Shown: positions 1-64,000 of the stretch, in pieces
How the letters are laid out: each line of letters begins with the position of its first letter
Position numbering within the stretch: position 1 is the stretch's first letter
From: an uncultured Nitrososphaerota archaeon
Lineage (GTDB): Archaea > Thermoproteota > Nitrososphaeria > Nitrososphaerales > Gagatemarchaeaceae
Reading direction: 5' to 3'
Assembly (NCBI GenBank): GCA_963718895.1
Contig: CAVRAG010000008.1
Location: 992,001-1,056,000 of the forward strand
DNA length: 64,000 bases
Position numbers and translations under genes: made by a program
Notes under the pieces: model-generated
The model's input: the letters and a program-made list of their open reading frames with translations, nothing else
Databases searched by the model: none
What the model was told of the DNA's origin: nothing

Positions 1-881
1 TCACCCACGAAGGGCTGCCGCCCACGTGCGTGGTGTAGGAGAAGGTGCCTGAAGCGGTGACCGCCTGTGTCGAGGAATCAAGTATCGTGAAAGAACCCTG
101 GAGATTCACTTTGATCGTGACGCTGTCCGGGAGCGAGGGCGTTGGACTGATCGTCCCGGAGATTGTGTAGCTCTGATCTCCCACGAGCGATGCGCTGGAA
201 GACGGGCTCGTTATTGAGACCGCGACTGGTGTGGTCGATGTGGTAGAGGTGGTCGAGTGCGTGCTGGAGGTGGTAGATGTGGAGCTTGTAGTCGAGGTTG
301 TTGAAGAGGTGGTTGAGGTGGTAGAGGTTGTAGTCGAGGTTGTTGAAGAGGTGGTTGAGGTGGTTGAGGTTGTAGTCGATCCGCCAGTCACCTGTATCGC
401 GATGCCCTGCATCAGCGAACCCTGCGCATAGAGAGTGAGCGTGTAGAGGCCTGCAGTCGTCGGCGCGGTCATCTTGTAGAGCGCGGTGATGTTTCCCGAT
501 CTCGGCGAGAGGTCCTGGGCGGAGCCGTCGGTGACCTGTGCTGGGGAGATCGTGAACTTGGCGTTGTCGGTCTGGTTCGACTCCCACAGCTGGAGTCCAG
601 TGACGACGCCCATGGGAGCCGTCGCTGTTGGTGCTGATCCGGAGGTGGAACGAGCTTCCGGCAGCTATAGAGCCGAAGAAGACTCCTGCCTCGCCGTCAC
701 CCGTGCCGTTAACGAAAATGGCGATGCCGTTGTTGTGGCACCAGCAGCCCTGGTCGAAGCCAGGCTCGCCGTGCGAGAAGCTGGTCGTGGTCCAGATGCC
801 GTACGTCGTAAACATGACGCCCAGGAGCAACGCCGTCAGACCAATGACGTACATTCTCCGTTTGTTCATTGCCAATTTCAC
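1..881 (-). CDS. Secreted/surface protein with CxCH motif, Thr/Ser-rich linker and Ig-like region; frameshift near 630; runs off window start
   Basis: Signal-like N-terminus and GCWCH. A second frame continues ...GLQLWESNQTDNAKFTISP...STTTSTTS...PVAVSITSP to the window edge. Confidence 0.65.
286..379. repeat. 42-bp tandem repeat (about 2.2 copies) encoding the Thr/Ser linker
   Basis: ttgtagtcgaggttgttgaagaggtggttgaggtggt[a/t]gagg at 286 and 328, partial copy at 370. Confidence 0.8.
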
Positions 882-966
882 ATCGAGATTCTAAAGAAGA
901 TGGGATGGAAGCTCCTTGCTAGGGAGCTTCCAAAGCATCGAGTCTACGACTGATGTCTCTCCGCTA

Positions 967-2827
967 CTACGTCCAGCTCGGCAGGGTGGCAGCGTGCGCG
1001 CCAGCGACGCGTCCCATCGCAATCGCCTCGGGGACGTTCCCACCGCCGTAGTACAGGCCGCCCCACAGAGAGCCGAGTTCCCCTGGAGTGTAGAGTCTCG
1101 GAATCGGGTTGTTGTTGACGTCCAGAGTCCTTGTGTACTTGTCGTGAGCTGGACCTCCGTCCGTGTTGGTCTGGCACTCTATCAGTTGCATGGCGTAGAA
1201 CGGTGGATTCGTCAACGGCTTCAGAGTCGAAGTTGGGTCTGCCAAACGCTGTATCAGCTCCTGCAGCGCAGGCGGCGTTCCAGGCAGTCACCGTCGCATC
1301 GAGGCCCGCGGGGTCCATCCCGACAACATGTGCCGAAGAAGTCTCTGCATGTGATCTTGGCTCCCAGGTGCGTCGGCGTGTCGGCGGTTACGATCCAGCC
1401 TTTGGCTAGTTCGACGCTGTTGTCCGAACTCCAGTTGTAGAGATTGTGGACCCCGTGTAATACTGGAGCTGAAGCCTGGAGCCGGGGATGCCGGTAGCGC
1501 CGATAGGCCCGTACTTCATCCCGAGCGAGTCGAAGATGGCGTAGAATGGGATGTTTGGCCAGTCGCAGAAGATTTACTCCCTCCGTGGCCTGTGAACTGT
1601 CTCGTCGAATATGTCGTATTCTTTCGTTTGATCGGTGTGTCCAGAATAGCAGTATTCATTCATGAATCTCTTCCCGTATCTGTTCACATAGATGACTGGA
1701 TATAGGGCTGCGCCCGGACATCCATAGCCGATATTAGCCAACCACTACACCGACGCCCAGTTCCACGCTTCCCGCCGCGCATGCAATCGCAGTGGATTTC
1801 TTTCTTGTTCATGTGCCAGAGCTTCGCACCCACCTGTTCTGTGCCATGTAGATTCCGTCTCCGGTGTTGTAGGGAGTCCCGTAGAAGGTTATGAGCTCAG
1901 TCTATCGGTGACTCTGGCGCAAAATTGGCTTTGATCTCAGGATTGTTCTCGTATCCACCGCAGGCGAGAATCACCCCCTTGTTGGCTCGAACATATATGT
2001 CCTGTCCGGTCCAGTTTGTGGCAATGACGCCAAGTATCTCGTTCGTAGTGGGATTCTGTATCAGTTGCTTCCCAGGCGTCTGGTACATGATTGGTATGTT
2101 CCTGGAGGCTCTGCAGTTGTCAAGGAATGCGAAGAAGTCCTTTCCAGCGCCACTTGACCCAGTCGCACTGGTCCCTTTAGTAGGGTATGAGAATGACGGG
2201 ACGGCGATGCTGTAAGAGTTCACGCTCAAGTTTGGGGAAACAAAGCCAGCATAGAGAGGAGGAGGGAAGCCCGTAGTGGTGGATGCGGTGCCCCCATTCA
2301 TACTGCCCCCGAGGCTGCTTATCCATGTCGGAATGTTTGATATTTCTGTCAGGTGGCGGTGATTAGGTCGAGGGGAACGATACCATATGCTCACCATGTT
2401 CGCCACGGTAATCATGTCTGTTAGGGGCGTAATTATCGTGGAGGTTCCCCCTGGCCACACCCGTGTTTCCTCCATCGAGTCCCTTTGGAGCCTTCTCAAG
2501 CATGAGGACACTTGCCCCTCCGTCGTAAGCTCCTATGGCTGCAGCAAGTACCGGCATCCTCCATCCCCTACGACCACAACATCCGCGGAGTAGTCCCAAC
2601 TGGAGGGAGCCGACCAGACACTATTCCCACTGGCAGCTTGTGCTGGCACCGCGATGCGTGGCGCTGCCATCGCCACCGGGATGGCCAATTTCTCACCCGC
2701 TACATGTTACGTGTGGCGCGAACGACTTTGCTCCCGCCACAGCGCCGAGCGCTACGGCTCCTGCGGCTGCGGCTCCCACGAACTGTCTCCTGGACAGTTT
2801 CTTATCCGTAATTGCTTCATCTGTCAA
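967..2827 (-). pseudogene. Tat-exported FAD-binding oxidoreductase (FAD_binding_2 family), multiply frameshifted; may be an assembly artefact; paralog of 25590-27332
   Basis: Fragments KKLSRRQFVG, LMLEKAP, RANKGVILACGGYE, PPFYAM, IPRLYTPGELGS and ATLPSWT align in order with the intact paralog. Confidence 0.8.
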
Positions 2828-2864
2828 TTGTATTACTTGGAACGAAGTTGCGATGTCAAACATA

Positions 2865-2886
2865 TACAGATGATGAGTCATCTGTA
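2865..2886. promoter_or_regulatory. Inverted repeat, candidate operator in a divergent intergenic region
   Basis: TACAGATGA-tgag-TCATCTGTA, perfect 9-bp arms. Confidence 0.45.
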
Positions 2887-2940
2887 GACAAGTGGAGTCA
2901 TGCGTAAATACAACCCCCGTAGCGTTCGCTCGAGGGCAAT

Positions 2941-3477
2941 ATGACCGCTGTTGATGTCGAGGGTTCGATGAGAGCGAGTGTTCCAGGGCACTTCAGGGTC
3001 TGGAAGGACGTGTACGACTCGCTCGAGCAGGAGGCCAGGACACGCAAGGTCAGTCTGAACACGCTGGTGAATCAGGTGCTCTCCACCCATACACGCGACG
3101 ACCTGCTGTGGGAAGAAATGGAATATGTGAAATTGACAAAGATCGCATTCCGTGCGTTTCTGGACTGTATACCTGACGACGAGCTAGCCGAATTGGGGGC
3201 TGTGTTAGCCAACGATACCCCAAGCACGATGATGCTGGCGAGGAAGGGCGCCGTCGACCTTGATGCCGTTCTGGACTACCTGCGCTTCCGTTCCAGAGCA
3301 GGATGGTTTTCAATGAATGAATCGAAAAGGAATGGGAAGACCACCCTTTGTTTCATGCACGAGTTCGGACCAAGAGAATCCGTTGTTCTCCGTTCTTATT
3401 TTATGAGCCTATTCGGGCTGATTGGCATCCATCCCAAGGTAATTACCTCAAATTCCTCGGTCGTAATCGAGTACTAG
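2941..3477 (+). CDS. Hypothetical protein, probable N-terminal ribbon-helix-helix regulator
   Basis: GHFRVWKDVYDSLEQEARTRKVSLNTLVNQVL fits an RHH pattern; divergent from the flavoprotein gene. Confidence 0.6.
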   Translation: MTAVDVEGSMRASVPGHFRVWKDVYDSLEQEARTRKVSLNTLVNQVLSTHTRDDLLWEEMEYVKLTKIAFRAFLDCIPDDELAELGAVLANDTPSTMMLARKGAVDLDAVLDYLRFRSRAGWFSMNESKRNGKTTLCFMHEFGPRESVVLRSYFMSLFGLIGIHPKVITSNSSVVIEY

Positions 3478-3733
3478 TCAATCGCCGACGACTCAACGGA
3501 AATGTGAGCCTGAGAAGTCCTGAAGCTCACTTGGACGGGAGCGCGTATCGGGACAAGCCGATTTGTTCCACCTTCTCGAAGAACAGTGGCCGACGTGACC
3601 CACTCAGGCATGAGCTGCCGCCGAAATCTGTAGCGGGGCTACTCTTCACTGAATCGACCCTATCATTCAGGTTGGCCACGGTCCCGGACCGAGAACCCTA
3701 CACGTCGAGACCACGACCTCCACGCTTCCACTC

Positions 3734-4818
3734 TCACGGGATTATCTCGCAGCCGTTGTTGAGCTCTGGATACTCGAAAGTCCGACCGGCTCACCGAGCC
3801 GTCTTCGATGAGCGCCTGGACCCGTGGAAGGGCGTCCTGCAATTCCGCAACGAGATGTCTGACCGTGCTGCAGATGTATGAGAAGCCGTTCTCCCGGAGC
3901 ATCCCCTGCGACCTGTTCACGAAGAGGCACCTCCCGCCGCAGATGTGGTAGATGTCGCATGACAGGCACGGCTCCCCGATCACCGCCACGTCGCGAAGAG
4001 AGCTCGGTTCGCTCTGCGAATATCGAGCCGACGACCGAGAAGTCGTGGTCGATCGATACCGGGCACGCGGATATCCTCCCGTCGGGCATGACCGAGAAGA
4101 AATCAACCCCTGAACCGCATCGCAGGGTCGACCTCTCTCCCGAGAGGAGCGAGTTCATCAATGCGACGAACGGTACCATCCCCAGGACCCGGTGCGAGCT
4201 GGACATCTCGGCCACCCACGAGTCGACGAGCGAAGAGATGCCGGAGTTGTAGGACTCGAGCCACTCCGGCAGCCCCGGGACCGTCTGGTCCCCGGCTTCC
4301 CAGAACATGCTGAAGCTGAGCTGCCAGTGGACGTGGTCGAAGAGTCCGGTTCGCAGAAGGTGGAGCACGTTCTCGGCGATGTCTGTGCCCTGCTCCACCG
4401 TCATCCTCGCAACGAGGTCGCCGCGGAAGCCCCTCTGTCTGATGAGACCGGCATTCCGTGTGACCCGTTCGTACACGCGCTTGCCCCGCTCCCTGTCCGT
4501 GACCTCTTCCGTCCCGTCGATGGAGACGAGTATGGAGTGGAACCTCGACAGGTACTCCGGCTCGATCCGGTCCAGGAAGATGCCGTTCGTCTGGACGACG
4601 TACCGTCCCGGGACCGCGTCCATGATGCTCTTCATGGTCTTTGTGCGGAGGAGGGGTTCGCCTCCGTAGAACTCGATGACTGGATCGCTGTCCTTGGAGA
4701 GGAAGCACTTGAGGTCTGCAACCGAGTACTGCATCTCTCTCGGGGGGGTGTCGCTCCCTCCCCCACAATAGCTGCAGAAGAGATTGCATTCTTTCGTCAG
4801 GATGATGAAGTAGTGCAA
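3734..4818 (-). CDS. Radical SAM/SPASM protein (AF0577/TIGR04084-like), two frameshifts near the 3' end
   Basis: CNLFCSYC, FYGGEP and QTNG motifs; SPASM cysteines CGSG..CP..CLSC..CGGRC; C-terminus NNGCEIIP. Confidence 0.8.
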
Positions 4819-5016
4819 TTCTCTCCGGCCCGGCGGCGTCGCGCCGTCTTTCGCGTTAAAAGGAGTTCTCAAGGTCGCTCTGCGGGTCCCTGAGGGTGGG
4901 TCAAAGCGGGGCATGGAGACCCCATGACGCTTGGGGGCTCGTCGATCAGGCCGAGTAATCGGGAACGGGACCGTGAGCCAAGTCTTAAGTGGAGTGTTCA
5001 GGGGGCGACTGAGCTT

Positions 5017-6732
5017 ATGGAGAGGCTCAAGCAGGATCTCGTGATCGTGGGTTCGGGCATCGCGGGCCTGAGGGCTGCGATCGAGGCCTCTCGAGTGAGC
5101 CCGGGGTTGAAGGTCGCGGTGGTCACGAAGGTCCAGGCGATGCGCTCGCACTCCGTCTGCGCAGAGGGGGGCACCGCTGCGGTGCTCTACCCCGAACTGG
5201 GGGACACCGATCGAGTCCCACATCTTCGACACCGTGAAGGGGTCAGACTACCTCGGCAGACCAGGACGCGGTCGAGAGGTTCGTGAACACGATTCCCTCT
5301 GAGATCTACCAGCTCGAGCACTGGGGGATGCCCTGGTCGAGGAGGGAGGACGGGCGGATCGCCCAGCGGGATTTCGGCGGCTACAGCTATCCGAGAGCGA
5401 CCTTCGCCGAGGACAAGGTCGGGTTCCACGAGATGCAGACCCTCTACGACACCTGCACGAAGTTCCCCAACATCACGTTCTATCAGGAGTGGTACGTCGA
5501 CCTCGCTTCTCGTCGAGCAGGGGGAGTTCAGAGGGATCACCGCCATAGAGATGAAGACCGGCGAGTTCGCCGTGATCGCCGCCAAGGCCGGCATCATCGC
5601 CACCGGTGGGGCGGGCAGGCTCTTCAGCTTCGCGACCTACGGGCACAGCTCGACGCCCGACGGCCTGTCGATGGCGCTCAGGGCCGGGATCGCCCTCAAG
5701 GACATGGAGTTCTTCCAGTTCCATCCCTCCGGGCTGATCCCTTCAGGGATACTGATCACCGAGGGCGCGAGGGCGGAGGGAGGGGTCCTCCTGAACAAGG
5801 ACGGCGAGCGGTTCATGAAGAGGTACGCGCCCGAGAAGCTCGAACTCGCCTCGAGGGACGTCGTCTCCAGGGCGATGATAACGGAGATCGACGAGGGGAG
5901 AGGGTTCAGGGACGGGAGAGCGGGCTGCGAGTACCTCCATCTCGACCTCACGCAGATCGGCGCCGAGAAGGTCAAGGAGAGGCTCGGCGGAATCAGGGAG
6001 ATCGCGATGAAGTTCAGGGCAATCGACCCGGTAGAGGCGCCTCTCCCGGTGAGGCCCGTCTGCCACTACACGATGGGCGGGGTCGACGTCGACATCGACG
6101 GCGCGACGTAGGTCAAGGGGCTCTGGGCCGCGGGGGAGGCCGCCTGCGTGAGCATCAACGGCGCGAACCGGCTCGGGGCGAACTCCACTGCGGAGTGCCT
6201 GGTCTGGGGGCGGATCACCGGGCGCCGCCGCGGCGAACTACGCCGCGGAGAGGTCCGAGACTCCAGCCCCCCGACGAGCGGTGCTGGGGGAGGAGAAGCA
6301 CATCTTCGACGAGGTCTTCCACGGGAAGGGAGGGACCAACCCCTACGAGGTGAGGGACAAGCTCCAGCGGGCGATGGACACGAACGCCTACGTCTACCGG
6401 ACGGGGGACGGCCTGGCAGAGGCGCTCAGGGCCGTGAGAAGGCTCAAGGCAGAGGACTTCCTGCACTGCGACGACCAGAGCAGGCGATACAACACCAACC
6501 TCACGAACGTCCTCGAGGTCGAGAGCCTCCTGCTGGTGGCCGAGGCCTTTCTCGTGGGCGCCCTGGCGAGGACGGAGTCGAGGGGAGCCCACGCCAGGCG
6601 CGACTACCCACAGCGGGACGACGTCAACTGGCTGAAGCACACCCTCGCGTTCTACACAGAAGGGAGGGAGTGACGCTGGACTACTCTCCCGTCAAGATAA
6701 CGAGGTTTCAGCCGGCGGCGAGGCACTACTGA
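5017..6732 (+). CDS. sdhA: Succinate dehydrogenase/fumarate reductase flavoprotein subunit (several frameshifts, in-frame TAG at 6109)
   Basis: [52 protein letters not shown]. Confidence 0.92.
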
Positions 6733-6775
6733 TGAAAACTGTTAAGCGCCCTGCCCACCGCGTCGGTCCCGAGGG

Positions 6776-7247
6776 ATGGTGCGAAGATTGGCCGCTGAGA
6801 AGGAGGTCCTCAACAAGCGGGGCGTGGCGGGGTGGATCAACCCGTACCACTACAACCTCGAGCGGTGGGCGTACACCTTCCAGAGGATCACGGGCGTCTC
6901 GATCCTGCTGTACGTGCTCGGCCACATCGGCGACACCAGCTTCTTCGTGGGCGGCCCCTTCGGCTCTGGACCGAGCGTGGCCAGCTGGTCCTCGGACATC
7001 GCGGCCACGGAGAACATCGCTCGGGAACGTCATCCTCACGATGATAGTGCTCGTGGTCGTCTTCCACGGGATAAACGGGATAAGGCTGATACTCTCCGAG
7101 TACGGACTCATCTTCCAGAAGCCCTCGAGGCCGGACTATCCCTACAGGGCGAAGTCGCTGAGGGCGCTGCAGAGGCACATGATCTGGGTGGCCATCGTCG
7201 CCGCCATCGTGGCCTCTCTGTGGACCGGGAGCATCCTCTTCGGGTGA
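6776..7247 (+). CDS. sdhC: Succinate dehydrogenase cytochrome b subunit (frameshift near 7020)
   Basis: WAYTFQRITG..GH, then FHGINGIRLIL in the next frame; operon position. Confidence 0.85.
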
Positions 7248-7248
7248 G

Positions 7249-7627
7249 TTGGCATTGAAGGAATCGAACCTCATGCTGCTCCAGTACGTGACCGCGGTGG
7301 CCGCGATCGTGCTTGTCAGCATCCACCTCCTGATGCAGGGGGTGCTCGTCCCGTACTCCCACGCCGTCTCTTTCGGCCAGGTCCTTTCTGTCTACAGGAG
7401 CTGGTTCGACGGCGCCCTGCTCGAGCTCCTGCTGGTCGTCGTCGTGGTCCACGGGTTCAACGGTCTGCGGACGATCCTCCTGGAGTGGAGGCAGAGCCAG
7501 ACCTGGACAAAGGGAGTGAACTGGTCCGTGCCTTCTCGTGATGGTCGCCGTGGTCATCTACGGTACAAGGACCGTCATCCTCGCCGTGACAGGAGTCGTC
7601 GTCCTAGATGGTGGAGGTCAAGCTTAG
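7249..7627 (+). CDS. sdhD: Succinate dehydrogenase membrane anchor (frameshift near 7530; 3' end approximate)
   Basis: LLQYVTA..IH and HGFNGLRTILLE; hydrophobic helices. Confidence 0.8.
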
Positions 7628-8364
7628 GGTCCAGAGGTTCGACCCTTCGCAGGACAAGAAGCCGGCCTTCCGGGAGTACGCGGTCCCGACCGACGAGGCG
7701 GGGACCGTCCTCGAGGCCCTGATCTACGCAAAGGAGCGCATCGACCACTCGATCGCGGTCAGATTCTCCTGCCGGATGTCCTCGTGCGGCTCGTGTGGTA
7801 TGAAGATCGACGGGAGACCCAGGCTCGCCTGCGAGACGCAGCTCTCGAGCGCTCGGCCCCGAAGTCACCGTCCAGCCGATGGACAACTTTCCGATAGTGA
7901 GGGACCTTGTCGTCGACCTGGAGGGCTTCTTCAGCCATCACGAGGAGATGATGCCGCATCTCGTGAGGGTCGACGCCGGCGAGCAGGAGCATCCTACGAC
8001 GGAGTACCTGATGAAGCCGGAGGAGCTCGATGCGATACAGCAGTTCACCTACTGCATAAAGTGCGGCCTCTGCACTTCCTCGTGCCCCACGGCCTCGACC
8101 GACACGCTCTTCCCGGGCCCCCAGGCCCTGGCCCAGGAATACCGTTACCTGATGGATACGAGAGACGAGGCAGGGGCGGACAGGTTGGAGCTGGTCAACA
8201 CTCCCCACGGCGTCTGGCGGTGCCACTTCGCCGGAAGCTGCTCCCAGGTCTGCCCCAAGGGGGTCGACCCGTCGCTCGGGATACAGCTGCTGAAGAGGCA
8301 CGTCATGTCGGGGAGGCCTCCCCGCGGAAGAGGCGGGGGCGCCGAAGCTCCTCCCCGGCCCTAG
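7608..8364 (+). CDS. sdhB: Succinate dehydrogenase iron-sulfur subunit (frameshift near 7850)
   Basis: CRMSSCGSC, CIKCGLCTSSCP, CHFAGSCSQVCPKG. Confidence 0.92.
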
Positions 8365-8439
8365 GCGACGTTCCCCATCGCGCTCGGCTTGCGCCCCGCC
8401 GTGGAACCCTTAAAGCGACGAGGGGCTCAGTGCAGGTCA

Positions 8440-9225
8440 ATGAACCCGGAGCAGCTGGAGGGTCCAGACGTGATGTACGAGAGACGGGGGGCCGTCGCGA
8501 TACTGACCCTCAACCGCGAGAAGAAGCTCAACGCGTTGAGGAAGAGGACCATAAAGGAGCTCTCGAACCTCCTGAAGACGATCGAGGACGACCCGGAGGT
8601 CAGGGCTGTGGTGCTCACCGGCAGCGGCAGGGCGTTCTGCGCAGGCGCTGACATCTTCGAGTACAGCGAGATGAAGGACAGGGAGGAGTTCATGAGGTTC
8701 CAGATGCGGGGAGAGAAGCTCCACGAGGCGATAGAGAACCTCTCGAAGCCGGTCGTCGCAGCGGTGAACGGGCTCGCGCTCGGAGGGGGTTTCGAGCTCG
8801 CGCTCACGTGCGACGTGATCGTGGCTAGCGAGGCCTCCCAGTTCGGCTTCCCCGAGATCAAGATCGGATTGATCCCAGGGGGAGGGGGAACCCAGAGGCT
8901 CCCCCGGATAGTCGGCCCCAAGACGGCGAAGAAAATCTTCATGACCGGCGACCCGATCTCCCCCCAGGAGGCGCTGAGACTCAACGTCGTCGTGGAGGTC
9001 GTGCCCGCCTCGAAGCTGATGGAGAGGTCGCTCGAGCTCGCCGGCAGGATGGCCGCGATGTCTCCTGAGGCGCTCGCCGCCCTGAAGCGCCTCGTCAACA
9101 TGGGGACGGTCGGGGCGTTCGGGATGGCGCTTCCCTACGAGCGGATGATGGTCACGTACCTCTATGACACCGACGACTCGAGAGCGAGGGTCAAGGAGTT
9201 CGTCGAGAAGCGGAAGTCGAGATGA
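8440..9225 (+). CDS. Enoyl-CoA hydratase/isomerase
   Basis: AFCAGADI, ALGGGFEL, PEIKIGLIPGGGGTQRL. Confidence 0.92.
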   Translation: MNPEQLEGPDVMYERRGAVAILTLNREKKLNALRKRTIKELSNLLKTIEDDPEVRAVVLTGSGRAFCAGADIFEYSEMKDREEFMRFQMRGEKLHEAIENLSKPVVAAVNGLALGGGFELALTCDVIVASEASQFGFPEIKIGLIPGGGGTQRLPRIVGPKTAKKIFMTGDPISPQEALRLNVVVEVVPASKLMERSLELAGRMAAMSPEALAALKRLVNMGTVGAFGMALPYERMMVTYLYDTDDSRARVKEFVEKRKSR

Positions 9226-10415
9226 TGGAATCCGCCCTCAAGGGGATACGCGTCGTCGAGAACTCGGTCCATCTGGCCGGTCCATACTGTGGCAGGCTCC
9301 TCGCAGAACTCGGCGCCGAGGTGATCAAGGTCGAGCCGCCGAACGGCGAGGCGAACAGGAGGAGCCCTCCCTTCGTCAACGGCGAGGCGCTCCTGTACCT
9401 ATACTACAACAGCGGCAAGAAAGGGATGGCGCTGGACCTCAAACAAGAGAGAGGGAGAGAGGTCTTCAAGGAGCTTATCGCAAAGTCCGACGTCTTCCTC
9501 TGCAACTACAGGCCGGGGGCGATGGAGCGGCTCGGGCTCGGGTACGAGGACCTCAAGAAGGTCAATCCGGGCATAATCTACGTCTCGGTGACAGGTTTCG
9601 GCTACACGGGTCCGCTCTCGCAGATGGCGGGGTACGACCCTCTCGCTCAGGCCGTGTCCGGGCTGATGGACGCGAACGGATGCGAGGATGGGGTTCCGAA
9701 GGTGAACGCGATGTCGCTCGACTACTCAACGTCGATGATCGCCGCATGCGCGACCGTCTCCGCGCTGTTCTACAGGGAGAGGACAGGCAGAGGCCAGTTC
9801 ATCGACATGAGCCTTCACGACAGCGGCGTGATATTCTCGGTCCCCTGGATGGGTTTCCAGCTCTCCGGGATGAAGTACCGTCACGGGAACAAGAGCAGGG
9901 TCTTCGCACCCTACAACATGTACAGGGCCAGCGACGGCTACGTGATGATAGCGATCAACGAGGACAGCCGGTGGAAGGCCTTCCTGAAGTCGATCGGCAG
10001 GGGGTCACTCGCGGACGACCCGAGGTTCCAGTCCGTCGCCGACCGCGTGAAGAACTACGACGACATCGACGAGATAATCTCGGGATGGTCCGAGCGACTC
10101 ACTGTGAAGGAGGTGATGGACGTGGTCATCGCGGCGGGCGGTGCCTCCGCCCCGGTCAGGACGATCGTCGAGGCGCAGCACGAGCCCCACTCCGTGAGCA
10201 GGGAGATGCTGATCGAGATGGAGCACCCGAAGGTGGGCAAGCTGAAGGTCGCAGGCTCGGGTTTCAAGATGAGCGAGACTCCGGGAAGGGTCGCGGGAAG
10301 GGCACCTGGCCTGGGGGAGCACAACGAGGCAGTCCTTCGAGACATCCTAGGCTACTCCCCCGAGACCATCGATCAGCTGAGGAAGCTGGGCGTGATCACC
10401 CAGGCCGCGACCTGA
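9222..10415 (+). CDS. Family III CoA transferase (CaiB/BaiF)
   Basis: AGPYCGRLLAELGAEVIKVEPP, NYRPG, GYD, APGLGEH. Confidence 0.92.
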   Translation: MMESALKGIRVVENSVHLAGPYCGRLLAELGAEVIKVEPPNGEANRRSPPFVNGEALLYLYYNSGKKGMALDLKQERGREVFKELIAKSDVFLCNYRPGAMERLGLGYEDLKKVNPGIIYVSVTGFGYTGPLSQMAGYDPLAQAVSGLMDANGCEDGVPKVNAMSLDYSTSMIAACATVSALFYRERTGRGQFIDMSLHDSGVIFSVPWMGFQLSGMKYRHGNKSRVFAPYNMYRASDGYVMIAINEDSRWKAFLKSIGRGSLADDPRFQSVADRVKNYDDIDEIISGWSERLTVKEVMDVVIAAGGASAPVRTIVEAQHEPHSVSREMLIEMEHPKVGKLKVAGSGFKMSETPGRVAGRAPGLGEHNEAVLRDILGYSPETIDQLRKLGVITQAAT

Positions 10416-10440
10416 GGCCGCCCGGGAGCGAGCGGCGCTC

Positions 10441-11583
10441 TCAGTACTCGGAGCCCTGTCTCGTGCCCGCGTAGCAGGCGTTGAGGTCCGAGTAGACCTT
10501 CTCGGGGTCGCGCTCGTTGACCAGCCCTTCGTGGACTATCCTCCCGCACTCCGTCTGGACGGCCACGTATCCGTCGTACCGCGGACGGAGGTATGCCCCC
10601 GAGATCGTTGCCACGGTCCTCCTGAAGAAGTCGTCCGACCTGCGGTTGACGCCCTCGTCGAGCCAGGCGACCCTGTTCCCGGGCTGCCCTCCCGACTCGA
10701 AGTAGACCCCTCTCTGCACCTCCGGCTGGCAGACCCACATCGAGTAGTCCGCTGCGGCCTTCACATCCGGGCACCCTGACGAGATCGCGATGCCCGCCCC
10801 TCCGAGCAGGCTGCCCGTTGGCCCGTCCCCCGAGGACGGGATGTCGGCGAACCTCACCGATCTGGGCCTGAATCCGGGTCTCGAGTAGTTGGAGTATCCG
10901 AAGAGGAGCGGCGCGTAGGCAATCTGGTCGGTCGTGGACATCACCTCCAGTATCCCTGGAGGGTCGAGGGCGAACGAGGCCGGATTCACGTGTCTCGCGA
11001 GCCGCTGCAGGAGAGAGAGGGCGCGCAGCCCCGCCTCCCTGGGGACGATTACGTCGTCACTGACGAATGGGGGGTCGCCGCCGTTCGCGCAGATGGTCAG
11101 GAACGAAGCGAAGGCATCCGTGGGGATGAGAGGAATCGCGACCTTCGCGCCCTCGCGCAGCGCCAGGTCGACGACGGAATCCCAGTCGCCCGGCGGGGCC
11201 TCGAGAAGGTCGGGACGGTAGGCCGAGACCTGGGCGGCAGCGTCAACGGCGAGAGCCCACTGATGCCCGGCGTACTCGTACGAACGGTGGCTCGGACCCG
11301 CCGATTGCTCGTGCTGCAGCTCGAGGAAGCCGGTAGGAAGGACGGCGTCGAGAGGAATGAGACAACCCGCCCTGGCCGCGTAGCCGACGAAGGGATGATC
11401 GATGACAAGGAGGTCGTACGATTCAGCGAGTTCGTCCATGCTCTGCTCGCCGAACTTCAGCAGAGACCTCCTCTCCCACGTCACCTGGATTCCTGCGTGC
11501 GACTGGCTGTAGACACTGGCCGTCGCTTCGAGTCCGCCCGCGCCCCTTGGGTGGTCCCAGGTAATGCCTCGAAGGAGGGTCAT
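10441..11583 (-). CDS. Solute-binding-protein family 1 homolog without a signal peptide
   Basis: LRGITWDHPRG, YDLLVIDHP, DAAAQV, LGGAGIAIS. Confidence 0.75.
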   Translation of the reverse strand: MTLLRGITWDHPRGAGGLEATASVYSQSHAGIQVTWERRSLLKFGEQSMDELAESYDLLVIDHPFVGYAARAGCLIPLDAVLPTGFLELQHEQSAGPSHRSYEYAGHQWALAVDAAAQVSAYRPDLLEAPPGDWDSVVDLALREGAKVAIPLIPTDAFASFLTICANGGDPPFVSDDVIVPREAGLRALSLLQRLARHVNPASFALDPPGILEVMSTTDQIAYAPLLFGYSNYSRPGFRPRSVRFADIPSSGDGPTGSLLGGAGIAISSGCPDVKAAADYSMWVCQPEVQRGVYFESGGQPGNRVAWLDEGVNRRSDDFFRRTVATISGAYLRPRYDGYVAVQTECGRIVHEGLVNERDPEKVYSDLNACYAGTRQGSEY

Positions 11584-11661
11584 CTCTGAGTCACCGCGCG
11601 GCTCCGGCAGGCAGATTAATCTCTTCCTGACCGGCGAGGGATTGCCTCTGCCGGCGGGCGC

Positions 11662-12246
11662 CTATTCTATCTTGAGCCTGACGCCCGCGCTTCCGCCCTC
11701 CCTCTTCGGGAAGGTTATCTCGAGTATGCCGTTGTTGAAGCTCGACTTGGCCCCCTCGACCAGCGCCGACTCGGGAAGCTGCAGCTCCTTCCGGTACCTC
11801 CTCTCACCGGTGTCTACCGAGATGGTGAGGGTCCGCTCGCGGACCGACATCTCGATGTCCTCCTTGGTCGCCCCGGGGACCTCCGCGATTATCCGCACCT
11901 GCTTGTCGCCCTCCACTACGTCGACGAGCGGTTCTCTCTGGTTGGTTATCCCCTTGAGCGGCTCGTCGCTCCTCTTGACGTTCCCGAACTCCCTTACGAC
12001 CGGCTTCCCGTCGGGGCCGATGGTCATGGAGTAGCCGTAGACGATGGGACCTATCTCCTTCCTCACGCTCCCGTCCGGAGAGGTGCGCTCCCGGATCATG
12101 TCCTTCGGGACCTGCTTCTCGATGTCCTTGAACTGCATAAAGTCCTTCTCCATCTCCTTCATCATCTCTTCGATGTCCGGGAAGGACCAGGGTCCGAATG
12201 GCATCATCTTCCTCCACCTGCTCTGCCAGTTGTCGTCTTCCGACAT
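11662..12246 (-). CDS. hsp20: Archaeal small heat shock protein Hsp20
   Basis: GPIVYGYSMTIGPDGKPVVREFGN, REPLVDV, NNGILEI. Confidence 0.92.
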   Translation of the reverse strand: MSEDDNWQSRWRKMMPFGPWSFPDIEEMMKEMEKDFMQFKDIEKQVPKDMIRERTSPDGSVRKEIGPIVYGYSMTIGPDGKPVVREFGNVKRSDEPLKGITNQREPLVDVVEGDKQVRIIAEVPGATKEDIEMSVRERTLTISVDTGERRYRKELQLPESALVEGAKSSFNNGILEITFPKREGGSAGVRLKIE

Positions 12247-12362
12247 GTCTTCTCGAGGGGCGAGCGCCCGCGGAAATCTAAAAAGGTTTTCCGAGAAAGG
12301 TTTTTACGGATGCTCAAGGGCGCGAATTCGAAGGTGCAAGGGTTCTGTCATTCTATCTGAGG

Positions 12363-13244
12363 ATGGCCGCGTTATTCTTCGTCCTCACGGGACTCCTGAT
12401 GCTCGTGGGATATGCCATAGGGGCCTACTTTGGGGACCCGCTCGTCTTCATGTTCCTGGGGCTGCTGCTCGCCGGCGGGATCAACTTCGGATCCTACTAC
12501 TGGAGCGACAAGCTCGTGGTGAAGATGACGAGGGCAAAGCTGATCCAGGAGAGCGACAACCCGACCCTCTACGGGATCGTGCGGAAGGTCGCGAACGAGG
12601 CGAACATACCCATGCCCAAGGTGGGCATCGTCGACAACCCGCAGCCCAACGCCTTCGCGACGGGGAGGGGACCGAGCAAGGCCGTCGTTGTCGCCACCTC
12701 GGGCATCCTCTCAACGCTGAATGCGGGCGAACTTGAGGCGGTGATAGGCCACGAGATCGGTCACGTCGTCCACAAGGACGTCCTGCTTTCCTCGGTAGCC
12801 GCAACGATGGCGGGCGTAATCTCCTACATCGGGAACATAGCGATGTGGTCGATGATGTTCGGCGGCTACGGGGGCAACAACAGGAACGGAGGGAACCCGC
12901 TCTTTCTAATCGCGGCGATCGTCCTCGTGCCCATGGGGGCGATGTTCGTACAGCTGGGCATCTCCAGGAGCGTCGAGTACAACGCCGACGACTACGGGGC
13001 GAAGCTCACCCACAACCCCGGTGGTCTGGCGTCGGCCCTGGTCAAGATCTCGACCAAGGCGAAGACCCAGAGCTTCGGGCGCAACTCGAACAACAGCCCG
13101 TCGCCCGCCACCGCGTCCCTCTGGATCGTCAACCCCTTCAGGGGGAGCTCCCTGGTGGAGCTCTTCTCTACTCACCCTTCGACCGAGCACCGTGTCGAGC
13201 GGCTGAGGAAGATCGCCGAGGAGATGGGCGTCTACGTGCCCTGA
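12363..13244 (+). CDS. htpX: Zinc metalloprotease HtpX (M48)
   Basis: PNAFATGR, HEIGH, ISRSVEYNAD, FSTHP. Confidence 0.93.
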   Translation: MAALFFVLTGLLMLVGYAIGAYFGDPLVFMFLGLLLAGGINFGSYYWSDKLVVKMTRAKLIQESDNPTLYGIVRKVANEANIPMPKVGIVDNPQPNAFATGRGPSKAVVVATSGILSTLNAGELEAVIGHEIGHVVHKDVLLSSVAATMAGVISYIGNIAMWSMMFGGYGGNNRNGGNPLFLIAAIVLVPMGAMFVQLGISRSVEYNADDYGAKLTHNPGGLASALVKISTKAKTQSFGRNSNNSPSPATASLWIVNPFRGSSLVELFSTHPSTEHRVERLRKIAEEMGVYVP

Positions 13245-13824
13245 TCGCCGTCCCTAGCTTCCTTCCGGCGCACATAGAGACGAAGTTGGCCACGATAACC
13301 CGCGCGGGAGAGTCTCCAACTTCGGGATGAAACTGCACGGCGAACTGAGCCTTGCCCACGACCTTCACCGCCTGGATCGGATGCCCTGGGGCTGTGAAGT
13401 TCTCCAGGGAGTCTGGCAGGGGAGGGAGCAGCTCGTACCTGTGGTTCTGGCGGACGGTGAACTCCGAGAGCTCCGGGCTGAGCGGGAAGCCCCTGAGCGA
13501 GACCCGGTAGTCCCCGACCACGGGCCTCCTCTTCCCTATCCTGGCGCCGTAGCAGAATCCGAGTATCTTCATCCCCAGGCATATCCCGAGGAACGGGGAC
13601 TCGAGCTCCTCGAAGAATACGGAGTATCTTCCCAGAGTCTCCTGGCGCGTGGTCGACTTCAGGAACCCGCCCGAGGCTATGACCCCGTCGTAACCCCGGA
13701 CCGGCAGCGGCCCGGCTATCGCCTCCGGCTCGATCAGGTCGACGCCAACACCAAGGCTCCCGACGAGCCCTACCAGAGCGTCCAGGGAAACCCCGCGATG
13801 GTTCAGGACTAGCATCCTTGTCAT
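13168..13824 (-). CDS. Class I glutamine amidotransferase domain protein
   Basis: LGICLG and QFHPE catalytic motifs; 3' end overlaps htpX. Confidence 0.8.
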   Translation of the reverse strand: MTRMLVLNHRGVSLDALVGLVGSLGVGVDLIEPEAIAGPLPVRGYDGVIASGGFLKSTTRQETLGRYSVFFEELESPFLGICLGMKILGFCYGARIGKRRPVVGDYRVSLRGFPLSPELSEFTVRQNHRYELLPPLPDSLENFTAPGHPIQAVKVVGKAQFAVQFHPEVGDSPARVIVANFVSMCAGRKLGTAIRARRRPSPRRSSSAARHGARSKGE

Positions 13825-13994
13825 GCGACTGTGCCCCACCTTTCGAACGCACCCTTATTGCTTCATTGGTTCCTGGCTCCACGCAGGTCCCGGCTCGGGA
13901 TGGAGCGATACGGCAAAGCACATATCCTTGGACCGCTGCGGAGGGACGTTCGGGTGCCGATGCGTCCTTACCCGTCCAAGAATTGAAACACGAT

Positions 13995-14978
13995 TTGAAG
14001 GCCGTCGAAGCCGAGAACCTGACCAAGGTGTACGGTAGGGAGACCACGGCCCTAGACCACGTCAGCTTCTCCGTGGATGAGGGAGAGATCTTCGGGCTGC
14101 TCGGTCCCAACGGCGCAGGGAAGACGACTACGATCAAGATCATCACGACCCTGACAAAGCCGACTTCGGGGACGGCCCGCGTCTTCGGCACCGACGTCCT
14201 GATCCACCCCCAGCAGGTTAGGCAGATGATGGGCTACGTCCCGCAGGCGGTCTCGGTGGACGGCGACCTCACCGGGTACGAGAATCTCCTGATATTCTCG
14301 AAGCTCTTCTACGTCGACAAGAAGGAGAGGCAGGGACGCATCGCCGAAGCCCTGGACTTCATGCAGCTCAGCAGCAGGGCCGACGACCTCGTTAAGCACT
14401 ACTCCGGAGGGATGATGAGGAGGCTCGAGATTGCCCAGGCCCTTGTCAACAGGCCGCGGATCCTCTTCCTCGACGAGCCCAGCATCGGACTCGACCCGTT
14501 CTCGAAGAACGAGGTAAAGAACCAGGTCAAGGAACTGAACAAGGAGCTCAACATGACGATGATCGTCACGACCCACGACATGGTTGAGGCCGACGAGATA
14601 TGTGACAGAGTCGCGATCATGAACGCGGGACGCATCGCTGTCATTGACACCCCGACCCGCCTGAAGGAGTCGGTGGGCGGGGACATAATCACGGTCAGGC
14701 TCTCTCAGGGCGCGGGGGCCGTCTCTCTCCCTGCCGAGGTCGGGAGGCTGCTGAGCTACGAGGGAGGGGAGATGAGGGTCCTGACCGAGAACGGCGAGGA
14801 GAAGGTCCCGAAGATAGTCGACTTCCTGGAGTCGAAAGGTATGGTGATAGACTCGATTGTCCTTGCCAAGCCGACGCTCGACGACGTCTTCATCAAGTAC
14901 GCCGGGTCGCGGGTCGACCAGGGCCGCTACGTCGAGGCCAGGTCTGAGAGACGGAACTTCGCGAGGCGCGGCAGATGA
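13995..14978 (+). CDS. ABC exporter ATP-binding subunit (DrrA-like); start approximate
   Basis: GPNGAGKT, YSGGM, LFLDEP. Confidence 0.9.
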   Translation: MKAVEAENLTKVYGRETTALDHVSFSVDEGEIFGLLGPNGAGKTTTIKIITTLTKPTSGTARVFGTDVLIHPQQVRQMMGYVPQAVSVDGDLTGYENLLIFSKLFYVDKKERQGRIAEALDFMQLSSRADDLVKHYSGGMMRRLEIAQALVNRPRILFLDEPSIGLDPFSKNEVKNQVKELNKELNMTMIVTTHDMVEADEICDRVAIMNAGRIAVIDTPTRLKESVGGDIITVRLSQGAGAVSLPAEVGRLLSYEGGEMRVLTENGEEKVPKIVDFLESKGMVIDSIVLAKPTLDDVFIKYAGSRVDQGRYVEARSERRNFARRGR

Positions 14979-15745
14979 GCCTGGGAAGGTCACTCTCAAG
15001 CGTCTTCACGGTCGCCGAGATGGAAGCCAGGAAGATCAGGCACGACTCGACCGAGCTCTGGATGAGGGCGGTCCAGCCCGCCCTCTGGCTTCTGATCTTC
15101 GGGGAGGTGCTTAACTCGGTGAAGGTGCTCGCGCCTGCCGGCTACTCGTACATCCAGTACATAGCGCCCGGGGTCCTCGCCCAGTCGGTCCTCTTCGTGG
15201 CGATATTCTACGGGATAACGATCGTCTGGGAGCGCGACGTGGGCCTCCTGACCAAGCTGCTCTCCACGCCCTCTCCGCGGTCGTCCATCGTAATCGGGAA
15301 GGCGCTGGCCTCCGCCGTGAGAGGCGTCTTCCAGGCCGTCGTCATCTTCGCGCTCTCGCTGCTGCTCGGCATACACCTGAGGCTCGACCCGCTCGACGTG
15401 CTCGGGGTCTTTGGGATAGTGGTGCTGCTCTCGATGTGCTTCTCGAGCTTCTCGATGATCCTCGCCTCGTTCCTGAAGACCAGGGACCGGATGATGGGGA
15501 TAGGGCAGGTCCTGACGATGCCCCTCTTCTTCGCCAGCAGCGCCATCTACCCGATCTCGCTGATGCCGACGTGGCTCAAGTACATAGCCTACGTCAACCC
15601 GCTGAGCTACGTCGTGGACGCCCTGAGGTCGCTGCTCCTCACGGGAGACTACTCAGCGGTGCCGCTCGACATGGCCGCGCTCCTGATCTCGACGGTCTTC
15701 TTCGCAGGGCTGGCGTCGGTCGTGGTCAAGCGTCTGGTACAGTAG
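14975..15745 (+). CDS. ABC-2 type permease
   Basis: About six TM helices, NPLSYVVDALR; ATGA overlap with the ATPase gene. Confidence 0.9.
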   Translation: MSLGRSLSSVFTVAEMEARKIRHDSTELWMRAVQPALWLLIFGEVLNSVKVLAPAGYSYIQYIAPGVLAQSVLFVAIFYGITIVWERDVGLLTKLLSTPSPRSSIVIGKALASAVRGVFQAVVIFALSLLLGIHLRLDPLDVLGVFGIVVLLSMCFSSFSMILASFLKTRDRMMGIGQVLTMPLFFASSAIYPISLMPTWLKYIAYVNPLSYVVDALRSLLLTGDYSAVPLDMAALLISTVFFAGLASVVVKRLVQ

Positions 15746-15766
15746 AAGAAACCTGGAGGTTGGGGG

Positions 15767-15911
15767 TGGTGGGCCGGGAGTGAGTTGAACACTCGACCTT
15801 GGCGGTGTCTGCTTTCGCCGTGTCAGAGCGACGTCCTAACCAGGCTAAGGAGCTGTGCTCTCTGGTCTGAGATACAGATTCCCCACTTGGAGCGGACTAG
15901 ACGACCGGCCC
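15767..15911 (-). tRNA. tRNA-Val(GAC) with a D-loop insert (about 15845-15896, 52 nt) and an intron at 44/45 (15799-15813); CCA encoded
   Basis: Acceptor GGGCCGG/CCGGCCC-A-CCA; anticodon arm TCGCT-CTGACAC-GGCGA; T arm GAGTG-TTCAACT-CACTC; BHB helix GGCG/CGCC with AAA and AAG bulges. Confidence 0.9.
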
Positions 15912-16466
15912 AACAATACCCGTCTGGGAGATTCCCTTAAAGATGTTGAGGCCGAACAAGGTTTAGGGTCCTGGCGGCGGGGGTCCCTTCTAGGCCTGGT
16001 TCTGTGAATGGACCAAGGAGAGAGGTCTCCTTTCTTAGGCTTGGTGGGTGGTCGGCTCTGGAGCTAAGAACTCAAAACTGCACTGGATTCGCCGTCAATT
16101 GGGAGCTTCAGCCATCTTCCCCTGCACTTGGAGTACATTTGCAACCATCTGGCTGCGCGCTTCCTCGAAATCAAAAAGCCGACCTTTTCGTCGAACCGTT
16201 GAAGATTTCTGATTCCGGCGATGTGAAGTGAAAATGAGGTCTTTTTCATCCGAAAGGACTCGCCTCGGATAATCTTCAAAGTACCTGATTTGCGTTTCAA
16301 GTTAATCCTCGATTTGATTTGGAAGGACCTTCTAAAAATCCCTTGGACCCATCTGAGAAGCTCGGCGTTTGGTACCCCCCGGTCGGTCCATTCATCTGGA
16401 ACCGGCAGCGCGCCTCTTTTCTCTAGTCGGGAGAGCTTTTATCCGTATTGTCCAGGGCGGGACCTC

Positions 16467-17375
16467 ATGGGTCCTGTCGACACATACTCCATCGTCGCCA
16501 TCGACAAGAGGTCAGGGGAGATGGGAGTGGCGGTCCAGTCCCACTGGTTCTCCGTCGGTTCGGTCGTCACCTGGGCCGAGGCAGGCGTCGGTATAGTCGC
16601 CACTCAGGCCTCGGTCGAGATAAGCTACGGGCCGCTCGGTCTTGCGCTGATGAAGGGGGGTAAGACGCCTCAGCAGGCGCTCAAGTCGCTCCTTGCGACG
16701 GATCCGAGACCGGAGGTCCGGCAGGTCGCGATGCTCGACTCTCACGGCAGGGTGGCAGTCCACACCGGCAGGAGGTGCATGCCCGAGGCCGGGCACGAGT
16801 CGGGGCGCGGCTTCAGCGTCCAGGCGAACATCATGCGGAACCGCAGGGTGTGGAGAGCCATGGCCCGCTCCTTCAGGAAGTCGAAGGGCAGCCTCGCAGA
16901 GAGGCTCATGCTCGCGCTCGAGAGCGCCGAGCAGGCAGGAGGCGATCTCAGGGGGAGACAGTCAGCGGCGATTCTGGTCGTGAGGATCACCGGCAGCAGC
17001 TCGCCTTGGCACGACAGGGTCGTCGACCTCAGGGTCGAGGACCACCCGCAGCCTCTCGTCGAGATGAGGAGGCTGCTCAGGATTCATCAGGCGTTCACCC
17101 ACGCGAACAACGGCGACCTGCTCATGGAGAAGGGCGAGAACAGGAAGGCGCTCGAAGAGTACAAGAGGTCGGTCGAGCTCTCGCCCGAGAACCCCGAGCT
17201 CAGGTTCTGGCAGGGGGTCACCCTCCTCAACCACGGCGAGCTGGCAGAGGGCAGGGCCACCCTCAAGTCGGTCTTCAGGGCCAACAGCGACCTGAGGACG
17301 CTCTTTGGAAGGCTTCCCGAGGTCGGTCTCCTCAAGATAGACAAGGCGACCCTCCAGCAGCTCCTGAAGCTCTAG
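16467..17375 (+). CDS. DUF1028 (Ntn-hydrolase-like) protein with C-terminal TPR
   Basis: TYSIVA..GVAVQS, GGDLRGRQSAA, DLRVEDHPQP. Confidence 0.88.
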   Translation: MGPVDTYSIVAIDKRSGEMGVAVQSHWFSVGSVVTWAEAGVGIVATQASVEISYGPLGLALMKGGKTPQQALKSLLATDPRPEVRQVAMLDSHGRVAVHTGRRCMPEAGHESGRGFSVQANIMRNRRVWRAMARSFRKSKGSLAERLMLALESAEQAGGDLRGRQSAAILVVRITGSSSPWHDRVVDLRVEDHPQPLVEMRRLLRIHQAFTHANNGDLLMEKGENRKALEEYKRSVELSPENPELRFWQGVTLLNHGELAEGRATLKSVFRANSDLRTLFGRLPEVGLLKIDKATLQQLLKL

Positions 17376-17456
17376 GTACCGCCTTCGGCTCCCGCCGATT
17401 CGCGCCCCGGTGGTTTCGCTCAAATTAAATAGCCGAAGGCGCTGCCCCGACGGGAA

Positions 17457-18725
17457 ATGCAGGAATCATCAGAGCAGCCAGGCTTCTACAAGCTCCCGAT
17501 GGCCGAGAGGCTCAGGCTGGTCCAGAAGCTGACCGGGCTCTCGGAGGAAGAGGTAAGAACGCTCAGCAACACGGGAGGGCTGCCTGCGGAGGTCGCAGAC
17601 AGGATGATCGAGAACGTGATCGGCGGGATAACCATGCCGATGGGCGTCGCCACGAACTTCATGATCAACGGGAAGGACTACCTCGTCCCGATGGCGATAG
17701 AGGAGCCGTCGGTCGTGGCCGCCGCGAGCAACGCCGCCAAGATGGCGAGGGTGAAGGGTGGGTTCCACGTCACGAACACCGGGCCCGTCATGATAGGGCA
17801 AATCCAGGCGGTAGACGTCGGGGACCCCTTCCGGGCGAGGATGGACCTTCTCCTGCACAAGGACGAGATACTTGCAAAGGCGAACGAGCAGGACCCGATG
17901 CTCGTCTCCCTCGGAGGCGGAGCCAAGGACCTCAACGTAAAGGTGCTCTCATCGATAAAGGGACCGATGGTCATCGCTGAGCTGATCGTGAACACGGGCG
18001 ACGCGATGGGAGGGAACGCCGTCAACACCATGGCGGAGGCCGTGGCCCCCATAATAGAGAGAGTGACGGGCGGTAAGGTCTACCTCAGGATAATCTCGAA
18101 CCTGGCAGACAGGAGGTTGGTCAGAGTCTCTGCCACCTTCGACAAGGAGGCGATCGGGGGAGAGGCCGCGGTCGACGGGGTCGTCTACGCCTACGCCTTC
18201 GCCGAGGCGGACCCGTACAGGTGCTCGACCCACAACAAAGGCATCATGAACGGGGTCATAGCGGTCGCGATCGCGTGCGGTCAGGACATCAGGGCGCTCG
18301 AGGCCGGGGCGCACAGCTATGCCGCGAAGCACGGAGGCTACAAACCGCTCTCTACATGGGAGAAGAACCAGGACGGCGACCTGGTGGGGACGCTCGAGAT
18401 GCCCATGGCCGTCGGTCTCGTCGGAGGGGCGGCCAAGACCCATCCAGCAGCGAAGGCCGCCATAAAGGTGCTCGGCGTCAAGACCGCGATAGAGCTGGCC
18501 GAGGTCATGGGAGCGGTCGGGCTGGCGCAGAACTTCGCGGCGCTCAGGGCGTTGGCGTCCGAGGGGATCCAGAGGGGGCACATGAAGCTGCACGCCCGCA
18601 ACGTGGCAGCTAACGCTGGCGCGACCGGAGACCTCGTCGACATCGTGGCGAACAGGATGATTCAGGAGAAGATGATCCGTTTCGACAGGGCGAAGGCTCT
18701 CGTGGAAGAACTCGGGAAGAAGTGA
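17457..18725 (+). CDS. hmgA: Class II HMG-CoA reductase
   Basis: ENVIG, EEPSVVAAAS, DAMGGN, THNKGIMNG, GIQRGHMKLH. Confidence 0.95.
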   Translation: MQESSEQPGFYKLPMAERLRLVQKLTGLSEEEVRTLSNTGGLPAEVADRMIENVIGGITMPMGVATNFMINGKDYLVPMAIEEPSVVAAASNAAKMARVKGGFHVTNTGPVMIGQIQAVDVGDPFRARMDLLLHKDEILAKANEQDPMLVSLGGGAKDLNVKVLSSIKGPMVIAELIVNTGDAMGGNAVNTMAEAVAPIIERVTGGKVYLRIISNLADRRLVRVSATFDKEAIGGEAAVDGVVYAYAFAEADPYRCSTHNKGIMNGVIAVAIACGQDIRALEAGAHSYAAKHGGYKPLSTWEKNQDGDLVGTLEMPMAVGLVGGAAKTHPAAKAAIKVLGVKTAIELAEVMGAVGLAQNFAALRALASEGIQRGHMKLHARNVAANAGATGDLVDIVANRMIQEKMIRFDRAKALVEELGKK

Positions 18726-18853
18726 AGGGTCGCCTCCGCCTCCCACGCCTGGAATAGAAGGGTCGTGCCCCTCTCCGCGCAAGGCGCGGGGGTGCGCCGG
18801 GAGAGCCCAGGACGAAGGGCCGGGCCAGGGACAGATTTTCGGTGTGGAGCCCG

Positions 18854-19120
18854 CTACTTGTACTTGGAGAAGGACGGGATCATCGTGTTGGTGTCCTGAA
18901 GGTATGGTAGGTTGCTAATCTTGTCCATTACGAGCTCGAGCACCTTCTCGTCTGTCGGGAGCACGAGCTCCCTCTCGGTCTCGACCACGACCAGGAGGTC
19001 CCACTCGCCGGTGATGATGTGGACTTCTTTGACCTCGGGGAGCTTGTTCAACTTGTCCGCGACCTCTCTTTCTCGTCCCGGGTCGGTCTTTATCAGCACG
19101 AAAGCTTTCTGGGGTCTCAA
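18854..19120 (-). CDS. Stand-alone Lrp/AsnC ligand-binding (RAM) domain protein
   Basis: AFVLIKT..EVKEVHIITGEWDLLV..TNTMI; no HTH. Confidence 0.85.
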   Translation of the reverse strand: MRPQKAFVLIKTDPGREREVADKLNKLPEVKEVHIITGEWDLLVVVETERELVLPTDEKVLELVMDKISNLPYLQDTNTMIPSFSKYK

Positions 19121-19221
19121 CGGGTTATTGTACGGAATCTTTCGCTTTTAAACACTCAGTCACGATGGGAGCGCCGTGCAGGCTCTAACCCTGCGCGAGC
19201 CCGCGGGGGACTCGGGCCTCA

Positions 19222-19452
19222 TTAGGCGGCCGGAGCGGAGGGTGCGGGACCATCAGGATCCGCCGCGTCGTTCTTGGCGGTCCTGTAGACGTGCGCGATG
19301 AGGGCGAAGGCCATCACGTCGGCGGCCAACAGGAATGCGAAGGCGGCGGTAGCCTGGACCGAGAAGGCGTTCAGGAGCCAGAGCAGCGCGACCGTTACTG
19401 CCTGAAGCGCCAGCATCCCAACCACGAACACCTTCACCGTATCACTCTTCAT
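19222..19452 (-). CDS. Small two-TM membrane protein, possible bc complex subunit
   Basis: Overlaps the cytochrome b stop; two hydrophobic helices. Confidence 0.65.
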   Translation of the reverse strand: MKSDTVKVFVVGMLALQAVTVALLWLLNAFSVQATAAFAFLLAADVMAFALIAHVYRTAKNDAADPDGPAPSAPAA

Positions 19453-20941
19453 CTGACCACCCCACCTGTAGGACCGCCACCTTTGTCCTTATCGAGCCGT
19501 TGGCTAGGTCGAGCCTGTACAGGAGATAGATCGTGCCGAGTACGACGAGCCCGACCGCCGATAGGTACGCCGCGAGGTTGACCAGGCCCGCCCCTGTGAT
19601 CCCGAGGGTCGCCATCTGGACGACGCTGCTGATGGAGCCGGATATCGCGAGTGAGCCCCCCACCAAGAGCAAGGTGAAGATCGCCGCAGTCCAGAGCTGG
19701 GCGGTCTTCATCGGCATAGTGGACTGGACCCCCGTCGAAAGCTTGCCCTTGAGCCTTGAGAACATTACGCGGTAGACTCCGACGAAGACGACCGCCACGA
19801 CCAGGGCCGTCCCCCCCAGCACGAGCGCGGCGGTCTCGGTCGGGATGATCTGGCCCGGGGTCACCTTTCCCCAGTAGCTGAGGACCGTGAGTTCGACGAT
19901 GAGGATCACGCCCAGCATAACGAACTTCGGGCGGTTCGCGAGCCTTCTCTCTCCTCCCCTGTCTATGAACGGGAGGACGAAGAGGGCGACGAAGAGCAGG
20001 GTGATCAGCGTGAGCGCTATCGGAAGGCCCGCTCCCTCGAAGGCCGCTATCTTCAGGACCTGGTAGGTCCAGAGGAAGTACCAGTCTGGCTGGGGCGTGG
20101 CGGCCTGAGATGCGGCCACAGAATACTCTGCGGGCAGCGTGTACGGGAAGAGGGCGGAGATCACCAGTAGGGCCGCCGAGAAGAGCGCTCCGAGCTCGAG
20201 GAGGTAGAGGGTCGCGTCTGGGAAGAACGAGATGCCCTTCTTCTGTACCTCGGGGATGTCCTTTGCGGGGGCGCCCGCTCCGTGGGCCTCGAACATGTAC
20301 ATCTTCCCGAAGAGTAGGAGCAGGAGGATCGCCGGCAGGATGATGATGTGAAGGTCATAGAACCGGACGAGTTCGGTCGTGGCATTGCCTCCGGATATCC
20401 CCAGCAGCGACTGGGCGAAGCTGCCGAGTGCGGCAGGGAGGGGAGGACCGAGGAGGCCCAGACCGACGTTCGTTGCATCGACCGACACCACCGTCCAGGG
20501 CAGGAGGTACCCCGTGAACCCGAAGCCGAGGGTGAGGAACCCCATCCCCATCCCGAAGACCCACATCAGCTCTCTCGGGCTCTTGTGGGAGGAGACGAAG
20601 TAGTTCCTCATCATGTGCATGAAGGCCAGCAGGATCATGGAGTATGCGCCGTAGAGGTGGACCGTCTCCAGGAACCTCCCATAGTTGACGCTGCTGAAGA
20701 CGTAGGAGGTCGACTGGTAGGCGACGGCCGGGTCGGGCACGTACCAAATCAGGAGTATTATCCCAGTCACGCCCTGGATTACGAAGGCGACGACCGTGAG
20801 CGCACCGATCCAGTAGAACGGGTTGATGGAATACTGGGGGACTGGACGCAGGAGGGGATAAGACAGACCAAGGCGGGAGTCCAGCCACCTCACAAACCGC
20901 ACAACGGGGCCGGCCTTTTCTTGGGAGGTCTCGACGGTCAT
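19442..20941 (-). CDS. petB: Cytochrome b subunit of a Rieske/cytochrome b complex, with extra C-terminal helices
   Basis: Heme His in VHLYGA..FMH and YDLH; FTGYLLPW; PDWYFL. Confidence 0.9.
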   Translation of the reverse strand: MTVETSQEKAGPVVRFVRWLDSRLGLSYPLLRPVPQYSINPFYWIGALTVVAFVIQGVTGIILLIWYVPDPAVAYQSTSYVFSSVNYGRFLETVHLYGAYSMILLAFMHMMRNYFVSSHKSPRELMWVFGMGMGFLTLGFGFTGYLLPWTVVSVDATNVGLGLLGPPLPAALGSFAQSLLGISGGNATTELVRFYDLHIIILPAILLLLLFGKMYMFEAHGAGAPAKDIPEVQKKGISFFPDATLYLLELGALFSAALLVISALFPYTLPAEYSVAASQAATPQPDWYFLWTYQVLKIAAFEGAGLPIALTLITLLFVALFVLPFIDRGGERRLANRPKFVMLGVILIVELTVLSYWGKVTPGQIIPTETAALVLGGTALVVAVVFVGVYRVMFSRLKGKLSTGVQSTMPMKTAQLWTAAIFTLLLVGGSLAISGSISSVVQMATLGITGAGLVNLAAYLSAVGLVVLGTIYLLYRLDLANGSIRTKVAVLQVGWSDEE

Positions 20942-20944
20942 CTG

Positions 20945-21628
20945 CTAGGACACCGGGGTTCCGCCCTGAAGGTCGTAAGAGACGTCGTCCGACCCCGCCG
21001 GACCGTGCTGGTAGATCGTCGGCCCGGTCATGCCGGTCGCAAGGATATTGCCGGAGCCGTCGACCTCGAGGATGACCCGGGGGACGGGATACTTTGCGGG
21101 GCCGCCTATGACCTCTGCCTGGTTTGCCAAGTCGTAGATGCTGCCGTGGCAGCAACAATACATCACCGGCCCCTTGGCGCTGTACGAGGAGTTGCAGGGC
21201 GGAGACGCCCCGGCGGCGACGAATCCGGGGTTGCACCCGAGGTGCTGGCACGTGTCGCTGAAGGCGATTATGTCGCTCTCGGGTCCGACCCCATCGGCGA
21301 CCGCCACTCCGAGCTTGACGATTATGTTGGGCTCGTTGTCCAGCGGGTAGTAGAAGCTAAGTGGTGTGTTGGTCACCATGTTGCTCACGGTCGCGAGCAA
21401 CCCTGAAGCTATGTCCTTGACCTGCACCCTCGGAAACGTCGTCGCGGTGGTGGTGTTCGCTTGGGCCACCCCGGGGGTGGCAATCGTCTTCGCGAGGGCG
21501 GCCATCCCTCCGACGGCCAGCGCGGCGGACGCGACGACGGTCGCCTTGAGGAATATCCGCCGGTCCTCGTCGACATCGTGGCCCTCCTCCTTGTCGGTAT
21601 CCAATTCCTTCTTTGGACCTCCTGACAC
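20945..21628 (-). CDS. petC: Rieske 2Fe-2S subunit with Tat signal
   Basis: RRIFLK, CQHLGC, CCCHGSIYD, GGPA. Confidence 0.9.
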   Translation of the reverse strand: MSGGPKKELDTDKEEGHDVDEDRRIFLKATVVASAALAVGGMAALAKTIATPGVAQANTTTATTFPRVQVKDIASGLLATVSNMVTNTPLSFYYPLDNEPNIIVKLGVAVADGVGPESDIIAFSDTCQHLGCNPGFVAAGASPPCNSSYSAKGPVMYCCCHGSIYDLANQAEVIGGPAKYPVPRVILEVDGSGNILATGMTGPTIYQHGPAGSDDVSYDLQGGTPVS

Positions 21629-21767
21629 AGGCCACCTGCGTTCTCCTCTGTAATATCCTTATCACTGGCAGGGAGCGGGACACGAAGGTCGGGGCCTCGG
21701 TCACGCCCAGTCCTCTTGGCATTTTAATGAATATTTTCTGCGTTCTTTACGACAAGCGTTAAATCTC

Positions 21768-22229
21768 TTGGGTCCGAACAGGAGGTCGCCGTATTTGAAG
21801 ACGATATTTGCGCTCGCAGCGTTGGCGCTGCTAATTTCCGCCGGGATCGGAGGCTATATTCTGGCGACCGATACAATTCTCTGGCAAGACGCCCCCACGC
21901 ATGCGGACGGGCTCATCGCGTTCGTCGTTCTGGACCTGGGGCTGATCCTCGGCCTCTGGTGGAAGCCCAGACTCGCCACAATCGGCATTACCCTGCTTGC
22001 TCTGATTCAGCTCGGCGCGATGGGTGCCGACGCCTTCATCGGTCAGTCAGTGGGGACGACAATAAGCTCGCAGTCATTCCTGCAGAAACACCTGTTGGGG
22101 GACGCAGCCTTCATGTTCCTTCTCGGCGTTCAGGCCCTACTGATAGCGATCGGTATCGCCGCCATTATCGTGGGACGTCGATCTTCGCCCGTGACCTCGC
22201 CCCTGACACTCCCGAAGCCGGGCGCCTGA
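21768..22229 (+). CDS. Four-TM membrane protein of unknown function
   Basis: Four hydrophobic segments; divergent from the Rieske gene. Confidence 0.7.
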   Translation: MGPNRRSPYLKTIFALAALALLISAGIGGYILATDTILWQDAPTHADGLIAFVVLDLGLILGLWWKPRLATIGITLLALIQLGAMGADAFIGQSVGTTISSQSFLQKHLLGDAAFMFLLGVQALLIAIGIAAIIVGRRSSPVTSPLTLPKPGA

Positions 22230-22384
22230 TTCCGCGGTCCGGCAGACACGGCTCCGCACGATTGCACCAGCACTCAACCTAGCGCGCCCGCCGGTCAGTC
22301 GTGTCCAGCGGGGGGCCCGGCCGGCAGCAGACGGCCCAACCCAGAGTATCCTTAAATTTCGACCGGATTCGCGGGGGTCACCCC

Positions 22385-23224
22385 ATGGAAGTGAAGATCG
22401 GGCTCGTCCAGATGAAGATGGCAGAGGATCGCCAGAAGAACCTCAGCAGCGCCGTCCGCATGGTCGGCGCGGCCGCCCGCGAGGGAGCGCAGATAGTCTG
22501 CCTCCCCGAGCTCTTCGACGTACCGTACTTTCCTCAGGAAGAGAGGTCTGAGATAGAGCCCGAGAAGATTCCCAACGACGCGACCGAGGCGCTCTCGCAG
22601 GCGGCCAGGACGAACGGGGTCGTGCTGGTCGGAGGGTCGCTCTACGAGAAGTCGAGGGGGAAGACCTACAACACCGCTACGGTCTACGACGAGCGCGGCA
22701 GACTGTTGGGGTCCTATCGCAAGGTGCACATCCCGCAGGATCCGGGTTTCTACGAGCAGGACTACTTCGCGCCAGGGGAGGTCTACCAGGTCTTCGAGAC
22801 CAAGTTCGGGAAGGTCGGCGTCCTCATATGTTTCGACCAGTGGTATCCCGAGGCGGCCAGGGCAAACAAGCTTCTCGGGGCGGACTTCCTCTTCTACCCT
22901 ACGGCCATAGGAACGGTGAAGGGCATCGACCAGGCCGAGGGCGACTGGCAGGAGGCTTGGGAGACAGTGCAGCGGGGACACGCAATCGCCAACAGCATCG
23001 TGGTGGCGGCCGTCAACAGGGTGGGAGTCGAGAAGGACACGACGTTCTGGGGTGGGTCTTTCGTCAGCGACCAGTTCGGGAAGCTGCTTGTGCGGGGCGG
23101 AGATGCGGAGCAGGTGCTCGTCGCCGCCTGCGACGTAGGACTGGGACGGGACATCGAACGCGGCTGGGGCTTCCTCAGGAACAGAAAGCCGGCCACCTAC
23201 ATGGGGCTGGTTGGCTCGCCATGA
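22385..23224 (+). CDS. aguB: N-carbamoylputrescine amidohydrolase (carbon-nitrogen hydrolase)
   Basis: LPELF, YRKVHIP, ICFDQWYPE, YPTAIG; adjacent to agmatine deiminase. Confidence 0.85.
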   Translation: MEVKIGLVQMKMAEDRQKNLSSAVRMVGAAAREGAQIVCLPELFDVPYFPQEERSEIEPEKIPNDATEALSQAARTNGVVLVGGSLYEKSRGKTYNTATVYDERGRLLGSYRKVHIPQDPGFYEQDYFAPGEVYQVFETKFGKVGVLICFDQWYPEAARANKLLGADFLFYPTAIGTVKGIDQAEGDWQEAWETVQRGHAIANSIVVAAVNRVGVEKDTTFWGGSFVSDQFGKLLVRGGDAEQVLVAACDVGLGRDIERGWGFLRNRKPATYMGLVGSP

Positions 23225-24261
23225 GCGGGATCGTGACGCCTCTGTCCCAGAGGTATTCCATGCCGGCGGAGTGGGGAAGACACGACGCAACTTGGCTCGC
23301 CTGGCCGAAGGACCCTCTCACGTTCCCGGAGGAGGTCCTAGGGAAGGTCGAGGAGACCTACACGAAGATGGTGGCCGCGCTCACGCTGGGGGAGCGGGTG
23401 AACCTCCTGGTCGACGACGAAGTGATGGAACAGAGGGTCTCCGGAATCCTCGGCGAGAACGAGCGGGTCTGCTACCACAGGATAAGGACGGCCGACGTCT
23501 GGATGAGGGATTACGGCCCCATCTTCGTCAGAAAGGAGGACGGAAAGCTGGCCGCGACCAAATGGACATTCAACGCCTGGGGGAACAAGTACGACGAGCT
23601 GCTGGCCGACAACCGCGCCGGGATGGATGTGGCGAGGGCCTCCGGGGTAGAGGTCCTGGAACCGGGGGTGGTGCTGGAGGGCGGATCGATCGACGCCAAC
23701 GGGCGCGGGAGCTGCCTGACGACGGAGCAGTGTCTGCTCAACAGGAACCGCAACCCCCAGCTAACTAGAGAACAGATCCAGGGCTACCTGCAACGGTACC
23801 TCGGGTTCACCAACTTCCTCTGGCTCAGGGAGGGCATAGTGGGCGACGACACGGACGGCCACGTCGACGACATCGCCAGGTTCGTCGACGAGAGGAGGGT
23901 GGTCTGCATGGTGGAAGAAGACCCCCTCGACGGGAACTACGAGGCGCTGAGGCAGAACCTCGCCTTGCTGAGGACCGCGAAGGACGAGCGGGGAAGGGAC
24001 CTTGAGGTAGTGCCGGTCTCGATGCCCCGGAAGAGGGTGGGAGGAGACGAGAGGCTACCCGCAAGCTATGCCAACTTCTACATCGGCAACTCTGTCGTCC
24101 TAGTCCCCACGTTCGACGACGCGAACGACGGTCCGGCTCTCGAGAAGCTAGCGGAGGCCTTCCCGGGAAGAAAGGTCGTTGGAATAGACTGTGAAGCGCT
24201 CGTGTACGGCTTCGGCGGGATACACTGCGTAACCCAGCAGCAGCCGGGCGCGACGGTCTGA
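23221..24261 (+). CDS. aguA: Agmatine deiminase
   Basis: MPAEW, WMRDYGP, EGGSID, DTDGHVD, ASYANF, GGIHCVTQQ. Confidence 0.93.
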   Translation: MSGIVTPLSQRYSMPAEWGRHDATWLAWPKDPLTFPEEVLGKVEETYTKMVAALTLGERVNLLVDDEVMEQRVSGILGENERVCYHRIRTADVWMRDYGPIFVRKEDGKLAATKWTFNAWGNKYDELLADNRAGMDVARASGVEVLEPGVVLEGGSIDANGRGSCLTTEQCLLNRNRNPQLTREQIQGYLQRYLGFTNFLWLREGIVGDDTDGHVDDIARFVDERRVVCMVEEDPLDGNYEALRQNLALLRTAKDERGRDLEVVPVSMPRKRVGGDERLPASYANFYIGNSVVLVPTFDDANDGPALEKLAEAFPGRKVVGIDCEALVYGFGGIHCVTQQQPGATV

Positions 24262-24351
24262 GAGCAGGCCCACACCCACCGATTCCGAGTCTCATGCCCA
24301 TCGAGACTACCCAAAGATTATAATCTTCCACGGCCTCCTGGAGGCGACTAG

Positions 24352-25068
24352 ATGACCTCTCAGAAGAAGATCGTTGTGTCGAAGGACGGGCCATATCTCG
24401 TCTCGGGAGACGTTCCAATAAGCATGCAGATCATAACCCCGAACGAAGACGGTCTTTCCTGGGAATGGAAGGAGGCAAAGGCGTTCAGGACGGGAAGGAG
24501 CTATTCGCTCTGTCGTTGCGGGCACTCAAAGAACAAGCCGTTCTGTGATGACACCCACAAAAAGATCCGCTTCGACGGTACGGAGACCGCGACGCGCCAG
24601 CCTTTCGCACGGCAGGCGGAGGTCTTCGACGGTCCAGTCCTCACCCTCGAGGATGCCGAGGAGCTCTGCGCCTTCGCACGCTTCTGCGACCCCGGCGGCA
24701 AGATCTGGAGCCTGATTGGCGAGTCGGACGATCCCGAAGCGCGCAAGCTCGCGATCAGGGAGGCGGCCCACTGTCCCTCCGGAAGGCTGGTGGTCCACAA
24801 CAAGAAGACGAGGGAGGAGATCGAACCGAAGCTTCCAGAATCCATCGGCGTCGTGGAGGACCCGGCCCTCGGGTGCAGCGGACCGCTATGGGTCCGCGGC
24901 GGGATAACGATCGAGTCGGAGAACGGGGTGCCTTTCGAGAAGAGGAACCGTGTGGCGCTCTGCAGATGCGGCGCGTCCGTCAACAAGCCGTTCTGCAACG
25001 GAAGCCACGCGAGCATCAAGTTCAGAGACGGGCTCGTCGAGTTCGTAAGGCTGAAGCAAGACGAGTAG
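24352..25068 (+). CDS. CDGSH iron-sulfur domain protein with a central divergent ferredoxin domain
   Basis: CRCGHSKNKPFCDDTH, CAFARFC..CPSG, CRCGASVNKPFCNGSH. Confidence 0.9.
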   Translation: MTSQKKIVVSKDGPYLVSGDVPISMQIITPNEDGLSWEWKEAKAFRTGRSYSLCRCGHSKNKPFCDDTHKKIRFDGTETATRQPFARQAEVFDGPVLTLEDAEELCAFARFCDPGGKIWSLIGESDDPEARKLAIREAAHCPSGRLVVHNKKTREEIEPKLPESIGVVEDPALGCSGPLWVRGGITIESENGVPFEKRNRVALCRCGASVNKPFCNGSHASIKFRDGLVEFVRLKQDE

Positions 25069-25246
25069 AACTAGTCCGGATGGCCGCGCAATCTGCACTT
25101 GGAGCGCGGACCCTGGTGGTGAATTGTTCCTGAAGCTCCTGGCATACTCCAGGCTCTGAAGTGGGTCAGCTCAATCGTCTGGTCAATGCGGACTTGTGGA
25201 GGTTCCGAGGAGTGCGCTTGGGCCTGAGGCGGCCTGGCGGCTCGCT

Positions 25247-25417
25247 CTATCTCTTGCCCTCTGCCTGCTTCAGCTCCTTCATCCTCAAGATGTACATCCG
25301 GATCGCTTCGTCGACGATCTCGGCCCTGCTTCTATATCCCCATGCCTCGCTGAAGCCGTCGAGGGTCTTTGCGAGCTCCTCTGGAATCTTCACCGTAGCG
25401 TATCGACCCCTAGGCAT
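25247..25417 (-). CDS. 56-aa ribbon-helix-helix (CopG-like) protein, absent from the ORF track
   Basis: Hand translation MPRGRYATVKIPEELAKTLDGFSEAWGYRSRAEIVDEAIRMYILRMKELKQAEGKR*. Confidence 0.8.
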   Translation of the reverse strand: MPRGRYATVKIPEELAKTLDGFSEAWGYRSRAEIVDEAIRMYILRMKELKQAEGKR

Positions 25418-25589
25418 GTTTCCACCTTAAAGGATGTGGCGGGGCCTGGGTCCTCGCCCCTTGAACCGATGCGACCGAGAGCAAGATGACGAGCACGCAA
25501 TCGGGACGCCGGCAGAGCTCCTACTGCGCGCTGTCATCAGCTTCTCCTTCACGTCGAGCTCGGCGGCTAGACAAACGCTCATTGCCGGT

Positions 25590-27332
25590 CTACGACGTCC
25601 ACGGGTTTTCGGTCGCCGCGTTGTGACCGGAGATCTGCCCGAACACGATTAGTTCGCCGTTGTGTGAGACGGTGTCGAGGACCGAGCCCCTGATGGAGCC
25701 GAGCTCTCCCGCGCTGTAGAGTCTCGGAATCGGCTCGTAATCCGGGCCGCAGACCTGCCCCTGCCCATTTCGGATGGGACCCGCGAATGCTGCCTCGCCT
25801 CCTGGCCACAGGGCCATGGCGTAGAACGGCGGCGTCACTATCGGGATTAGCGAGGATGCAGTCCTCCCGAACTGGGGATCGAGCTTCGCCGCGCAGTAGC
25901 CGTTGTAGGTGTTGATGGTGTTCGCTAGGTTGGTTGCGCTCATCGTGACTGTAATCTCCGCTGGAAGGGCCGCGTTGTTTGTCCCGGGCGCTAAGCTGAC
26001 GAACGTGGTGCTGTTTATCGCCGCGGCCAGGGTGGGGATGTCCTGACCCTTGAGAATCCAACCCTTGCTTATCTCCACGCTGTTGTCGCTGCTCCATGTC
26101 GGCCGTGCATCGAGGTAGGCTGGAAGGCTCCCGCTGGACCCGCTGGAGATGGCGCCGGCCTTCCTGCACGTCTCATCGAATATGATGAAGGAGGGAATGC
26201 GGGTGTACTCGGGAACGGAGAGGTTGAAGTCGGAGAGGTTCAGGTAGGTGTTGGTTCGGTTGATGTTCGGTTCGTTCATGAACCTGTTCCCGTACTTGTC
26301 GACATAGATCCACCCGTGCTGGGCCGGGGCGCTCATGCCGAATGATTGGGCATAGGCCGGGAACCACGGCACCATAGTTGCCGCGACGCAGTCGTTATGC
26401 CATATCCCGGCTCCGACGCTCTCAGCCATGACCAGCCCGTCTCCGGTGGAGAAAGCCCAGCCCTGGAAGTGCGCGGGATAGGATCTGAAGTAGTTCAGCT
26501 TGAGCTGCTCGTTGAACTCTATGCTACCGGTGCAGAGCACCACAGCCCGATTGGCTCTGATGTTCAGCATCTCGCTCCCGTAGGCGAGGGCCTGGACGCC
26601 GACCACCTCCCTTGTCGATGGATTCTGAATCAGGCTTGTTGCCGGGGTGTTGAACAGGACCGGGATGTTTCTGCTCGTCACCGCCGCGTCAAGGGCCGTG
26701 AAGAAGGCGAAGCCGCCGCCGGCTATGGACCCGCTATTGATTGTTGACGCGCCTGCGACCGCAGGAAAACCCGCACCCCCTGAGCTGGTAGTGAATTTTA
26801 TCCCCATTTGGGTGAGCCAAGCTGGAATTTGGCTGGCGACACTCGCCCACGCCTGACACGTGGTCATCGGGGTCGCTCCCCACGAAGTCTGGTAGAGGTA
26901 TGTCGCACCCAAGGTTGGGTCAACCGGATAGTCAAGGTGTCCGCCATTCATGGACGTGCTGCCACCTCCGCCTGAGATTGCGGGGTTCTGCACCCCCAGA
27001 GAGGCGTAGCTTGGCGTCTTCTCCAGGATGAGGACGTTGGCGCCCAAATCAAAGGCGGTGATGGCCGCTACCGCTCCAGCCCCGCCGTACCCGACGACGA
27101 TTACGTCGGCCGTCTGGGACCATTTGGACGGCAACTGAATCGGCTGCGCGTCCGATCTCCTCCCTAACATCGCGCTTGCGCCCGCCGAGGCCGGCGCACC
27201 CGGGGCATTCGGCGCGAAGCCCTTCGCTCCTGCCACAGCACTCAGCACTGCGGCGCTTGCGGCACCCGCTGCGACTGTTCCGACGAACTGTCGTCTCGAA
27301 AGCTTCTTGCTAGTGATCGACTCTTCGGTCAT
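25590..27332 (-). CDS. Tat-exported FAD-binding oxidoreductase (FAD_binding_2 family)
   Basis: SRRQFVG, DVIVVGYGGAG, LILEK, STGDG, YVDKYGNRF, IPRLYSAGE. Confidence 0.88.
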   Translation of the reverse strand: MTEESITSKKLSRRQFVGTVAAGAASAAVLSAVAGAKGFAPNAPGAPASAGASAMLGRRSDAQPIQLPSKWSQTADVIVVGYGGAGAVAAITAFDLGANVLILEKTPSYASLGVQNPAISGGGGSTSMNGGHLDYPVDPTLGATYLYQTSWGATPMTTCQAWASVASQIPAWLTQMGIKFTTSSGGAGFPAVAGASTINSGSIAGGGFAFFTALDAAVTSRNIPVLFNTPATSLIQNPSTREVVGVQALAYGSEMLNIRANRAVVLCTGSIEFNEQLKLNYFRSYPAHFQGWAFSTGDGLVMAESVGAGIWHNDCVAATMVPWFPAYAQSFGMSAPAQHGWIYVDKYGNRFMNEPNINRTNTYLNLSDFNLSVPEYTRIPSFIIFDETCRKAGAISSGSSGSLPAYLDARPTWSSDNSVEISKGWILKGQDIPTLAAAINSTTFVSLAPGTNNAALPAEITVTMSATNLANTINTYNGYCAAKLDPQFGRTASSLIPIVTPPFYAMALWPGGEAAFAGPIRNGQGQVCGPDYEPIPRLYSAGELGSIRGSVLDTVSHNGELIVFGQISGHNAATENPWTS

Positions 27333-27486
27333 GTCTGTGATTCCTGTGAGCCATCCGTGAGTCACAGAATATTAATGCATCCGTGCATTTGCTCGCAATT
27401 GCGAACAGGCACCTATGAGTAGATTCGAAATCTACTCAGACTCGGGTCACCACGCGAGGACGAGATGGTGTTGCGATTGGGCGCCC

Positions 27487-28209
27487 TCAGGGAAGCAGTT
27501 TCTCCCTGCTGATCAGCCGGCTCGAAGAGAAGTACATCAGGACTGAGAGGGCGGCAACTATTCCGGCTAGGAGCAGATCGATCTCCAGAGCGACCGAAGG
27601 TGCGACGACAGAGACCAGATAGGCCGGCATGACGATCAAGACGCCAACCGCCATCCCGAGAGGCTGGTTCGAGCCCACCCTCTGCTTCTGGAGGGAACTG
27701 AACGACATCATGATCAGCGTGCCAAACGCAACCGCCGGGAGAGCCAGTGCCAGGACCAGCCCGGAGACCTCCACCAGAATCGGCCATCCCAGGCCCTCTG
27801 CCAGACCCGCAGCCGTACCCACGACGACCTCGAAGCCCACTAGGCCTGAGGCGAGAATCAGCGCTGCCTTTAGGTACTGACGATAGATTTCCCCCTGGTC
27901 CATCCCCAGAGACAGGAAGTATTCGAGGACTCCGTTGTTCTTGTCGTAGACGTAGAGCAGGAGGACTGGGGTCGAGAAGAGAATCGCCGAAAGGACCTGT
28001 AGTGCGACCGAGAGCAGGGGGAGGGTCGTAGAGAGGTCAAGGCTGCCCGTCGCGTTGGCGGGGATTCCAGAGGTCGAGACATTGCCGACTATCCCGGACA
28101 GCCCGGTCAGAAGCGCGCTGACCAGTGCCATGCCTATGCCCAGTATGGGGTAGGTCTTGGAGAGGGAGACGCTCCTCTTCGCGATTGTCGTGCCTTGACC
28201 GGTCGTCAA
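27487..28209 (-). CDS. Probable ABC exporter permease
   Basis: About six TM helices; translationally coupled to an ABC ATPase. Confidence 0.75.
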   Translation of the reverse strand: MTTGQGTTIAKRSVSLSKTYPILGIGMALVSALLTGLSGIVGNVSTSGIPANATGSLDLSTTLPLLSVALQVLSAILFSTPVLLLYVYDKNNGVLEYFLSLGMDQGEIYRQYLKAALILASGLVGFEVVVGTAAGLAEGLGWPILVEVSGLVLALALPAVAFGTLIMMSFSSLQKQRVGSNQPLGMAVGVLIVMPAYLVSVVAPSVALEIDLLLAGIVAALSVLMYFSSSRLISREKLLP

Positions 28210-29102
28210 TTCTGGTTCTCGGCGCTCCCTTCCTTCCTTGTGGCGAAGCCTCGTGGGTGGTTATCCTCGAAGAGGTCCTGGAGCGGGTTGTCCAGCTCAC
28301 GCATCTCCGTCACGAGCACTCCGTTCTCGACGAGCTTCCTCAGGACGACACCCGCATCCTCCGGCGTCGGGACGCTAAGGACATAGTAGCCGCCTTCGAG
28401 TCTGGCGTCGACCATACCGGAGATATCCGTCGTCGTCCTGATCCCGACCCTGTACTCCTTCGATCTAATGTTGGATATCTTGTCGAAGTAGCCTATCGTC
28501 CCGTCACGCACGAGGATCAGGTTCGTCCCGACGTCCTTGGCTTCGTAGAGGTTGTGCGAGGAATAGAGGACAATCCTGTCCTTCGAGAGTCTCAGGAGGA
28601 TGTCCCTTATCTCCTTCGAGACCGCGGGGTCGAGGCTCGATGTGGGTTCGTCGAGCAGGTACAGGTCCCTTTCTCGCAAGAAGACCTTGGCGATCGATAC
28701 CCTCTTCTTCTGTCCCTGGGACAGGTCTGAGACCTTCTTGTCCTTGAGCTCCTCGAGGTTCAGGAGGGAGATGACCTCGTCAGGGCTCCCGCCTTCAATC
28801 CTCGCGTAGAACTCGAGGGCACCGCGGACCGTCATCTCCTCAGGTATGGCGTTGTAGTGCGAGAGGTAGTTGATCCTCCTCCTCGCCTCCTTCGACCTCG
28901 TCAGGTCTTCGCCGTCGAACAGCACCTCTCCGGAGTAGGGCTCTAGTATTCCTGCAATCGTCCTGAACAGTGTGGTCTTTCCTGCGCCGTTTGGACCCAA
29001 GACGACGTAGATCGCGGACTCTTGGGCTTTGAAGGAGATGTCGTGGAGGACCGTCTTCCCCTCGTACCCCGAGCTCACTCCTGCGAGTTCCAGCGTGGGC
29101 AA
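28206..29102 (-). CDS. ABC transporter ATP-binding protein
   Basis: GPNGAGKT, LSQGQ, LLDEP. Confidence 0.92.
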   Translation of the reverse strand: MPTLELAGVSSGYEGKTVLHDISFKAQESAIYVVLGPNGAGKTTLFRTIAGILEPYSGEVLFDGEDLTRSKEARRRINYLSHYNAIPEEMTVRGALEFYARIEGGSPDEVISLLNLEELKDKKVSDLSQGQKKRVSIAKVFLRERDLYLLDEPTSSLDPAVSKEIRDILLRLSKDRIVLYSSHNLYEAKDVGTNLILVRDGTIGYFDKISNIRSKEYRVGIRTTTDISGMVDARLEGGYYVLSVPTPEDAGVVLRKLVENGVLVTEMRELDNPLQDLFEDNHPRGFATRKEGSAENQN

Positions 29103-29267
29103 CTCTGGGCATCACTTCGACGGGACCAGTTCGGTGCCCGGGTCAATCCCCTGCGGTGCGGCCTGTCGGCCGCATGGTGGGTCTCGGAGTTGCATTCTTC
29201 GATTACCTCGTCCGATTCTCGGGCTTTCGGAAGCCCTATTTATTCAGGGAGAACACGCTTTCATCCG

Positions 29268-29819
29268 ATGAAGACCGTCATCATTATGGACGACAGGGCG
29301 TCTGAGCTGCTCCTTGACGGCCTCAACCAGAGAGTGGTGAGGGAACTCGTGTTCTCCGAGTACGGGATCGCGGAACTATCGAGGAAGCTGAACGTCCCTC
29401 CGCTGAAGATCTGGAGGAGAATCCAGAAACTCGTCGACGCGAAGGTTGTCGAGGTCGCGCGGGTCGACACGATACGCAACCTCGAGAAGAAGATCTATCG
29501 GGCGACCGCCACCAACTTCGTCGCCCGACAGTTCCTCGACCTGAAACCAAAAGACAGGGCGCTGGGGAACGCGTTCAGGACCTACCTCGAGATCCAAGGC
29601 CAGCTCATGCGCAGGGTGTCATCGCTTGCGGACATTCCGAAGGGGGTGGACCCCATCGACTTCACCATCTACGCCGCGGTGAAGTCGTACTGTCAGGTCT
29701 TCCTTGATCCCAAACTGGAGGAGAAGCTCAGGCGGCTGGAGCGTGACATCGCCGAATTTGAGCAGGCCCAAAAGTTTCAGCCGGCATCGAAGGAATCTGT
29801 TGCGAATCAGGACTCCTGA
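29268..29819 (+). CDS. Winged helix-turn-helix transcriptional regulator
   Basis: GIAELSRKLNVPPLKIWRRIQKL..EKKIYRAT; divergent from the ABC genes. Confidence 0.8.
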   Translation: MKTVIIMDDRASELLLDGLNQRVVRELVFSEYGIAELSRKLNVPPLKIWRRIQKLVDAKVVEVARVDTIRNLEKKIYRATATNFVARQFLDLKPKDRALGNAFRTYLEIQGQLMRRVSSLADIPKGVDPIDFTIYAAVKSYCQVFLDPKLEEKLRRLERDIAEFEQAQKFQPASKESVANQDS

Positions 29820-30042
29820 ACCCGCGCGACTGCTCAGCTCCGGCGAGGAGGGCTCCTCGGACGTCGCCATTGGGACCCCAGCGGAGGTCTTGAGATGGCG
29901 CGTGCGACGCGTTCCAGGAACGAGGGGCCGTCCCTCCGGGCTCCCCGATGCCCTGGACGAAGGGCCATCGAGATGAACTCAGAGTAAAAGGCCACAAATT
30001 GCCTTAAATCTGTAATAGAGGCTGGAGGTGCGCTTTAATAAG

Positions 30043-30175
30043 TGCGGTCGCCGGGATTTGAACCCGGGCGTCTGGTCCCGTTTACGGGATTACCAGCTTG
30101 GCAAGCCTACACGCACTCTTCGCGCTTGATGTCCTGACCAGGCTGTCCTCCATTCGAGATCTAGACGACGACCGC
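30043..30175 (-). tRNA. tRNA-Gly(GCC) with three introns: 15/16 (30143-30160), 29/30 (30107-30126), 45/46 (30070-30090)
   Basis: Acceptor GCGGTCG/CGACCGC; spliced anticodon arm TCAGC-TTGCCAA-GCTGG; T arm CCGGG-TTCAAAT-CCCGG; each intron forms a BHB; 74 nt after splicing. Confidence 0.92.
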
Positions 30176-30222
30176 GCAGTCGTGAACACTCAAAAGTAGC
30201 GGATAAAAATGTGACGTACCGC

Positions 30223-30552
30223 CTAGACGACCTTTGTCCCGAGTGGCATCTCCTTGTCTGGGGTGACCAGGGAGAGGTCGGTCTCGGCGAACGCGGAGAG
30301 CATCATGCACTCGGAGATCACCCCGACGACCGACTTTGGCTCGAGGTTGACCACCGCGACGACGGTCTTGCCGAGCAGCTGCTCCTTGGTGTAGTAGGCC
30401 TTTATCCCGCCGGCGCACGTCTTGGTCCCGAGGGGTCCGAAGTCTATCTTGAACTTGTACAGCGGCTTCCTCGCCTGCGGAATGTCATCCACCTCGACGA
30501 TCCTCCCGACCCTTATGTCGAGCTGAGCGAAGACATCTATCGATACCGACAC
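30223..30552 (-). CDS. tRNA-binding OB-fold protein (CsaA/Trbp111-like)
   Basis: LDIRVGRI, VVNLEPK, ISECMML. Confidence 0.88.
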   Translation of the reverse strand: MSVSIDVFAQLDIRVGRIVEVDDIPQARKPLYKFKIDFGPLGTKTCAGGIKAYYTKEQLLGKTVVAVVNLEPKSVVGVISECMMLSAFAETDLSLVTPDKEMPLGTKVV

Positions 30553-30689
30553 GGACGAACCTCCGCCGAATATTCAGATAAGCTTTGGCGGGGTCTGACC
30601 TAGCTCGGGTCGGATGCGACGGATGGTCACCTTCTTCAGAACCGGAACCTTCTTTTCCTGGGAGGGACTACTGTGTCGAGGTGTCCTGA

Positions 30690-30947
30690 GTGAGCGATTT
30701 CTTCTTCGAACGCATGCGCAGAGAGCTGTTCATCCTCTTCGTGGAGGCCAGGAACGAGAAGGCCCAGCACGAGCTAGACGAGGAGGTCGAGAGGATCACA
30801 GGAAAGGAGTGCGACGACGCAGCCCGTGCGCTCTCGAAGGAGGAGTTCAAGAAGGTGGCTCAGGAGGCGATGGAGAATATCAGGAAGAGAAAGAAGAAGG
30901 TGGCGGACGGACCCTCGAGCCACGACGAGCTATTGGCCTACAGATGA
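30690..30947 (+). CDS. Hypothetical protein
   Basis: 85-aa helical ORF with genome-typical codon usage. Confidence 0.6.
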   Translation: MSDFFFERMRRELFILFVEARNEKAQHELDEEVERITGKECDDAARALSKEEFKKVAQEAMENIRKRKKKVADGPSSHDELLAYR

Positions 30948-31004
30948 GCCTTCCCAAAAAGGAAAAGTAGGAGTTCCTCCGGGAATAAATGGGGTAACCT
31001 CGCA

Positions 31005-31292
31005 ATGAGCGAAGAACAGTTTACTGAATGGGTAAACAGAAGGTCGCGCCTCCCCCTGGCAGTTCGGGGACACTCTCTGGTAATGAGGGGCGACAACCTC
31101 ATCCTCATCGACCGTGGTCAGTTCGTCTATGAAGAGGCGCTGCAACTGGTCAGGATGCTCAACTCTCGGAACCCCTTCAACCAAATCAGCGCAAACGTGA
31201 CGATCTGGGAGCGGAACGGGATGCTGCGCCTGTTGGCACTGGCCCTGGTCGCGCTGATACTCATCGTCGTGGTCCTGTTCGCCGTGCGCTAA
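31005..31292 (+). CDS. Hypothetical protein with C-terminal TM helix
   Basis: 95-aa ORF with upstream AT-rich box. Confidence 0.65.
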   Translation: MSEEQFTEWVNRRSRLPLAVRGHSLVMRGDNLILIDRGQFVYEEALQLVRMLNSRNPFNQISANVTIWERNGMLRLLALALVALILIVVVLFAVR

Positions 31293-31304
31293 GAGGCCGA
31301 AGCT

Positions 31305-34055
31305 TCAAGGTTTGATCGTCACATAGTAAAGCTCGGTCACGCCCTGGGCCAAGACCCTGAGCACACCGAAGTTGACGTTCCCAGAGCTGTCGACCCAGGT
31401 GTAGACCGTGTTCGCGACGCTCCCGGGTCCGTAGTTCTGAAGCAGGTTGGTGACCTTGGCGATGGTCGTGTTCGCTCCTACTGCGGCGTACGAGACCGTC
31501 GCCACATTGTTCCAGATGGTCGGGTTTAGCGAGGTGACGTTCGCCAGCATGTACCCCTGGGCCGCGACGAGACTGTCAATCTGGCGTTCGGTCGTTCCTC
31601 TATTCTGCGTGACGGTTATGGACTGGTTGCTGGAGCCCAGAGCCAAGAACGCCGATGTGGCATCGGAGCCGACCCCGACTATCCCCGAGTTCGGGTTTAC
31701 AGCGGTCATGAACGGCAGCTGGGTTACCACCCCCGATGTTCCCGGGTTCGTATAGACAGCGACAAAATACGTCAGCTGCCCCCCCACCGAGTAGAGGAGA
31801 TAGGAACCAATTCTGTAGTTGGGGAGGAGTGTGAGCTGTGTCCTAACGGCCTGGTTTGTCGTGAGGGCGTTCTCTGCCGCGGAGGGGCCGATTACCGGCG
31901 TGGAGGATGATGGATTCTGGTAGAGGTCGATGGTGCCGAGCTTATCTCCGCCATACGCAATGTACAGCCCTGCGAGGTTCTTGCTCACGGCACCTTGATA
32001 CTGCACGAGCTGGATGCCGACGAAGTACGTCTGAGTGCCCACGGCGAACGGGATGTACTGAACGGTGTTGTTCGCCGGGCGCTCATAGAACTGCGTCCCG
32101 CCCCTGAAGACGAACGGGTCGCTCACGTGGTAGACGAAGTCGTAGTCCAGCTGACCAGGAACGGAAGGAGTCCCCAGCAGCTGCTCGGGGTACCGTATCT
32201 GAGGCACGAGCCAGGCCGGAGGCGCCTGCCAGCTACTGTAGTAGTTCTGGTAGTACTGCGTGAGGAAGTCCGAGCTGTTCGTCCCTCCCATGAGATTTGA
32301 GACCGTGTAGCCCTGCATCGACCCGTCCTGGATGTTCACCAATACCACCCCGAAGAACCGGAGGTAGGGGCTCGCGGAGAAGCCTGACTGGAGAGGGTAG
32401 TTGATGTAGACCTGGACGGCATAGTAGAGGCTCTTCCCGTCAGAGACGATGTAGGCGGCGGGGTCCATGGTCAGGCCAGGGATGAGGATGTCCCCCACCC
32501 TAGCGAAGATGTTCCTATTCCAGAGCATGTTGATTGACTCGCTCGAGAAGGCAAACCCGAGCTGCCCTTCCGCGAAGGTGAACCATAACGTCTTCTGCCA
32601 GCCGCTCAGCGTGTAGTCCGGCGTCCCTGGATAGGCGACGTTCTGAATCTCGTCGTAGCCGGGCACGTGTACGTAGACGCTCTGGTTGAACCCCGCGCCT
32701 TCTCCGTAGTAGATCAGGGGCTCGCTGGGTATGCCGAAGGCCGTCGTCGCGTTCACCACGGCCCCGGTGTGCGTGTTTATCACCAGTACCTTTGCCGCGT
32801 GTGTGTAGATCAGATGCTCGCTGATCCAGTCCGTCGAAGGGAAGGTCGGCGTGGTCGGGGAGACCCAGTACTCCGTGCCGTTATAGAATACGATCTCCGA
32901 GCTGGCGAGGCCCATCCAGTTGTATGCTCCTATCTCCTTGGTGTTCGTTACTGCGGCCGCGGTCTGGTCCCATTGCCTGACGAGGTTGAGGGTCGTGGTG
33001 GGGTTGCTGGTTGGCAGGGAGGTAATGTTGCTAACGTCGATGTTGTTCAACCCGGCCGACCACCTCGTCACGGTGATCTCCTTCTGGGTCTGGGGCGTCC
33101 ACTGGTAAGGGATGTAGTTGTTGTTCCAGTTGAAGAAGAGGTACGCTCCCGCGCCCACCTGAATCACGAGGACGATGGCAAAGACGACGGCGATGATCTT
33201 GAAGACGTTGACCCTCATCGCGAGAAGGTCTCTCCTCCGGGATGCGTAGAAGTAGCCCGTGACCGAGAAGGCGAAGAGGGTCCACGCTATCCCGTAGACG
33301 TAGGGCGTCGCTATGTTCATCAGCCAATACGGGGCTCCGATTATCACCTCGAGGATTATCGCCGCGGCGATGGCTAGCAGGTTCTTGATCCAGATCTCGC
33401 TCCTCCTCGTCGGTAGGTTGGTGAAGAACCGTAGCACCATCCTAATCGCGAAGATTAGCAGAAAGGCGGAGATCACATAGGAGGTGACGGCGTACTGGAC
33501 CTGCATGGCCGGCATGAGCGTGACGAGCTCCTGACCCGACGCTGGGAAGAGTGGAAGCACGAAGATTCTCGGCACGCTCGACCAGCTCCCGATGCCCATG
33601 GTCGCCATCATGATCGAGTTCATCGTCTCCCCGAGGAGCGGGACCCCGTGAACGGCCACGAACGCGTAGAAACCGAAAGCCCACTTGATCGTCTGCCAGA
33701 GAGCCCAGAGCCAGGTGTTCATCTTCCCGTCGCTCCTCGGTCTCTCCTCCTGCTCGAACTCGTCCCGCCTCATCCGCCTTCCCAGCACCTCGATCAGACC
33801 CCTCAGGTCGCTCCCTCCCACTTTGGGGTAGACCAAGAGTAACGCGAAGAGGGCCGCCGCTACGAAGACGTAGTCGTGGTAGAACGTGATGCCGAACCAG
33901 TTGAGGTCGGCCTTGGTCGAGTAGACCGACTCCGCGATCGACCACTGGAGGATGACCCAGGCGATCGAGAGGATTATGGTCACGCCTATGACGGCGAGCA
34001 GCACCCAGGTCAGCCCCCTGCCGAACCTGAATCTCCTAGGCTCCTCTGCTTCCAT
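31305..34055 (-). CDS. UPF0182 family membrane protein
   Basis: Multi-TM N-terminus; VRQWD, HLIYTH, IYYGE, IRYPE. Confidence 0.85.
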   Translation of the reverse strand: MEAEEPRRFRFGRGLTWVLLAVIGVTIILSIAWVILQWSIAESVYSTKADLNWFGITFYHDYVFVAAALFALLLVYPKVGGSDLRGLIEVLGRRMRRDEFEQEERPRSDGKMNTWLWALWQTIKWAFGFYAFVAVHGVPLLGETMNSIMMATMGIGSWSSVPRIFVLPLFPASGQELVTLMPAMQVQYAVTSYVISAFLLIFAIRMVLRFFTNLPTRRSEIWIKNLLAIAAAIILEVIIGAPYWLMNIATPYVYGIAWTLFAFSVTGYFYASRRRDLLAMRVNVFKIIAVVFAIVLVIQVGAGAYLFFNWNNNYIPYQWTPQTQKEITVTRWSAGLNNIDVSNITSLPTSNPTTTLNLVRQWDQTAAAVTNTKEIGAYNWMGLASSEIVFYNGTEYWVSPTTPTFPSTDWISEHLIYTHAAKVLVINTHTGAVVNATTAFGIPSEPLIYYGEGAGFNQSVYVHVPGYDEIQNVAYPGTPDYTLSGWQKTLWFTFAEGQLGFAFSSESINMLWNRNIFARVGDILIPGLTMDPAAYIVSDGKSLYYAVQVYINYPLQSGFSASPYLRFFGVVLVNIQDGSMQGYTVSNLMGGTNSSDFLTQYYQNYYSSWQAPPAWLVPQIRYPEQLLGTPSVPGQLDYDFVYHVSDPFVFRGGTQFYERPANNTVQYIPFAVGTQTYFVGIQLVQYQGAVSKNLAGLYIAYGGDKLGTIDLYQNPSSSTPVIGPSAAENALTTNQAVRTQLTLLPNYRIGSYLLYSVGGQLTYFVAVYTNPGTSGVVTQLPFMTAVNPNSGIVGVGSDATSAFLALGSSNQSITVTQNRGTTERQIDSLVAAQGYMLANVTSLNPTIWNNVATVSYAAVGANTTIAKVTNLLQNYGPGSVANTVYTWVDSSGNVNFGVLRVLAQGVTELYYVTIKP

Positions 34056-34372
34056 TCACAAGACAAGACGGATTGGGGCTATTTATTGATGGTTAGGCAA
34101 TCCCGGGAAAGCATGAGACCGGACATCTTCCAGACAGACATCGGGTCCTGATGCGAACAACCTGAGCGTCGAGCGGGACAAGCCGCCGGGAAGACCGGCG
34201 GGCGATCTGGATTCCAAGGGAATTCATATGAATCTCAAGTTAATCTCGAGATACGCTCCAAGAAGCTCGGGTCATGCATGGGTTCGCCGTACTCGCGACC
34301 TCACAAGGCAGGAAAGACGGACAGGTGGCTAGGCTCTAACTCTTTTAACCTGAGGCGATTAGGCGACCCCGT

Positions 34373-34508
34373 GGGCCGGTAGTCTAGTCTGGAAGGATAC
34401 AGCAGGGCGTCCAACCCCTTGGCAAGACAGACTCCCATAGTGGGGGAGGTCGGGGGTTCGAGTCTCATCGCCGAAGAGCGATGGGCGAATATCCCCCCCG
34501 GTCCACCA
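34373..34508 (+). tRNA. tRNA-Ala(GGC) with three introns: 27/28 (34401-34414), 37/38 (34425-34440), 59/60 (34463-34491); CCA encoded
   Basis: Acceptor GGGCCGG/CCGGTCC with G3:U70; spliced anticodon arm CCCCC-TTGGCAT-GGGGG; BHB helices GGAT/GTCC and TTCG/CGAA; TTTTAA at 34343. Confidence 0.92.
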
Positions 34509-34629
34509 AATTTCTCCGACTCTGCAGTTTGACGATTGCGTCTCTGGGACAGGTTCGCCAGATGAAAGCGTGTTCAAGCTCCTTAAGAGTCTCCTGATGT
34601 GCATGGTCGCACAGGTCAGGTGATATGGC

Positions 34630-35622
34630 GTGAGAGACGTAGCCATCGAAAATAGAGAGGTGACATGGAAGGTTCTTGACCTCCCAGTTTATGGAACCAT
34701 CACGGCGCCAGCCGACGGCGGGGTTCACCCCGCAGTTGTGTTCGTCGCAGGTAGCGGCCCAACCGACAGGGACTGGTGTTCGCCTCTCCTTCCTGGATCC
34801 AACGGGAGCGCCAAGCTCTTGGCCGAATCTCTCGCAAGCCAGGGCTTTCTCACCCTGCGCTACGACAAACTTGCCTCTGGACCGCACGTCAAAGAGAACT
34901 TGGCCAGATTTGCGGGCAAGCTAAGCATGCAAACTCACATGGACGAACTGTCGGGGGCCGTCGAGACGGCGGTCTCTGAGAAGAGCGTGGACAAGGATAG
35001 GCTCTATGTGCTGACGAACAGCGAAGGCGCCATACATGCGGTGAACTACCAGCTTCAGGCAAAGGGCAATCGCTTCAGTGGACTGGTGCTGACCGGAGTC
35101 CCTGGAAGGGCGATTGGTCCGGTGGGTCGCAGCCAGATTCTCAGTCAAGTCAGATACCTGCCCGACGCGGAGGGAATCATGAAGCACTACGACCAAGCCA
35201 TCGCGGACTTTCTGTCCGGTAGGCCGATGGTCATGGATCCGTCCCTTCCCGAAGGCTTAAGGCTGGTGCTGCACAGTCTGGAGAATCCAAACAATCTTCC
35301 GTTTGCTCGAGAGTTGTGGACCTACAGCCTGCCAGAATTCATCGCAAAAGTCAGCAATCCCATGCTGATCCTGATCGGCAAGAAGGACCTTCAAATCGAC
35401 TGGAAGGTGGACGGAGCAGCACTGGAGACGGCCACCGCCCAAGAAAGGGCTGCGTCGTTTGCCTATCCGGAAGACGCCAACCACGTACTGAAGCACGAGG
35501 AGAAACCCATGGAGGAACTCACCGCCCAATACGTCGGTCTACACTACAATGCCCCAGACGCAGAGCTTGATGAGGAAGCCGCCGCTGCTATCTTGGACTG
35601 GCTGGCCAGGCACAGCAACTAG
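34630..35622 (+). CDS. Alpha/beta hydrolase
   Basis: GSGPTDRD, RYDK, TNSEG nucleophile elbow, DLQI, NHVLK. Confidence 0.85.
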   Translation: MRDVAIENREVTWKVLDLPVYGTITAPADGGVHPAVVFVAGSGPTDRDWCSPLLPGSNGSAKLLAESLASQGFLTLRYDKLASGPHVKENLARFAGKLSMQTHMDELSGAVETAVSEKSVDKDRLYVLTNSEGAIHAVNYQLQAKGNRFSGLVLTGVPGRAIGPVGRSQILSQVRYLPDAEGIMKHYDQAIADFLSGRPMVMDPSLPEGLRLVLHSLENPNNLPFARELWTYSLPEFIAKVSNPMLILIGKKDLQIDWKVDGAALETATAQERAASFAYPEDANHVLKHEEKPMEELTAQYVGLHYNAPDAELDEEAAAAILDWLARHSN

Positions 35623-35637
35623 GGAGCGAGCGAGCGG

Positions 35638-36015
35638 TCACTTTTCGGACTTCTCTCGTTCCTTGATATCCTCCTCTATCTTCCTGGCCCCTCCTTCGAC
35701 ACGCTCTAGCCCCTCCCTCCAGACCATCGCCAGTATCGGTCCAAGCGTAAAGACGAGTGAAGTTATCACCGAACCGACTGAGACGAAAGCCATGATCGAA
35801 GCGAAGATCTTCCCAGCGTCGGTGTTCAGCTGGAGAGGGGGCCCCTGTCCCGTCGCGAGCATGCTCTCGAAGTAGAGAGCGTTGACGTAGTTCATCCCTT
35901 CCAAGAGGTGGAACCCGATGATCCCGACAATCATCACCAACACTATCCCGCAGATGGCGTAGACAGCTCTCCTCAGCGCCGTCTGAGTGTAGATTGGCTG
36001 ACTAGGCGAACTCAT
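35638..36015 (-). CDS. Small two-TM potassium-channel-like protein
   Basis: GIIGFHLLEGMNYVNALYF..ATGQGP..GKIFAS TM-pore-TM layout. Confidence 0.7.
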   Translation of the reverse strand: MSSPSQPIYTQTALRRAVYAICGIVLVMIVGIIGFHLLEGMNYVNALYFESMLATGQGPPLQLNTDAGKIFASIMAFVSVGSVITSLVFTLGPILAMVWREGLERVEGGARKIEEDIKEREKSEK

Positions 36016-36078
36016 GGACCTCGAAGGGCCTGTTCCTGATAAATACCTAGCGAACAGGTCTAGGCAGCCTACGAGTCC

Positions 36079-36921
36079 CTAGTTGAACTCTTTTCTCTCG
36101 AAGAGAAAGAGGCCGACGACTGCCCCCAGAACCAGGTACACCACCATGATTGCCAACCCTTCTGGGACGGTAGCGTTGTAGGTGGGGAATGAGAAGCGTG
36201 CCCCTGGCCCCGTGGTGACGGCGGCAATGAAGTGCTGCGGATACGGGTTCATCAGGATGTTCCCGATGATGCCCTCTGCGTAGGATATGGAGAACCAGGG
36301 TTCTATCTTGATTAGGATCGTGGACAACTCGTCTACGACGGTGAAGACGAAAAGGAAGAGGATTACCGTTAGGAGTATCGAGATCGACGTGGTCTTGAAT
36401 AGGGAGCTGAACATGAACGTCACGCCGAGAGCCGTCAGAAGATAGAACCATGCGAAGAGGAAGGACTCTGCGAACTCAGTCGGCACGCCCATGCCGTAGT
36501 AGAGTGCGTTCGCTATGGTGATGGCCGCGAAGAGCGCGAGGATGAGCGTCGACGCGATGAACGCTGCCAGGTACTTCCCTATGTAGATGGTGGACCTTCG
36601 CACCGGGTTCGGGACCAGGAAGTAGCCGGTCTTGTTCTGGAACTCCCCCGCGATGGCGTCGCCCCCGAAGAAGACGACCGTAAGCAGAATCAATATGCTG
36701 ATGAAGCCGCCCCACCACGTGCCGTAGAACGCGAGCGGAGAGACCAGGAAGACCTGGGAACGGGTGTATGCGACCGCCACCGTCAGAGCGAGGTTGACGA
36801 GGATGACGATGAGCGCCATAACTAGGAACCTCCTCGCCCGGAAGTAGTTCAGGAAGGAGTACTTCGTGATAATCCCGAGCTGGGTGAAGGTTGAGGCTGT
36901 TCCCCTTTGAGCGTCAGTCAT
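36079..36921 (-). CDS. ABC-2 family permease
   Basis: DAIAGEFQNKTG..PVRRSTIYIGK; TM helices. Confidence 0.88.
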   Translation of the reverse strand: MTDAQRGTASTFTQLGIITKYSFLNYFRARRFLVMALIVILVNLALTVAVAYTRSQVFLVSPLAFYGTWWGGFISILILLTVVFFGGDAIAGEFQNKTGYFLVPNPVRRSTIYIGKYLAAFIASTLILALFAAITIANALYYGMGVPTEFAESFLFAWFYLLTALGVTFMFSSLFKTTSISILLTVILFLFVFTVVDELSTILIKIEPWFSISYAEGIIGNILMNPYPQHFIAAVTTGPGARFSFPTYNATVPEGLAIMVVYLVLGAVVGLFLFERKEFN

Positions 36922-36922
36922 G

Positions 36923-37870
36923 CTAGAGCGTCTCCTTGATCAGGTTGAGATAGACGTCCTCCAGTGCAGATGCCGCCGGTCTGTAGCTGACGACCTGCAG
37001 GTTCTGTTTCAGGAGCGCAGAGAGTATGCTCGCCTGTGCCTCTGGACCTCCCGTGAACCGGATCCTGACGTTCTTCGAGTCGATTCCCTCGGCGCCTACG
37101 ACGCCCGGAATCTTCGATATGGTGGAGGAGATGAGCGACGGGTCGAGCGGCCTCAGCAGGCCCGCATCTACGATGTTCGCGTCTCCAGAGAACCTTGTCG
37201 TCACGTTCGGGAGCGTGTCGTACACGATGAGCTTGCCGTGGTCGATTATCGCCACCTCGTCGCAGACCTCCGACACCTCGCTCAGGATGTGGGAGCTCAT
37301 GAAGATCAGCCTCTTCTGGCTCTTCAGGGATTTCACGATGTCCCTCACCTCGCTCATCCCACGGGGGTCGAGGCCCGTGCTGGGCTCGTCCAGTAGCAGT
37401 ATCGTCGGATCGTTGATTAGCGAAGAAGCGATGTCAACCCGCTGCTTCATTCCCTTGGAGAACTTGCCCACCCGCTTGTCCAGCCACTCTGTCATGCGCA
37501 CCTGAGCCATAGCGTCCTCTATCCGCTTCTTCCTCTCCGCCCTCGGGACTCCACGGATCTCGGCTATCATGCTCAGAGCCTCCCTCGGTGTCAGCGAGGG
37601 GTAGATCTCTGGCGTCTCTATCAGGGTCCCGACCGACTCAAGGGCCGCCTTCTTGTTGGTGTGGGCATTCTCTCCGTTGATGAACGCCTGGCCCGAGGAG
37701 GGTTTTATCAGGTCGGTGAGCATCTTCAGCGTGGTCGTCTTGCCGGCACCGTTTGGACCTAGGAAACCGACGCACTTCGCCCCCTCGATTTTGAGGTTGA
37801 GGTTCGAGACCGCCGTAAAAGAGCCGTAGGCCTTCGAGAGGTTGACTATGTCGATTGATGGGTTTGTCAT
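36923..37870 (-). CDS. ABC transporter ATP-binding protein
   Basis: GPNGAGKT, FSKGM, LLDEP, SSH. Confidence 0.93.
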   Translation of the reverse strand: MTNPSIDIVNLSKAYGSFTAVSNLNLKIEGAKCVGFLGPNGAGKTTTLKMLTDLIKPSSGQAFINGENAHTNKKAALESVGTLIETPEIYPSLTPREALSMIAEIRGVPRAERKKRIEDAMAQVRMTEWLDKRVGKFSKGMKQRVDIASSLINDPTILLLDEPSTGLDPRGMSEVRDIVKSLKSQKRLIFMSSHILSEVSEVCDEVAIIDHGKLIVYDTLPNVTTRFSGDANIVDAGLLRPLDPSLISSTISKIPGVVGAEGIDSKNVRIRFTGGPEAQASILSALLKQNLQVVSYRPAASALEDVYLNLIKETL

Positions 37871-37887
37871 GCGGCTCTACCCTTGTG

Positions 37888-39003
37888 CTATTGGCCGATA
37901 CCGAGGGTGTTGCCTATGCCTGCGATGAGCACCTTGTCGCCTTCCTTCGTCCTCTCGTCGATCAGGTGCCTCACCATGACGACCGACTTGTCCACCGCGT
38001 CGGCCAGCTCCTTCCTCATCGCAGTCAGCGTCTCGACGTCGCCCTGCTTGATCAGGATCGCGTAGACCGGGATGTGGTGCCTTGCGGAGACCTCCTCGAT
38101 GTCGAACTTCTCGACGCCCAATCCGCCTATGGCAGCGCCGACTCCCTGGGCGATCTCGCCGCTCTGCTCCCCCTCGAACTTCTGGGCGGCGTCGACCATG
38201 ACGATCAGGTTGAGCGGGACCGACATCTCCTCGACTAGGCGTTGGAGGCCGACGTGTGGTTCACCAACGTATCCCATCGGGCCCTCGGCCTTCATGACGT
38301 AGACCGTCCTCCCGTTGTACTCTGTCTTCGCCATGACAGTGTCCTTGGCGATCCTCTGGGTCGGCGCGCCGTTGATTAGCTTTGAAGCGAGCAGGGGGCC
38401 GACTCCGTCCCCAATCGGCTGCGCGAGCTTGAAGGTCTCCGTCGCCTTGGAGAGCGCTCCGGCCATCTCCATTATCTGGGGCAGGACCATCTGGAGCTGG
38501 AATATCGCGATGAAGGAGTTCGTTTTCTTGCTGGTCAGGTAGTAGTGTCTCACAACCTTGTGGATGATGTTCAGCGTGCTGGAGATCTCCACAAGATTGG
38601 CGGCAACCGAGACTTTGACCGGGTCGTCCGTCCCGAGAAGAGCCTGGACCTCGGACCTGACCCTCTCCTCGCCGGTCTTGGTGATGTGCTCGAGCTTGTT
38701 GACCAGCCCGGCCGGGTCCATGCTCACCGGCGGTATCGTGACGTATTCCAGGAACTGGGTGAGGCGCTCAGAGACGCCCTGGCTGTTCTTCGTGATTCCG
38801 AGGAAATAGTCCATGGTCTGCTTCACCGAGGTGTCCTTCATCACCACGAGCTTCTTCAGGGACCTCGTGACGCTCGTCTCGGCCACGTAGAACTGAATCC
38901 TCTGACCGTACATCATGAAGACGAAGAAGAATCCGTAGGTGATGAAGGTGACGACGGTACTTAGGCTGACGCCCGGAAAGAGGCTCGAAACGGTGCTAGA
39001 CAA
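37888..39003 (-). CDS. DUF1512 family archaeal protein
   Basis: PIGDGVGP, MVDAAQKFEGE, GIGNTLGIGQ. Confidence 0.8.
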   Translation of the reverse strand: MSSTVSSLFPGVSLSTVVTFITYGFFFVFMMYGQRIQFYVAETSVTRSLKKLVVMKDTSVKQTMDYFLGITKNSQGVSERLTQFLEYVTIPPVSMDPAGLVNKLEHITKTGEERVRSEVQALLGTDDPVKVSVAANLVEISSTLNIIHKVVRHYYLTSKKTNSFIAIFQLQMVLPQIMEMAGALSKATETFKLAQPIGDGVGPLLASKLINGAPTQRIAKDTVMAKTEYNGRTVYVMKAEGPMGYVGEPHVGLQRLVEEMSVPLNLIVMVDAAQKFEGEQSGEIAQGVGAAIGGLGVEKFDIEEVSARHHIPVYAILIKQGDVETLTAMRKELADAVDKSVVMVRHLIDERTKEGDKVLIAGIGNTLGIGQ

Positions 39004-39126
39004 GTGGGAAACTCTTTGGTTTTGGGAAAACTCTGGCTATTTAACGATATTGATACCGATATAGTATCTCAGAAGGGGGCTCTCTCGGTGATCCGAGTCT
39101 CGGAGACGAACGCAGACGCGCCAAGG

Positions 39127-39522
39127 CTACTTCAGTGGGACGTAGAGGCTCGAGCGGCTCGCGCCGATGCCTGGGGTCCCGTGGACGACCTTCTTGTTGG
39201 TGATCACGTATTCGCCAAGGTAGTGGCCTATCATGTCCGGCTTGATCTCGAGGGCCACGAACTCCTTCCCGCTGTGCACGCTTATCTTCGCTCCAACCAT
39301 GACGGGGAGGATGATCATGTCCCTCGCATGAGTCCGAATGGCGCTCTCCAGCTTGCCATCCTTCTGAGCACGGATGTCTTCTAGCAGCTTCCTCTTGTCG
39401 TCGGAGATGCCCCTGTTGAGCGACCTTCTCGCCCTCGATGGCAGCAGCTGAAGAATGGCCTCGGTCGACATCGAGTTGAGCTGGTCCAGCGAGTAGCCGC
39501 GGTACCTGAACTCCTTCGGCAT
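39127..39522 (-). CDS. rps19: 30S ribosomal protein uS19
   Basis: [32 protein letters not shown]. Confidence 0.97.
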
Positions 39523-40269
39523 CTACCTCTCTACCTCCGTGCTCGCCCTCGCCAACCGTTTCCTGCCGGTCTTTCGGGGAGCTATAAGCCCTACCTTTCT
39601 TCCCGGAGGAGCGTTCCTCGAGGTGCTGGTGGACTTGCCCGGGTGCTGGTGCCTGCCTCCTCCGAACGGGTGGTAGACGACCGCCATCGCGATTCCTCTC
39701 ATCCTCGGATACGGCCTGCCAGACGCCTGCATAGCATGATATCTCGGGCCTGCACGCATGAAAGGCTTCTCGAGCCTTCCTCCGCCCGCTATCTCGCCGA
39801 CCGTCGCCCTGCACTTCTCGTCGACCAGTATGCTCTTCCCCGACGGGAGTCTTAGTATCGCCTTGCCGTTACCCTTGGAGAAGAGAACGGCCGAACCGCC
39901 CGATGCCCTGACCAGTTTCCCGCCGTCGCCGGCCCTGAGCTCGATGTTGGAGATTCTGGTGCCTTCTGGGATTGTCTGAAGCGGGAGGATGTTTCCGGTC
40001 GAGGCTGGCGCCTGCGACCCGAGCGAGATCTGGTTTCCCACCGTGAGACCGCTCACGGCCGGGATGTAAGCGTAGTTCCCGGTGCCGTACTCTAGCTGGG
40101 CGAGAGGCGCCGTCCGACCCCGCTCGTCCAGAATCGCCTTCACGAGAAGCTTCTGCTCGCCTTCTGTCGGAAGGTTGGGATACCTGACTGGGGCAATCTT
40201 GCCCTTGTGTGGAACGCGCCACTGTATGCCGCCCTTTCCCCGTCTTCTCTGTAGAATTCGTTTGCCCAA
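39523..40269 (-). CDS. rpl2: 50S ribosomal protein uL2
   Basis: MGKRILQRRRG, HPFGGGRHQH, PPGRKVG. Confidence 0.97.
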   Translation of the reverse strand: MGKRILQRRRGKGGIQWRVPHKGKIAPVRYPNLPTEGEQKLLVKAILDERGRTAPLAQLEYGTGNYAYIPAVSGLTVGNQISLGSQAPASTGNILPLQTIPEGTRISNIELRAGDGGKLVRASGGSAVLFSKGNGKAILRLPSGKSILVDEKCRATVGEIAGGGRLEKPFMRAGPRYHAMQASGRPYPRMRGIAMAVVYHPFGGGRHQHPGKSTSTSRNAPPGRKVGLIAPRKTGRKRLARASTEVER

Positions 40270-40273
40270 CTTG

Positions 40274-40540
40274 TTACACCAATCCCAGTTTTGTCGCTAG
40301 CGTCGCTGCGGAGCTCTCCTCCGTCAGCCGCACGAAGGCCTTCTTTCCGGTCAGGGTCCTGGTCGTGTTGACCGTCTCGACCTTGACCTCATAGAGAGCC
40401 TCTACGGCGCCGGCGATCTGCGTCTTCGAGGCAGAGTCCAGCACTATGAAGCAGAGCTTGTTCTCTCGCTCTATCTGCTCGAAGGTCCTCTCTGTGAGAT
40501 AGGGCCTCAGGACTATCTTCTGAGCGTCTTCAAGCCTCAA
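40274..40540 (-). CDS. rpl23: 50S ribosomal protein uL23
   Basis: PYLTER, ENKLCFIV, KKAFVRL. Confidence 0.96.
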   Translation of the reverse strand: MRLEDAQKIVLRPYLTERTFEQIERENKLCFIVLDSASKTQIAGAVEALYEVKVETVNTTRTLTGKKAFVRLTEESSAATLATKLGLV

Positions 40541-41342
40541 GCTTCATCTCAACTCCTTTCGTCCTAGACCGCAGCACGTCGAACGACGATTCTGTCCAGA
40601 ATGTGAGCCTCCCCGCCACGCCCGCTGGCGCCAGGTGGAGCACACTGAGGCTGTCCACTGTGACGACCTTGGCTCCGGGTATCGCCTCCGCGGCCTTGCC
40701 GACGCCTCGGTCGTTCGTGACGACGATGAGAGGTCCAATCGGCTCCTTGTAGGCGCGTCCGCGCATCCTCGGCTTGCCCGACCGTCTCTTCACTCCGCCA
40801 TAGAGGCGCTTCAGCTCGTCGGTGAGCCCGACCTTCTCGAAGAACGAGTGGAGCTCCGAGGTCTTTGAGATGCTCTCTATGTCGTCGGTGACGACCAGCG
40901 GGAACCCCAGGGTGCCGACCCTGTGGCCCCTCCATGCGACTGCGTTCGCGTCGCCCGTGAACGCGATCGCGGTCTCGAGTGCCAGCTTCTTCTCCTTCTT
41001 GTTGATCTTGTTGTAGATTACCTTCTCGGACTTCGGAGGATGCGGCAGCCTTCCGCCCACGACGCTGGCGACGCCTGCGGCCTGCCCTGCCCGCCGACTC
41101 CGTTCCCCCTTGACCCGCGGAATCCTCGATATCCCACGCCCAGTCGGTGGCCATCCGCTCTCGGCGCTCGTCTTCTCTCCAGCTTCAGGGTCTCTTCCGT
41201 AGGCCTGGAGTCCGTGGGACCTCAGTATCCAGAACGCCCTGATGATGATGTCCGGCCGGAGAGGCCGGGAGAAGACGTCGGGAACCTCGATTTCCTTGGT
41301 CGGCTTGCCTTCCAGGTCCAGGATGTTGGCCATTTCGCTCAT
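40530..41342 (-). CDS. rpl4: 50S ribosomal protein uL4
   Basis: RPDII, TSAES, GGRLPHPP, LHLAP. Confidence 0.96.
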   Translation of the reverse strand: MSEMANILDLEGKPTKEIEVPDVFSRPLRPDIIIRAFWILRSHGLQAYGRDPEAGEKTSAESGWPPTGRGISRIPRVKGERSRRAGQAAGVASVVGGRLPHPPKSEKVIYNKINKKEKKLALETAIAFTGDANAVAWRGHRVGTLGFPLVVTDDIESISKTSELHSFFEKVGLTDELKRLYGGVKRRSGKPRMRGRAYKEPIGPLIVVTNDRGVGKAAEAIPGAKVVTVDSLSVLHLAPAGVAGRLTFWTESSFDVLRSRTKGVEMKLEA

Positions 41343-42334
41343 CTTCCTGTTCTGGTGCTCAGCTCAATGAGCTGTACCGGGGTCGTCTTTCCTTTCACCG
41401 CGCGTACCGGGTGCCTCACGACTACCACCCTTCTGGGGGTTCCTGGGACCGAGCCCCTAAGAAGGGCGTAGTCCGTCTTGACCTCGCCAAAGTGCATGAA
41501 CCCGCCCTTCTGGGCGATGGGGGTATCCTTCGGGTTGGATATCGTGATGATCCGCTTCCCGGTCTCGGTCCTCTGGTGGAAGCCGTGCTGGCCCGCCCTC
41601 GCGACCGTGTACATGACGGCTGCAGGATGCCACGGGCCGATCACACCGACCGCTCTGACGCTCTTCCTCGACTTGTGCTGCTTCCTCTTGATTCCCATCC
41701 TGGTGACCGGGCCCTCGAAGCCCTGTCCCTTGGTGATACCTATCACGTCGACGTACGAGCCAGCCTTGAAGACCTCGGCAAACTTCACGCCCTTTCCCAA
41801 CATCTTCGTCACGTAGTCGAGCTGTGCCTGTATGTCGCCCCCTCCTACGCCGACCTCGAAGACTATCGGGACCTTCTGAGAGAGACCGGCGTCACGCGGC
41901 ACTATCGAGACGAGCGCGGCTATCCTGACGACGCCCCCGAGCTTGCCCTTCCAGGCCTCGGCGAACTTCTCTGGCTCGATGGAGCTCTTCAGAGACAGTC
42001 CCTTGGGAAGGCTCTTGGAATAGACCTCGCCGATGGCCTTCTCCGCTCCATTCTCGCGGGAGTACAGCCTGAGGCCGACGATAGCCGTCTCCGGAACTGC
42101 CAGTACGCTCGTCGGGTTGAACAGAGGTTTTCCGAAGTTCGGGGTCTTCTCCCTGTCGTCGAGCGTGATGCTGTGCATCGTGCCGACCTTGATGGCGGGA
42201 AAACCGAGTAACGTCGGAGAAGCAGAAGCGATCTTCGGCCAGGTATGGACGGTCGGGACGAAGCTCCCGGCGCGTGCCCTGGGTCTGAAGGCAAGACTTC
42301 CTCTCCTTGGTGCGCTATGTTTACGGTGACCCAA
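41339..42334 (-). CDS. rpl3: 50S ribosomal protein uL3
   Basis: PRRGSLAFRP, TKGQGFEG, GPWHP, GSVPG. Confidence 0.97.
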   Translation of the reverse strand: MGHRKHSAPRRGSLAFRPRARAGSFVPTVHTWPKIASASPTLLGFPAIKVGTMHSITLDDREKTPNFGKPLFNPTSVLAVPETAIVGLRLYSRENGAEKAIGEVYSKSLPKGLSLKSSIEPEKFAEAWKGKLGGVVRIAALVSIVPRDAGLSQKVPIVFEVGVGGGDIQAQLDYVTKMLGKGVKFAEVFKAGSYVDVIGITKGQGFEGPVTRMGIKRKQHKSRKSVRAVGVIGPWHPAAVMYTVARAGQHGFHQRTETGKRIITISNPKDTPIAQKGGFMHFGEVKTDYALLRGSVPGTPRRVVVVRHPVRAVKGKTTPVQLIELSTRTGR

Positions 42335-42375
42335 GCTAAAACACTGTGGAGTTTACCCCGATTTTCCATTAGCCT

Positions 42376-43209
42376 TTAAACTTTCGTGTTTTGCGAGGCA
42401 TTCAGCACCTCGAGTAGATAGAGCGCGGAGGCGATCGCCTCCTCAGACCGGACCGTCGCCACGTGCTGCTCGGGGTAGATGTTCAGCACGAAACCCACTC
42501 GTCCCCGGAGGTCCCCGGCCAAGTCGAAGAGGCCGCGGGAGGGAGAGCCGAAGAGCACCAGGATGCCTCCTGAAGCGCCGACGCGACCGCCGATGTCGGG
42601 GAGGCTCGGCCCGAGCGGATCGCCAAGACGGGAGGTGGCTATCTTCAGCCCGAAGCGGGAATCCGCGAGGACGTCCTCCATGCTTCTCTCTTCGACGGAG
42701 TAGCCCCAGTACTCGCCGGTCTGCGAGCGATTCGCGGGGACGCCCTGGAGGGGTGCGGTGGATGTTATCTTCACCGTGAGCCTCCTTCTGCCGGCGACCC
42801 TTTGGCTCAGCGCGAGGGGCACGTCGAGGCCGACGTCCACGGTAACTCCGTCCTCGAGGACCGCGCCCTCCCTGTACTCTCCCTGGCGCAGGCTCGCGAC
42901 AGCGACCCTCGGCTTGTGGGAGGGTATCCTAAGGGGAGGGAGGAGCCCTGCGTACTTCAGCGACTCGTCGAGCGGGAAGAGCCGTCTCCTGAGGTACTGC
43001 GGCGTCTCGAGGTACTCCAGGACCCGCCTGATGAGACCGGACTCGCCTCCCCCGCGTGGGTCGTGGAAGACCTGTATCACGTCGACCCCGAAGATGGAAC
43101 AGGTCCTGGCGATCTGACCGAGCTTGACCGTCTTCTCCCTGAGGGAGTCGCGCTCCTCCAGAACGGTGTCGGGGAACGCGATTGAAAGCTTCTTACCGGC
43201 GAGTGTCAT
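42376..43209 (-). CDS. SPOUT RNA methyltransferase (DUF171/COG2106)
   Basis: LEYLETPQYLRR, YWGY, FGSP, TVRSEEA; upstream of rpl3. Confidence 0.88.
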   Translation of the reverse strand: MTLAGKKLSIAFPDTVLEERDSLREKTVKLGQIARTCSIFGVDVIQVFHDPRGGGESGLIRRVLEYLETPQYLRRRLFPLDESLKYAGLLPPLRIPSHKPRVAVASLRQGEYREGAVLEDGVTVDVGLDVPLALSQRVAGRRRLTVKITSTAPLQGVPANRSQTGEYWGYSVEERSMEDVLADSRFGLKIATSRLGDPLGPSLPDIGGRVGASGGILVLFGSPSRGLFDLAGDLRGRVGFVLNIYPEQHVATVRSEEAIASALYLLEVLNASQNTKV

Positions 43210-43302
43210 TGGCTGTCATCGCTCCGCGCAAGTCTCGATTGCTTCGGTTACGACACTCAAAAGCACCTTTAACTATATTGCCCCCGGACGACGGCTCAGG
43301 TC

Positions 43303-43731
43303 ATGTCTGAGAGGGAGAAGATAGAGTATGAGCTCCGCGGGAAGACTCTGACGATCTATCTCTACATGCTCAAACAGGGCAAGCCGGTCGGGGTCAGGGA
43401 GGTTCAGCGGGACCTTAAGCTGTCAAGCCCGAGCGTGGCATTCCACCACCTGGACAAGATGACGCGGCTCGGGGTGGTCGAGCAGGACCAGCTTGGCAAC
43501 TATGTCATCTTGAAGAAGGTCGATCCGGGTATACTTCAGGCCTTCGTGAACGTGGGCAAGTTCAGCCTTCCTAGGGTCGGATTCTATGCCGTCTTCTTCA
43601 CCACAATCGCCGTGGCCTATCTGATTTCTAACCTCAGCTTCCTCGACGTCTACGCGCTCATCGGGACGTTCGGCGCCGCTGCCGTCTTCTGGTACGAGCT
43701 TGTCAGGATATGGAGGAGGAGGCCGATCTAG
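43303..43731 (+). CDS. Winged-helix regulator with two C-terminal TM helices
   Basis: GVREVQRDLKLSSPSVAFHHLDKM followed by hydrophobic helices. Confidence 0.8.
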   Translation: MSEREKIEYELRGKTLTIYLYMLKQGKPVGVREVQRDLKLSSPSVAFHHLDKMTRLGVVEQDQLGNYVILKKVDPGILQAFVNVGKFSLPRVGFYAVFFTTIAVAYLISNLSFLDVYALIGTFGAAAVFWYELVRIWRRRPI

Positions 43732-43769
43732 ATGACGCAACCTGATGCGACAGAAGAGGGCCTCCCCAG

Positions 43770-44333
43770 ATGAACGCTGGTCGTCCCTTGGCGGGCGCGG
43801 CCTCGGGCCTTCTGCTGGCGGTCATCCTGATCGCTGGGGTGAGCGTTGCTGGCGGTGGGTCGCTGCATCTCGACCTGGCCAAGGCCAGCAGCAACGCGGC
43901 GGGGTCCGGCGGCGCGTCCATCCAGAGCGGAGAGCCCGGAGGAGTCGCCATAGCCCCCCAGACGACGCAGGCGGCCTCGGCGAGCTCCGGTGCCTGGCCC
44001 GTCTCCTCGGTCAATGGCCTCGAAGGCCAGAGCGGAGGCTCGGTAGGGCTGCTGCTGCTCCCGGTTGCCCTGGGAGCGGCCCTCGGAGCGGTCTTCTACA
44101 TCGCTTACAACCGTAGAATCGATGCGCGAGTGATGTCTACCCCGTCACTACGGTCTGTGACTGCTCTCTCAGGTACGAGAGGAGATAGTTGGGTCCTCCG
44201 ACTCCCTTGCCTGTCGCTCCGCTTGCCTTCCACCCAACGAACGTCTGTGCCCCCGGCCATGCCCCCGTGGTCGCGCCTCCCTTCCTGTTGGCGTAGACGA
44301 CACCGAACTGTATCCCGTCAAGGAACCGCTTGA
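43770..44333 (+). CDS. Membrane protein (N-terminal TM, Ser/Ala/Gly linker, C-terminal TM); true end probably near 44133
   Basis: Two hydrophobic segments; the ORF tail is antisense to the aldehyde dehydrogenase and likely arises from a frameshift. Confidence 0.5.
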   Translation: MNAGRPLAGAASGLLLAVILIAGVSVAGGGSLHLDLAKASSNAAGSGGASIQSGEPGGVAIAPQTTQAASASSGAWPVSSVNGLEGQSGGSVGLLLLPVALGAALGAVFYIAYNRRIDARVMSTPSLRSVTALSGTRGDSWVLRLPCLSLRLPSTQRTSVPPAMPPWSRLPSCWRRRHRTVSRQGTA

Positions 44334-45718
44334 TCTCGGCCTTGTCCTCGCTGAATATCCCGGCCGTGAGACCGTACTCTGTGTCGTTGGCCTTCTCAAG
44401 AGCCTCGTCGAGCGTCTTGAACTCGTCGACCACCACGAACGGCACGAAGAGTTCTTCCCTGAAGAGCCTGTGCCCGCTCGGGACATCGACCGCAACCGTG
44501 GGCTCGACGTAGTAGCCCTTGCCGTAGAGGCCTTTGTCCAGGACGCTTCCCTCCGAAGAAGATCTTCCCCTTCTTCTCGGCGCTCTTGACTGCGTCCTGG
44601 AAGGTCTCCACGGCGGCCTTGTTGATCACCGGGCCCATGAAGGCCTCCTTGGCCCGGGGGTCCATGACCCGAACCTCCTTGAGGCGGTTCTTCAGCGCCG
44701 CAAGGAAGGCCTTCTTGACCGAGCGCTGCACGTAGACGCGGGACGCGGCACTGCACTTCTGGCCGGAGTAGCCGTAGGCGGCCCGCACGACGCCCTCGAC
44801 GGCTTTCTTCAGGTCCGCCTTCTCGGTGATGATCACGGGGTTCTTGCTCCCCAGCTCCATCACGACGGGTTTGATGCAAGACCCTCGCTGGAATTCGTGG
44901 AAGAGTCTCAGGCCCACGTCCATCGACCCAGTGAAGGCCAACCCGGCGACGTGCCGGTTCTTGGTGAACTCGTTCTCGTAGTTCGCCCCTGGGCCCGTCA
45001 CGAAGTTGACCGCGCCGGCAGGGACACCTGCGTCTCGGTATGCGTGGTAGAGCATCAGTCCGGTGAGCGGCGCCGCGCTCGTGGGCTTCAGGATCACGGT
45101 GTTGCCGGTTATCAGGGCGCCGCTCGCCATCCCGTTCGCGAGCATGAAGGGGAAGTTGAACGGGGATATCACAGGCCAGACGCCGTACGGCTTCATGACC
45201 ATCGTGCAGTCTTCGCCTGGACCTCCAGGACCCATCTTCCTGATGTACCCGTCGTTCTCCTCCATCGACTTGGCGAACTCCCGGATGGCGTCGACGGCCT
45301 CCCACACCTCGGCGAGCGCCTCGGTCCGGTTCTTTCCGACTTCGTAGCTGATCGTGGCAGCTATCTCGAACTTGCTCTCGTCCATCAGCTCCGCCGTCCT
45401 CAGCAGAATCTTGACTCGCTCCTTCCACGGAAGTCGGCTCCAGGCAGGGAAGGCCCTGCGCGCGGCGCCTATGGCGGCTTTGGCGTGCTTCTTGTTCCCG
45501 ACCGGAAAGTATCCGACAACAAGCGATGTGTCGATCGGGCTCCTGACGGCGAACTCTCCGTCCTTCGACACGACCGCCTCGTCGCCGATGTACATCCGGT
45601 AGTGCTTGCCAAGCGACTTCGACAGCTTCCTGACCGCTGACTCGTACTTCGGATGGATGCTCTCGTCGGCGAATAGGGTCACGTAGGTTATCTTTGGTGC
45701 TTGCGTGGGCACGAACAA
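44137..45718 (-). CDS. Aldehyde dehydrogenase, 1-pyrroline-5-carboxylate dehydrogenase-like (frameshift near 44540)
   Basis: ISPFNFP, FTGS, MELGSKN, YSGQKCSA, YGLTAG, GWKASG. Confidence 0.88.
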
Positions 45719-45761
45719 TTCGGCCCTCTTTAGCCTAATTAACGTTTACCAAGAGTTCCGG

Positions 45762-46409
45762 TCAGGCGGGCGTCCTCGGCAGTGGCGAAGGCGCATCCAC
45801 GAGATCGGCCTTGAAGACCTTTGAGAAGCTGCTGACGACCTCCCGCTTCACCGATTCCATCTCGACCTTCCTGCCCGTGAGCCTCTCCAGCGAGGTCATC
45901 GTATCGGGGTCGAGTCCGCACGGTCTGATCAGCTGAAAGTAGCTCATGTCGGTGTTCACGTTTAGGGCGAACCCGTGGTAGGTGACCCAGTTCGTCACGG
46001 CCACCCCGATCGAAGCGAGCTTCTTCTCTCCCACCCATACCCCCGTGTGGTTTTCCTTGCGGCCGGCTTCCACCGAGAACCGTCTGGAGGCGGTGATGAG
46101 CACCTCTTCGAGCGCCCTCACGAAGCCTCTGACGTCCGGGACCTCCATCTTGATGATTGGATACCCGACGAGCTGTCCGGGACCGTGGTAGGTCGCGTCG
46201 CCGCCCCGCTCGACCTGGAACACCGGTACATCGAGTGGCTTGAAGTTCTCGGGCGTGGTCTTCCTTCCCAGGGTTATGACGTGTTCGTGCTCGACGAGAA
46301 TCAGCGTGTCTTGGACCTCTCCCCTCGATCTCGCCTCGACGAGAGCCCTCTGCAGGTCCCAGACCTCAGGGTACGGCCTCCTCCCGAGGTCGAGCAGCGA
46401 CACCCTCAT
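45762..46409 (-). CDS. lipB: Lipoyl(octanoyl) transferase
   Basis: LVEHEHVITLG, RGGDATYHGPGQLVGY, KLASIG, HGFALN, PCG. Confidence 0.93.
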   Translation of the reverse strand: MRVSLLDLGRRPYPEVWDLQRALVEARSRGEVQDTLILVEHEHVITLGRKTTPENFKPLDVPVFQVERGGDATYHGPGQLVGYPIIKMEVPDVRGFVRALEEVLITASRRFSVEAGRKENHTGVWVGEKKLASIGVAVTNWVTYHGFALNVNTDMSYFQLIRPCGLDPDTMTSLERLTGRKVEMESVKREVVSSFSKVFKADLVDAPSPLPRTPA

Positions 46410-47804
46410 AGTCTCAGCTGATGTATCGGCCTTCCCGACGGCCGATTCCGCGGCCTCCATTATCGCCTCAGGAAGCGTGGGGTGGGGATGGATCGTCAGG
46501 GCCAGGTCCTCCGTGGTCGCACCCATCTCGATCGCGAGTGCCGCTTCGCTTATCAGGTCCGAGGCCTCCGGTCCAACTATCTGGACCCCTATGACGACTC
46601 GGCTGGTGGCATCAGAGATTATCCTAACGAATCCATCAGTCTCTCCAGCGGCGATCGCCCTCCCGAGAGCGACGAATGGGAATCTCGACTTCTTCACCTG
46701 ATAACCTGCCTCGACCGCCTGCTTCTCTGTGAGACCCACGCCCGATATCTCGGGGTCGGTGAATATCGCCCACGGAATGCTCTTCCATTCGGCCACGGTC
46801 GGCAGGCCTGACGCAGATTCGGCAGCGACTATTCCCTCCTTCTGGGCCTTATGGGCCAAGAGCGGCATCCCCCTCACGTCCCCTATGGCGAAGATGTTCC
46901 TGACGTTCGTGCGCATCTGCTGGTCGCTCTTGATGTAGCCCTTGGGGTCGACCTCGATGCCCAGCCTTTCAAGGTTGAGATTGCGCGTGACCGGTCGTCT
47001 GCCGACGCTCACCAGGACGATGTCCGCTTCGACTAGCGTCTCGCCCTGCGGGGTCTCGACCTTCGCCCTCGCTCCTTCGGAGGTCTTCTCAATGGACAGC
47101 ACCTTCGATTTTAGGTGAATCTTGGCGCCCCTTCGTTCGAGGCTCTTCTGGACGTACCTCACGAGGTCAGGCTCGGTCCCGGGCAGGAGCTGGTCCATCA
47201 GCTCAACGACGGTGATCTGGCTCCCCAGTCGCTGGTACATGCCTGCGATCTCGAGCCCGATGTAGCCTCCTCCGACTATCAGCATCCTCTTGGGCAGCTT
47301 CTCGAGCTCGAGAGCCTCCCTCGAGCTAACGATCCTCTTGCCATCGAACTCCAGACCTGGCAGTGAAATCGCGCTCGAGCCCGTGGCTATCACGACATTC
47401 TTGGTCGACAATTCTTCCGTCCCGCTCTCGGTCTTCACGACGACCCTGTTGGTCTCGGCGAGTTCGGCCTCCCCCTTGATCACTTCTACCTTGTATCCCT
47501 GGCAAAGGGTGGCAACCCCGGTCTCCAGGCTCCGGACCACCCCCGCCTTCCAGGACTGGAGGGCGGCGAAGTCGATGGTCAGGCCCTCCGCGTGCATCCC
47601 GAACTTCGCGCCCTCACGCACCTTGTCGTACGCCTTGGCGACCGCGATGATGGACTTGGATGGAATGCAACCGGCAATCAGGCACTCGCCGCCCAGCCGT
47701 GCCCTCTCGACGAGGACGGTCTTGAGGCCCAACTGAGACGCTCGGATGGCGCAGACATATCCGCCGGGGCCTCCGCCGATGACGACGAGGTCTACCTCTC
47801 TCAA
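46406..47804 (-). CDS. lpdA: Dihydrolipoyl dehydrogenase (E3); a 1-nt indel near 46430 creates an apparent fusion to lipB
   Basis: GGGPGG, GGECLIAGCIPSK, HPHPTLPE; shifted frame gives GKAIHQLRL*. Confidence 0.93.
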
Positions 47805-47868
47805 ATTACCATTACTCAGGCCCGGCGGGTCGACATTCTCCTTAAACGTTCCTGAGGGACCGGAGGTC

Positions 47869-48783
47869 TCAGCGGACGTAGGAGAGCCAGGGCTTGTACT
47901 TCTCGATCCTTCCGTGAATGGCGTCCAGATAGATCTTCTGTATCTTCTTGGTCGTCGGGTACTGGCCGTCACCTATCATCCTCCCGTCGACCTCCCGGAT
48001 CGGGGTGACGTTGGCGGCGGTGCCGCTGAAGAAGAGCTCGTCGGCAGTGTACAGCTCGTCCTTGGTGAAGTCCTCCTCGAGTATCTCCATCCCGCTGTCC
48101 CGGGCGATCTGGATGACCGACGCTCTCGTCACCCCGCCCAGTATCCCCGACTGCATCGTGGGCGTGTACACGACGCCGTCCCTCACCCTGAAGATGTTCT
48201 CACCCGACCCCTCAGCCACGTGGCCGTCCAGGGTCAGGAGAATGGCCTCGTCGTACCCTGCGGCCATGGCGTCGGTCTTCGCGAGTATCGAATTGGCGTA
48301 GTTCGCCGAGCACTTTGCCTGGGGCGGAAGAATCCGCGAGTCTATCCTGGCCCAGCTCGAGACTCCGCACCTTATTCCCTTCTCCATGCCCTCCTCTCCT
48401 AGATAGGCCCCCCACTCCCAGCACCCGATCGCCCCGATGACCTTGTTCTTCAGCGGATTGACGCCCATCTCGCCAAAGGAGCTGAAGACGATGGGGCGGA
48501 CGTAGCAGGCCTGGAGCCTGTTCTCCTTCACGAGGTCGAGGCATGCACCGGTGAGCTGCTCCTTCGTGTATGGCAACTTCATCCTGTAGACCTTGGCGCC
48601 GTCGAAGAGCCTGTCGATGTGCTCCCTCAGCCTGAATATCGCCGGACCGTCGGCGGTGTCGTTGCAACGGATGCCCTCGAAGATAGCGTATCCGTAGTGC
48701 AGCGCATGTGTGAGTACGTGTATCTTGGCATCATCCCACGGGACGAACTTCCCGTCGAACCAGATTGCCTTTGTCGGTTGCAA
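47869..48783 (-). CDS. ilvE: Branched-chain amino acid aminotransferase
   Basis: ALHYGYAIFEG, AKCSANY, EGSGEN, GVTR, SGTAA. Confidence 0.95.
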   Translation of the reverse strand: MQPTKAIWFDGKFVPWDDAKIHVLTHALHYGYAIFEGIRCNDTADGPAIFRLREHIDRLFDGAKVYRMKLPYTKEQLTGACLDLVKENRLQACYVRPIVFSSFGEMGVNPLKNKVIGAIGCWEWGAYLGEEGMEKGIRCGVSSWARIDSRILPPQAKCSANYANSILAKTDAMAAGYDEAILLTLDGHVAEGSGENIFRVRDGVVYTPTMQSGILGGVTRASVIQIARDSGMEILEEDFTKDELYTADELFFSGTAANVTPIREVDGRMIGDGQYPTTKKIQKIYLDAIHGRIEKYKPWLSYVR

Positions 48784-48818
48784 CTTGCTAACACCTGGTT
48801 CTCCCGCCCTGAGGCTAT

Positions 48819-49860
48819 TTACGTATCGCTCAAGCCCGACAGGTGTTTGGCGACGGCGGACTCCGACCTCTGAGGTGGAGCTCGCCCCGCCCAGGTCGCT
48901 GGGTCCTGACGCCCGCCCTCGAGCGTGTGGTTGACAGCCGACCTGATGGCAGACGCCGCTTCGGTGCAGCTCGCGTCGCCGCGGGTCTTCGAGAGCCATT
49001 CCAGCATCATGGCACACGTGAGCAGCATCGCGACGGGGTTGGCGAGCCCCTTGCCCGCTATGTCGGGGGCTGCCCCGTGAACGGGCTCGAATATGGCAGA
49101 GCCTTCGCCGATGTTGGCAGAGGGCGCGACCCCGAGCCCCCCGACGAGCTGGGCCGCCTCGTCAGAGAGTATGTCGCCGTACATGTTCGTGGTAACAATG
49201 ACGTCGAAGGTCTCGGGCATCCTGATCAGGTTCATCGCGGCCGAGTCGACGAGCATCTCGCTGAAGGCGATCGACGGATGGCCTCGGCGAGACCTCTCTG
49301 CAGACCTGCGAGAATAGCCCATCGCTCTTCCTGAGCACGTTTGACTTGTGCACGGCGAGGACCTTCCTCGGGCCGTTCCTCTGCTCGGCCAGCTCGAACG
49401 CGTACTTGGCTATCCTCTCCGAGGCCCTCCGCGTTATCGTGCGGAGTGCGACGACCCCTCCCTCGAACTCGAACTCCATCCCGCGGTAGAGGCACTCTGT
49501 GTTCTCCCTTACGATTACGAAGTCGATGTCGGGCCTCAGCGAAGCGACATGGGGCAGGCTCTTGGACGGTCTGATGTTGGCGTAGAGGTTGAGCACCTGT
49601 CTCAGCTTGACGATCGTCTCCGCAGCGGTGTCGCCGACTGGTGCCTTGAGGCACGCGTCCGAGTCCCTTATCGTCGAGAGCGAGCCCTCGGGGAGCGCCT
49701 CCCCGGTCCTTGACTTGCAGCCGTCTCCCGCCGGGGCGGCCCTGAACTCGAACCTCAGGTCGAAGCGGGCCCGGAGAGCCTCGAGGACTTGGAGCGATAC
49801 CGAGGAGATCTCTGGTCCGATTCCGTCACCCTCGATTGTGGCGATCGTATAGGTCGTCAA
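48819..49860 (-). CDS. leuB: 3-isopropylmalate dehydrogenase (frameshifted)
   Basis: [45 protein letters not shown]. Confidence 0.88.
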
Positions 49861-49876
49861 GCGAGAATCACAGGAG

Positions 49877-50405
49877 CTACTGAGCGGGGGCTTTCAGCTT
49901 TTGCCTCAGCCGCTCTCGGACATATCCGAGGAAGCCGCCCCTCTTCATCTGCTCCACCGCGGCGTCTGTCGCTACTATGACGAACTCCGTCCCCTTCGTC
50001 AGGTCCTTGAGGCTCCGTGCGTCGAGGTCGATAAGGAGCTCGTCCCCCAGCTCGATCCTGCTCGTGTCGCTTATCTGGATGGGCAGCAGCCCGTTGTTGA
50101 GCGCGTTCCTGTAGAAGATGTCAGGGAACGATTGTGCCACGACCGCGATGACGTTGTTGTACTTCACCGCGTAGACGGCCTGCTCCCTCGAGCTCCCGCA
50201 TCCGAAGTTGTTCCCCGCAACGACGATGCTCTCCTTGTTGGCCCGGCAGGCGGACTTGAACGAGGGGTCGTAATACTCGAAGGCGTGGTCTGCGAAGAAC
50301 TGCTTGTCCCAGCTCTCCTGGAGCAGATACGCTGGGATGATGTAGTCGGTGTTGATGTCGTCCGGGTACTTCTTGGCGACCTTCCCTCTGAGTCTGCATG
50401 GTCAA
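49877..50405 (-). CDS. leuD: 3-isopropylmalate dehydratase small subunit (frameshift near the start)
   Basis: DDINTDYIIP, NFGCGSSREQA, IFYRNALNNGL. Confidence 0.9.
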
Positions 50406-51721
50406 TCACCCAGGTACTTCCGCGGGTCGGCGATCCTACCCTCGAGGGCGGTCGCCGCTGCGACCGCAGGCGAAGCCGAGATAGATGAAAGCCTCCGGCG
50501 AGCCCATCCTGCCCCTTGTAGTTCCGGTTGCTCGTGCTGAGGCACCGGTCGCCGGGGGCGAGAATACCCATGTGCTTCCCGAAGCAGGGTCCGCAGTTCG
50601 AGGACTCGATGTTAGCGCCGCTCTGGGCGATGGTATTGAGGATGCCGTTGTCCATGGCCCAGTTGTAGACCTTCCTGCTCGCAGGGATGACTATCAGGTT
50701 CGTGTCGGGGTGCACCTTCCTCCCCTTCAGGATCTTGGCGGCCACAGTCAGGTCGCTCCTCCTGGCGTTCGCGCACGAGCCAAGGAAGACGACGTTGATG
50801 GGATCGCTCACCTCGCTGACGGGCTTCGCGTTTGCTGGTGAATGCGGCAGCGAGACGGTCGGTTCGATTGCCGAGGCGTCGACGTTCACGGTCTGTGAGT
50901 AGGACGCGTCCTCGTCGCTCCGCATGACCATCCCCGTCTGCTCTGCGCTGACCGACTGGCCCTTTCCCGAGAGTGCGTTGTTGACGTAACCCATAGTCGT
51001 CTGGTCCGGATTGACTATTGCAGTCCTGGCGCTCATCTCGACCGAGAGGTTGCAGATCGTGAACCGTCCGTCCATCTCCATCGAGGAGATGGTTGGGCCC
51101 TCGTACTCGGCGACCCTCTTGGAGCATCCTCCCTCGCCCATGAGTCCCAGGACGTGAAGCACGAGGTCCTTGGGATAGACGCCGAGCTGCAGGTTCCCGT
51201 CGACGTGGAACCGGACGGTCTCGGGAACCGTGAAAGAGTAGAGCTCCCCCGTAGCCAGCAGGTTCTCGCCCTCCGTCGTCCCTATCCCGAAGGCGAGCGC
51301 ACCGAGGGCGCCCTGGGTGCAGGTGTGCGAGTCCGTCGCCACCGCTATCTCGCCGGGCAGGACAAACCCCTCCTCCGAGGCTATCGTGTGCTCGATCCCG
51401 TCCCCCTCCTTGTACATCGCTATCTGCTGCTGTTTGGCGAAATCAGCCATCAGCTTGATCCCCGAGCTGACCATGATCGAGCACGATGGGACGGTGTGGT
51501 CGGGCATGAACGCGACTCTCAGAAGGGTCGAAGACCTTCATCCTCCTCCCTGCATCCTGATAGACGTCCCCGAAGTCCTTCTGGAAGTTGAGGATGGCTG
51601 GGGGACCGATGACCTCGTTGAAGTACAGCTTGTCGACAGGAAGGGCCTCGATCAGCTCCCCGGCCTTGACAGTCCTCCCCACGGCGCGCGAGACTATCTT
51701 CTCGGTTATTGTGGAGCCCAT
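50402..51721 (-). CDS. leuC: 3-isopropylmalate dehydratase large subunit (two frameshifts)
   Basis: TITEKIV, PDH, DSHTCT, GSCAN, CGPC, STSNRN. Confidence 0.9.
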
Positions 51722-53286
51722 TCACAAACCCTCTATGGGACCCGTGGGCTTCTCCGGCTCGAGAACCCTGATCCTCTCCGTGTCCTGCTTCTTCGCCAGC
51801 AGGGCGTTGGTACCGGCGACGATGGCTTCCACGCTGGCCACGACGATGTCCCTCTTCATGCCTCTTCCGGAAGCGGTGTGTCCGGCGTCGTCCTCGACCT
51901 CCACCGTCACGTCGGCGACCGCGCCCGAGTCTCCGGTCAGGGCCTCCAGCCTGTAGTTCTTCAGCCGGACCGTCTCGATGTTGCTGAATATCTTCTGGAT
52001 GGCGTTCACCGCTGCGTCGACCGCCCCGGACCCCACCTCTGTGGCCTCGTGGAGATGGCCGCGCACCAGCAGCTTGACGGTCGCGGTCGGGAGCCTCTTG
52101 ATGCCCGTCACGACCTCCAGTCCCTCCAGCTCGACGAGCTCGTTCTTCTCGGCGCTGCCGCCCCCCATGATCTGGACGGCTATCTGATAGAGGTCGGAGT
52201 CGGTCACGCTGGATCCTCCGTCGCCCATCTCCTTGACCCTCCCTACGATGAGCCTCAAGCTCTCCTCCTTGGGCTTGAGCCCCATGCCTCGCAGCTGCGC
52301 CGAGATGCCATGGCGGCCCGCGTGCTTCCCTGCCTGCAGCCACCTCGTCCTTCCGACCATCGACGGATCGAACGGCTCGAAGGTCGAGGGGTTGTTCAGG
52401 ACCCCGTCGGTGTGTATCCCTGACTCATGGCCGAACGCGTTGTCCCCGATTATCGCCTTGTTCGGTTGTATCGGCACGCCGGTGAGCCTGTTGACAAGGC
52501 GTGACGTCTCGTAGAGCAACTGGTAGTTGGTGTTGGTGGGGAGCGCGTAGAGGTTGTTGCAGGCCATCACGAACTCCTCCAGCGAGGTGTTGCCAGACCT
52601 CTCCCCTATTCCGTTGATCGTGACGTGCACCTGGTCTGCGCCCGCGACCACTCCGGCAAGGCTGTTCGCAACTGCCAGTCCGTAGTCGTTGTGGCAGTGC
52701 ATGCTGATCATGATGTCAGAGACCGACCTGGCGGCTCTGACGTAGTCCGCCATCAGCTGCGGTGTCGCTATGCCCACCGTGTCCGGGATGTCGAAGCGGT
52801 CCGCGCCGGCCTCAGAGACGGCCTTCACGACCTGCTTGAAGAACCCGATTTCCGTCCTCGTGGCGTCCATGGCCGAGAACTCGACCTTCACCCCGAAGCT
52901 CTTCGCGTACCTCACGGCCTCGGTGGACTGCTCGATCATCCGATCTCTGGTGATGTTCATCTGGTGCTGGAGGTGGATGTCCGAGGAGGAGAGGAAGACG
53001 TGGATTCCGTTTATCCCACACCCGATGGCGGTGTCGATGTCTGCCTTCTCGGCGCGGGCCAGGCCGCACACCTCCGCCCTGAGACCGGCTCTGCGCGATG
53101 GCGCGGATCGCCTCCTGCTCTCCCTTCGAGGTGATCGGGAAGCCTGCCTCTATCACGTCGACGCCCAGCCGATCGAGGGCCTGAGCTATCTCGAGCTTCT
53201 CCTGCGGCGTGAGCGAGACGCCCGGGGTCTGCTCCCCGTCCCTCAGGGTTGTGTCGAAGATCCTGAATCAGACGGCCGGCGGTCAT
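51722..53286 (-). CDS. leuA: 2-isopropylmalate synthase (LeuA/CimA family) with regulatory domain (frameshifts in the 5' part)
   Basis: [41 protein letters not shown]. Confidence 0.88.
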
Positions 53287-53759
53287 GTCTGGACCTCCTT
53301 TGGGAGGGCCGCGACGCCTGTCCTCGCTATGTCGAGGACGCTGGTGTTGAGCCCGGCGACGAAGTCGTCAATCTGTTTGGCGCTCCCGACTATCTCCACC
53401 ACGGCGGACCGGGTCGACGAGTCCACGATGCGGCAGGATTGCATCTTCTGTATGTCGGCTATGGACATCTTGTCGGTGTTGATCCTCACGAGTGCCAGCT
53501 CTCTGGCCGTCACCTCCTCAGGACTGTAGGTGTGGGCTTCGAGGACGTCTATCACTTTCATCAGCTGCCTGGCCACGTGCTCTACGGCGGCGTCGTCTCC
53601 TTCGAGCGTTATGGTGATCCGGACGTCTTCGCCCCCGTTGGTCGCGCCAGCTGTCATCCCGTCGATGTTCAGGCGCATCAGCCTCACCAGGTGGACCACC
53701 CTGAAGAGGGCGCCGGGCTTGTTCTCGACCAGTGCCGAGAGAACCTTCGAGGCCCTCAG
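53283..53759 (-). CDS. ilvN: Acetolactate synthase small regulatory subunit (start approximate)
   Basis: LSALVENKPGAL, QLMKVIDV, RELALV, IARTG. Confidence 0.9.
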   Translation of the reverse strand: MRASKVLSALVENKPGALFRVVHLVRLMRLNIDGMTAGATNGGEDVRITITLEGDDAAVEHVARQLMKVIDVLEAHTYSPEEVTARELALVRINTDKMSIADIQKMQSCRIVDSSTRSAVVEIVGSAKQIDDFVAGLNTSVLDIARTGVAALPKEVQT

Positions 53760-55474
53760 AAGACGGACATCTCCTTGGATGTGCCGTAGACGGTCTCCTT
53801 GATGCTCTTCCCGGGAGGCATGAACGGGAAGACGTCCTCCTCGTGCGAGACGGGGACCTCTATGAGCGTGGGCGAGTCGCTCCTGACGCCCTCCCTCAGC
53901 GCCTTCCCGAACTCGTCGAGCGAGCCGACGCGCGTGCCCTGCACGCCGTAGGATTCGGCCAGCTTCACGAAATCGGGCAGGTTCTGGAATCTGATGCCGA
54001 TGAAGCGTCGGTTGTACATCAGCCTCTGCCACTGCTCGACCATCCCCAAGCTCCTGTCGTTCATCACTATGGCGACCACGGGGATCTTCTCCTCCACTGC
54101 CGTCGCGAGGGCCTGCTCGGTCATCACGAAGCTTCCGTCGCCATCGAAGTCGACCACCGGAACACCGGGCATTGCGAACTTCGCGCCCACTGCGGCCGGG
54201 AGTCCGAAGCCCATCGTCCCCAGGCCCGTAGAGGTCACCCAGGTCCTCGGCCGCATCACGCGGTAGTGGATTTCGCACCACATCTGGTGTCTGCCGACGC
54301 CGGTCGTGAGAATCGCTTCCGGAGGCAGTATGTCTCTCATCAGCTTGACAATCTTGGGTCCCGACAGTTCCGCGTAGGCGTCCTTGTAGGCGGGGATGCC
54401 CTTCATCTCCTCCCGGACCTGGTTGAGGCGCGCAAGCCACGCGTTGTCGTCGGTCTTCCTGGTGATTCGCCTTACCAGCGCGTCGAAGAGCATGGTGAGA
54501 ACTCGGTTCGCGTCACCGAGTATGCTCAGGGTGACGAGCTTGTTCTTGTTGAACTCGGTCGGGTCCGCGTCTATGTGGATGATCTTGGCGTCGGGCGCGA
54601 ACTCGCTGAAGGTCCCCGTCGAGCGGTCGGAGAACCTAACGCCCACGGCAAGAAGAACGTCACACTCTCCGACGAGCTTGTTGGCCTCGGCCCGTCCGTG
54701 CATCCCTATGGGTCCCACGGAGAGGGGATGGTCCTCTGGGAATGTCCCCTTGCCCTGGAGCGTCGTGATGACGGGGGCCACCAGGAGTTCGGCTATGGCC
54801 TTGAACTGAAGGGAGGCGTCCGCTATCCTGATCCCTCCTCCCCCGAAGAGCAGGGGCCTCTGGGCTTTCACCAGCATGTCGGCCGCCCTCTCGATGTCCT
54901 GCGAGTCGACCGCCGCACTGGGCCTGTATCCTCTAATCTCGATCGAGTCCGGGAAGGTAATTTCGGCCTCCTCCTGCTGCACGTCCTTGGGTATGTCGAG
55001 CAGGACGGGTCCTGGCCTCCCGGTCTGGGCGATGTAGAAACTCTTCTTCACGGCGGAGGGTATCTCGGCCGCGGAGAGGGGCTGAAGAGTGTACTTGGTT
55101 ATCGGGGTGAGCACACCGACCACATCCGTCTCCTGGAAGCCGCTCTTCCCCGTCATGCTCTTCGAGACCTGTCCCGTGATTGCGACCACTGGGGAAGAGT
55201 CGGCAAACGCCGTCGCGATCCCGGTGACGAGGTTTGTCGCTCCGGGACCCGAGGTGGCGGAGCAGACCCCGGCCTTCCTCGAGACCCTGCCGTAGGCGTC
55301 CGCCATGTGGGCGCCGATCTGCTCGTGCCTTACGAGCACGTGCTTGATCTTCGAGTCCCACAGCGCGTCATAGAACGGGAGGTTGGCGCCTCCAGGCATC
55401 CCGAAGATGTACTCTACCTTCTCCTTCTCAAGGGCCTCCACGATGGCCCGTGCCCCGGACATTTTTTCAGGCAT
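53756..55474 (-). CDS. ilvB: Acetolactate synthase large subunit
   Basis: FGMPGGA, VRHEQ, TSGPGATN, GLGTMGFGLP, GDGSF..N, LGMVEQWQ. Confidence 0.96.
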   Translation of the reverse strand: MPEKMSGARAIVEALEKEKVEYIFGMPGGANLPFYDALWDSKIKHVLVRHEQIGAHMADAYGRVSRKAGVCSATSGPGATNLVTGIATAFADSSPVVAITGQVSKSMTGKSGFQETDVVGVLTPITKYTLQPLSAAEIPSAVKKSFYIAQTGRPGPVLLDIPKDVQQEEAEITFPDSIEIRGYRPSAAVDSQDIERAADMLVKAQRPLLFGGGGIRIADASLQFKAIAELLVAPVITTLQGKGTFPEDHPLSVGPIGMHGRAEANKLVGECDVLLAVGVRFSDRSTGTFSEFAPDAKIIHIDADPTEFNKNKLVTLSILGDANRVLTMLFDALVRRITRKTDDNAWLARLNQVREEMKGIPAYKDAYAELSGPKIVKLMRDILPPEAILTTGVGRHQMWCEIHYRVMRPRTWVTSTGLGTMGFGLPAAVGAKFAMPGVPVVDFDGDGSFVMTEQALATAVEEKIPVVAIVMNDRSLGMVEQWQRLMYNRRFIGIRFQNLPDFVKLAESYGVQGTRVGSLDEFGKALREGVRSDSPTLIEVPVSHEEDVFPFMPPGKSIKETVYGTSKEMSVF

Positions 55475-55494
55475 TGTAACTATCACTTGTTTTT

Positions 55495-55536
55495 AGAAAT
55501 CCCTCGCTTGAACCCTAGAGCGAGAGACTCTAGAGT
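55495..55536 (-). promoter_or_regulatory. Alternative overlapping RNA hairpins, candidate attenuator
   Basis: CTCTCGCT/AGCGAGGG (55526-55501) competes with ACTCTAGAG/CTCTAGGGT (55536-55512), which covers the leader stop codon. Confidence 0.55.
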
Positions 55537-55595
55537 AAGACAATCAACGCTACTTGAGCAAGAACCGACTGTGTCGTAGCGTTGCCGCGTTGCAT
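55530..55595 (-). CDS. Putative ilv-leu operon leader peptide (21 aa), absent from the ORF track
   Basis: MQRGNATTQSVLAQVALIVLL*; 8 of the last 11 codons are Val/Leu/Ile; TATA about 26 nt upstream of the ATG. Confidence 0.7.
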   Translation of the reverse strand: MQRGNATTQSVLAQVALIVLL

Positions 55596-55616
55596 TGCCA
55601 GAAGGTAGGCGGGAGA

Positions 55617-55625
55617 TATATTTAA
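55617..55625 (-). promoter_or_regulatory. TATA box for the leader/ilvB transcript
   Basis: TTAAATATA on the minus strand, centred about 26 nt upstream of the leader ATG. Confidence 0.6.
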
Positions 55626-55694
55626 GAATTAACAGATTCAAATCAAGAACAGCAGCAGAATCAGGTCCGCGATGGGATTCCTTTGCCGCGTAGA

Positions 55695-55704
55695 TTTAAA
55701 TATA
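55695..55704 (+). promoter_or_regulatory. TATA box for the regulator-lipA transcript
   Basis: TTTAAATATA, about 24 nt upstream of the ATG at 55723. Confidence 0.55.
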
Positions 55705-55722
55705 ACGGCTTTATAGTCTATC

Positions 55723-56154
55723 ATGAAGAAAATGATCAATCCCTACGAGATGATATCCAAGAGCGCCCTGCCTGCCTTCAGGGCCATGATCGCCAAGAGG
55801 CTCACGGAGAACTACGACCTGACACAGCAAGAGGTCGCGACAAGGCTGGGATTGACACAGGCCTCCATAAGCAACTACGCGAGGAAGGCCCGCGGCATGA
55901 TGCTGAACCTTGAGATCGACCCCAACCTGGCGAAGGCCGCCGACCAGGTCGCGGAGGTCCTCTCCTCGGAGACTCCCAACCAGAGGGAGGCGCTCCGCAT
56001 GATGACCGAGGTCTGCGACTACATCAGATTCAACCACGTGATGTGCCGGCTCCATGAAGACCTGGACCCTGCCTTCAGGACGGAGGGGTGCTACGCCTGC
56101 GCGGGAGGTCTCCCGCTCGATAGCAGCCAGATAAAGGGAAAGCTCGTCGCCTAG
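55723..56154 (+). CDS. XRE-like HTH regulator (COG2522-like) with C-terminal Cys/His motif
   Basis: LPAFRAMIAKRL, LTQQEVATRLGLTQASISNY..RG, C..CRLH..CYAC. Confidence 0.82.
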   Translation: MKKMINPYEMISKSALPAFRAMIAKRLTENYDLTQQEVATRLGLTQASISNYARKARGMMLNLEIDPNLAKAADQVAEVLSSETPNQREALRMMTEVCDYIRFNHVMCRLHEDLDPAFRTEGCYACAGGLPLDSSQIKGKLVA

Positions 56155-56166
56155 GGCAAGAACGAT

Positions 56167-57057
56167 TTGGAAAGAAAGCCGGAGTGGCTGACGGTCCTCC
56201 CCTCTGGAGGTGAAAACCACCAGAGGCTGAAGACGCTCTTTGAAAACCTGAATCTTCACACCGTCTGTCAGGAAGCCCACTGCCCGAACGTGGCCGAGTG
56301 CTGGGGAGGCGGCACTGCCACCCTGATGCTCATGGGGGACATGTGCTCCCGGGCGTGCAGGTTCTGCATGGTCACCCCTGGCAGGCCCACGGCTCCGCTG
56401 GACGAGCTCGAACCAGACAACGTGGCCTTCGCCCTCTCCCAGATGGACCTGAACTATGTCGTCCTGACGTCCGTGGACAGAGACGACGTGCCCGACGGGG
56501 GCGCTTCGCACTTCGCAAGAACGATTGAGAAAATCAGGGAGAGCAGCCCCGGGATGATGGTCGAGGTACTCATCCCGGATTTCCAGAACGACGTTGACGC
56601 GATACGGACGGTGGTCGAATCCCGTCCGGACGTGATCGCCCACAACATCGAGACGACCCTCTTCCTGAGCGACCGGGTGAGAGACCCCCGGGCCAACTAC
56701 TGGCAGTCGCTCTCGGTCTTGAGGACCGTGAAGAAGCTGGACCCGAGGATGTTCACGAAGTCTTCGATCATGGTCGGGCTCGGAGAGCAGGAGGAGGAGA
56801 TGAGGCTCGCAATGGCGCACCTGCGCGGAGCGGGAGTAGACTTCCTCACCATCGGGCAGTACCTCAGGCCGTCGAAGAGGCACCTTCCCGTGAGGGAGTA
56901 CGTCAATCCGGAGGCCTTCGAGGCGTACAAAAGGATGGGAGAGGAGATGGGGTTCAGATACGTGGCCTCGGGCCCGCTGGTCAGGACCAGCTACAGGGCC
57001 GGGGAGTTCTTCGTTCGCTCCATAGTGACCAGAGCCAAGGCAATCAACGAAGTCTGA
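56167..57057 (+). CDS. lipA: Lipoyl synthase
   Basis: CQEAHCPNVAEC, CSRACRFC, GQYLRP, VRTSY. Confidence 0.96.
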   Translation: MERKPEWLTVLPSGGENHQRLKTLFENLNLHTVCQEAHCPNVAECWGGGTATLMLMGDMCSRACRFCMVTPGRPTAPLDELEPDNVAFALSQMDLNYVVLTSVDRDDVPDGGASHFARTIEKIRESSPGMMVEVLIPDFQNDVDAIRTVVESRPDVIAHNIETTLFLSDRVRDPRANYWQSLSVLRTVKKLDPRMFTKSSIMVGLGEQEEEMRLAMAHLRGAGVDFLTIGQYLRPSKRHLPVREYVNPEAFEAYKRMGEEMGFRYVASGPLVRTSYRAGEFFVRSIVTRAKAINEV

Positions 57058-57118
57058 AGCAAAGATAGCATAGTCTTATCAGCGAGAAACGCGCCTGACG
57101 GTCAGTAGGTTTCCGCCC

Positions 57119-58187
57119 ATGGAGATGCTGCAAATCGTCAGAGCGGACGGCGAATTCGACTCCAAGTCGGAGCCCAACCTTCGTGCCGAGGACCTGCAGA
57201 AGATGTACCGGCAGATGCTCACAATCAGGCGGTTCAATGAGAGGATGCTCCTTCTCCAGAGGCAGGGGAGGATCGGTTTCTTCATCGAGTCCACCGGGCA
57301 GGAGGCATGCCAGATTGGGAGCGCGTTCCCCCTCACCCAGGGCGACTGGGTCTACGGGGGTTACAGGGACCCAGGCATCTGTCTCGTGAGGGGCGTGCCC
57401 CTCAAGGCGCTGGTCGACCAGCTCATGTCGAACGCGGACGACCCGAACAAGGGCAGGCAGATGGGGGTCCACTGGGGCTACAAGGAGTGGAACATCGTGA
57501 GCCTGTCCAGTCCCGTTGCCTGCCGCCTCTCGCAGGCGGTCGGGACGGCCTACGCGGCCAAGATAAAGAAGGACAACATCGTCTGCCTCACGAGCTTCGG
57601 CGACGGCGCGACGTCCCAGGGCGAGTTCCACTCGGCGATGAACTTCGCCGGTGTCTTCAAGGTCCCGGTCATATTCTTCTGCGAGAACAACCAGTACGCC
57701 ATATCCCTCCCCGTGAGGAGGCAGACGGCGAGCGAGAACATCGCGGTCAAGGCGGACGCCTACGGCTTCGAGGGAGTGCTCGTCGACGGCAACGACGTGC
57801 TCGCGGTCTACAAGGCGACGAGGGCGGCGGTCGACAAGGCCAGGTCTGGCGGCGGCGCGACCCTGATCGAGGCGGTCACCTACAGGATCGGAGGCCACTC
57901 CTCATCGGACGACCCCACCAAGTACAGGACCTCCGAGGAGCTGGAGCTCTGGAGGTCCAGGGACCCGATCAAGCGGTTCAGGATCTACCTGATGAAGAAG
58001 GGCCTGCTGACGTCTCAGGAGGACAGGAAGGTGCAGGACGAGGTCGACTCGGAGCTGGTCTCAGATCATCAAGGCGAGCGAGAAGGTCCCGCACCCGGCG
58101 CGCCTCTCGATGTTCACGGACGTCTACGCGGAGATGCCGTGGCATCTCAAGGAGGAGGCCGACGAGCTCGAGCAGGAGGGGAGATAG
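57119..58187 (+). CDS. 2-oxoacid dehydrogenase E1 alpha, probably branched-chain type (frameshift near 58060)
   Basis: QRQGRIGF, GQEA, KGRQM, GDGATSQGEFH..NN, HSSSDDP. Confidence 0.9.
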
Positions 58188-59163
58188 ACGGCCCTGCAGA
58201 CCATAGTGCAGGCGGTCAACCAGACGCTGCGCGATGAGATGAGACGGAACGGGAACATGGTCATCTTGGGAGAGGACGTCGGGAGGGACGGAGGCGTCTT
58301 CAGGGCGACCGAGGGGCTCTTCGACGAGTTCGGCGGGGAGAGGGTGCTCGACACGCCTCTGGCGGAGGACGCGATAGTGGGGATGGCCATAGGCATGGCG
58401 CTCTACGGGCTCCAGCCGGTCGCTGAGATCCAGTTCATGGACTTCATCTACCCCGCCTTCAACGAGATAGTCAGCGAGCTTGCGAAGATGAGGTACAGGT
58501 CCGGTGGGCAGTTCCAGGCGCACGTGGTCATCCGCACGCCCTACGGCGGGGGTGTCAAGGGCGGTCACTATCACTCACAGAGCACCGAGGCTTACTTCAT
58601 CCACACTCCAGGGCTCGTTGTCCTCGCGCCGTCGACGCCCTACGACACCAAGGGTCTGCTCTTGTCCGCGATGAGGTCGCCGGACCCCGTGATCTTCCTC
58701 GAGCCGAAGCGAATCTACAGGACGGTCAAGGAGGAGGTCCCCACCGAGGAGTACCTCGTCCCCATCGGCAAGGCCAAGGTGGTCCAGGAGGGGACCGACG
58801 TGACCCTCGTGAGCTGGGGCGCCATGGTTCAGACGTGCAGGGAGGCCGTGGCCCTCGGGTGCCAAGGAGAACCTGAGCGTGGAGCTGATCGACCTGCGGT
58901 CGCTGCTCCCCTTCGACATCGAGACGGTCGTGCAGTCGGTCAGGAAGACGGGCAGGCTGGTCATAGCGCACGAAGCCACGAAGATTGCGGGTTTCGGGGC
59001 GGAGATATCGGCACAGGTAAGCGAGAGGGCCATCGACTCGCTGAGAGCGCCGATCCTGAGGCTCGCAGGGTTCGATACGCCATTCCCGTACGCCCTTGAG
59101 AACGTCTACCTGCCTTCACCAGAAAGGATACTTAGAGCCGTCAGGAAGGCCTCTAGCTACTGA
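58188..59163 (+). CDS. 2-oxoacid dehydrogenase E1 beta (frameshift near 58857; start reads ACG)
   Basis: GEDVG..GGVFRAT, DTPLAE, EIQFMDF, HYHSQS, IDLRSL, DTPFP. Confidence 0.92.
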
Positions 59164-59170
59164 GACTTCA

Positions 59171-60367
59171 TTGGTTCAATACGAGCTCAAGTTACCTGAC
59201 ATAGGTGAGGGTGTTGCTGAAGGAGAGATTCTCAAGTGGCTCGTCAAGGAGGGCGAGGAGGTGAAGGAGGACCAGTCGCTCGTCGAGGTCATGACGGACA
59301 AGGTGAACGTCCAGATCCCTTCTCCCAAGGACGGGACTGTGGCGAAGCTTCTAGTCAAGGAGGGGGAGGTCGTCAAGGTCGGGCTAGGCATACTCCTGAT
59401 CGAGGTCGCCGAGTCGGGTCAGGCTACCCCCGATGAGGCCGGACCCGCGCCCGCGTCCGTCCCTACCCCGCAGGTCCTCCAGTCTCCAGCATCCCCCGAC
59501 CGCGTCCTTGCGACGCCGGCGACCCGGAAGCTTGCGCGAGAGCTCGGGGTCGACATCACACAGGTCACGGGCACGGGTCCTAGCGGCCGTGTGACCGAGG
59601 ACGACCTGAGGGGCAAGGGTTCATCGGCCCCGGTGATGAAGGAGACGGTTCCCGTGCCTCCCGGTGGAGACGAGCGTGTGCAACTCAGGGGAGTCAGGAA
59701 GCTCATGGCGGAAAGGATGGCGAAGTCGTTCCACACGATGGCCCAGGTCACGCTGGTCGACGAGGTCGACATGACCGAGCTGGTCCTTCTCAGGGAGGCG
59801 TTCAAGGGCAGCGCCCAGAAGAAGGGAGTGAAGCTCACGTTCCTGCCGCTCGTCATCAAGGCTGTGCTCCCCGCCCTGAAGGAGTTCCCCTTCGTCAACT
59901 CGATGATGGACGAGAGGAGCGGGGAGATAGTCCTGAAGAAGCGGTACAACATCGGAATCGCTGTCGACACCCCGAACGGGCTCATGGTCCCGGTCGTCAA
60001 GGACGCAGACAGGAAGGACATCTTCGAGCTCTCGGCGGAGATGGAGAGGCTTGCGGCGAGGGCGCGGACCGGAGAACTGGGGCTGGAGGAGGTCCAGGGC
60101 TCGACGTTCACGATCACCAACCTGGGATCGATCGGGGGGCTCTTCGGGACCCCGATTGTCAACTACCCGGAGGTCGCCATACTGGGGACGCACCGCATCT
60201 CGAAGAGGCCCGTCGTGAAGGAGGGGGAGATTGAGATCAGGGACATGATGTACCTTTCCATGAGCTTCGACCACAGGGTGATGGACGGCGCCTACGGCGC
60301 GAGGTTCATGAACCGGGTCATCGACATCATACAGGACCCGAAGAAGATACTCTCAGAGATACTCTGA
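59171..60367 (+). CDS. Dihydrolipoamide acyltransferase E2
   Basis: LPDIGEG, MTDKV lipoyl Lys, ATPATRKLA, FDHRVMDG. Confidence 0.95.
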   Translation: MVQYELKLPDIGEGVAEGEILKWLVKEGEEVKEDQSLVEVMTDKVNVQIPSPKDGTVAKLLVKEGEVVKVGLGILLIEVAESGQATPDEAGPAPASVPTPQVLQSPASPDRVLATPATRKLARELGVDITQVTGTGPSGRVTEDDLRGKGSSAPVMKETVPVPPGGDERVQLRGVRKLMAERMAKSFHTMAQVTLVDEVDMTELVLLREAFKGSAQKKGVKLTFLPLVIKAVLPALKEFPFVNSMMDERSGEIVLKKRYNIGIAVDTPNGLMVPVVKDADRKDIFELSAEMERLAARARTGELGLEEVQGSTFTITNLGSIGGLFGTPIVNYPEVAILGTHRISKRPVVKEGEIEIRDMMYLSMSFDHRVMDGAYGARFMNRVIDIIQDPKKILSEIL

Positions 60368-60369
60368 GC

Positions 60370-60597
60370 TCAGGCCTGGACCAGGGTCTCTGTGCTTCTG
60401 ACGCCGCGCGCCGAGTTGATCTGGCCCGTCAGCTTCCTGATCTCGGGATAGCCAGACGCCTCGATGAACGCGACCATGTCGTACCTCCCGTAGGCGATGA
60501 AAGCCTTCCTGACGCCCTTGAGGGACTTGGTCTTCTGAAGGACCGAGTCCGTCTCCAGCGGCACCGTCTTGATCAGGATGCAGGCGTTGAGGGTCAA
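60370..60597 (-). CDS. Stand-alone Lrp/AsnC ligand-binding domain protein
   Basis: ACILIK..YGRYDMVA..GVRSTETL. Confidence 0.82.
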   Translation of the reverse strand: MTLNACILIKTVPLETDSVLQKTKSLKGVRKAFIAYGRYDMVAFIEASGYPEIRKLTGQINSARGVRSTETLVQA

Positions 60598-60598
60598 C

Positions 60599-60832
60599 CT
60601 AGGACACCTCTACCTCGGGCAGCGTCTCTGTGAAGACAACCCCGGAGAGCCTGTTCACCTTCAGGATGGCGTGGGCGAGGGCCTTCGTATTGGTTGCCTC
60701 GAAATCGGCGACAATATCATAGCGGCCGAGCACCGAGAAGGCGCTCCTGACCTGGGGAATCTGCTTCAGATTGTCGGCGACTTCGTCGAACTTTCCCCGC
60801 TCTGCCCTTATCAGAACACATGCGGAAATCAA
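60599..60832 (-). CDS. Stand-alone Lrp/AsnC ligand-binding domain protein
   Basis: ACVLIR..LGRYDIVA..GVVFTETL. Confidence 0.82.
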   Translation of the reverse strand: MISACVLIRAERGKFDEVADNLKQIPQVRSAFSVLGRYDIVADFEATNTKALAHAILKVNRLSGVVFTETLPEVEVS

Positions 60833-60985
60833 TCCAACCGAGGATTGTCCCGGAGCCTAGCTAATAAACGGTTCCCGGGCAGATCTCCGGAATCCCTGAA
60901 GCGTGCCAGGAATAGGTTCAAATTCGTCATCCCTGCATCATGGCCAGATCACATGATGCCAGCTTCAGTTAGTGTACATGGGAGG

Positions 60986-62044
60986 ATGGAGAGTCATGGA
61001 GACGAGTGGAAGAGCCCGCTCAGCGTCTCTCCCGAAGGACCTGTCGTGGCCTATGCCCTTTCGCATGAAACGTATACCGTGCCGCAGCTTCTCGAGTACG
61101 GGGCAGCGGCGGAGCGAGCGGGGTTCAGGATGGCATGGACCAGCGACCACTTCCAGCCCTGGCAGGACAACCAGGGTCACTCCGGTCTGGCCTGGGTTAC
61201 CCTGGCGGCTCTCAGCCAGCGCACGTCCCATCTGGCCTTCGGCACAGGTGTGACCTGCCCGACGTTCCGCTATCTCCCGGCGATAGTCGCGGAAGCCTGG
61301 GCGTCGCTCAGCCATCTGGCCCCGGGCCGCGTCTTCCTAGGACTGGGGACCGGGGAGAACCTGAACGAGGGGGCTTCGGGCGGTGGATGGGGCAAGTACC
61401 AGGAGCGCTCCGAGCGGCTTATCGAAGCCATCAGAATCATCCGGGAGCTTTGGACCGGGGAGCGCGTGAAGATCCATGGGAAGTACTGGGACGTCGATGC
61501 CAAGCTCTATGACAAGCCGGCATCGCCCATCCCAATCTACATCGCCGCGGGTGGCCCGAAGAGCGCGCGGATCGCGGGGCTCCACGGAGACGGCCTGATC
61601 GCAGAGGGAGGGCCGCTCGGTTCCAACCCGCTCTACAAGGCAGCTTGGCAGGAAGGGGCGCGCGAGTCGGGGAAGGACCCTTCCACCCTCCCGATCATCG
61701 TCGAGCTCTACGCGGTCGTGGGAGGGGAGAGAGAGGCGAGGCAGAGTGCCGACCTCTGGCACTTCACTCCGCAGGCCTGGAAGCACGGATATTTTGACGA
61801 GGTCGACCCCCTCCGAATACAGCAGAAGGCCGAGCGCGAGATCCCGTTGGAGGTCGTCTACAGGGACTGGCCCGTAGGCACGGATCCCGAGGTCCACCTC
61901 AAGGCGATCAGGGATACGGCCGCGAGGGGCGCGACCCACGTGGTGATCACGACCGCGACCCCGAACCAGCTGGAGGTGATCGACTTCTACGGAACCAAGG
62001 TACTCCCCTATGTTAGGGGCGGGACCCGAACTATGGGTCGATGA
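60986..62044 (+). CDS. F420-dependent LLM-class oxidoreductase (G6PDH-like); start uncertain
   Basis: LSHE, SDHFQPW, GTGVTCP, GLGTGENLNE, AAGGP. Confidence 0.88.
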   Translation: MESHGDEWKSPLSVSPEGPVVAYALSHETYTVPQLLEYGAAAERAGFRMAWTSDHFQPWQDNQGHSGLAWVTLAALSQRTSHLAFGTGVTCPTFRYLPAIVAEAWASLSHLAPGRVFLGLGTGENLNEGASGGGWGKYQERSERLIEAIRIIRELWTGERVKIHGKYWDVDAKLYDKPASPIPIYIAAGGPKSARIAGLHGDGLIAEGGPLGSNPLYKAAWQEGARESGKDPSTLPIIVELYAVVGGEREARQSADLWHFTPQAWKHGYFDEVDPLRIQQKAEREIPLEVVYRDWPVGTDPEVHLKAIRDTAARGATHVVITTATPNQLEVIDFYGTKVLPYVRGGTRTMGR

Positions 62045-62700
62045 GGCCGCCCCGGTGCCTGAACGTGCTCCCGAATAGTAGAGGCCGGTGGCCGCATCGG
62101 TGGGTTTGGCCGTGTACTCGAACTTGGAGGTACACCATACGCGCCGTAGATCGTCCCGTACGGCTTGTAGTCGGAGCTGAACAGGGTCGAATCAGAGGAG
62201 CTGGTGATTTTGCAAACTTCGTTGATCGCTTAAGGCATTGGGGGGCACACGCCGTTCGAAAGAGCCTAATTAGTGCTCAGATTGGTTTGAATAGCCCAAT
62301 TACGGCTTGTATGCAATAGCCCGGCCAGGATTCGCTACTAGGATGGGGTTGGAACCACCAACGGGATTACGAGCACATTGACTTCTGGTACTGAAATCAA
62401 GCCGGCTCCGAAGTACTGATGGATGACTCCAAAAGTGGTGGATCCTACTTCTCCTGGTCCATCCCTTTTGGCAGACTTGACTGTCGTCCTCGAGGTCTGA
62501 CAAGAAGAAAGTGGAAAAAAAGAAACACTACAACGTAGGCCGCCATCCCCACCACATCTGCAATCAGCTCGGCTACTCCGGCCCAATGAGGCCTCGGTGA
62601 CTGCTCCCCCCAAGAGAAGGGCGATGATCATGACAACGATGGTCTTCACGTGCGTCGAGGATGAAGTCGCTACCCGTCCTTGTCCTAGATATGGGAATGC

Positions 62701-63232
62701 TTAGTATGGGCTCTTCAGAATCGCCAAGACTTGTTCCAGTTCGCGGGGCTCTCGAAAGCCAAGGTCCAATGCCGAATGATTCTTGAACTGAATCGCTACG
62801 CTGGCAATGGTCTTCTTCTCCGTCACCAGAAGGCCTCCGCGGAAAGGTGAAAGCGAAATCATCAGCGGGACATTTGGCCTCGGATCTACATGGGTCACAA
62901 TCAAGTCCTCGGACCTCTTGCTCCCGGCACTAGCGAATGAGACTAGGAGGAAACCCCCTTCATCTCTGAAGTCCTTGTAGCTGACAACGAGAGGCCGAAC
63001 CCTAAAGGTCGCTAGCCGCACTGAGGCTATGGCAAGTATCGAGATGACAAACGCCAACACGGAGACATAGAAGACCGTGAATGCCTCACCCTCTGGGCTG
63101 AGGGCCAAGAAAGGAGCAGATGCGAACGCAACCAAGACCGAGACACAGAGGGCAACAGTCGGGGTCAGTAACTTGACATTCCGGAATCCTATCCTTTCTG
63201 TCCCAAGAGCTTCGAACGAACCCGACTTCATG
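62701..63232 (-). CDS. Hypothetical membrane protein (two TM plus soluble domain)
   Basis: MKSGSF start 22 nt after the upstream stop; two hydrophobic helices; lower GC. Confidence 0.5.
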
Positions 63233-63254
63233 ACAAGACCAGAGCTCGCTCTTC

Positions 63255-63587
63255 CTAGTAGCCACCCGCTTGATAGGTGTTCCAGCTGTTCTGTGCTTCT
63301 CCCAGAAACTCGCCTATCTCCCCACCAGCCACCGCACTTCCTAGCCCCGAAGCAACCCATTGGGAGGCTCCGCCAGTGAGAACGTCAGTTGCACCCCAAG
63401 CGACGCCTTCCGCAGCCAGTACCACGCCTTGCGCGAGGGTTAGTGAATCTATGAAGGTTGAGATACCAGCGCTTTCGACTTGGACGAGAGCTGCGGCTAT
63501 AGCGTAGGTCTGACCTTGGGCAACCGCGTTTGCAAGGTCTGCCTTCGCGTTCGGATCGGAGAGGTAATCATTAAGCGCCTCAATCAT
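63255..63587 (-). CDS. Hypothetical Gly/Ala-rich protein or C-terminal fragment
   Basis: GLGSAVAGGEIG glycine-zipper-like segment. Confidence 0.45.
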   Translation of the reverse strand: MIEALNDYLSDPNAKADLANAVAQGQTYAIAAALVQVESAGISTFIDSLTLAQGVVLAAEGVAWGATDVLTGGASQWVASGLGSAVAGGEIGEFLGEAQNSWNTYQAGGY

Positions 63588-63780
63588 TGTAAGGGTCAGC
63601 CTATCTCTGAAGGTAAACAGAAGTGGGTCAATACCGTAGGCAGGCTTGAGCCAGAAGAGTGAAGAAGGCTATGCGGTTTATGAGGTTACGTCCGAGTAGC
63701 AAGAAATGTCTGTTATTCTGTCAAAATCGTACATTATCTATCTGTGAAATCTCTTTATGTCTACATCATCAGAATCATGT

Positions 63781-64000
63781 ATGATAAACAAGGATCGAAC
63801 AGTGAAGGTCACAGTCCCTCTGACCCTCGCAGTGAGCATGACGATCTTAGTTATGGCGCTCGTCGTATATGCCAACGCGATGGCTTCAACAGTGCCGACA
63901 GAGACTCTGAACTCCACGACTACCCAGGCTCCAAATGTGCTTAGCATTGGGGAAAATGAACCGCCCGGCTGCTACACCGGATCTTTAGATCCCTTCACAA
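63781..64000 (+). CDS. Secreted or membrane-anchored protein, partial, runs off window end; absent from the ORF track
   Basis: Hand translation MINKDRTVKVTVPLTLAVSMTILVMALVVYANAMASTVPTETLNSTTTQAP...; TTTAT about 25 nt upstream. Confidence 0.6.
   Translation, partial: MINKDRTVKVTVPLTLAVSMTILVMALVVYANAMASTVPTETLNSTTTQAPNVLSIGENEPPGCYTGSLDPFT

Follow-up and report, generated by a model that had tools for sequence, protein, structure and literature searches.

Two nested introns probably interrupt the D loop of an archaeal tRNA-Val(GAC) gene

The D arm of a tRNA-Val(GAC) gene in the 64,000-nt stretch of archaeal DNA analysed here (termed the window) is interrupted by exactly 52 nt (15896..15845, precursor positions 16-67), and this insert probably represents two nested introns, one of 32 nt situated inside one of 20 nt, which would be removed in that order. 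The gene then most likely contains three introns, the third being a 15-nt intron at 44/45. Nested tRNA introns that need serial removal are known, rarely documented, and already published for Crenarchaeota. A sequence-only reading of the window had proposed serial excision of two to three nested introns with relaxed helices; serial excision is also the best-supported explanation here, with a relaxed motif in one step, but the insert would comprise two introns, and in place of the up to four introns considered for the tRNA at that time the best reading has three.

The tRNA-Val(GAC) gene is located on the minus strand (15770..15911), comprises 142 nt from G1 to the discriminator A73, with precursor position 1 corresponding to 15911, and is followed on the same strand by a genome-encoded CCA (15769..15767). 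Its three exons, all on the minus strand, are exon 1 (15897..15911, tRNA positions 1-15) with the acceptor 5' strand, U8 C9, the D-stem strand GUCU, and A14 G15; exon 2 (15814..15844, positions 16-44) with the remainder of the D loop, the 3' strand of the D stem, and the anticodon arm (GAC); and exon 3 (15770..15798, positions 45-73) with the variable loop, the T arm, the acceptor 3' strand, and the discriminator A. Exon 1 does not differ from that of the orthologs L002 and L003. At 44/45, the 15-nt intron (15799..15813, minus strand) forms a clean BHB with the helix GGCG/CGCC and the bulges AA|A and AA|G at a motif cost of 0.0 kcal/mol, would be removed independently, and is likewise found in L002 and L003 as well as in the paralogous Val(CAC) and Val(UAC) genes of the host. 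An A/T-rich box, CTTTAAG (15936..15942, minus strand), lies 25-31 nt upstream of position 1 and is likely an archaeal TATA box, to which a sigma-70 scan is not applicable; A/T-rich boxes occur at a comparable distance upstream of the Val genes of relatives.

When the three introns are removed in silico, a mature body of 75 nt is obtained, and both the cloverleaf solver and ARAGORN recognized this product as tRNA-Val(gac), 75 nt plus CCA. Excision of both introns of the insert thus yields a computed canonical cloverleaf, whose D loop, AGCCUGGUUA, is that of the closest orthologs, and ARAGORN called no tRNA from the intermediate in which the inner intron alone had been removed. The unspliced gene scored only 15.4 bits with the Rfam model RF00005; over the entire 64,000-nt window ARAGORN reported no tRNA gene and Rfam gave no match at the gathering score. 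A tRNA-Arg with an 842-nt intron (28272-29210), proposed by the intron option of ARAGORN, was treated as spurious. Since standard finders miss the gene, and the assembly (80.5% complete) contains no other for Val(GAC), automatic annotation would report an essential tRNA as absent.

The insert is not an assembly slip, because two contigs carry it without a gap. A 151-nt contig from run X1, possibly originating from the source sample, covers 15793-15943 with 0 differences, and a 151-nt contig from run X3, a peat sample of another study, covers 15802-15952 with 11 differences. The six listed differences of the X3 contig that fall within the gene are all located in introns and none in exons. One of them, U27 to C, converts a G-U into a G-C pair both in the outer helix of the inner intron and in the inner helix of the outer intron, whereas A56 to G retains a pair and C55 to U adds one.

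Seven introns of the window served as controls: the 15-nt intron of tRNA-Val(GAC), three introns in tRNA-Gly(GCC) (30175..30043, minus strand), and three in tRNA-Ala(GGC) (34373..34505, plus strand). As described before, all have a BHB, one of them with a U-U mismatch: six show 4/4 central pairs, and the 16-nt intron of tRNA-Ala 3/4. The cut convention, after the second bulge base, was validated on these seven introns, each of which yields a perfect cloverleaf on splicing. Homologous inserts were found on two metagenome contigs, L048 in a tRNA-Val(CAC) gene and L049 in a tRNA-Val(UAC) gene; in both, the two-step design recurs at identical positions (33|34 first, then 15|16). Orthologs in the same-genus genomes G011 and G001, in turn, lack the insert and show 99% identity across precursor positions 65-144.

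The predicted inner intron (15847..15878, minus strand; precursor 34-65) has a strict hBHBh' motif. Its central helix is formed by GGGG (15884..15881) and CUCC (15852..15849) with three G-C pairs and one G-U pair, and is bordered by the bulges AA|U and UU|A, both of 3 nt. The outer helix consists of 2 bp, one mismatch, and then 3 further bp, and the inner helix of 4 bp (CUGU/ACAG), so that both flanking helices have at least 2 bp; the corresponding lengths are 2 and 4 bp in L049 and 1 and 10 bp in L048. The motif can be forced at 2.2 kcal/mol above the minimum free energy, the unconstrained fold favouring a register one base off the BHB. In the three-sequence alignment 29/30 cells of the motif are paired, including all 12 of the central helix, and two pairs have changed on both sides (UA to CG and UA to GU), although the three compared sequences are homologous and their shared features not independent. 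Sliding the partners against each other lowers the paired fraction to 37-60%, and bases 60-63 are pyrimidines in all three sequences. The mini-hairpins CCGC/GUGG, UCUG/CAGA, and GAGC/GCUC, to which attention had been drawn previously, can all be located in the sequence, but the fold with the best support makes use of just one of them, CCGC/GUGG, which supplies the outer intron with its inner helix; the other two have no role, the stem of the inner intron being composed of CUGU/ACAG and UCUC/GAGA.

The putative outer intron is split into a 5' part (15879..15896, minus strand; precursor 16-33), composed of the third bulge base U, the CCGC/GUGG helix with a 5-nt loop, and the sequence GGAA, and a 3' part (15845..15846, minus strand; precursor 66-67), whose AG supplies positions 1 and 2 of the outer 3' bulge once the inner intron has been excised. 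This excision joins GGAA to AG and thereby completes a 20-nt intron motif at 15/16. In the resulting central helix, GUCU/GGAA, three of the four positions pair (D-stem bases U11, C12, and U13, as U-A, C-G, and U-G) while G10 faces A33, and for this reason the motif lacks a 4-bp central helix and belongs to the relaxed class only (HBh' or BHL-like). The inner helix CCGC/GUGG has 4 bp (5 in the scan count, which includes the closing pair), and an outer flanking helix is missing, as in the D-loop intron of tRNA-Gly in the window. Forcing the motif costs 4.0 kcal/mol above the minimum free energy, and 20/21 of its cells are paired in the three-sequence alignment.

Judged by sequence, the class to which the outer intron is assigned is also found in tRNAs for glycine and valine of related archaea. 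Single BHB introns at 15/16 occur in tRNA-Gly(GCC) of the window, G001, and G011, where they measure 18, 20, and 20 nt, respectively, and in the Val genes of L046, L047, L170, L188, and L031. They share with the outer intron the insertion site, the bulges AG|N and AG|C, the use of GUCU as a strand of the central helix, and the layout of one base, a helix of 3-4 bp, a 5-nt loop, GGAN, and AG. Ten distinct introns of this type end with GGAC (4), GGAU (2), GGAA (2), or GGAG (2), each followed by AG; the fourth helix base is thus non-pairing in 4/10, which provides a precedent for the relaxed helix of the outer intron. All D-loop introns found at 15/16 have a terminal AG before CC or UC, a feature that was itself required by the search patterns. 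The single introns are removed in one step, whereas in tRNA-Val(GAC) GGAA and AG lie 32 nt apart until the inner intron has been excised.

Two features make the order of excision an intrinsic property of the proposed arrangement. The outer helix strand, which ends at A33, and the bulge bases A66 G67 are separated by 32 nt in the precursor, and bases 26-31 are common to the inner and outer motifs, so that the two folds are mutually exclusive; the outer motif can form only after the inner intron has been removed. When 553 one- and two-step excision paths ending in a valid D arm are compared, the worst step of the nested path is cheaper than that of any other. The ranking uses the energy above the minimum free energy that is needed to force each motif; it replaced simple pair counts, by which hundreds of paths were tied and could not be discriminated, and its nearest-neighbour energies, computed for 37 °C, indicate only roughly what the endonuclease binds. 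For comparison, the motif costs are 0.0-4.9 kcal/mol for the seven control introns of the window and 0.3, 2.9, and 4.9 kcal/mol for the single D-loop introns of L170, L047, and L046, respectively. The nested path ranks 19/785 in L048, where the outer step costs 8.7 kcal/mol, and 4/848 in L049. Shuffled inserts gave a two-step path of equal quality in 34 out of 3000 trials, and in a shuffle control on the three-sequence alignment the observed values were reached in 54 of 500 shuffles. The comparison as a whole draws on three sequences and one low-depth contig.

Sequence anatomy, folding energies, conservation, and a canonical product, as described above, lead us to infer cleavage and ligation at the predicted sites in the following order. 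The inner intron would fold as a strict BHB in the primary transcript, with bases borrowed from the outer intron and exon 2, and the splicing endonuclease would then cut at 33|34 and 65|66, after which the ligase would join A33 to A66. The RNA would subsequently refold, bases 26-31 changing their partners, and the relaxed outer motif would be formed, made up of two bulges, AG|U and AG|C, and two helices, GUCU/GGAA with its G-A mismatch and the 4-bp CCGC/GUGG. A second round of cleavage at 15|16 and 67|68 followed by ligation would generate the normal D loop. The host genome has two EndA-family genes: two matches to PF01974 above the cut-off were obtained (G000:C8:116589-116828 and C7:620834-621088), and the ORFs that contain them, one of 185 aa (C8:116316-116873) and one of 181 aa (C7:620576-621121), are similar to solved tRNA-splicing endonucleases with E values of 7e-41 and 3e-24, respectively. 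Heteromeric EndA is reported, according to an excerpt of PMC4090602, to cut relaxed motifs including the expanded hBH and HBh' formats. A box C/D guide RNA within the intron was considered as well and was rejected, as Rfam gave no match at the locus even at E values up to 1 and neither a C box (RUGAUGA) nor a D box (CUGA) was seen in the insert on reading.

Removal of the 52 nt in a single step has to be weighed against this pathway. As the sequence-only reading had recognized, excision of 52 nt restores the D arm, and none of four registers (5' exon end at 12, 13, 14, or 15) forms a 4-bp helix. All four reproduce the orthologous D loop, and pairing by hand yields 1, 0, 0, and 1 of 4 pairs. 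The statement that no single BHB fits is correct for these four, but a fifth register, 17/18, possesses the 4-bp helix CUAG/UUAG, although it is energetically poor (13.1 kcal/mol); it is the only 52-nt candidate of the BHB scan. In this register a single intron of 52 nt (15843..15894, minus strand; precursor 18-69) would be excised in one step between tRNA positions 17 and 17a, resulting in a mature D loop AGUCUGGUUA, an alternative that we consider improbable. The helix has three Watson-Crick pairs and one G-U pair, is enclosed by two exact 3-nt bulges (UC|C and CC|U), is entirely of the Watson-Crick type (4/4) in L048, and has 17/18 cells paired across the three sequences; the product is a valid tRNA-Val, with a valid D loop carrying U instead of C at position 16, and U16 occurs in Val genes of other genomes of the genus. 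Against these features stand flanking helices of 1 bp each and forcing costs of 13.1 kcal/mol both here and in L048 and of 14.3 kcal/mol in L049, compared with 0.0-4.9 for the controls, and the path ranks 301/553, 167/785, and 324/848 in the three genes. The helix competes with a stable intron rod which uses bases 67-72, its central part is broken in L049 by an A-G mismatch, and position 16 would be U, G, and U in the three genes, while the nested reading leaves the usual C throughout. Shuffled inserts contained a motif of this quality in 220/3000 trials (7%); as CUAG is palindromic, the conserved AG of the outer bulge pairs automatically and only two further chance pairs are needed.

A second one-step alternative, likewise unlikely, assumes cleavage at 15|16 and 67|68 with the outer motif read as bulge-helix-loop and the 32-nt hairpin tolerated in the 3' 'loop'. 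Its splice positions and its product are identical to those of the nested reading, and acceptance of the expanded hBH and HBh' formats by heteromeric endonucleases, as reported in the portion of PMC4090602 mentioned above, would be in line with it. The 3' cut, however, would fall 34 nt instead of 2 nt past the helix strand, and both the complementarity of bases 60-63 to GGGG and the retention of two exact 3-nt bulges spaced by 4 bp are left unexplained.

That the gene was inactivated by the 52-nt insertion, or that the insert is an artefact of assembly, is very unlikely. The absence of the insert from the closest orthologs, the lack of a relative in its own genome and in 60 related genomes, and an assembly completeness of 80.5%, which means that an intact copy may be missing, would be compatible with a dead gene. 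Yet the exons are unchanged with respect to the orthologs, the diverged X3 contig keeps the 52 nt with its six listed in-gene changes confined to introns, the Val(CAC) and Val(UAC) genes that carry homologous inserts are intact in other respects, and a second Val(GAC) gene is not present in the assembly. A scheme of two to three nested mini-introns on the three hairpins, giving up to four introns and the shorter D loop AGUGGUUA that had been traced by hand, can be set aside as highly improbable, for although a three-step route to it exists among the relaxed paths and ends with a good GUCU/GGAC helix, it is one of 187 such paths, the flanks of its first two steps measure 0-2 bp, its helices are absent from the favoured fold and unsupported by homologs, and its D loop differs from that of every ortholog.

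Further copies of the insert were sought in several collections. A blastn-short search against its own genome gave a best non-self match of 14 nt (E 0.45), and a 64-nt stretch compared with 61 genomes had, apart from itself, a best E value of 0.04 (60 related genomes). Exact searches for a 21-mer of the inner intron in the collection of genome contigs and for a 20-mer across the 3' junction in the collection of metagenome contigs returned no matches. A loose gapped pattern gave at least 120 matches in the genome contigs, and the titles of those listed were mostly bacterial; among the matches listed, one locus with a downstream T-loop motif was an ordinary bacterial tRNA matched by chance, and three archaeal-labelled loci were not tRNAs on inspection. 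When the loose pattern was applied to 401 genomes of the class, only the genome of the window was matched. A tighter pattern revealed one more single D-loop intron in the genome contigs (L170), and without its Val-specific prefix it matched 24 loci, 12 of them archaeal-labelled; on inspection these 12 comprised six single D-loop introns and six chance double GTCTAG sequences, and none was nested.

Besides the single D-loop introns, two known systems resemble the arrangement proposed for tRNA-Val(GAC). Nested multiple introns have been described for crenarchaeal pre-tRNAs (Sugahara et al. 2007, RNA 13:671; Tocchini-Valentini et al. 2009, PNAS 106:20246), as cited in the excerpts of PMC3978253 and PMC3728597. 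As far as these excerpts go, the common features are a protein splicing endonuclease and ligase and the occurrence of relaxed motifs beside strict ones. Relative to the cases outlined there, the introns reported here are located in the D loop of tRNA-Val, although the published cases may include a D-loop pair; the 3' motif of the outer intron is itself divided by the inner one, between helix strand and bulge; three Val isoacceptor genes have retained the arrangement; and the host is a soil or peat archaeon, with relatives labelled Nitrososphaerales/Thaumarchaeota, and not a thermophilic crenarchaeon. The second system is intron transposition in Thermoproteales, which is recognized by introns of similar sequence in distinct tRNA genes within a single genome (Fujishima et al. 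2010, according to part of PMC4090602). By that description, an intron gained recently in comparison with close relatives and a non-canonical position are shared; in contrast, searches of its own genome and of 60 related genomes revealed no relative of the insert, and no similar intron was found in the other tRNA genes of the host.

It is conceivable, and we offer it tentatively, that in this mesophilic soil or peat archaeal group an intron was gained inside the splice motif of another intron and was kept as an obligatory two-step pathway in all three Val isoacceptor lineages. If this is true, BHB introns can invade RNA-level BHB structures, whether exonic or intronic; ordered, refolding-dependent tRNA splicing would reach well beyond the hyperthermophilic Crenarchaeota; and the close intron-free orthologs would constitute a dated natural before/after pair for the gain of a BHB intron. 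With an outer motif that depends on removal of the inner intron, sister species in which the gene is uninterrupted, and variants in three isoacceptors, the system would be a natural test case for ordered splicing, and it bears on the tolerance of the endonuclease for a 3-bp central helix with a G-A mismatch and on the way in which BHB introns are gained.

The tRNA-Val(GAC) gene, as read from the sequence, occupies positions 15911..15770 on the minus strand (precursor position 1 = 15911) and is directly followed by an encoded CCA (15769..15767, minus strand). CCA is also encoded in the Val orthologs L002 and L003 and is missing from several other Val genes of relatives. The gene is missed by standard tools: ARAGORN reported no tRNA genes in the window, Rfam gave no match at the locus at gathering score, and the unspliced locus reached only 15.4 bits against RF00005 in a whole-genome search. 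The ORFs 14975-15745 and 16290-17375 flank the gap in which it lies. A single listed ORF (15436..15783, 115 aa) reaches into it, overlapping its 3' end, and is taken to be spurious, and in the ORF listing of the locus the insert is covered by no ORF of at least 70 aa. An A/T-rich box (CTTTAAG), located 25-31 nt upstream, is a putative promoter by inference only.

Reading of the precursor bears out that the D arm is interrupted by 52 nt at 15896..15845. Removal of 52 nt with the 5' exon end at 12, 13, 14, or 15 gives an identical product in all four registers. Under the bulge-helix-bulge (BHB) rule applied here, the last six bases of the 5' exon are one strand of the 4-nt helix followed by two bases of the bulge, and the last six of the intron are the complementary strand, likewise followed by two; a cloverleaf solver run on the window's other introns validated the rule. 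The solver returned perfect cloverleafs for tRNA-Gly(GCC) (30175..30043) after removal of introns of 18, 20, and 21 nt and for tRNA-Ala(GGC) (34373..34505) after removal of introns of 14, 16, and 29 nt, and it recovered the Val intron of 15 nt at 44/45. These seven introns have 4/4 central pairs in six cases and 3/4 with a U-U mismatch in the 16-nt Ala intron. The sequence-only reading had found no 4-bp central helix in the four registers of the insert, and this holds, with 1, 0, 0, and 1 central pairs counted by hand and no candidate there in a BHB scan; its wider claim that no single BHB fits the insert overlooked a register at 17/18.

The insert is probably a nested pair, an intron of 32 nt inside one of 20 nt, which would give the gene three introns. 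The inner intron (precursor 34-65 = 15878..15847, minus strand) has a strict BHB motif in the scan, with a central helix of GGGG (28-31) and CUCC (60-63), bulges AA|U and UU|A, an outer helix of 2 bp (26-27 with 67-68), and an inner helix of 4 bp (35-38 with 56-59). The minimum-energy fold extends the outer helix by three pairs past one mismatch, and in the unconstrained fold the preferred inner helix is displaced by one base. Removal of the inner intron would join GGAA (30-33) to AG (66-67), and the remaining 20 nt would form the outer intron with bulge AG|U, a helix CCGC/GUGG closing a loop of 5 nt, and bulge AG|C, in which GGAA faces the D-stem strand GUCU with U-G, C-G, and U-A pairs and a G-A mismatch. 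Removal of these 20 nt would restore the orthologous D loop. ARAGORN called a 75-nt tRNA-Val(gac) on the computed spliced product and made no call on the sequence minus the inner intron alone.

The cost of each motif was calculated as the difference between a forced fold (central pairs enforced, bulges unpaired) and the unconstrained minimum; these are nearest-neighbour energies at 37 C and not enzyme binding. The inner intron costs 2.2 kcal/mol and the outer one, once the inner is removed, 4.0 kcal/mol; the single D-loop introns of the loci L170, L047, and L046 cost 0.3, 2.9, and 4.9 kcal/mol. Ranked by worst-step cost among 553 one- or two-step paths with a valid D arm, the nested path is first. 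When the insert was shuffled 3000 times, a strict inner motif arose in 118 shuffles and a two-step path of the observed quality in 34.

Four metagenome contigs and one genome record (L170) matched a gapped pattern designed to catch Val genes whose D loop carries an insert. Three of these loci (L046, L047, and L170) have single long introns at 15/16, and two, L048 (Val(CAC)) and L049 (Val(UAC)), have inserts of the same build as that of the window: a short hairpin, GGGGAA, a hairpin whose 3' side carries four pyrimidines plus two bases, and AG. Two-step excision, with a cut after 33 and then after 15, works in both. In L049, the inner motif has 4/4 central pairs with flanks of 2 and 4 bp and the outer 3/4 with an inner helix of 4 bp (5.6 and 2.2 kcal/mol; rank 4/848); in L048, the inner has 4/4 with flanks of 1 and 10 bp and the outer 3/4 with an inner helix of 3 bp (3.2 and 8.7 kcal/mol; rank 19/785). 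In the alignment of the three inserts, the inner motif pairs in 29/30 cells with two pairs changed on both sides (37-60% when the partners were slid), and the outer motif in 20/21 cells. The observed inner-motif values were reached in 54/500 shuffles, and counts from three related sequences are suggestive rather than decisive. Judged from these sequences, genes for three Val isoacceptors (GAC, CAC, and UAC) retain the nested arrangement.

A single 52-nt intron at 17/18 (precursor 18-69) is unlikely, although its motif has a central helix CUAG/UUAG with bulges UC|C and CC|U, pairs 17/18 cells in the same alignment, and would leave a valid D loop, AGUCUGGUUA, whose U16 is present in other Val genes of the genus. 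Its flanking helices are of 1 bp each, it requires melting of a stable rod on bases 67-72, and it costs 13.1 kcal/mol (path rank 301/553) as against 0.0-4.9 kcal/mol for the seven control introns. Its central helix is broken in L049, its analogues rank 324/848 in L049 and 167/785 in L048 (14.3 and 13.1 kcal/mol), and a one-step motif as good arose in 220 of the 3000 shuffles. One-step removal at 15/16 and 67/68, which would give the same product as nested excision and uses one of the four registers that lack a 4-bp central helix, is just as unlikely.

That the gene is dead or the insert an artefact is very improbable. Parts of the stretch are covered by seven metagenome runs from soil or peat, none of them of RNA, which belong to three studies; the host is a soil or peat archaeon, the records of its relatives being labelled Nitrososphaerales or Thaumarchaeota. 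One contig of run X1 spans 15793-15943 with zero differences. One contig of run X3, from another study, spans 15802-15952; it shows 11 differences without a gap, which places the same 52-nt insert in a diverged relative. The six in-gene differences listed are all intronic: five fall in the insert (precursor 27, 50, 51, 55, and 56) and one in the 15-nt intron (105). Through the U27-to-C change a G-U pair becomes G-C in both helices using this base, the A56-to-G change leaves its base paired, the C55-to-U change creates an additional pair adjoining the inner helix, and the changes at 50 and 51 disrupt an apical stem which the nested model does not need. In other contigs, the match ends at 15847 and the contig goes on as an uninterrupted gene; these are intron-free relatives. 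The sequence-only reading had proposed serial excision; its nesting is favoured here, with two introns in the insert, and its three-hairpin route, one of 187 relaxed paths obtained by pair counting and thus easily found by chance, is scarcely credible. Simple pair counting does not separate the hypotheses.

The best matches among 41 related genomes are the same-genus genomes G011 and G001 (99% identical over precursor 65-144), whose Val genes have the 15-nt intron and an uninterrupted D arm with the loop AGCCUGGUUA. The D arm is uninterrupted in all 18 Val-type genes of relatives that were printed, and a D-loop insert is likewise lacking from the genome's remaining two Val genes, CAC on contig C7 and UAC on C8. 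A sequence search found no paralog of the insert in its own genome and no match in 60 related genomes, and a pattern search found the nested arrangement in none of 401 searched genomes of the class save the window's own. A similar intron of 15-16 nt, starting AAGCAG and ending CCGCCA, is present at 44/45 in each of the genome's three Val genes, GAC, CAC, and UAC (15799..15813 in the window; genes G000:C7:239196-239330 and C8:1093101-1093215), and looks like one old intron common to the isoacceptor family.

Each of tRNA-Gly(GCC) (30043..30175, minus) and tRNA-Ala(GGC) (34373..34505, plus) has three BHB introns, located in the D loop, anticodon stem or loop, variable region, and T loop, and both genes escaped ARAGORN and, at gathering score, Rfam. 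If the Val insert is nested, the three tRNA genes of the window have nine introns in total. A tRNA-Arg(cct) with an 842-nt intron (28272..29210), called with the ARAGORN intron option, is probably spurious; genome-wide, this option gave many calls with introns of hundreds to thousands of bases. Matches below threshold to the box C/D sRNA families sR18 (54017..54069, minus; 24.2 bits, gathering 45) and sR58 (43087..43144, plus; 23.6 bits, gathering 55), both with visible C and D boxes, are possible guide RNAs.

The single D-loop intron of tRNA-Gly(GCC) has the layout of the Val outer intron; it measures 18 nt in the window, and its 20-nt counterparts in G001 and G011 have the strand GGAC in place of the GGAA of the Val outer intron. 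Ten distinct single 15/16 introns were seen, all ending in AG, a constancy without evidential weight since the search patterns demanded it. Facing GUCU, the strand is GGAC in tRNA-Gly of the window, of G001 (identical to the intron in L176), and of G011 (identical to that in L194) and in L170, GGAU in L047 and L188, GGAA in L046 and L031 (the same as L179), and GGAG in L189 and L192. With all four bases seen opposite G10, this position is unconstrained in the class, and a helix of three pairs is one of its natural forms. L189 and L192 (labelled Bathyarchaeia) and L188 (labelled Nitrososphaerales) have 15/16 introns of 30-40 nt with GGAG or GGAU. L031 (G030:C101:1492-1654 in the numbering of the locus) is a Val(UAC)-like gene of 163 nt from a different family in the host's order; its D-loop intron is 45 nt long, and at least two additional inserts lie around its anticodon arm. 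The occurrence of 15/16 introns in other archaeal lineages indicates that the insertion site is widely used, the base opposite G10 being variable.

The genome encodes two EndA-family proteins (185 and 181 aa; E 7e-41 and 3e-24 against solved splicing endonucleases), and two such paralogs would fit a heteromeric enzyme. In a review (PMC4090602), heteromeric EndA is described as accompanying non-canonical, multiple, and relaxed (hBH, HBh') introns. Nested introns in crenarchaeal pre-tRNAs are credited to Sugahara et al. (2007) and Tocchini-Valentini et al. (2009) in the passages of PMC3978253 and PMC3728597 that cite them; the mechanism is thus already known, and the insert of tRNA-Val(GAC) would be a further case.

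Follow-up and report, generated by a model that had tools for sequence, protein, structure and literature searches.

Directly upstream of ilvB, on the minus strand, lies a leader ORF of 21 codons that closes with a run of codons for valine, leucine, and isoleucine, and a GC hairpin begins at the last base of its stop codon. This leader is probably a ribosome-based sensor of charged Leu-, Val-, and Ile-tRNA, and a ribosome stalled on it would keep the adjoining hairpin open. On balance, it also appears plausible that the Nitrososphaerales, including the ammonia-oxidizing Nitrosopumilaceae, control the synthesis of branched-chain amino acids (BCAA) by ribosome-mediated attenuation, employing a leaderless leader peptide and no antiterminator.

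The leader ORF and its promoter

The window (the whole stretch of 64,000 nucleotides that was analyzed) contains the following features, given with their coordinates, their strand, and the evidence used to define them.

55723..56154 (+): divergent helix-turn-helix (HTH) protein gene, 143 aa (weak HTH matches)
55619..55626 (-): TATA box CTTAAATA of the leader/ilvB promoter (sequence; regex in relatives)
55530..55595 (-): leader ORF, 21 codons plus TAG, MQRGNATTQSVLAQVALIVLL (sequence reading; homologues in the genus)
55576..55584 (-): S1, CAACGCTAC, 5′ arm of a stem within the ORF (RNAalifold)
55545..55553 (-): S2, GTAGCGTTG, codons Val15-Ala16-Leu17, 3′ arm of the same stem (RNAalifold)
55533..55565 (-): codons 11-21, the proposed sensing codons, 8 of 11 for Val/Leu/Ile (codon usage; 44 leader tails)
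55497..55530 (-): hairpin starting from the last base of the stop codon (folding, shuffles, covariation)
55482..55486 (-): Shine-Dalgarno-like GTGAT, 7 nt before the ilvB ATG (sequence)
53756..55474 (-): ilvB, acetolactate synthase large subunit, 572 aa (TIGR00118, 691.6 bits, cut-off 538)
53283..53801 (-): ilvN, acetolactate synthase small subunit, start approximate (TIGR00119, 111.8 bits, cut-off 56.9)
47869..53283 (-): rest of the operon, with leuA, leuC, a leuD-like piece, a leuB-type dehydrogenase, and ilvE (family matches)

Position and codon make-up of the leader, the hairpin, and the conservation of both are direct observations. Inspection of the minus strand placed the start ATG of the leader at 55595-55593, its stop codon TAG at 55532-55530, and the ilvB ATG at 55474-55472, which leaves a gap of 55 nt (55529-55475). 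The leader coordinates (55595-55530) agree with an earlier, sequence-only reading of this DNA, in which a 21-aa minus-strand ORF ending 55 nt before the ilvB ATG had been noticed, and translation confirmed the eight Val/Leu/Ile codons that it had counted among the terminal 11. The bacterial ilvB retrieved share 42-48% identity with that of the window; the motif GGTGA(T) recurs before ilvB in relatives, and the ilvB-proximal GTGAT presumably matches the 3′ end of 16S rRNA. Further down the operon, the N- and C-terminal parts of leuA, leuC, and leuB are in different frames in the assembly. The matches of the divergent HTH gene are weak (HTH_ParB, 24.9 bits; HTH_3, 22.4 bits), no NCBIfam match was found for its product, and 20 nt separate the end of its own TTTAAATA (55695-55702) from the ATG.

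The TATA box CTTAAATA, which is embedded in a wider A/T block, TTAAATATAT (55625-55616, minus strand), had been assigned to the leader ATG rather than to that of ilvB, and this assignment stood, as the 8-mer ends 23 nt upstream of the leader ATG. A regex search of 18 close relatives placed the end of the TATA 8-mer 22-25 nt upstream of the leader ATG in 17 of them; in the remaining one, CTTATAAA followed by a 23-nt spacer was read by eye. TTAAATA is invariant in alignment A1, and the sequence of the spacer between TATA box and ATG differs between relatives. As 22-25 nt fits the usual archaeal distance between TATA box and transcription start, the spacing is compatible with a leaderless start at the leader ATG. 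Three public runs were found (shares 0.05-0.20), in which only short, low-depth contigs of relatives were present.

When the 200 nt upstream were shuffled with dinucleotides preserved, only 2 of 300 shuffles contained an ORF with at least seven I/L/V among its 10 terminal codons. Among the 35 TATA-preceded small ATG ORFs of the genome, the leader ranks first, with 7/10 against 5 for the next best. In a scan of 5,998 small ATG ORFs outside crude genes, in which a spurious ORF on the opposite strand masked the leader, 14 reached a BCAA tail of 7/10, and only one of these 14 had a hairpin region of -14 kcal/mol or lower; genome-wide, no convincing second copy of a BCAA-tailed small ORF with hairpin was found. 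The BCAA-rich leader ORF is, hence, more than chance.

That its BCAA codons are uncommon in this GC3-rich genome, as had been remarked from the sequence, was borne out by codon counts over 1,143 long ORFs. The genome GC3 is 0.77, and the synonymous shares of the codons in question are.086 (GTT),.116 (CTT),.087 (GTA),.059 (TTG),.119 (ATT), and.009 (TTA); these six codon types, each below 12% of its synonymous set, make up six of the eight BCAA codons of the window leader. TTA, which accounts for 0.9% of the Leu codons in the genome, is used among the proposed sensing codons of the leader, and of 18 close relatives, 17 have it within the five final sense codons.

The same signature was quantified in 44 leaders, a selection of ours comprising loci with a candidate ORF, many of which are related, so that the pooled figures overstate independence. 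In their final 10 codons, 303 of 440 residues (69%) were L, V, or I, compared with only four Phe and five Met (about 1% each). T occupied codon position 2 in 312 of 440 codons, position 1 in 74, and position 3 in 119. The other two frames of these tails encode 15% and 21% L/V/I, and 17% of the codons in the +1 frame are stops. The coding signature of the 44 leader tails is, thus, specific to BCAA.

Conservation within the genus and spread beyond it

The comparison of ilvB upstream regions from related genomes, by which the sequence-only reading had proposed to check its claim, revealed a conserved BCAA-rich short ORF at the same place. Within the genus (Gagatemarchaeum-like Nitrososphaerales), the homologous leader is intact in 19 of 20 assessable genomes, that is, genomes with at least 150 nt present upstream of ilvB. 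The exception (G022) carries a 1-nt frame break in the leader, and the ilvB of that assembly is itself spread over several frames. Leader lengths in the genus are 66, 69, 81, and 84 nt, all differences being multiples of three, and the changes observed are synonymous or exchange one BCAA for another; one leader (L014) has BCAA at only three of its 10 terminal positions. Searched with a covariance model of the element, 15 of the 23 genomes of the genus yielded a single copy each; all of these copies lie immediately before ilvB, and there were no matches at other positions.

The ilvB genes of further families in the order, Nitrosopumilaceae among them, are preceded by ORFs that are not homologous to the leader yet share its design, with a nearly leaderless start, a run of Leu/Val/Ile at the C-terminus, and a GC hairpin that begins between -9 and +11 nt relative to the stop codon. 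At least six I/L/V among the 10 terminal residues, together with an ATG start, were found at 8 of 13 loci from other families and at 12 of 14 loci from the family we take to be Nitrosopumilaceae, and at least seven were reached at 11 of 14 named Nitrosopumilaceae loci, including those of Ca. Nitrosotalea devanaterra and Nitrosarchaeum sp. LAS73; the three sets may overlap. Nitrosocosmicus-type ORFs lack the hairpin. In other orders of the phylum, none of 52 ilvB loci (24 families) reached 6/10, with a maximum of five; the same was true for all seven loci of Methanosarcinales and other methanogens (maximum, five) and for all 38 loci of other archaea and bacteria (maximum, four).

A small hydrophobic peptide acting in trans would account for the hydrophobic C-terminus of the leader peptides. 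This notion is highly improbable, because the hydrophobic run of about 8-10 residues, in peptides of 14-31 residues (up to 42 in longer readings), is too short for a membrane helix, because the N-terminal parts differ between families and are not conserved, and because the position of the ORF is fixed to that of ilvB.

Within the genome, no amino acid-specific leader was found upstream of any of the four genes ilvC, ilvD, hisG, and trpE. A strict scan for TATA boxes followed by small ORFs likewise turned up no leader for another amino acid, and the 392 matches of a looser version were mostly due to chance. The absence of leaders from ilvC and ilvD could be taken to mean that the ilvB leader is a constitutively translated upstream ORF, serving 5′ ribosome loading, basal expression, or RNA stability, which would be insensitive to BCAA and the hydrophobic tail of which would be tolerated or otherwise used. 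The duplex tests described below, which revealed no alternative structures, would agree with this, as would the attenuator-like ilvB leader of Streptomyces coelicolor, in which replacement of the candidate regulatory codons is reported to have left regulation unchanged (PMC1262725). Such a role seems unlikely, since it leaves unexplained why Leu, Val, and Ile are chosen and Phe and Met avoided among the NUN codons, why the rarest Leu codon is retained, and why the ORF is tied to ilvB and absent elsewhere in the genus and from the genome scan.

RNA structure at the leader stop and within the ORF

The hairpin of the window comprises a 5′ arm (55530-55519), a loop (55518-55509), and a 3′ arm (55508-55497). 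Its core has 12 pairs and a folding energy of -14.9 kcal/mol; the hairpin region has a z-score of -2.93, only 1 of 200 shuffles being as stable. Three basal pairs covary in clade A. Measured from the end of the stop codon, the 5′ base of the hairpin was at -9 to +11 nt in the 44 leaders (median, -1), and 0-39 nt separate the end of the hairpin from the start of ilvB. These hairpins have a median energy of -12.2 kcal/mol, with 35 of 44 at -8 or lower; compared with shuffles, the mean z is -1.85, 21 of 44 being below -2 and 43 of 44 negative. In an alignment of 18 sequences, the hairpin regions of the two clades were out of register, and no consensus structure emerged; an alignment of eight sequences did give one. 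The whole 138-nt leader RNA (-34.8 kcal/mol) is not unusually stable, as its z is -1.21 and 25 of 200 shuffles were equally stable.

No U-run follows the hairpin in the window; the sequence after it is CUAAAAAC, and the sole U-rich stretch, AUUUCU, spans the end of the 3′ arm. Runs of at least three U follow the hairpin in 14 of 44 leaders and runs of at least four in 4 of 44, and in Nitrosotenuis- and Nitrosotalea-type leaders U4-U6 lies directly 3′ of it. A combined terminator-pattern and sigma-70 scan of positions 44000-63900 returned 12 terminator-like sites compared with 11.2 expected. The leader hairpin was not among these matches, owing to its 10-nt loop and a tail that is not T-rich. 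Archaeal RNA polymerase terminates at oligo-U and is not known to need a hairpin for this. At the 3′ ends of genes in this genome, the mean hairpin z is -0.16, and T5 runs occur at 2.3% of 1,008 ends; as these ends lack both hairpins and T5 runs, a hairpin acting as terminator would be without local precedent.

Alternative pairings were assessed by duplex tests against shuffles over the 44 loci, which could miss short helices. Neither an antiterminator pairing of the 3′ arm with downstream sequence (mean z, +0.10), nor pairing of the ORF with the 5′ arm (+0.05), nor pairing of the 5′ part of the ORF with the 3′ arm (-0.12) was detected. With all three tests null, a classical antiterminator with 1:2, 2:3, 3:4 logic was not supported, and the element is not a classical four-segment attenuator. 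The sequence-only reading had likened it to the architecture of ilvL, ivbL, and leuL. The BCAA leader, the hairpin at the stop codon, and a stem within the ORF are parts of that likeness which held; an antiterminator, a mutually exclusive structure, and, in the window, a U-run are parts which did not.

In the window, the last leader codons can pair with the GTGAT and start region of ilvB at -10.8 kcal/mol, a value reached by 6 of 200 shuffles, and likewise in the two nearest relatives (L002 and L005). Together with the proximity of the hairpin end to the edge of the ilvB ribosome-binding site, this would suit translational attenuation, in which a ribosome stalled on the BCAA-sensing leader unmasks an ilvB ribosome-binding site hidden by structure, a mechanism documented for mycobacterial leaderless short ORFs (bioRxiv 10.1101/834739). 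The pairing is not conserved (mean z, +0.12 over 44 loci; 6 below -1, 7 above +1). In addition, the unpaired probability of the ilvB site was 0.46 in the free RNA and 0.46 or 0.47 with a simulated stalled ribosome, which raised the openness of the site by more than 0.15 at 2 of 44 loci and lowered it as much at 4 of 44. Both the pairing and the stalled-ribosome folding led us to reject masking of the ilvB site by the leader tail as a general feature, and translational attenuation is considered improbable here.

Within the ORF, RNAalifold predicted a stem of 7-8 consensus pairs between S1 and S2 that is invariant and shows no covariation; TAGCGTTG is invariant in all eight clade A sequences. 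In the second clade, the partner of S2 is ATGCAAC(GC) at the 5′ end, the spacing being 52 nt instead of 23 nt. Such features could also reflect a structured 5′ leader RNA or a DNA operator bound by a protein, for example that of the divergent HTH gene 128 bp upstream, the reading frame being incidental. The S1/S2 stem is an inverted repeat, TAGCGTTG, GCGAG, and ATGCA are invariant at the nucleotide level including third codon positions, and the ORF bodies are somewhat structured (mean z, -0.99), as might be expected of a protein-binding RNA or an operator. The differing repeat spacing between clades, however, is compatible with an RNA stem rather than with a dimer operator. Beyond the genus, no sequence relationship is seen, but the ORF, its BCAA tail, and the position of the hairpin are kept. 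The frame persists through indels, and there is a three-base periodicity with T at position 2. No Rfam 15 family matched either: for positions 55300-55900 of the window, a search with E up to 10 returned two matches, both at chance level, and seven related loci gave none at gathering scores. We, therefore, regard an incidental reading frame as quite unlikely; a protein regulator could act in addition to the leader.

Proposed mechanism and its relation to known attenuators

Taken together, the translation-sensing control element proposed in the sequence-only reading is supported as a candidate. The following account of where transcription starts, of leader translation and ribosome stalling, and of the direction and level of control is inferred. 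Judged by the spacing of the TATA box, transcription would start at, or within a few bases of, the leader ATG, and the ribosome would load on the 5′ end of the transcript without a Shine-Dalgarno site. When BCAA are plentiful, the ribosome would pass the terminal Leu/Val/Ile codons, terminate, and depart, and once it is gone, the GC hairpin at the stop codon could fold and serve as the OFF element. Under BCAA shortage, the ribosome would stall on the last, partly rare codons, and its footprint over the 5′ arm would prevent folding of the hairpin, by which ilvB and the downstream genes would be upregulated. Such direct occlusion would not need an antiterminator. Because a ribosome at the stop codon also covers the hairpin arm, the sensor model would have to depend on dwell time only. 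Least certain is what the hairpin does once it has formed. As a first guess, it would cause transcription to terminate prematurely or to pause, which fits best in Nitrosotenuis- and Nitrosotalea-type leaders because of the U4-U6 after their hairpin; blocked ilvB translation or RNA processing would be alternative outputs.

The enterobacterial leaders ivbL (of ilvBN), ilvL (of ilvGMEDA), leuL, and trpL each form four segments with mutually exclusive 1:2, 2:3, and 3:4 pairing, possess a Rho-independent terminator, and have a leader peptide led by a Shine-Dalgarno sequence. The archaeal element shares with them the enrichment of end-product codons, the use of rare sensor codons, and the position ahead of a biosynthetic operon, as well as, in the mechanism proposed here, a logic that links translation to the fate of the transcript. 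It differs from them in having two independent hairpins and, probably, in being leaderless. In pyrBI of E. coli, a ribosome on the 5′ arm of the terminator hairpin blocks its folding, for which no antiterminator is needed; UTP is sensed via polymerase pausing, and the leader ORF runs through the terminator. Occlusion of a hairpin arm by the ribosome is what we propose here as well, but the present ORF ends where the hairpin begins, and the proposed signal is a stalled ribosome. Other examples of translational attenuation, in which a ribosome-binding site is unmasked, are ermC and cat. Mycobacterial leaderless poly-Cys short ORFs, in which a stalled ribosome unmasks a downstream ribosome-binding site (bioRxiv 10.1101/834739), resemble the present, putatively leaderless and sensory ORF in forming the first cistron of an amino acid operon and in carrying a run of cognate codons; they differ in the unmasking, which folding did not support here as a general feature.

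A closer bacterial parallel than ilvL, ivbL, and leuL is, by analogy, the leaderless actinobacterial ilvB leader. In Actinobacteria, the short ORFs of ilvB contain Ile/Val/Leu runs that overlap terminator hairpins (PMC1262725), and the ilvBNC leader of Corynebacterium glutamicum is leaderless, its terminator having been established by mutation (PMC11857589). In the same accounts, the ilvB/ilvBNC leaders of Actinobacteria (C. glutamicum, Mycobacterium, and Streptomyces) resemble the archaeal element in three respects: a short ORF without its own ribosome-binding site at the (in the archaeal case, predicted) 5′ end of the transcript, an Ile/Val/Leu codon run that abuts or overlaps a GC hairpin upstream of ilvB, and a further hairpin near the 5′ end that can involve the start region (PMC1262725; PMC11857589). 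The actinobacterial elements described there differ in having a poly-U terminator and, in C. glutamicum, also an antiterminator overlapping the terminator, both demonstrated by mutation. In the archaeal element, by contrast, no antiterminator was detected and no U-run is present in the window, and polymerase and promoter are archaeal. The likeness is drawn from published descriptions and does not imply a sequence relationship.

Leader-peptide attenuation is the textbook case of coupled transcription and translation and has, to our knowledge, so far been characterized only in bacteria. No case of archaeal leader-peptide attenuation was found in the literature searched, in line with the sequence-only reading, which knew of no archaeal BCAA attenuator; two archaeal small-proteome papers name leader peptides, in the portions available, only as a bacterial analogy. 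If the proposed mechanism holds true, this would be the first ribosome-mediated attenuation system in Archaea, one in which the stalled ribosome alone decides whether a hairpin forms. The hairpin would then have to act, in a manner not described so far, on the eukaryote-like RNA polymerase of Archaea or on some other downstream step, and this would pose the question of how an RNA hairpin can influence such a polymerase. A conserved, amino acid-specific ilvB leader would provide a concrete and testable archaeal example of ribosomal control in cis, and it occurs in cultured ammonia oxidizers such as Ca. Nitrosotalea devanaterra and Nitrosarchaeum. In practice, a candidate regulatory ORF that has escaped annotation is herewith flagged in ecologically important soil and marine archaea.

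Leader ORF and its genomic setting

On the minus strand, a short ORF with a tail of branched-chain amino acid (BCAA; Leu, Val, Ile) codons, the leader, precedes ilvB, its stop codon lying 55 nt from the ilvB start. The elements concerned are, by window position:

55626–55619, minus: TATA box CTTAAATA, seen in the sequence; 23 nt follow before the leader ATG
55595 (ATG) to 55532–55530 (TAG), minus: leader ORF MQRGNATTQSVLAQVALIVLL, seen in the sequence
55584–55576 with 55553–55545, minus: stem inside the ORF, CAACGCTAC pairing with GTAGCGTTG
55530–55497, minus: GC-rich hairpin starting at the stop codon, 12 pairs, −14.9 kcal/mol (z-score of the region −2.93)
55474 (ATG), minus: ilvB (TIGR00118, 691.6 bits)
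55723–56154, plus: helix-turn-helix gene, divergent from the leader and ilvB

By family matches, ilvB is followed by ilvN, leuA, leuC, a leuB-type dehydrogenase gene, and ilvE; a leuD-like piece is present as well. Judged by ilvB, the closest named relative is the MAG Candidatus Gagatemarchaeum stordalenia (96% identity), the remaining matches being labeled Nitrososphaerales or Thaumarchaeota. Like the helix-turn-helix gene, lipA is divergent from the operon. As the helix-turn-helix gene is preceded by a TTTAAATA of its own, which stops 20 nt short of the ATG (55695–55725, plus), two leaderless-type promoters stand back to back, with ∼70 bp between them. The CCGTTATATTTAAG motif was found again upstream of the leader in relatives.

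A 615-codon plus-strand ORF (53732–55579), longer than ilvB, overlaps ilvB and the leader in antisense and is a typical artifact of a GC3-rich genome. A 736-codon minus-strand ORF (45762–47972) matches dihydrolipoyl dehydrogenase (residues 60–515) and LipB, lipoyl(octanoyl) transferase (517–724), and represents a fusion or, alternatively, two genes merged by an assembly indel. The leuA, leuC, and leuB-type genes each switch reading frame part-way (48950–53320, minus), and ilvD, elsewhere in the genome and outside the window (G000:C8:1073791–1075402), is likewise split across frames. This looks like an indel-rich assembly, not decay of the whole pathway, and may lie behind the completeness estimate of 80.5%.

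The BCAA-rich leader ORF proposed in the sequence-only reading was borne out by comparison with chance. Val, Leu, and Ile make up eight of its 11 final codons, their share of the proteome being 22.7%. When the 200 nt upstream of ilvB were dinucleotide-shuffled, an ATG ORF of 8–60 codons ending at most 120 nt from ilvB and with at least seven Ile, Leu, or Val among its last ten codons arose in 2 of 300 cases. The leader ranks first (7/10; runner-up 5) among the genome's 35 small ATG ORFs that are preceded at leaderless distance by a TATA-like motif. A scan of 5,998 small ATG ORFs lying outside crudely predicted genes, from which the leader was absent because a spurious antisense ORF among those genes masked it, gave 14 with the same score; one of these 14 has a post-stop region at or below −14 kcal/mol, and it lacks a TATA. 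That several of the BCAA codons are uncommon also held: six of eight each account for <12% of their synonymous set (genome GC3 0.77), to which the AT-richer intergenic setting could contribute.

Conservation of the leader and its coding signature

Within the genus (23 genomes, the window's own included), ilvB with at least 150 nt of upstream sequence was available from 20; one further contig stops 56 nt upstream of ilvB, and searching with the window's ilvB found no orthologue in two. The homologous leader ORF is intact in 19 of the 20, so that the BCAA-rich short ORFs with synonymous variation for which the sequence-only reading had suggested searching are indeed present. In the exception, G022, the leader carries a one-base frame break, and ilvB is also split over several frames. 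The leaders form two clades (21–22 vs 26–27 codons), every length difference being a multiple of three, and substitutions at the terminal positions are synonymous or exchange one BCAA for another (GTC/GTT/ATT/CTC/CTT; CTC/GTC/GTG). TTA, which represents 0.9% of Leu codons, occurs among the five sense codons nearest the stop in 17 of 18 sequences. In these 18, the distance from TATA 8-mer to leader ATG is kept while the spacer sequence varies (22–25 nt in 17 by regular expression; the 18th, L040, was identified by eye). A covariance model trained on ten sequences of one clade (clade A) detected a single copy in 15 of the 23 genomes, always directly upstream of ilvB and never elsewhere; the genomes it missed belong to the more distant clade or lack an assembled 5′ end of ilvB.

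Outside the genus, leader sequences are no longer alignable; the design recurs. Among 13 loci from other families of the order, eight carry an ATG ORF that scores 6/10 or better for terminal Ile/Leu/Val and is followed by a hairpin (tails ...SLILVIILLL, ...PLVLVVV, ...EVLLVILI, and ...LLLLVVLLD); of the rest, three score 5/10, L022 has a TTG-start candidate (by eye), and one has a different 25-codon ORF. The design was found in 12 of 14 further loci of a family (f12) that we take to be Nitrosopumilaceae. Named Nitrosopumilaceae records, whose species may overlap with the preceding sets, reach at least 7/10 in 11 of 14, among them Ca. Nitrosotalea devanaterra (MTKVDSTSISSILLQVELVL) and Nitrosarchaeum sp. 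LAS73. Leaders of at least 6/10 were absent from 52 ilvB loci of 24 other families, belonging to other orders of the phylum (maximum 5), from 38 of other archaea and bacteria (maximum 4), and from seven of Methanosarcinales and other methanogens.

Full leaders with hairpins were also seen in MAGs labeled Marsarchaeota G1 (L046, MSRTTSIAQNIILIVLGLLVVLV; ilvB 68% identical to the window's) and Bathyarchaeota (L059, ending LKLIALLIVVLVLLV; 54%), which could reflect gene transfer of the entire unit, or else faulty binning or labeling. Nitrosocosmicus-labeled and similar very AT-rich loci (L027, L052, L053, L055–L057, L062, L063, L072, and L075) have a conserved 24–25-codon ORF ending 28–35 nt before ilvB. 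It often terminates in LLL or LL (e.g., MNSSETINCTLTCDKISVVKPKLLL), no hairpin follows its stop, and it is weak against shuffles; possibly it is a diverged version of the leader restricted to Leu.

The coding signature was assessed on 44 leaders, chosen for having a candidate ORF and many of them mutually related (L022, L023, L026, L027, Nitrosocosmicus-type loci, and near-duplicates were dropped). Their last ten codons encode Leu, Val, or Ile at 303 of 440 positions, Phe at 4, and Met at 5; the base T falls at codon position 2 in 312 cases, at position 1 in 74, and at position 3 in 119. The alternative frames contain 15% and 21% Leu/Val/Ile, with 17% stops in the +1 frame. A tract that was simply rich in T, or a motif acting purely as RNA, would explain neither the avoidance of Phe and Met codons nor the three-base periodicity.

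RNA structures at and around the leader stop

Across the 44 leaders, the 5′ base of the hairpin falls between −9 and +11 nt relative to the stop codon's end (median −1). Its energy has a median of −12.2 kcal/mol (at or below −8 in 35), and the z-score against shuffles averages −1.85 (below −2 in 21, negative in 43). Within clade A, covariation is seen at three basal pairs. Leaders of the Nitrosotenuis and Nitrosotalea types form the 5′ arm from the final codon together with the stop (GCUGUAA), and their 3′ arm is followed by U4–U6 and a Shine–Dalgarno site. Within the ORF body (mean z −0.99), the first BCAA codons often supply the 3′ arm of the second stem. In the genus's second clade, this stem takes in the start codon and its spacing is 52 nt versus 23 nt, which argues for a stem in RNA and against a DNA operator.

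The likeness to bacterial ilvL, ivbL, and leuL attenuators drawn in the sequence-only reading is partial: a BCAA leader and a hairpin are present, and the classical four-segment attenuator is not matched. Over the 44 loci, no alternative pairing was detected between the hairpin 3′ arm and downstream sequence (mean z +0.10), the ORF and the 5′ arm (+0.05), or the 5′ part of the ORF and the 3′ arm (−0.12). A U-run of at least four follows the hairpin in only four leaders, and neither hairpins nor T-runs were found at gene ends of the window's genome. The window's leader tail can pair with the ilvB ribosome-binding site (−10.8 kcal/mol; equaled by 6/200 shuffles), which is unconserved (mean z +0.12), and a simulated stalled ribosome left the computed accessibility of that site unaltered (0.46, 0.46, and 0.47). 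Comparable leaders are absent upstream of ilvC, ilvD, hisG, and trpE in the window's genome. Together, these results speak against four-segment attenuation. Rfam contains no family matching the element.

Two observations concern the genome outside the window. hisG (G000:C8:1093250–1093620) is preceded by a CTTAAATATAA box ∼220 nt away, has no in-frame ATG, GTG, or TTG after the preceding stop, and no His-rich ORF intervenes. A 9-codon ORF, MGTTTATTT (six of eight residues Thr; G000:C8:575832–575861, minus), terminates 50 nt upstream of a functionally uncharacterized 139-codon ORF.

Proposed mode of action and known parallels

A ribosome's footprint extends ∼12–15 nt downstream of the A/P site. 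Because the BCAA codons reach the stop and the hairpin starts there, a ribosome halted on the final two or three sense codons would, assuming this footprint, cover the 5′ arm; direct occlusion is therefore the model we favor, with pyrBI as a parallel for the principle. BCAA shortage would stall the ribosome and hold the hairpin open; with BCAA in plenty, fast termination and release would let it fold and act as an OFF element. Its output could be premature termination or pausing, blocked ilvB initiation, or RNA processing, among which nothing in the window decides. For some Nitrosopumilaceae, the U-tracts favor premature termination.

Among known systems, the actinobacterial leaderless ilvB leaders come closest; there, Ile/Val/Leu runs overlap terminator hairpins (PMC1262725). 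The Corynebacterium glutamicum terminator has been demonstrated by mutation (PMC11857589). A warning by analogy comes from Streptomyces coelicolor, where codon changes in a similar-looking ilvB leader revealed no attenuator behavior (PMC1262725). A literature search for archaeal or thaumarchaeotal leader peptides, attenuation, or uORFs returned only bacterial work, and two archaeal Ribo-seq papers bring up leader peptides by analogy alone.

The comparative evidence supports the leader well as a translation-sensing element, a role we consider fairly probable, and one that becomes somewhat more probable once the variant with translational output is counted in. Judged from sequence comparison, these archaea probably use the idea of the bacterial leader-peptide sensor in a simplified, two-hairpin, leaderless form.
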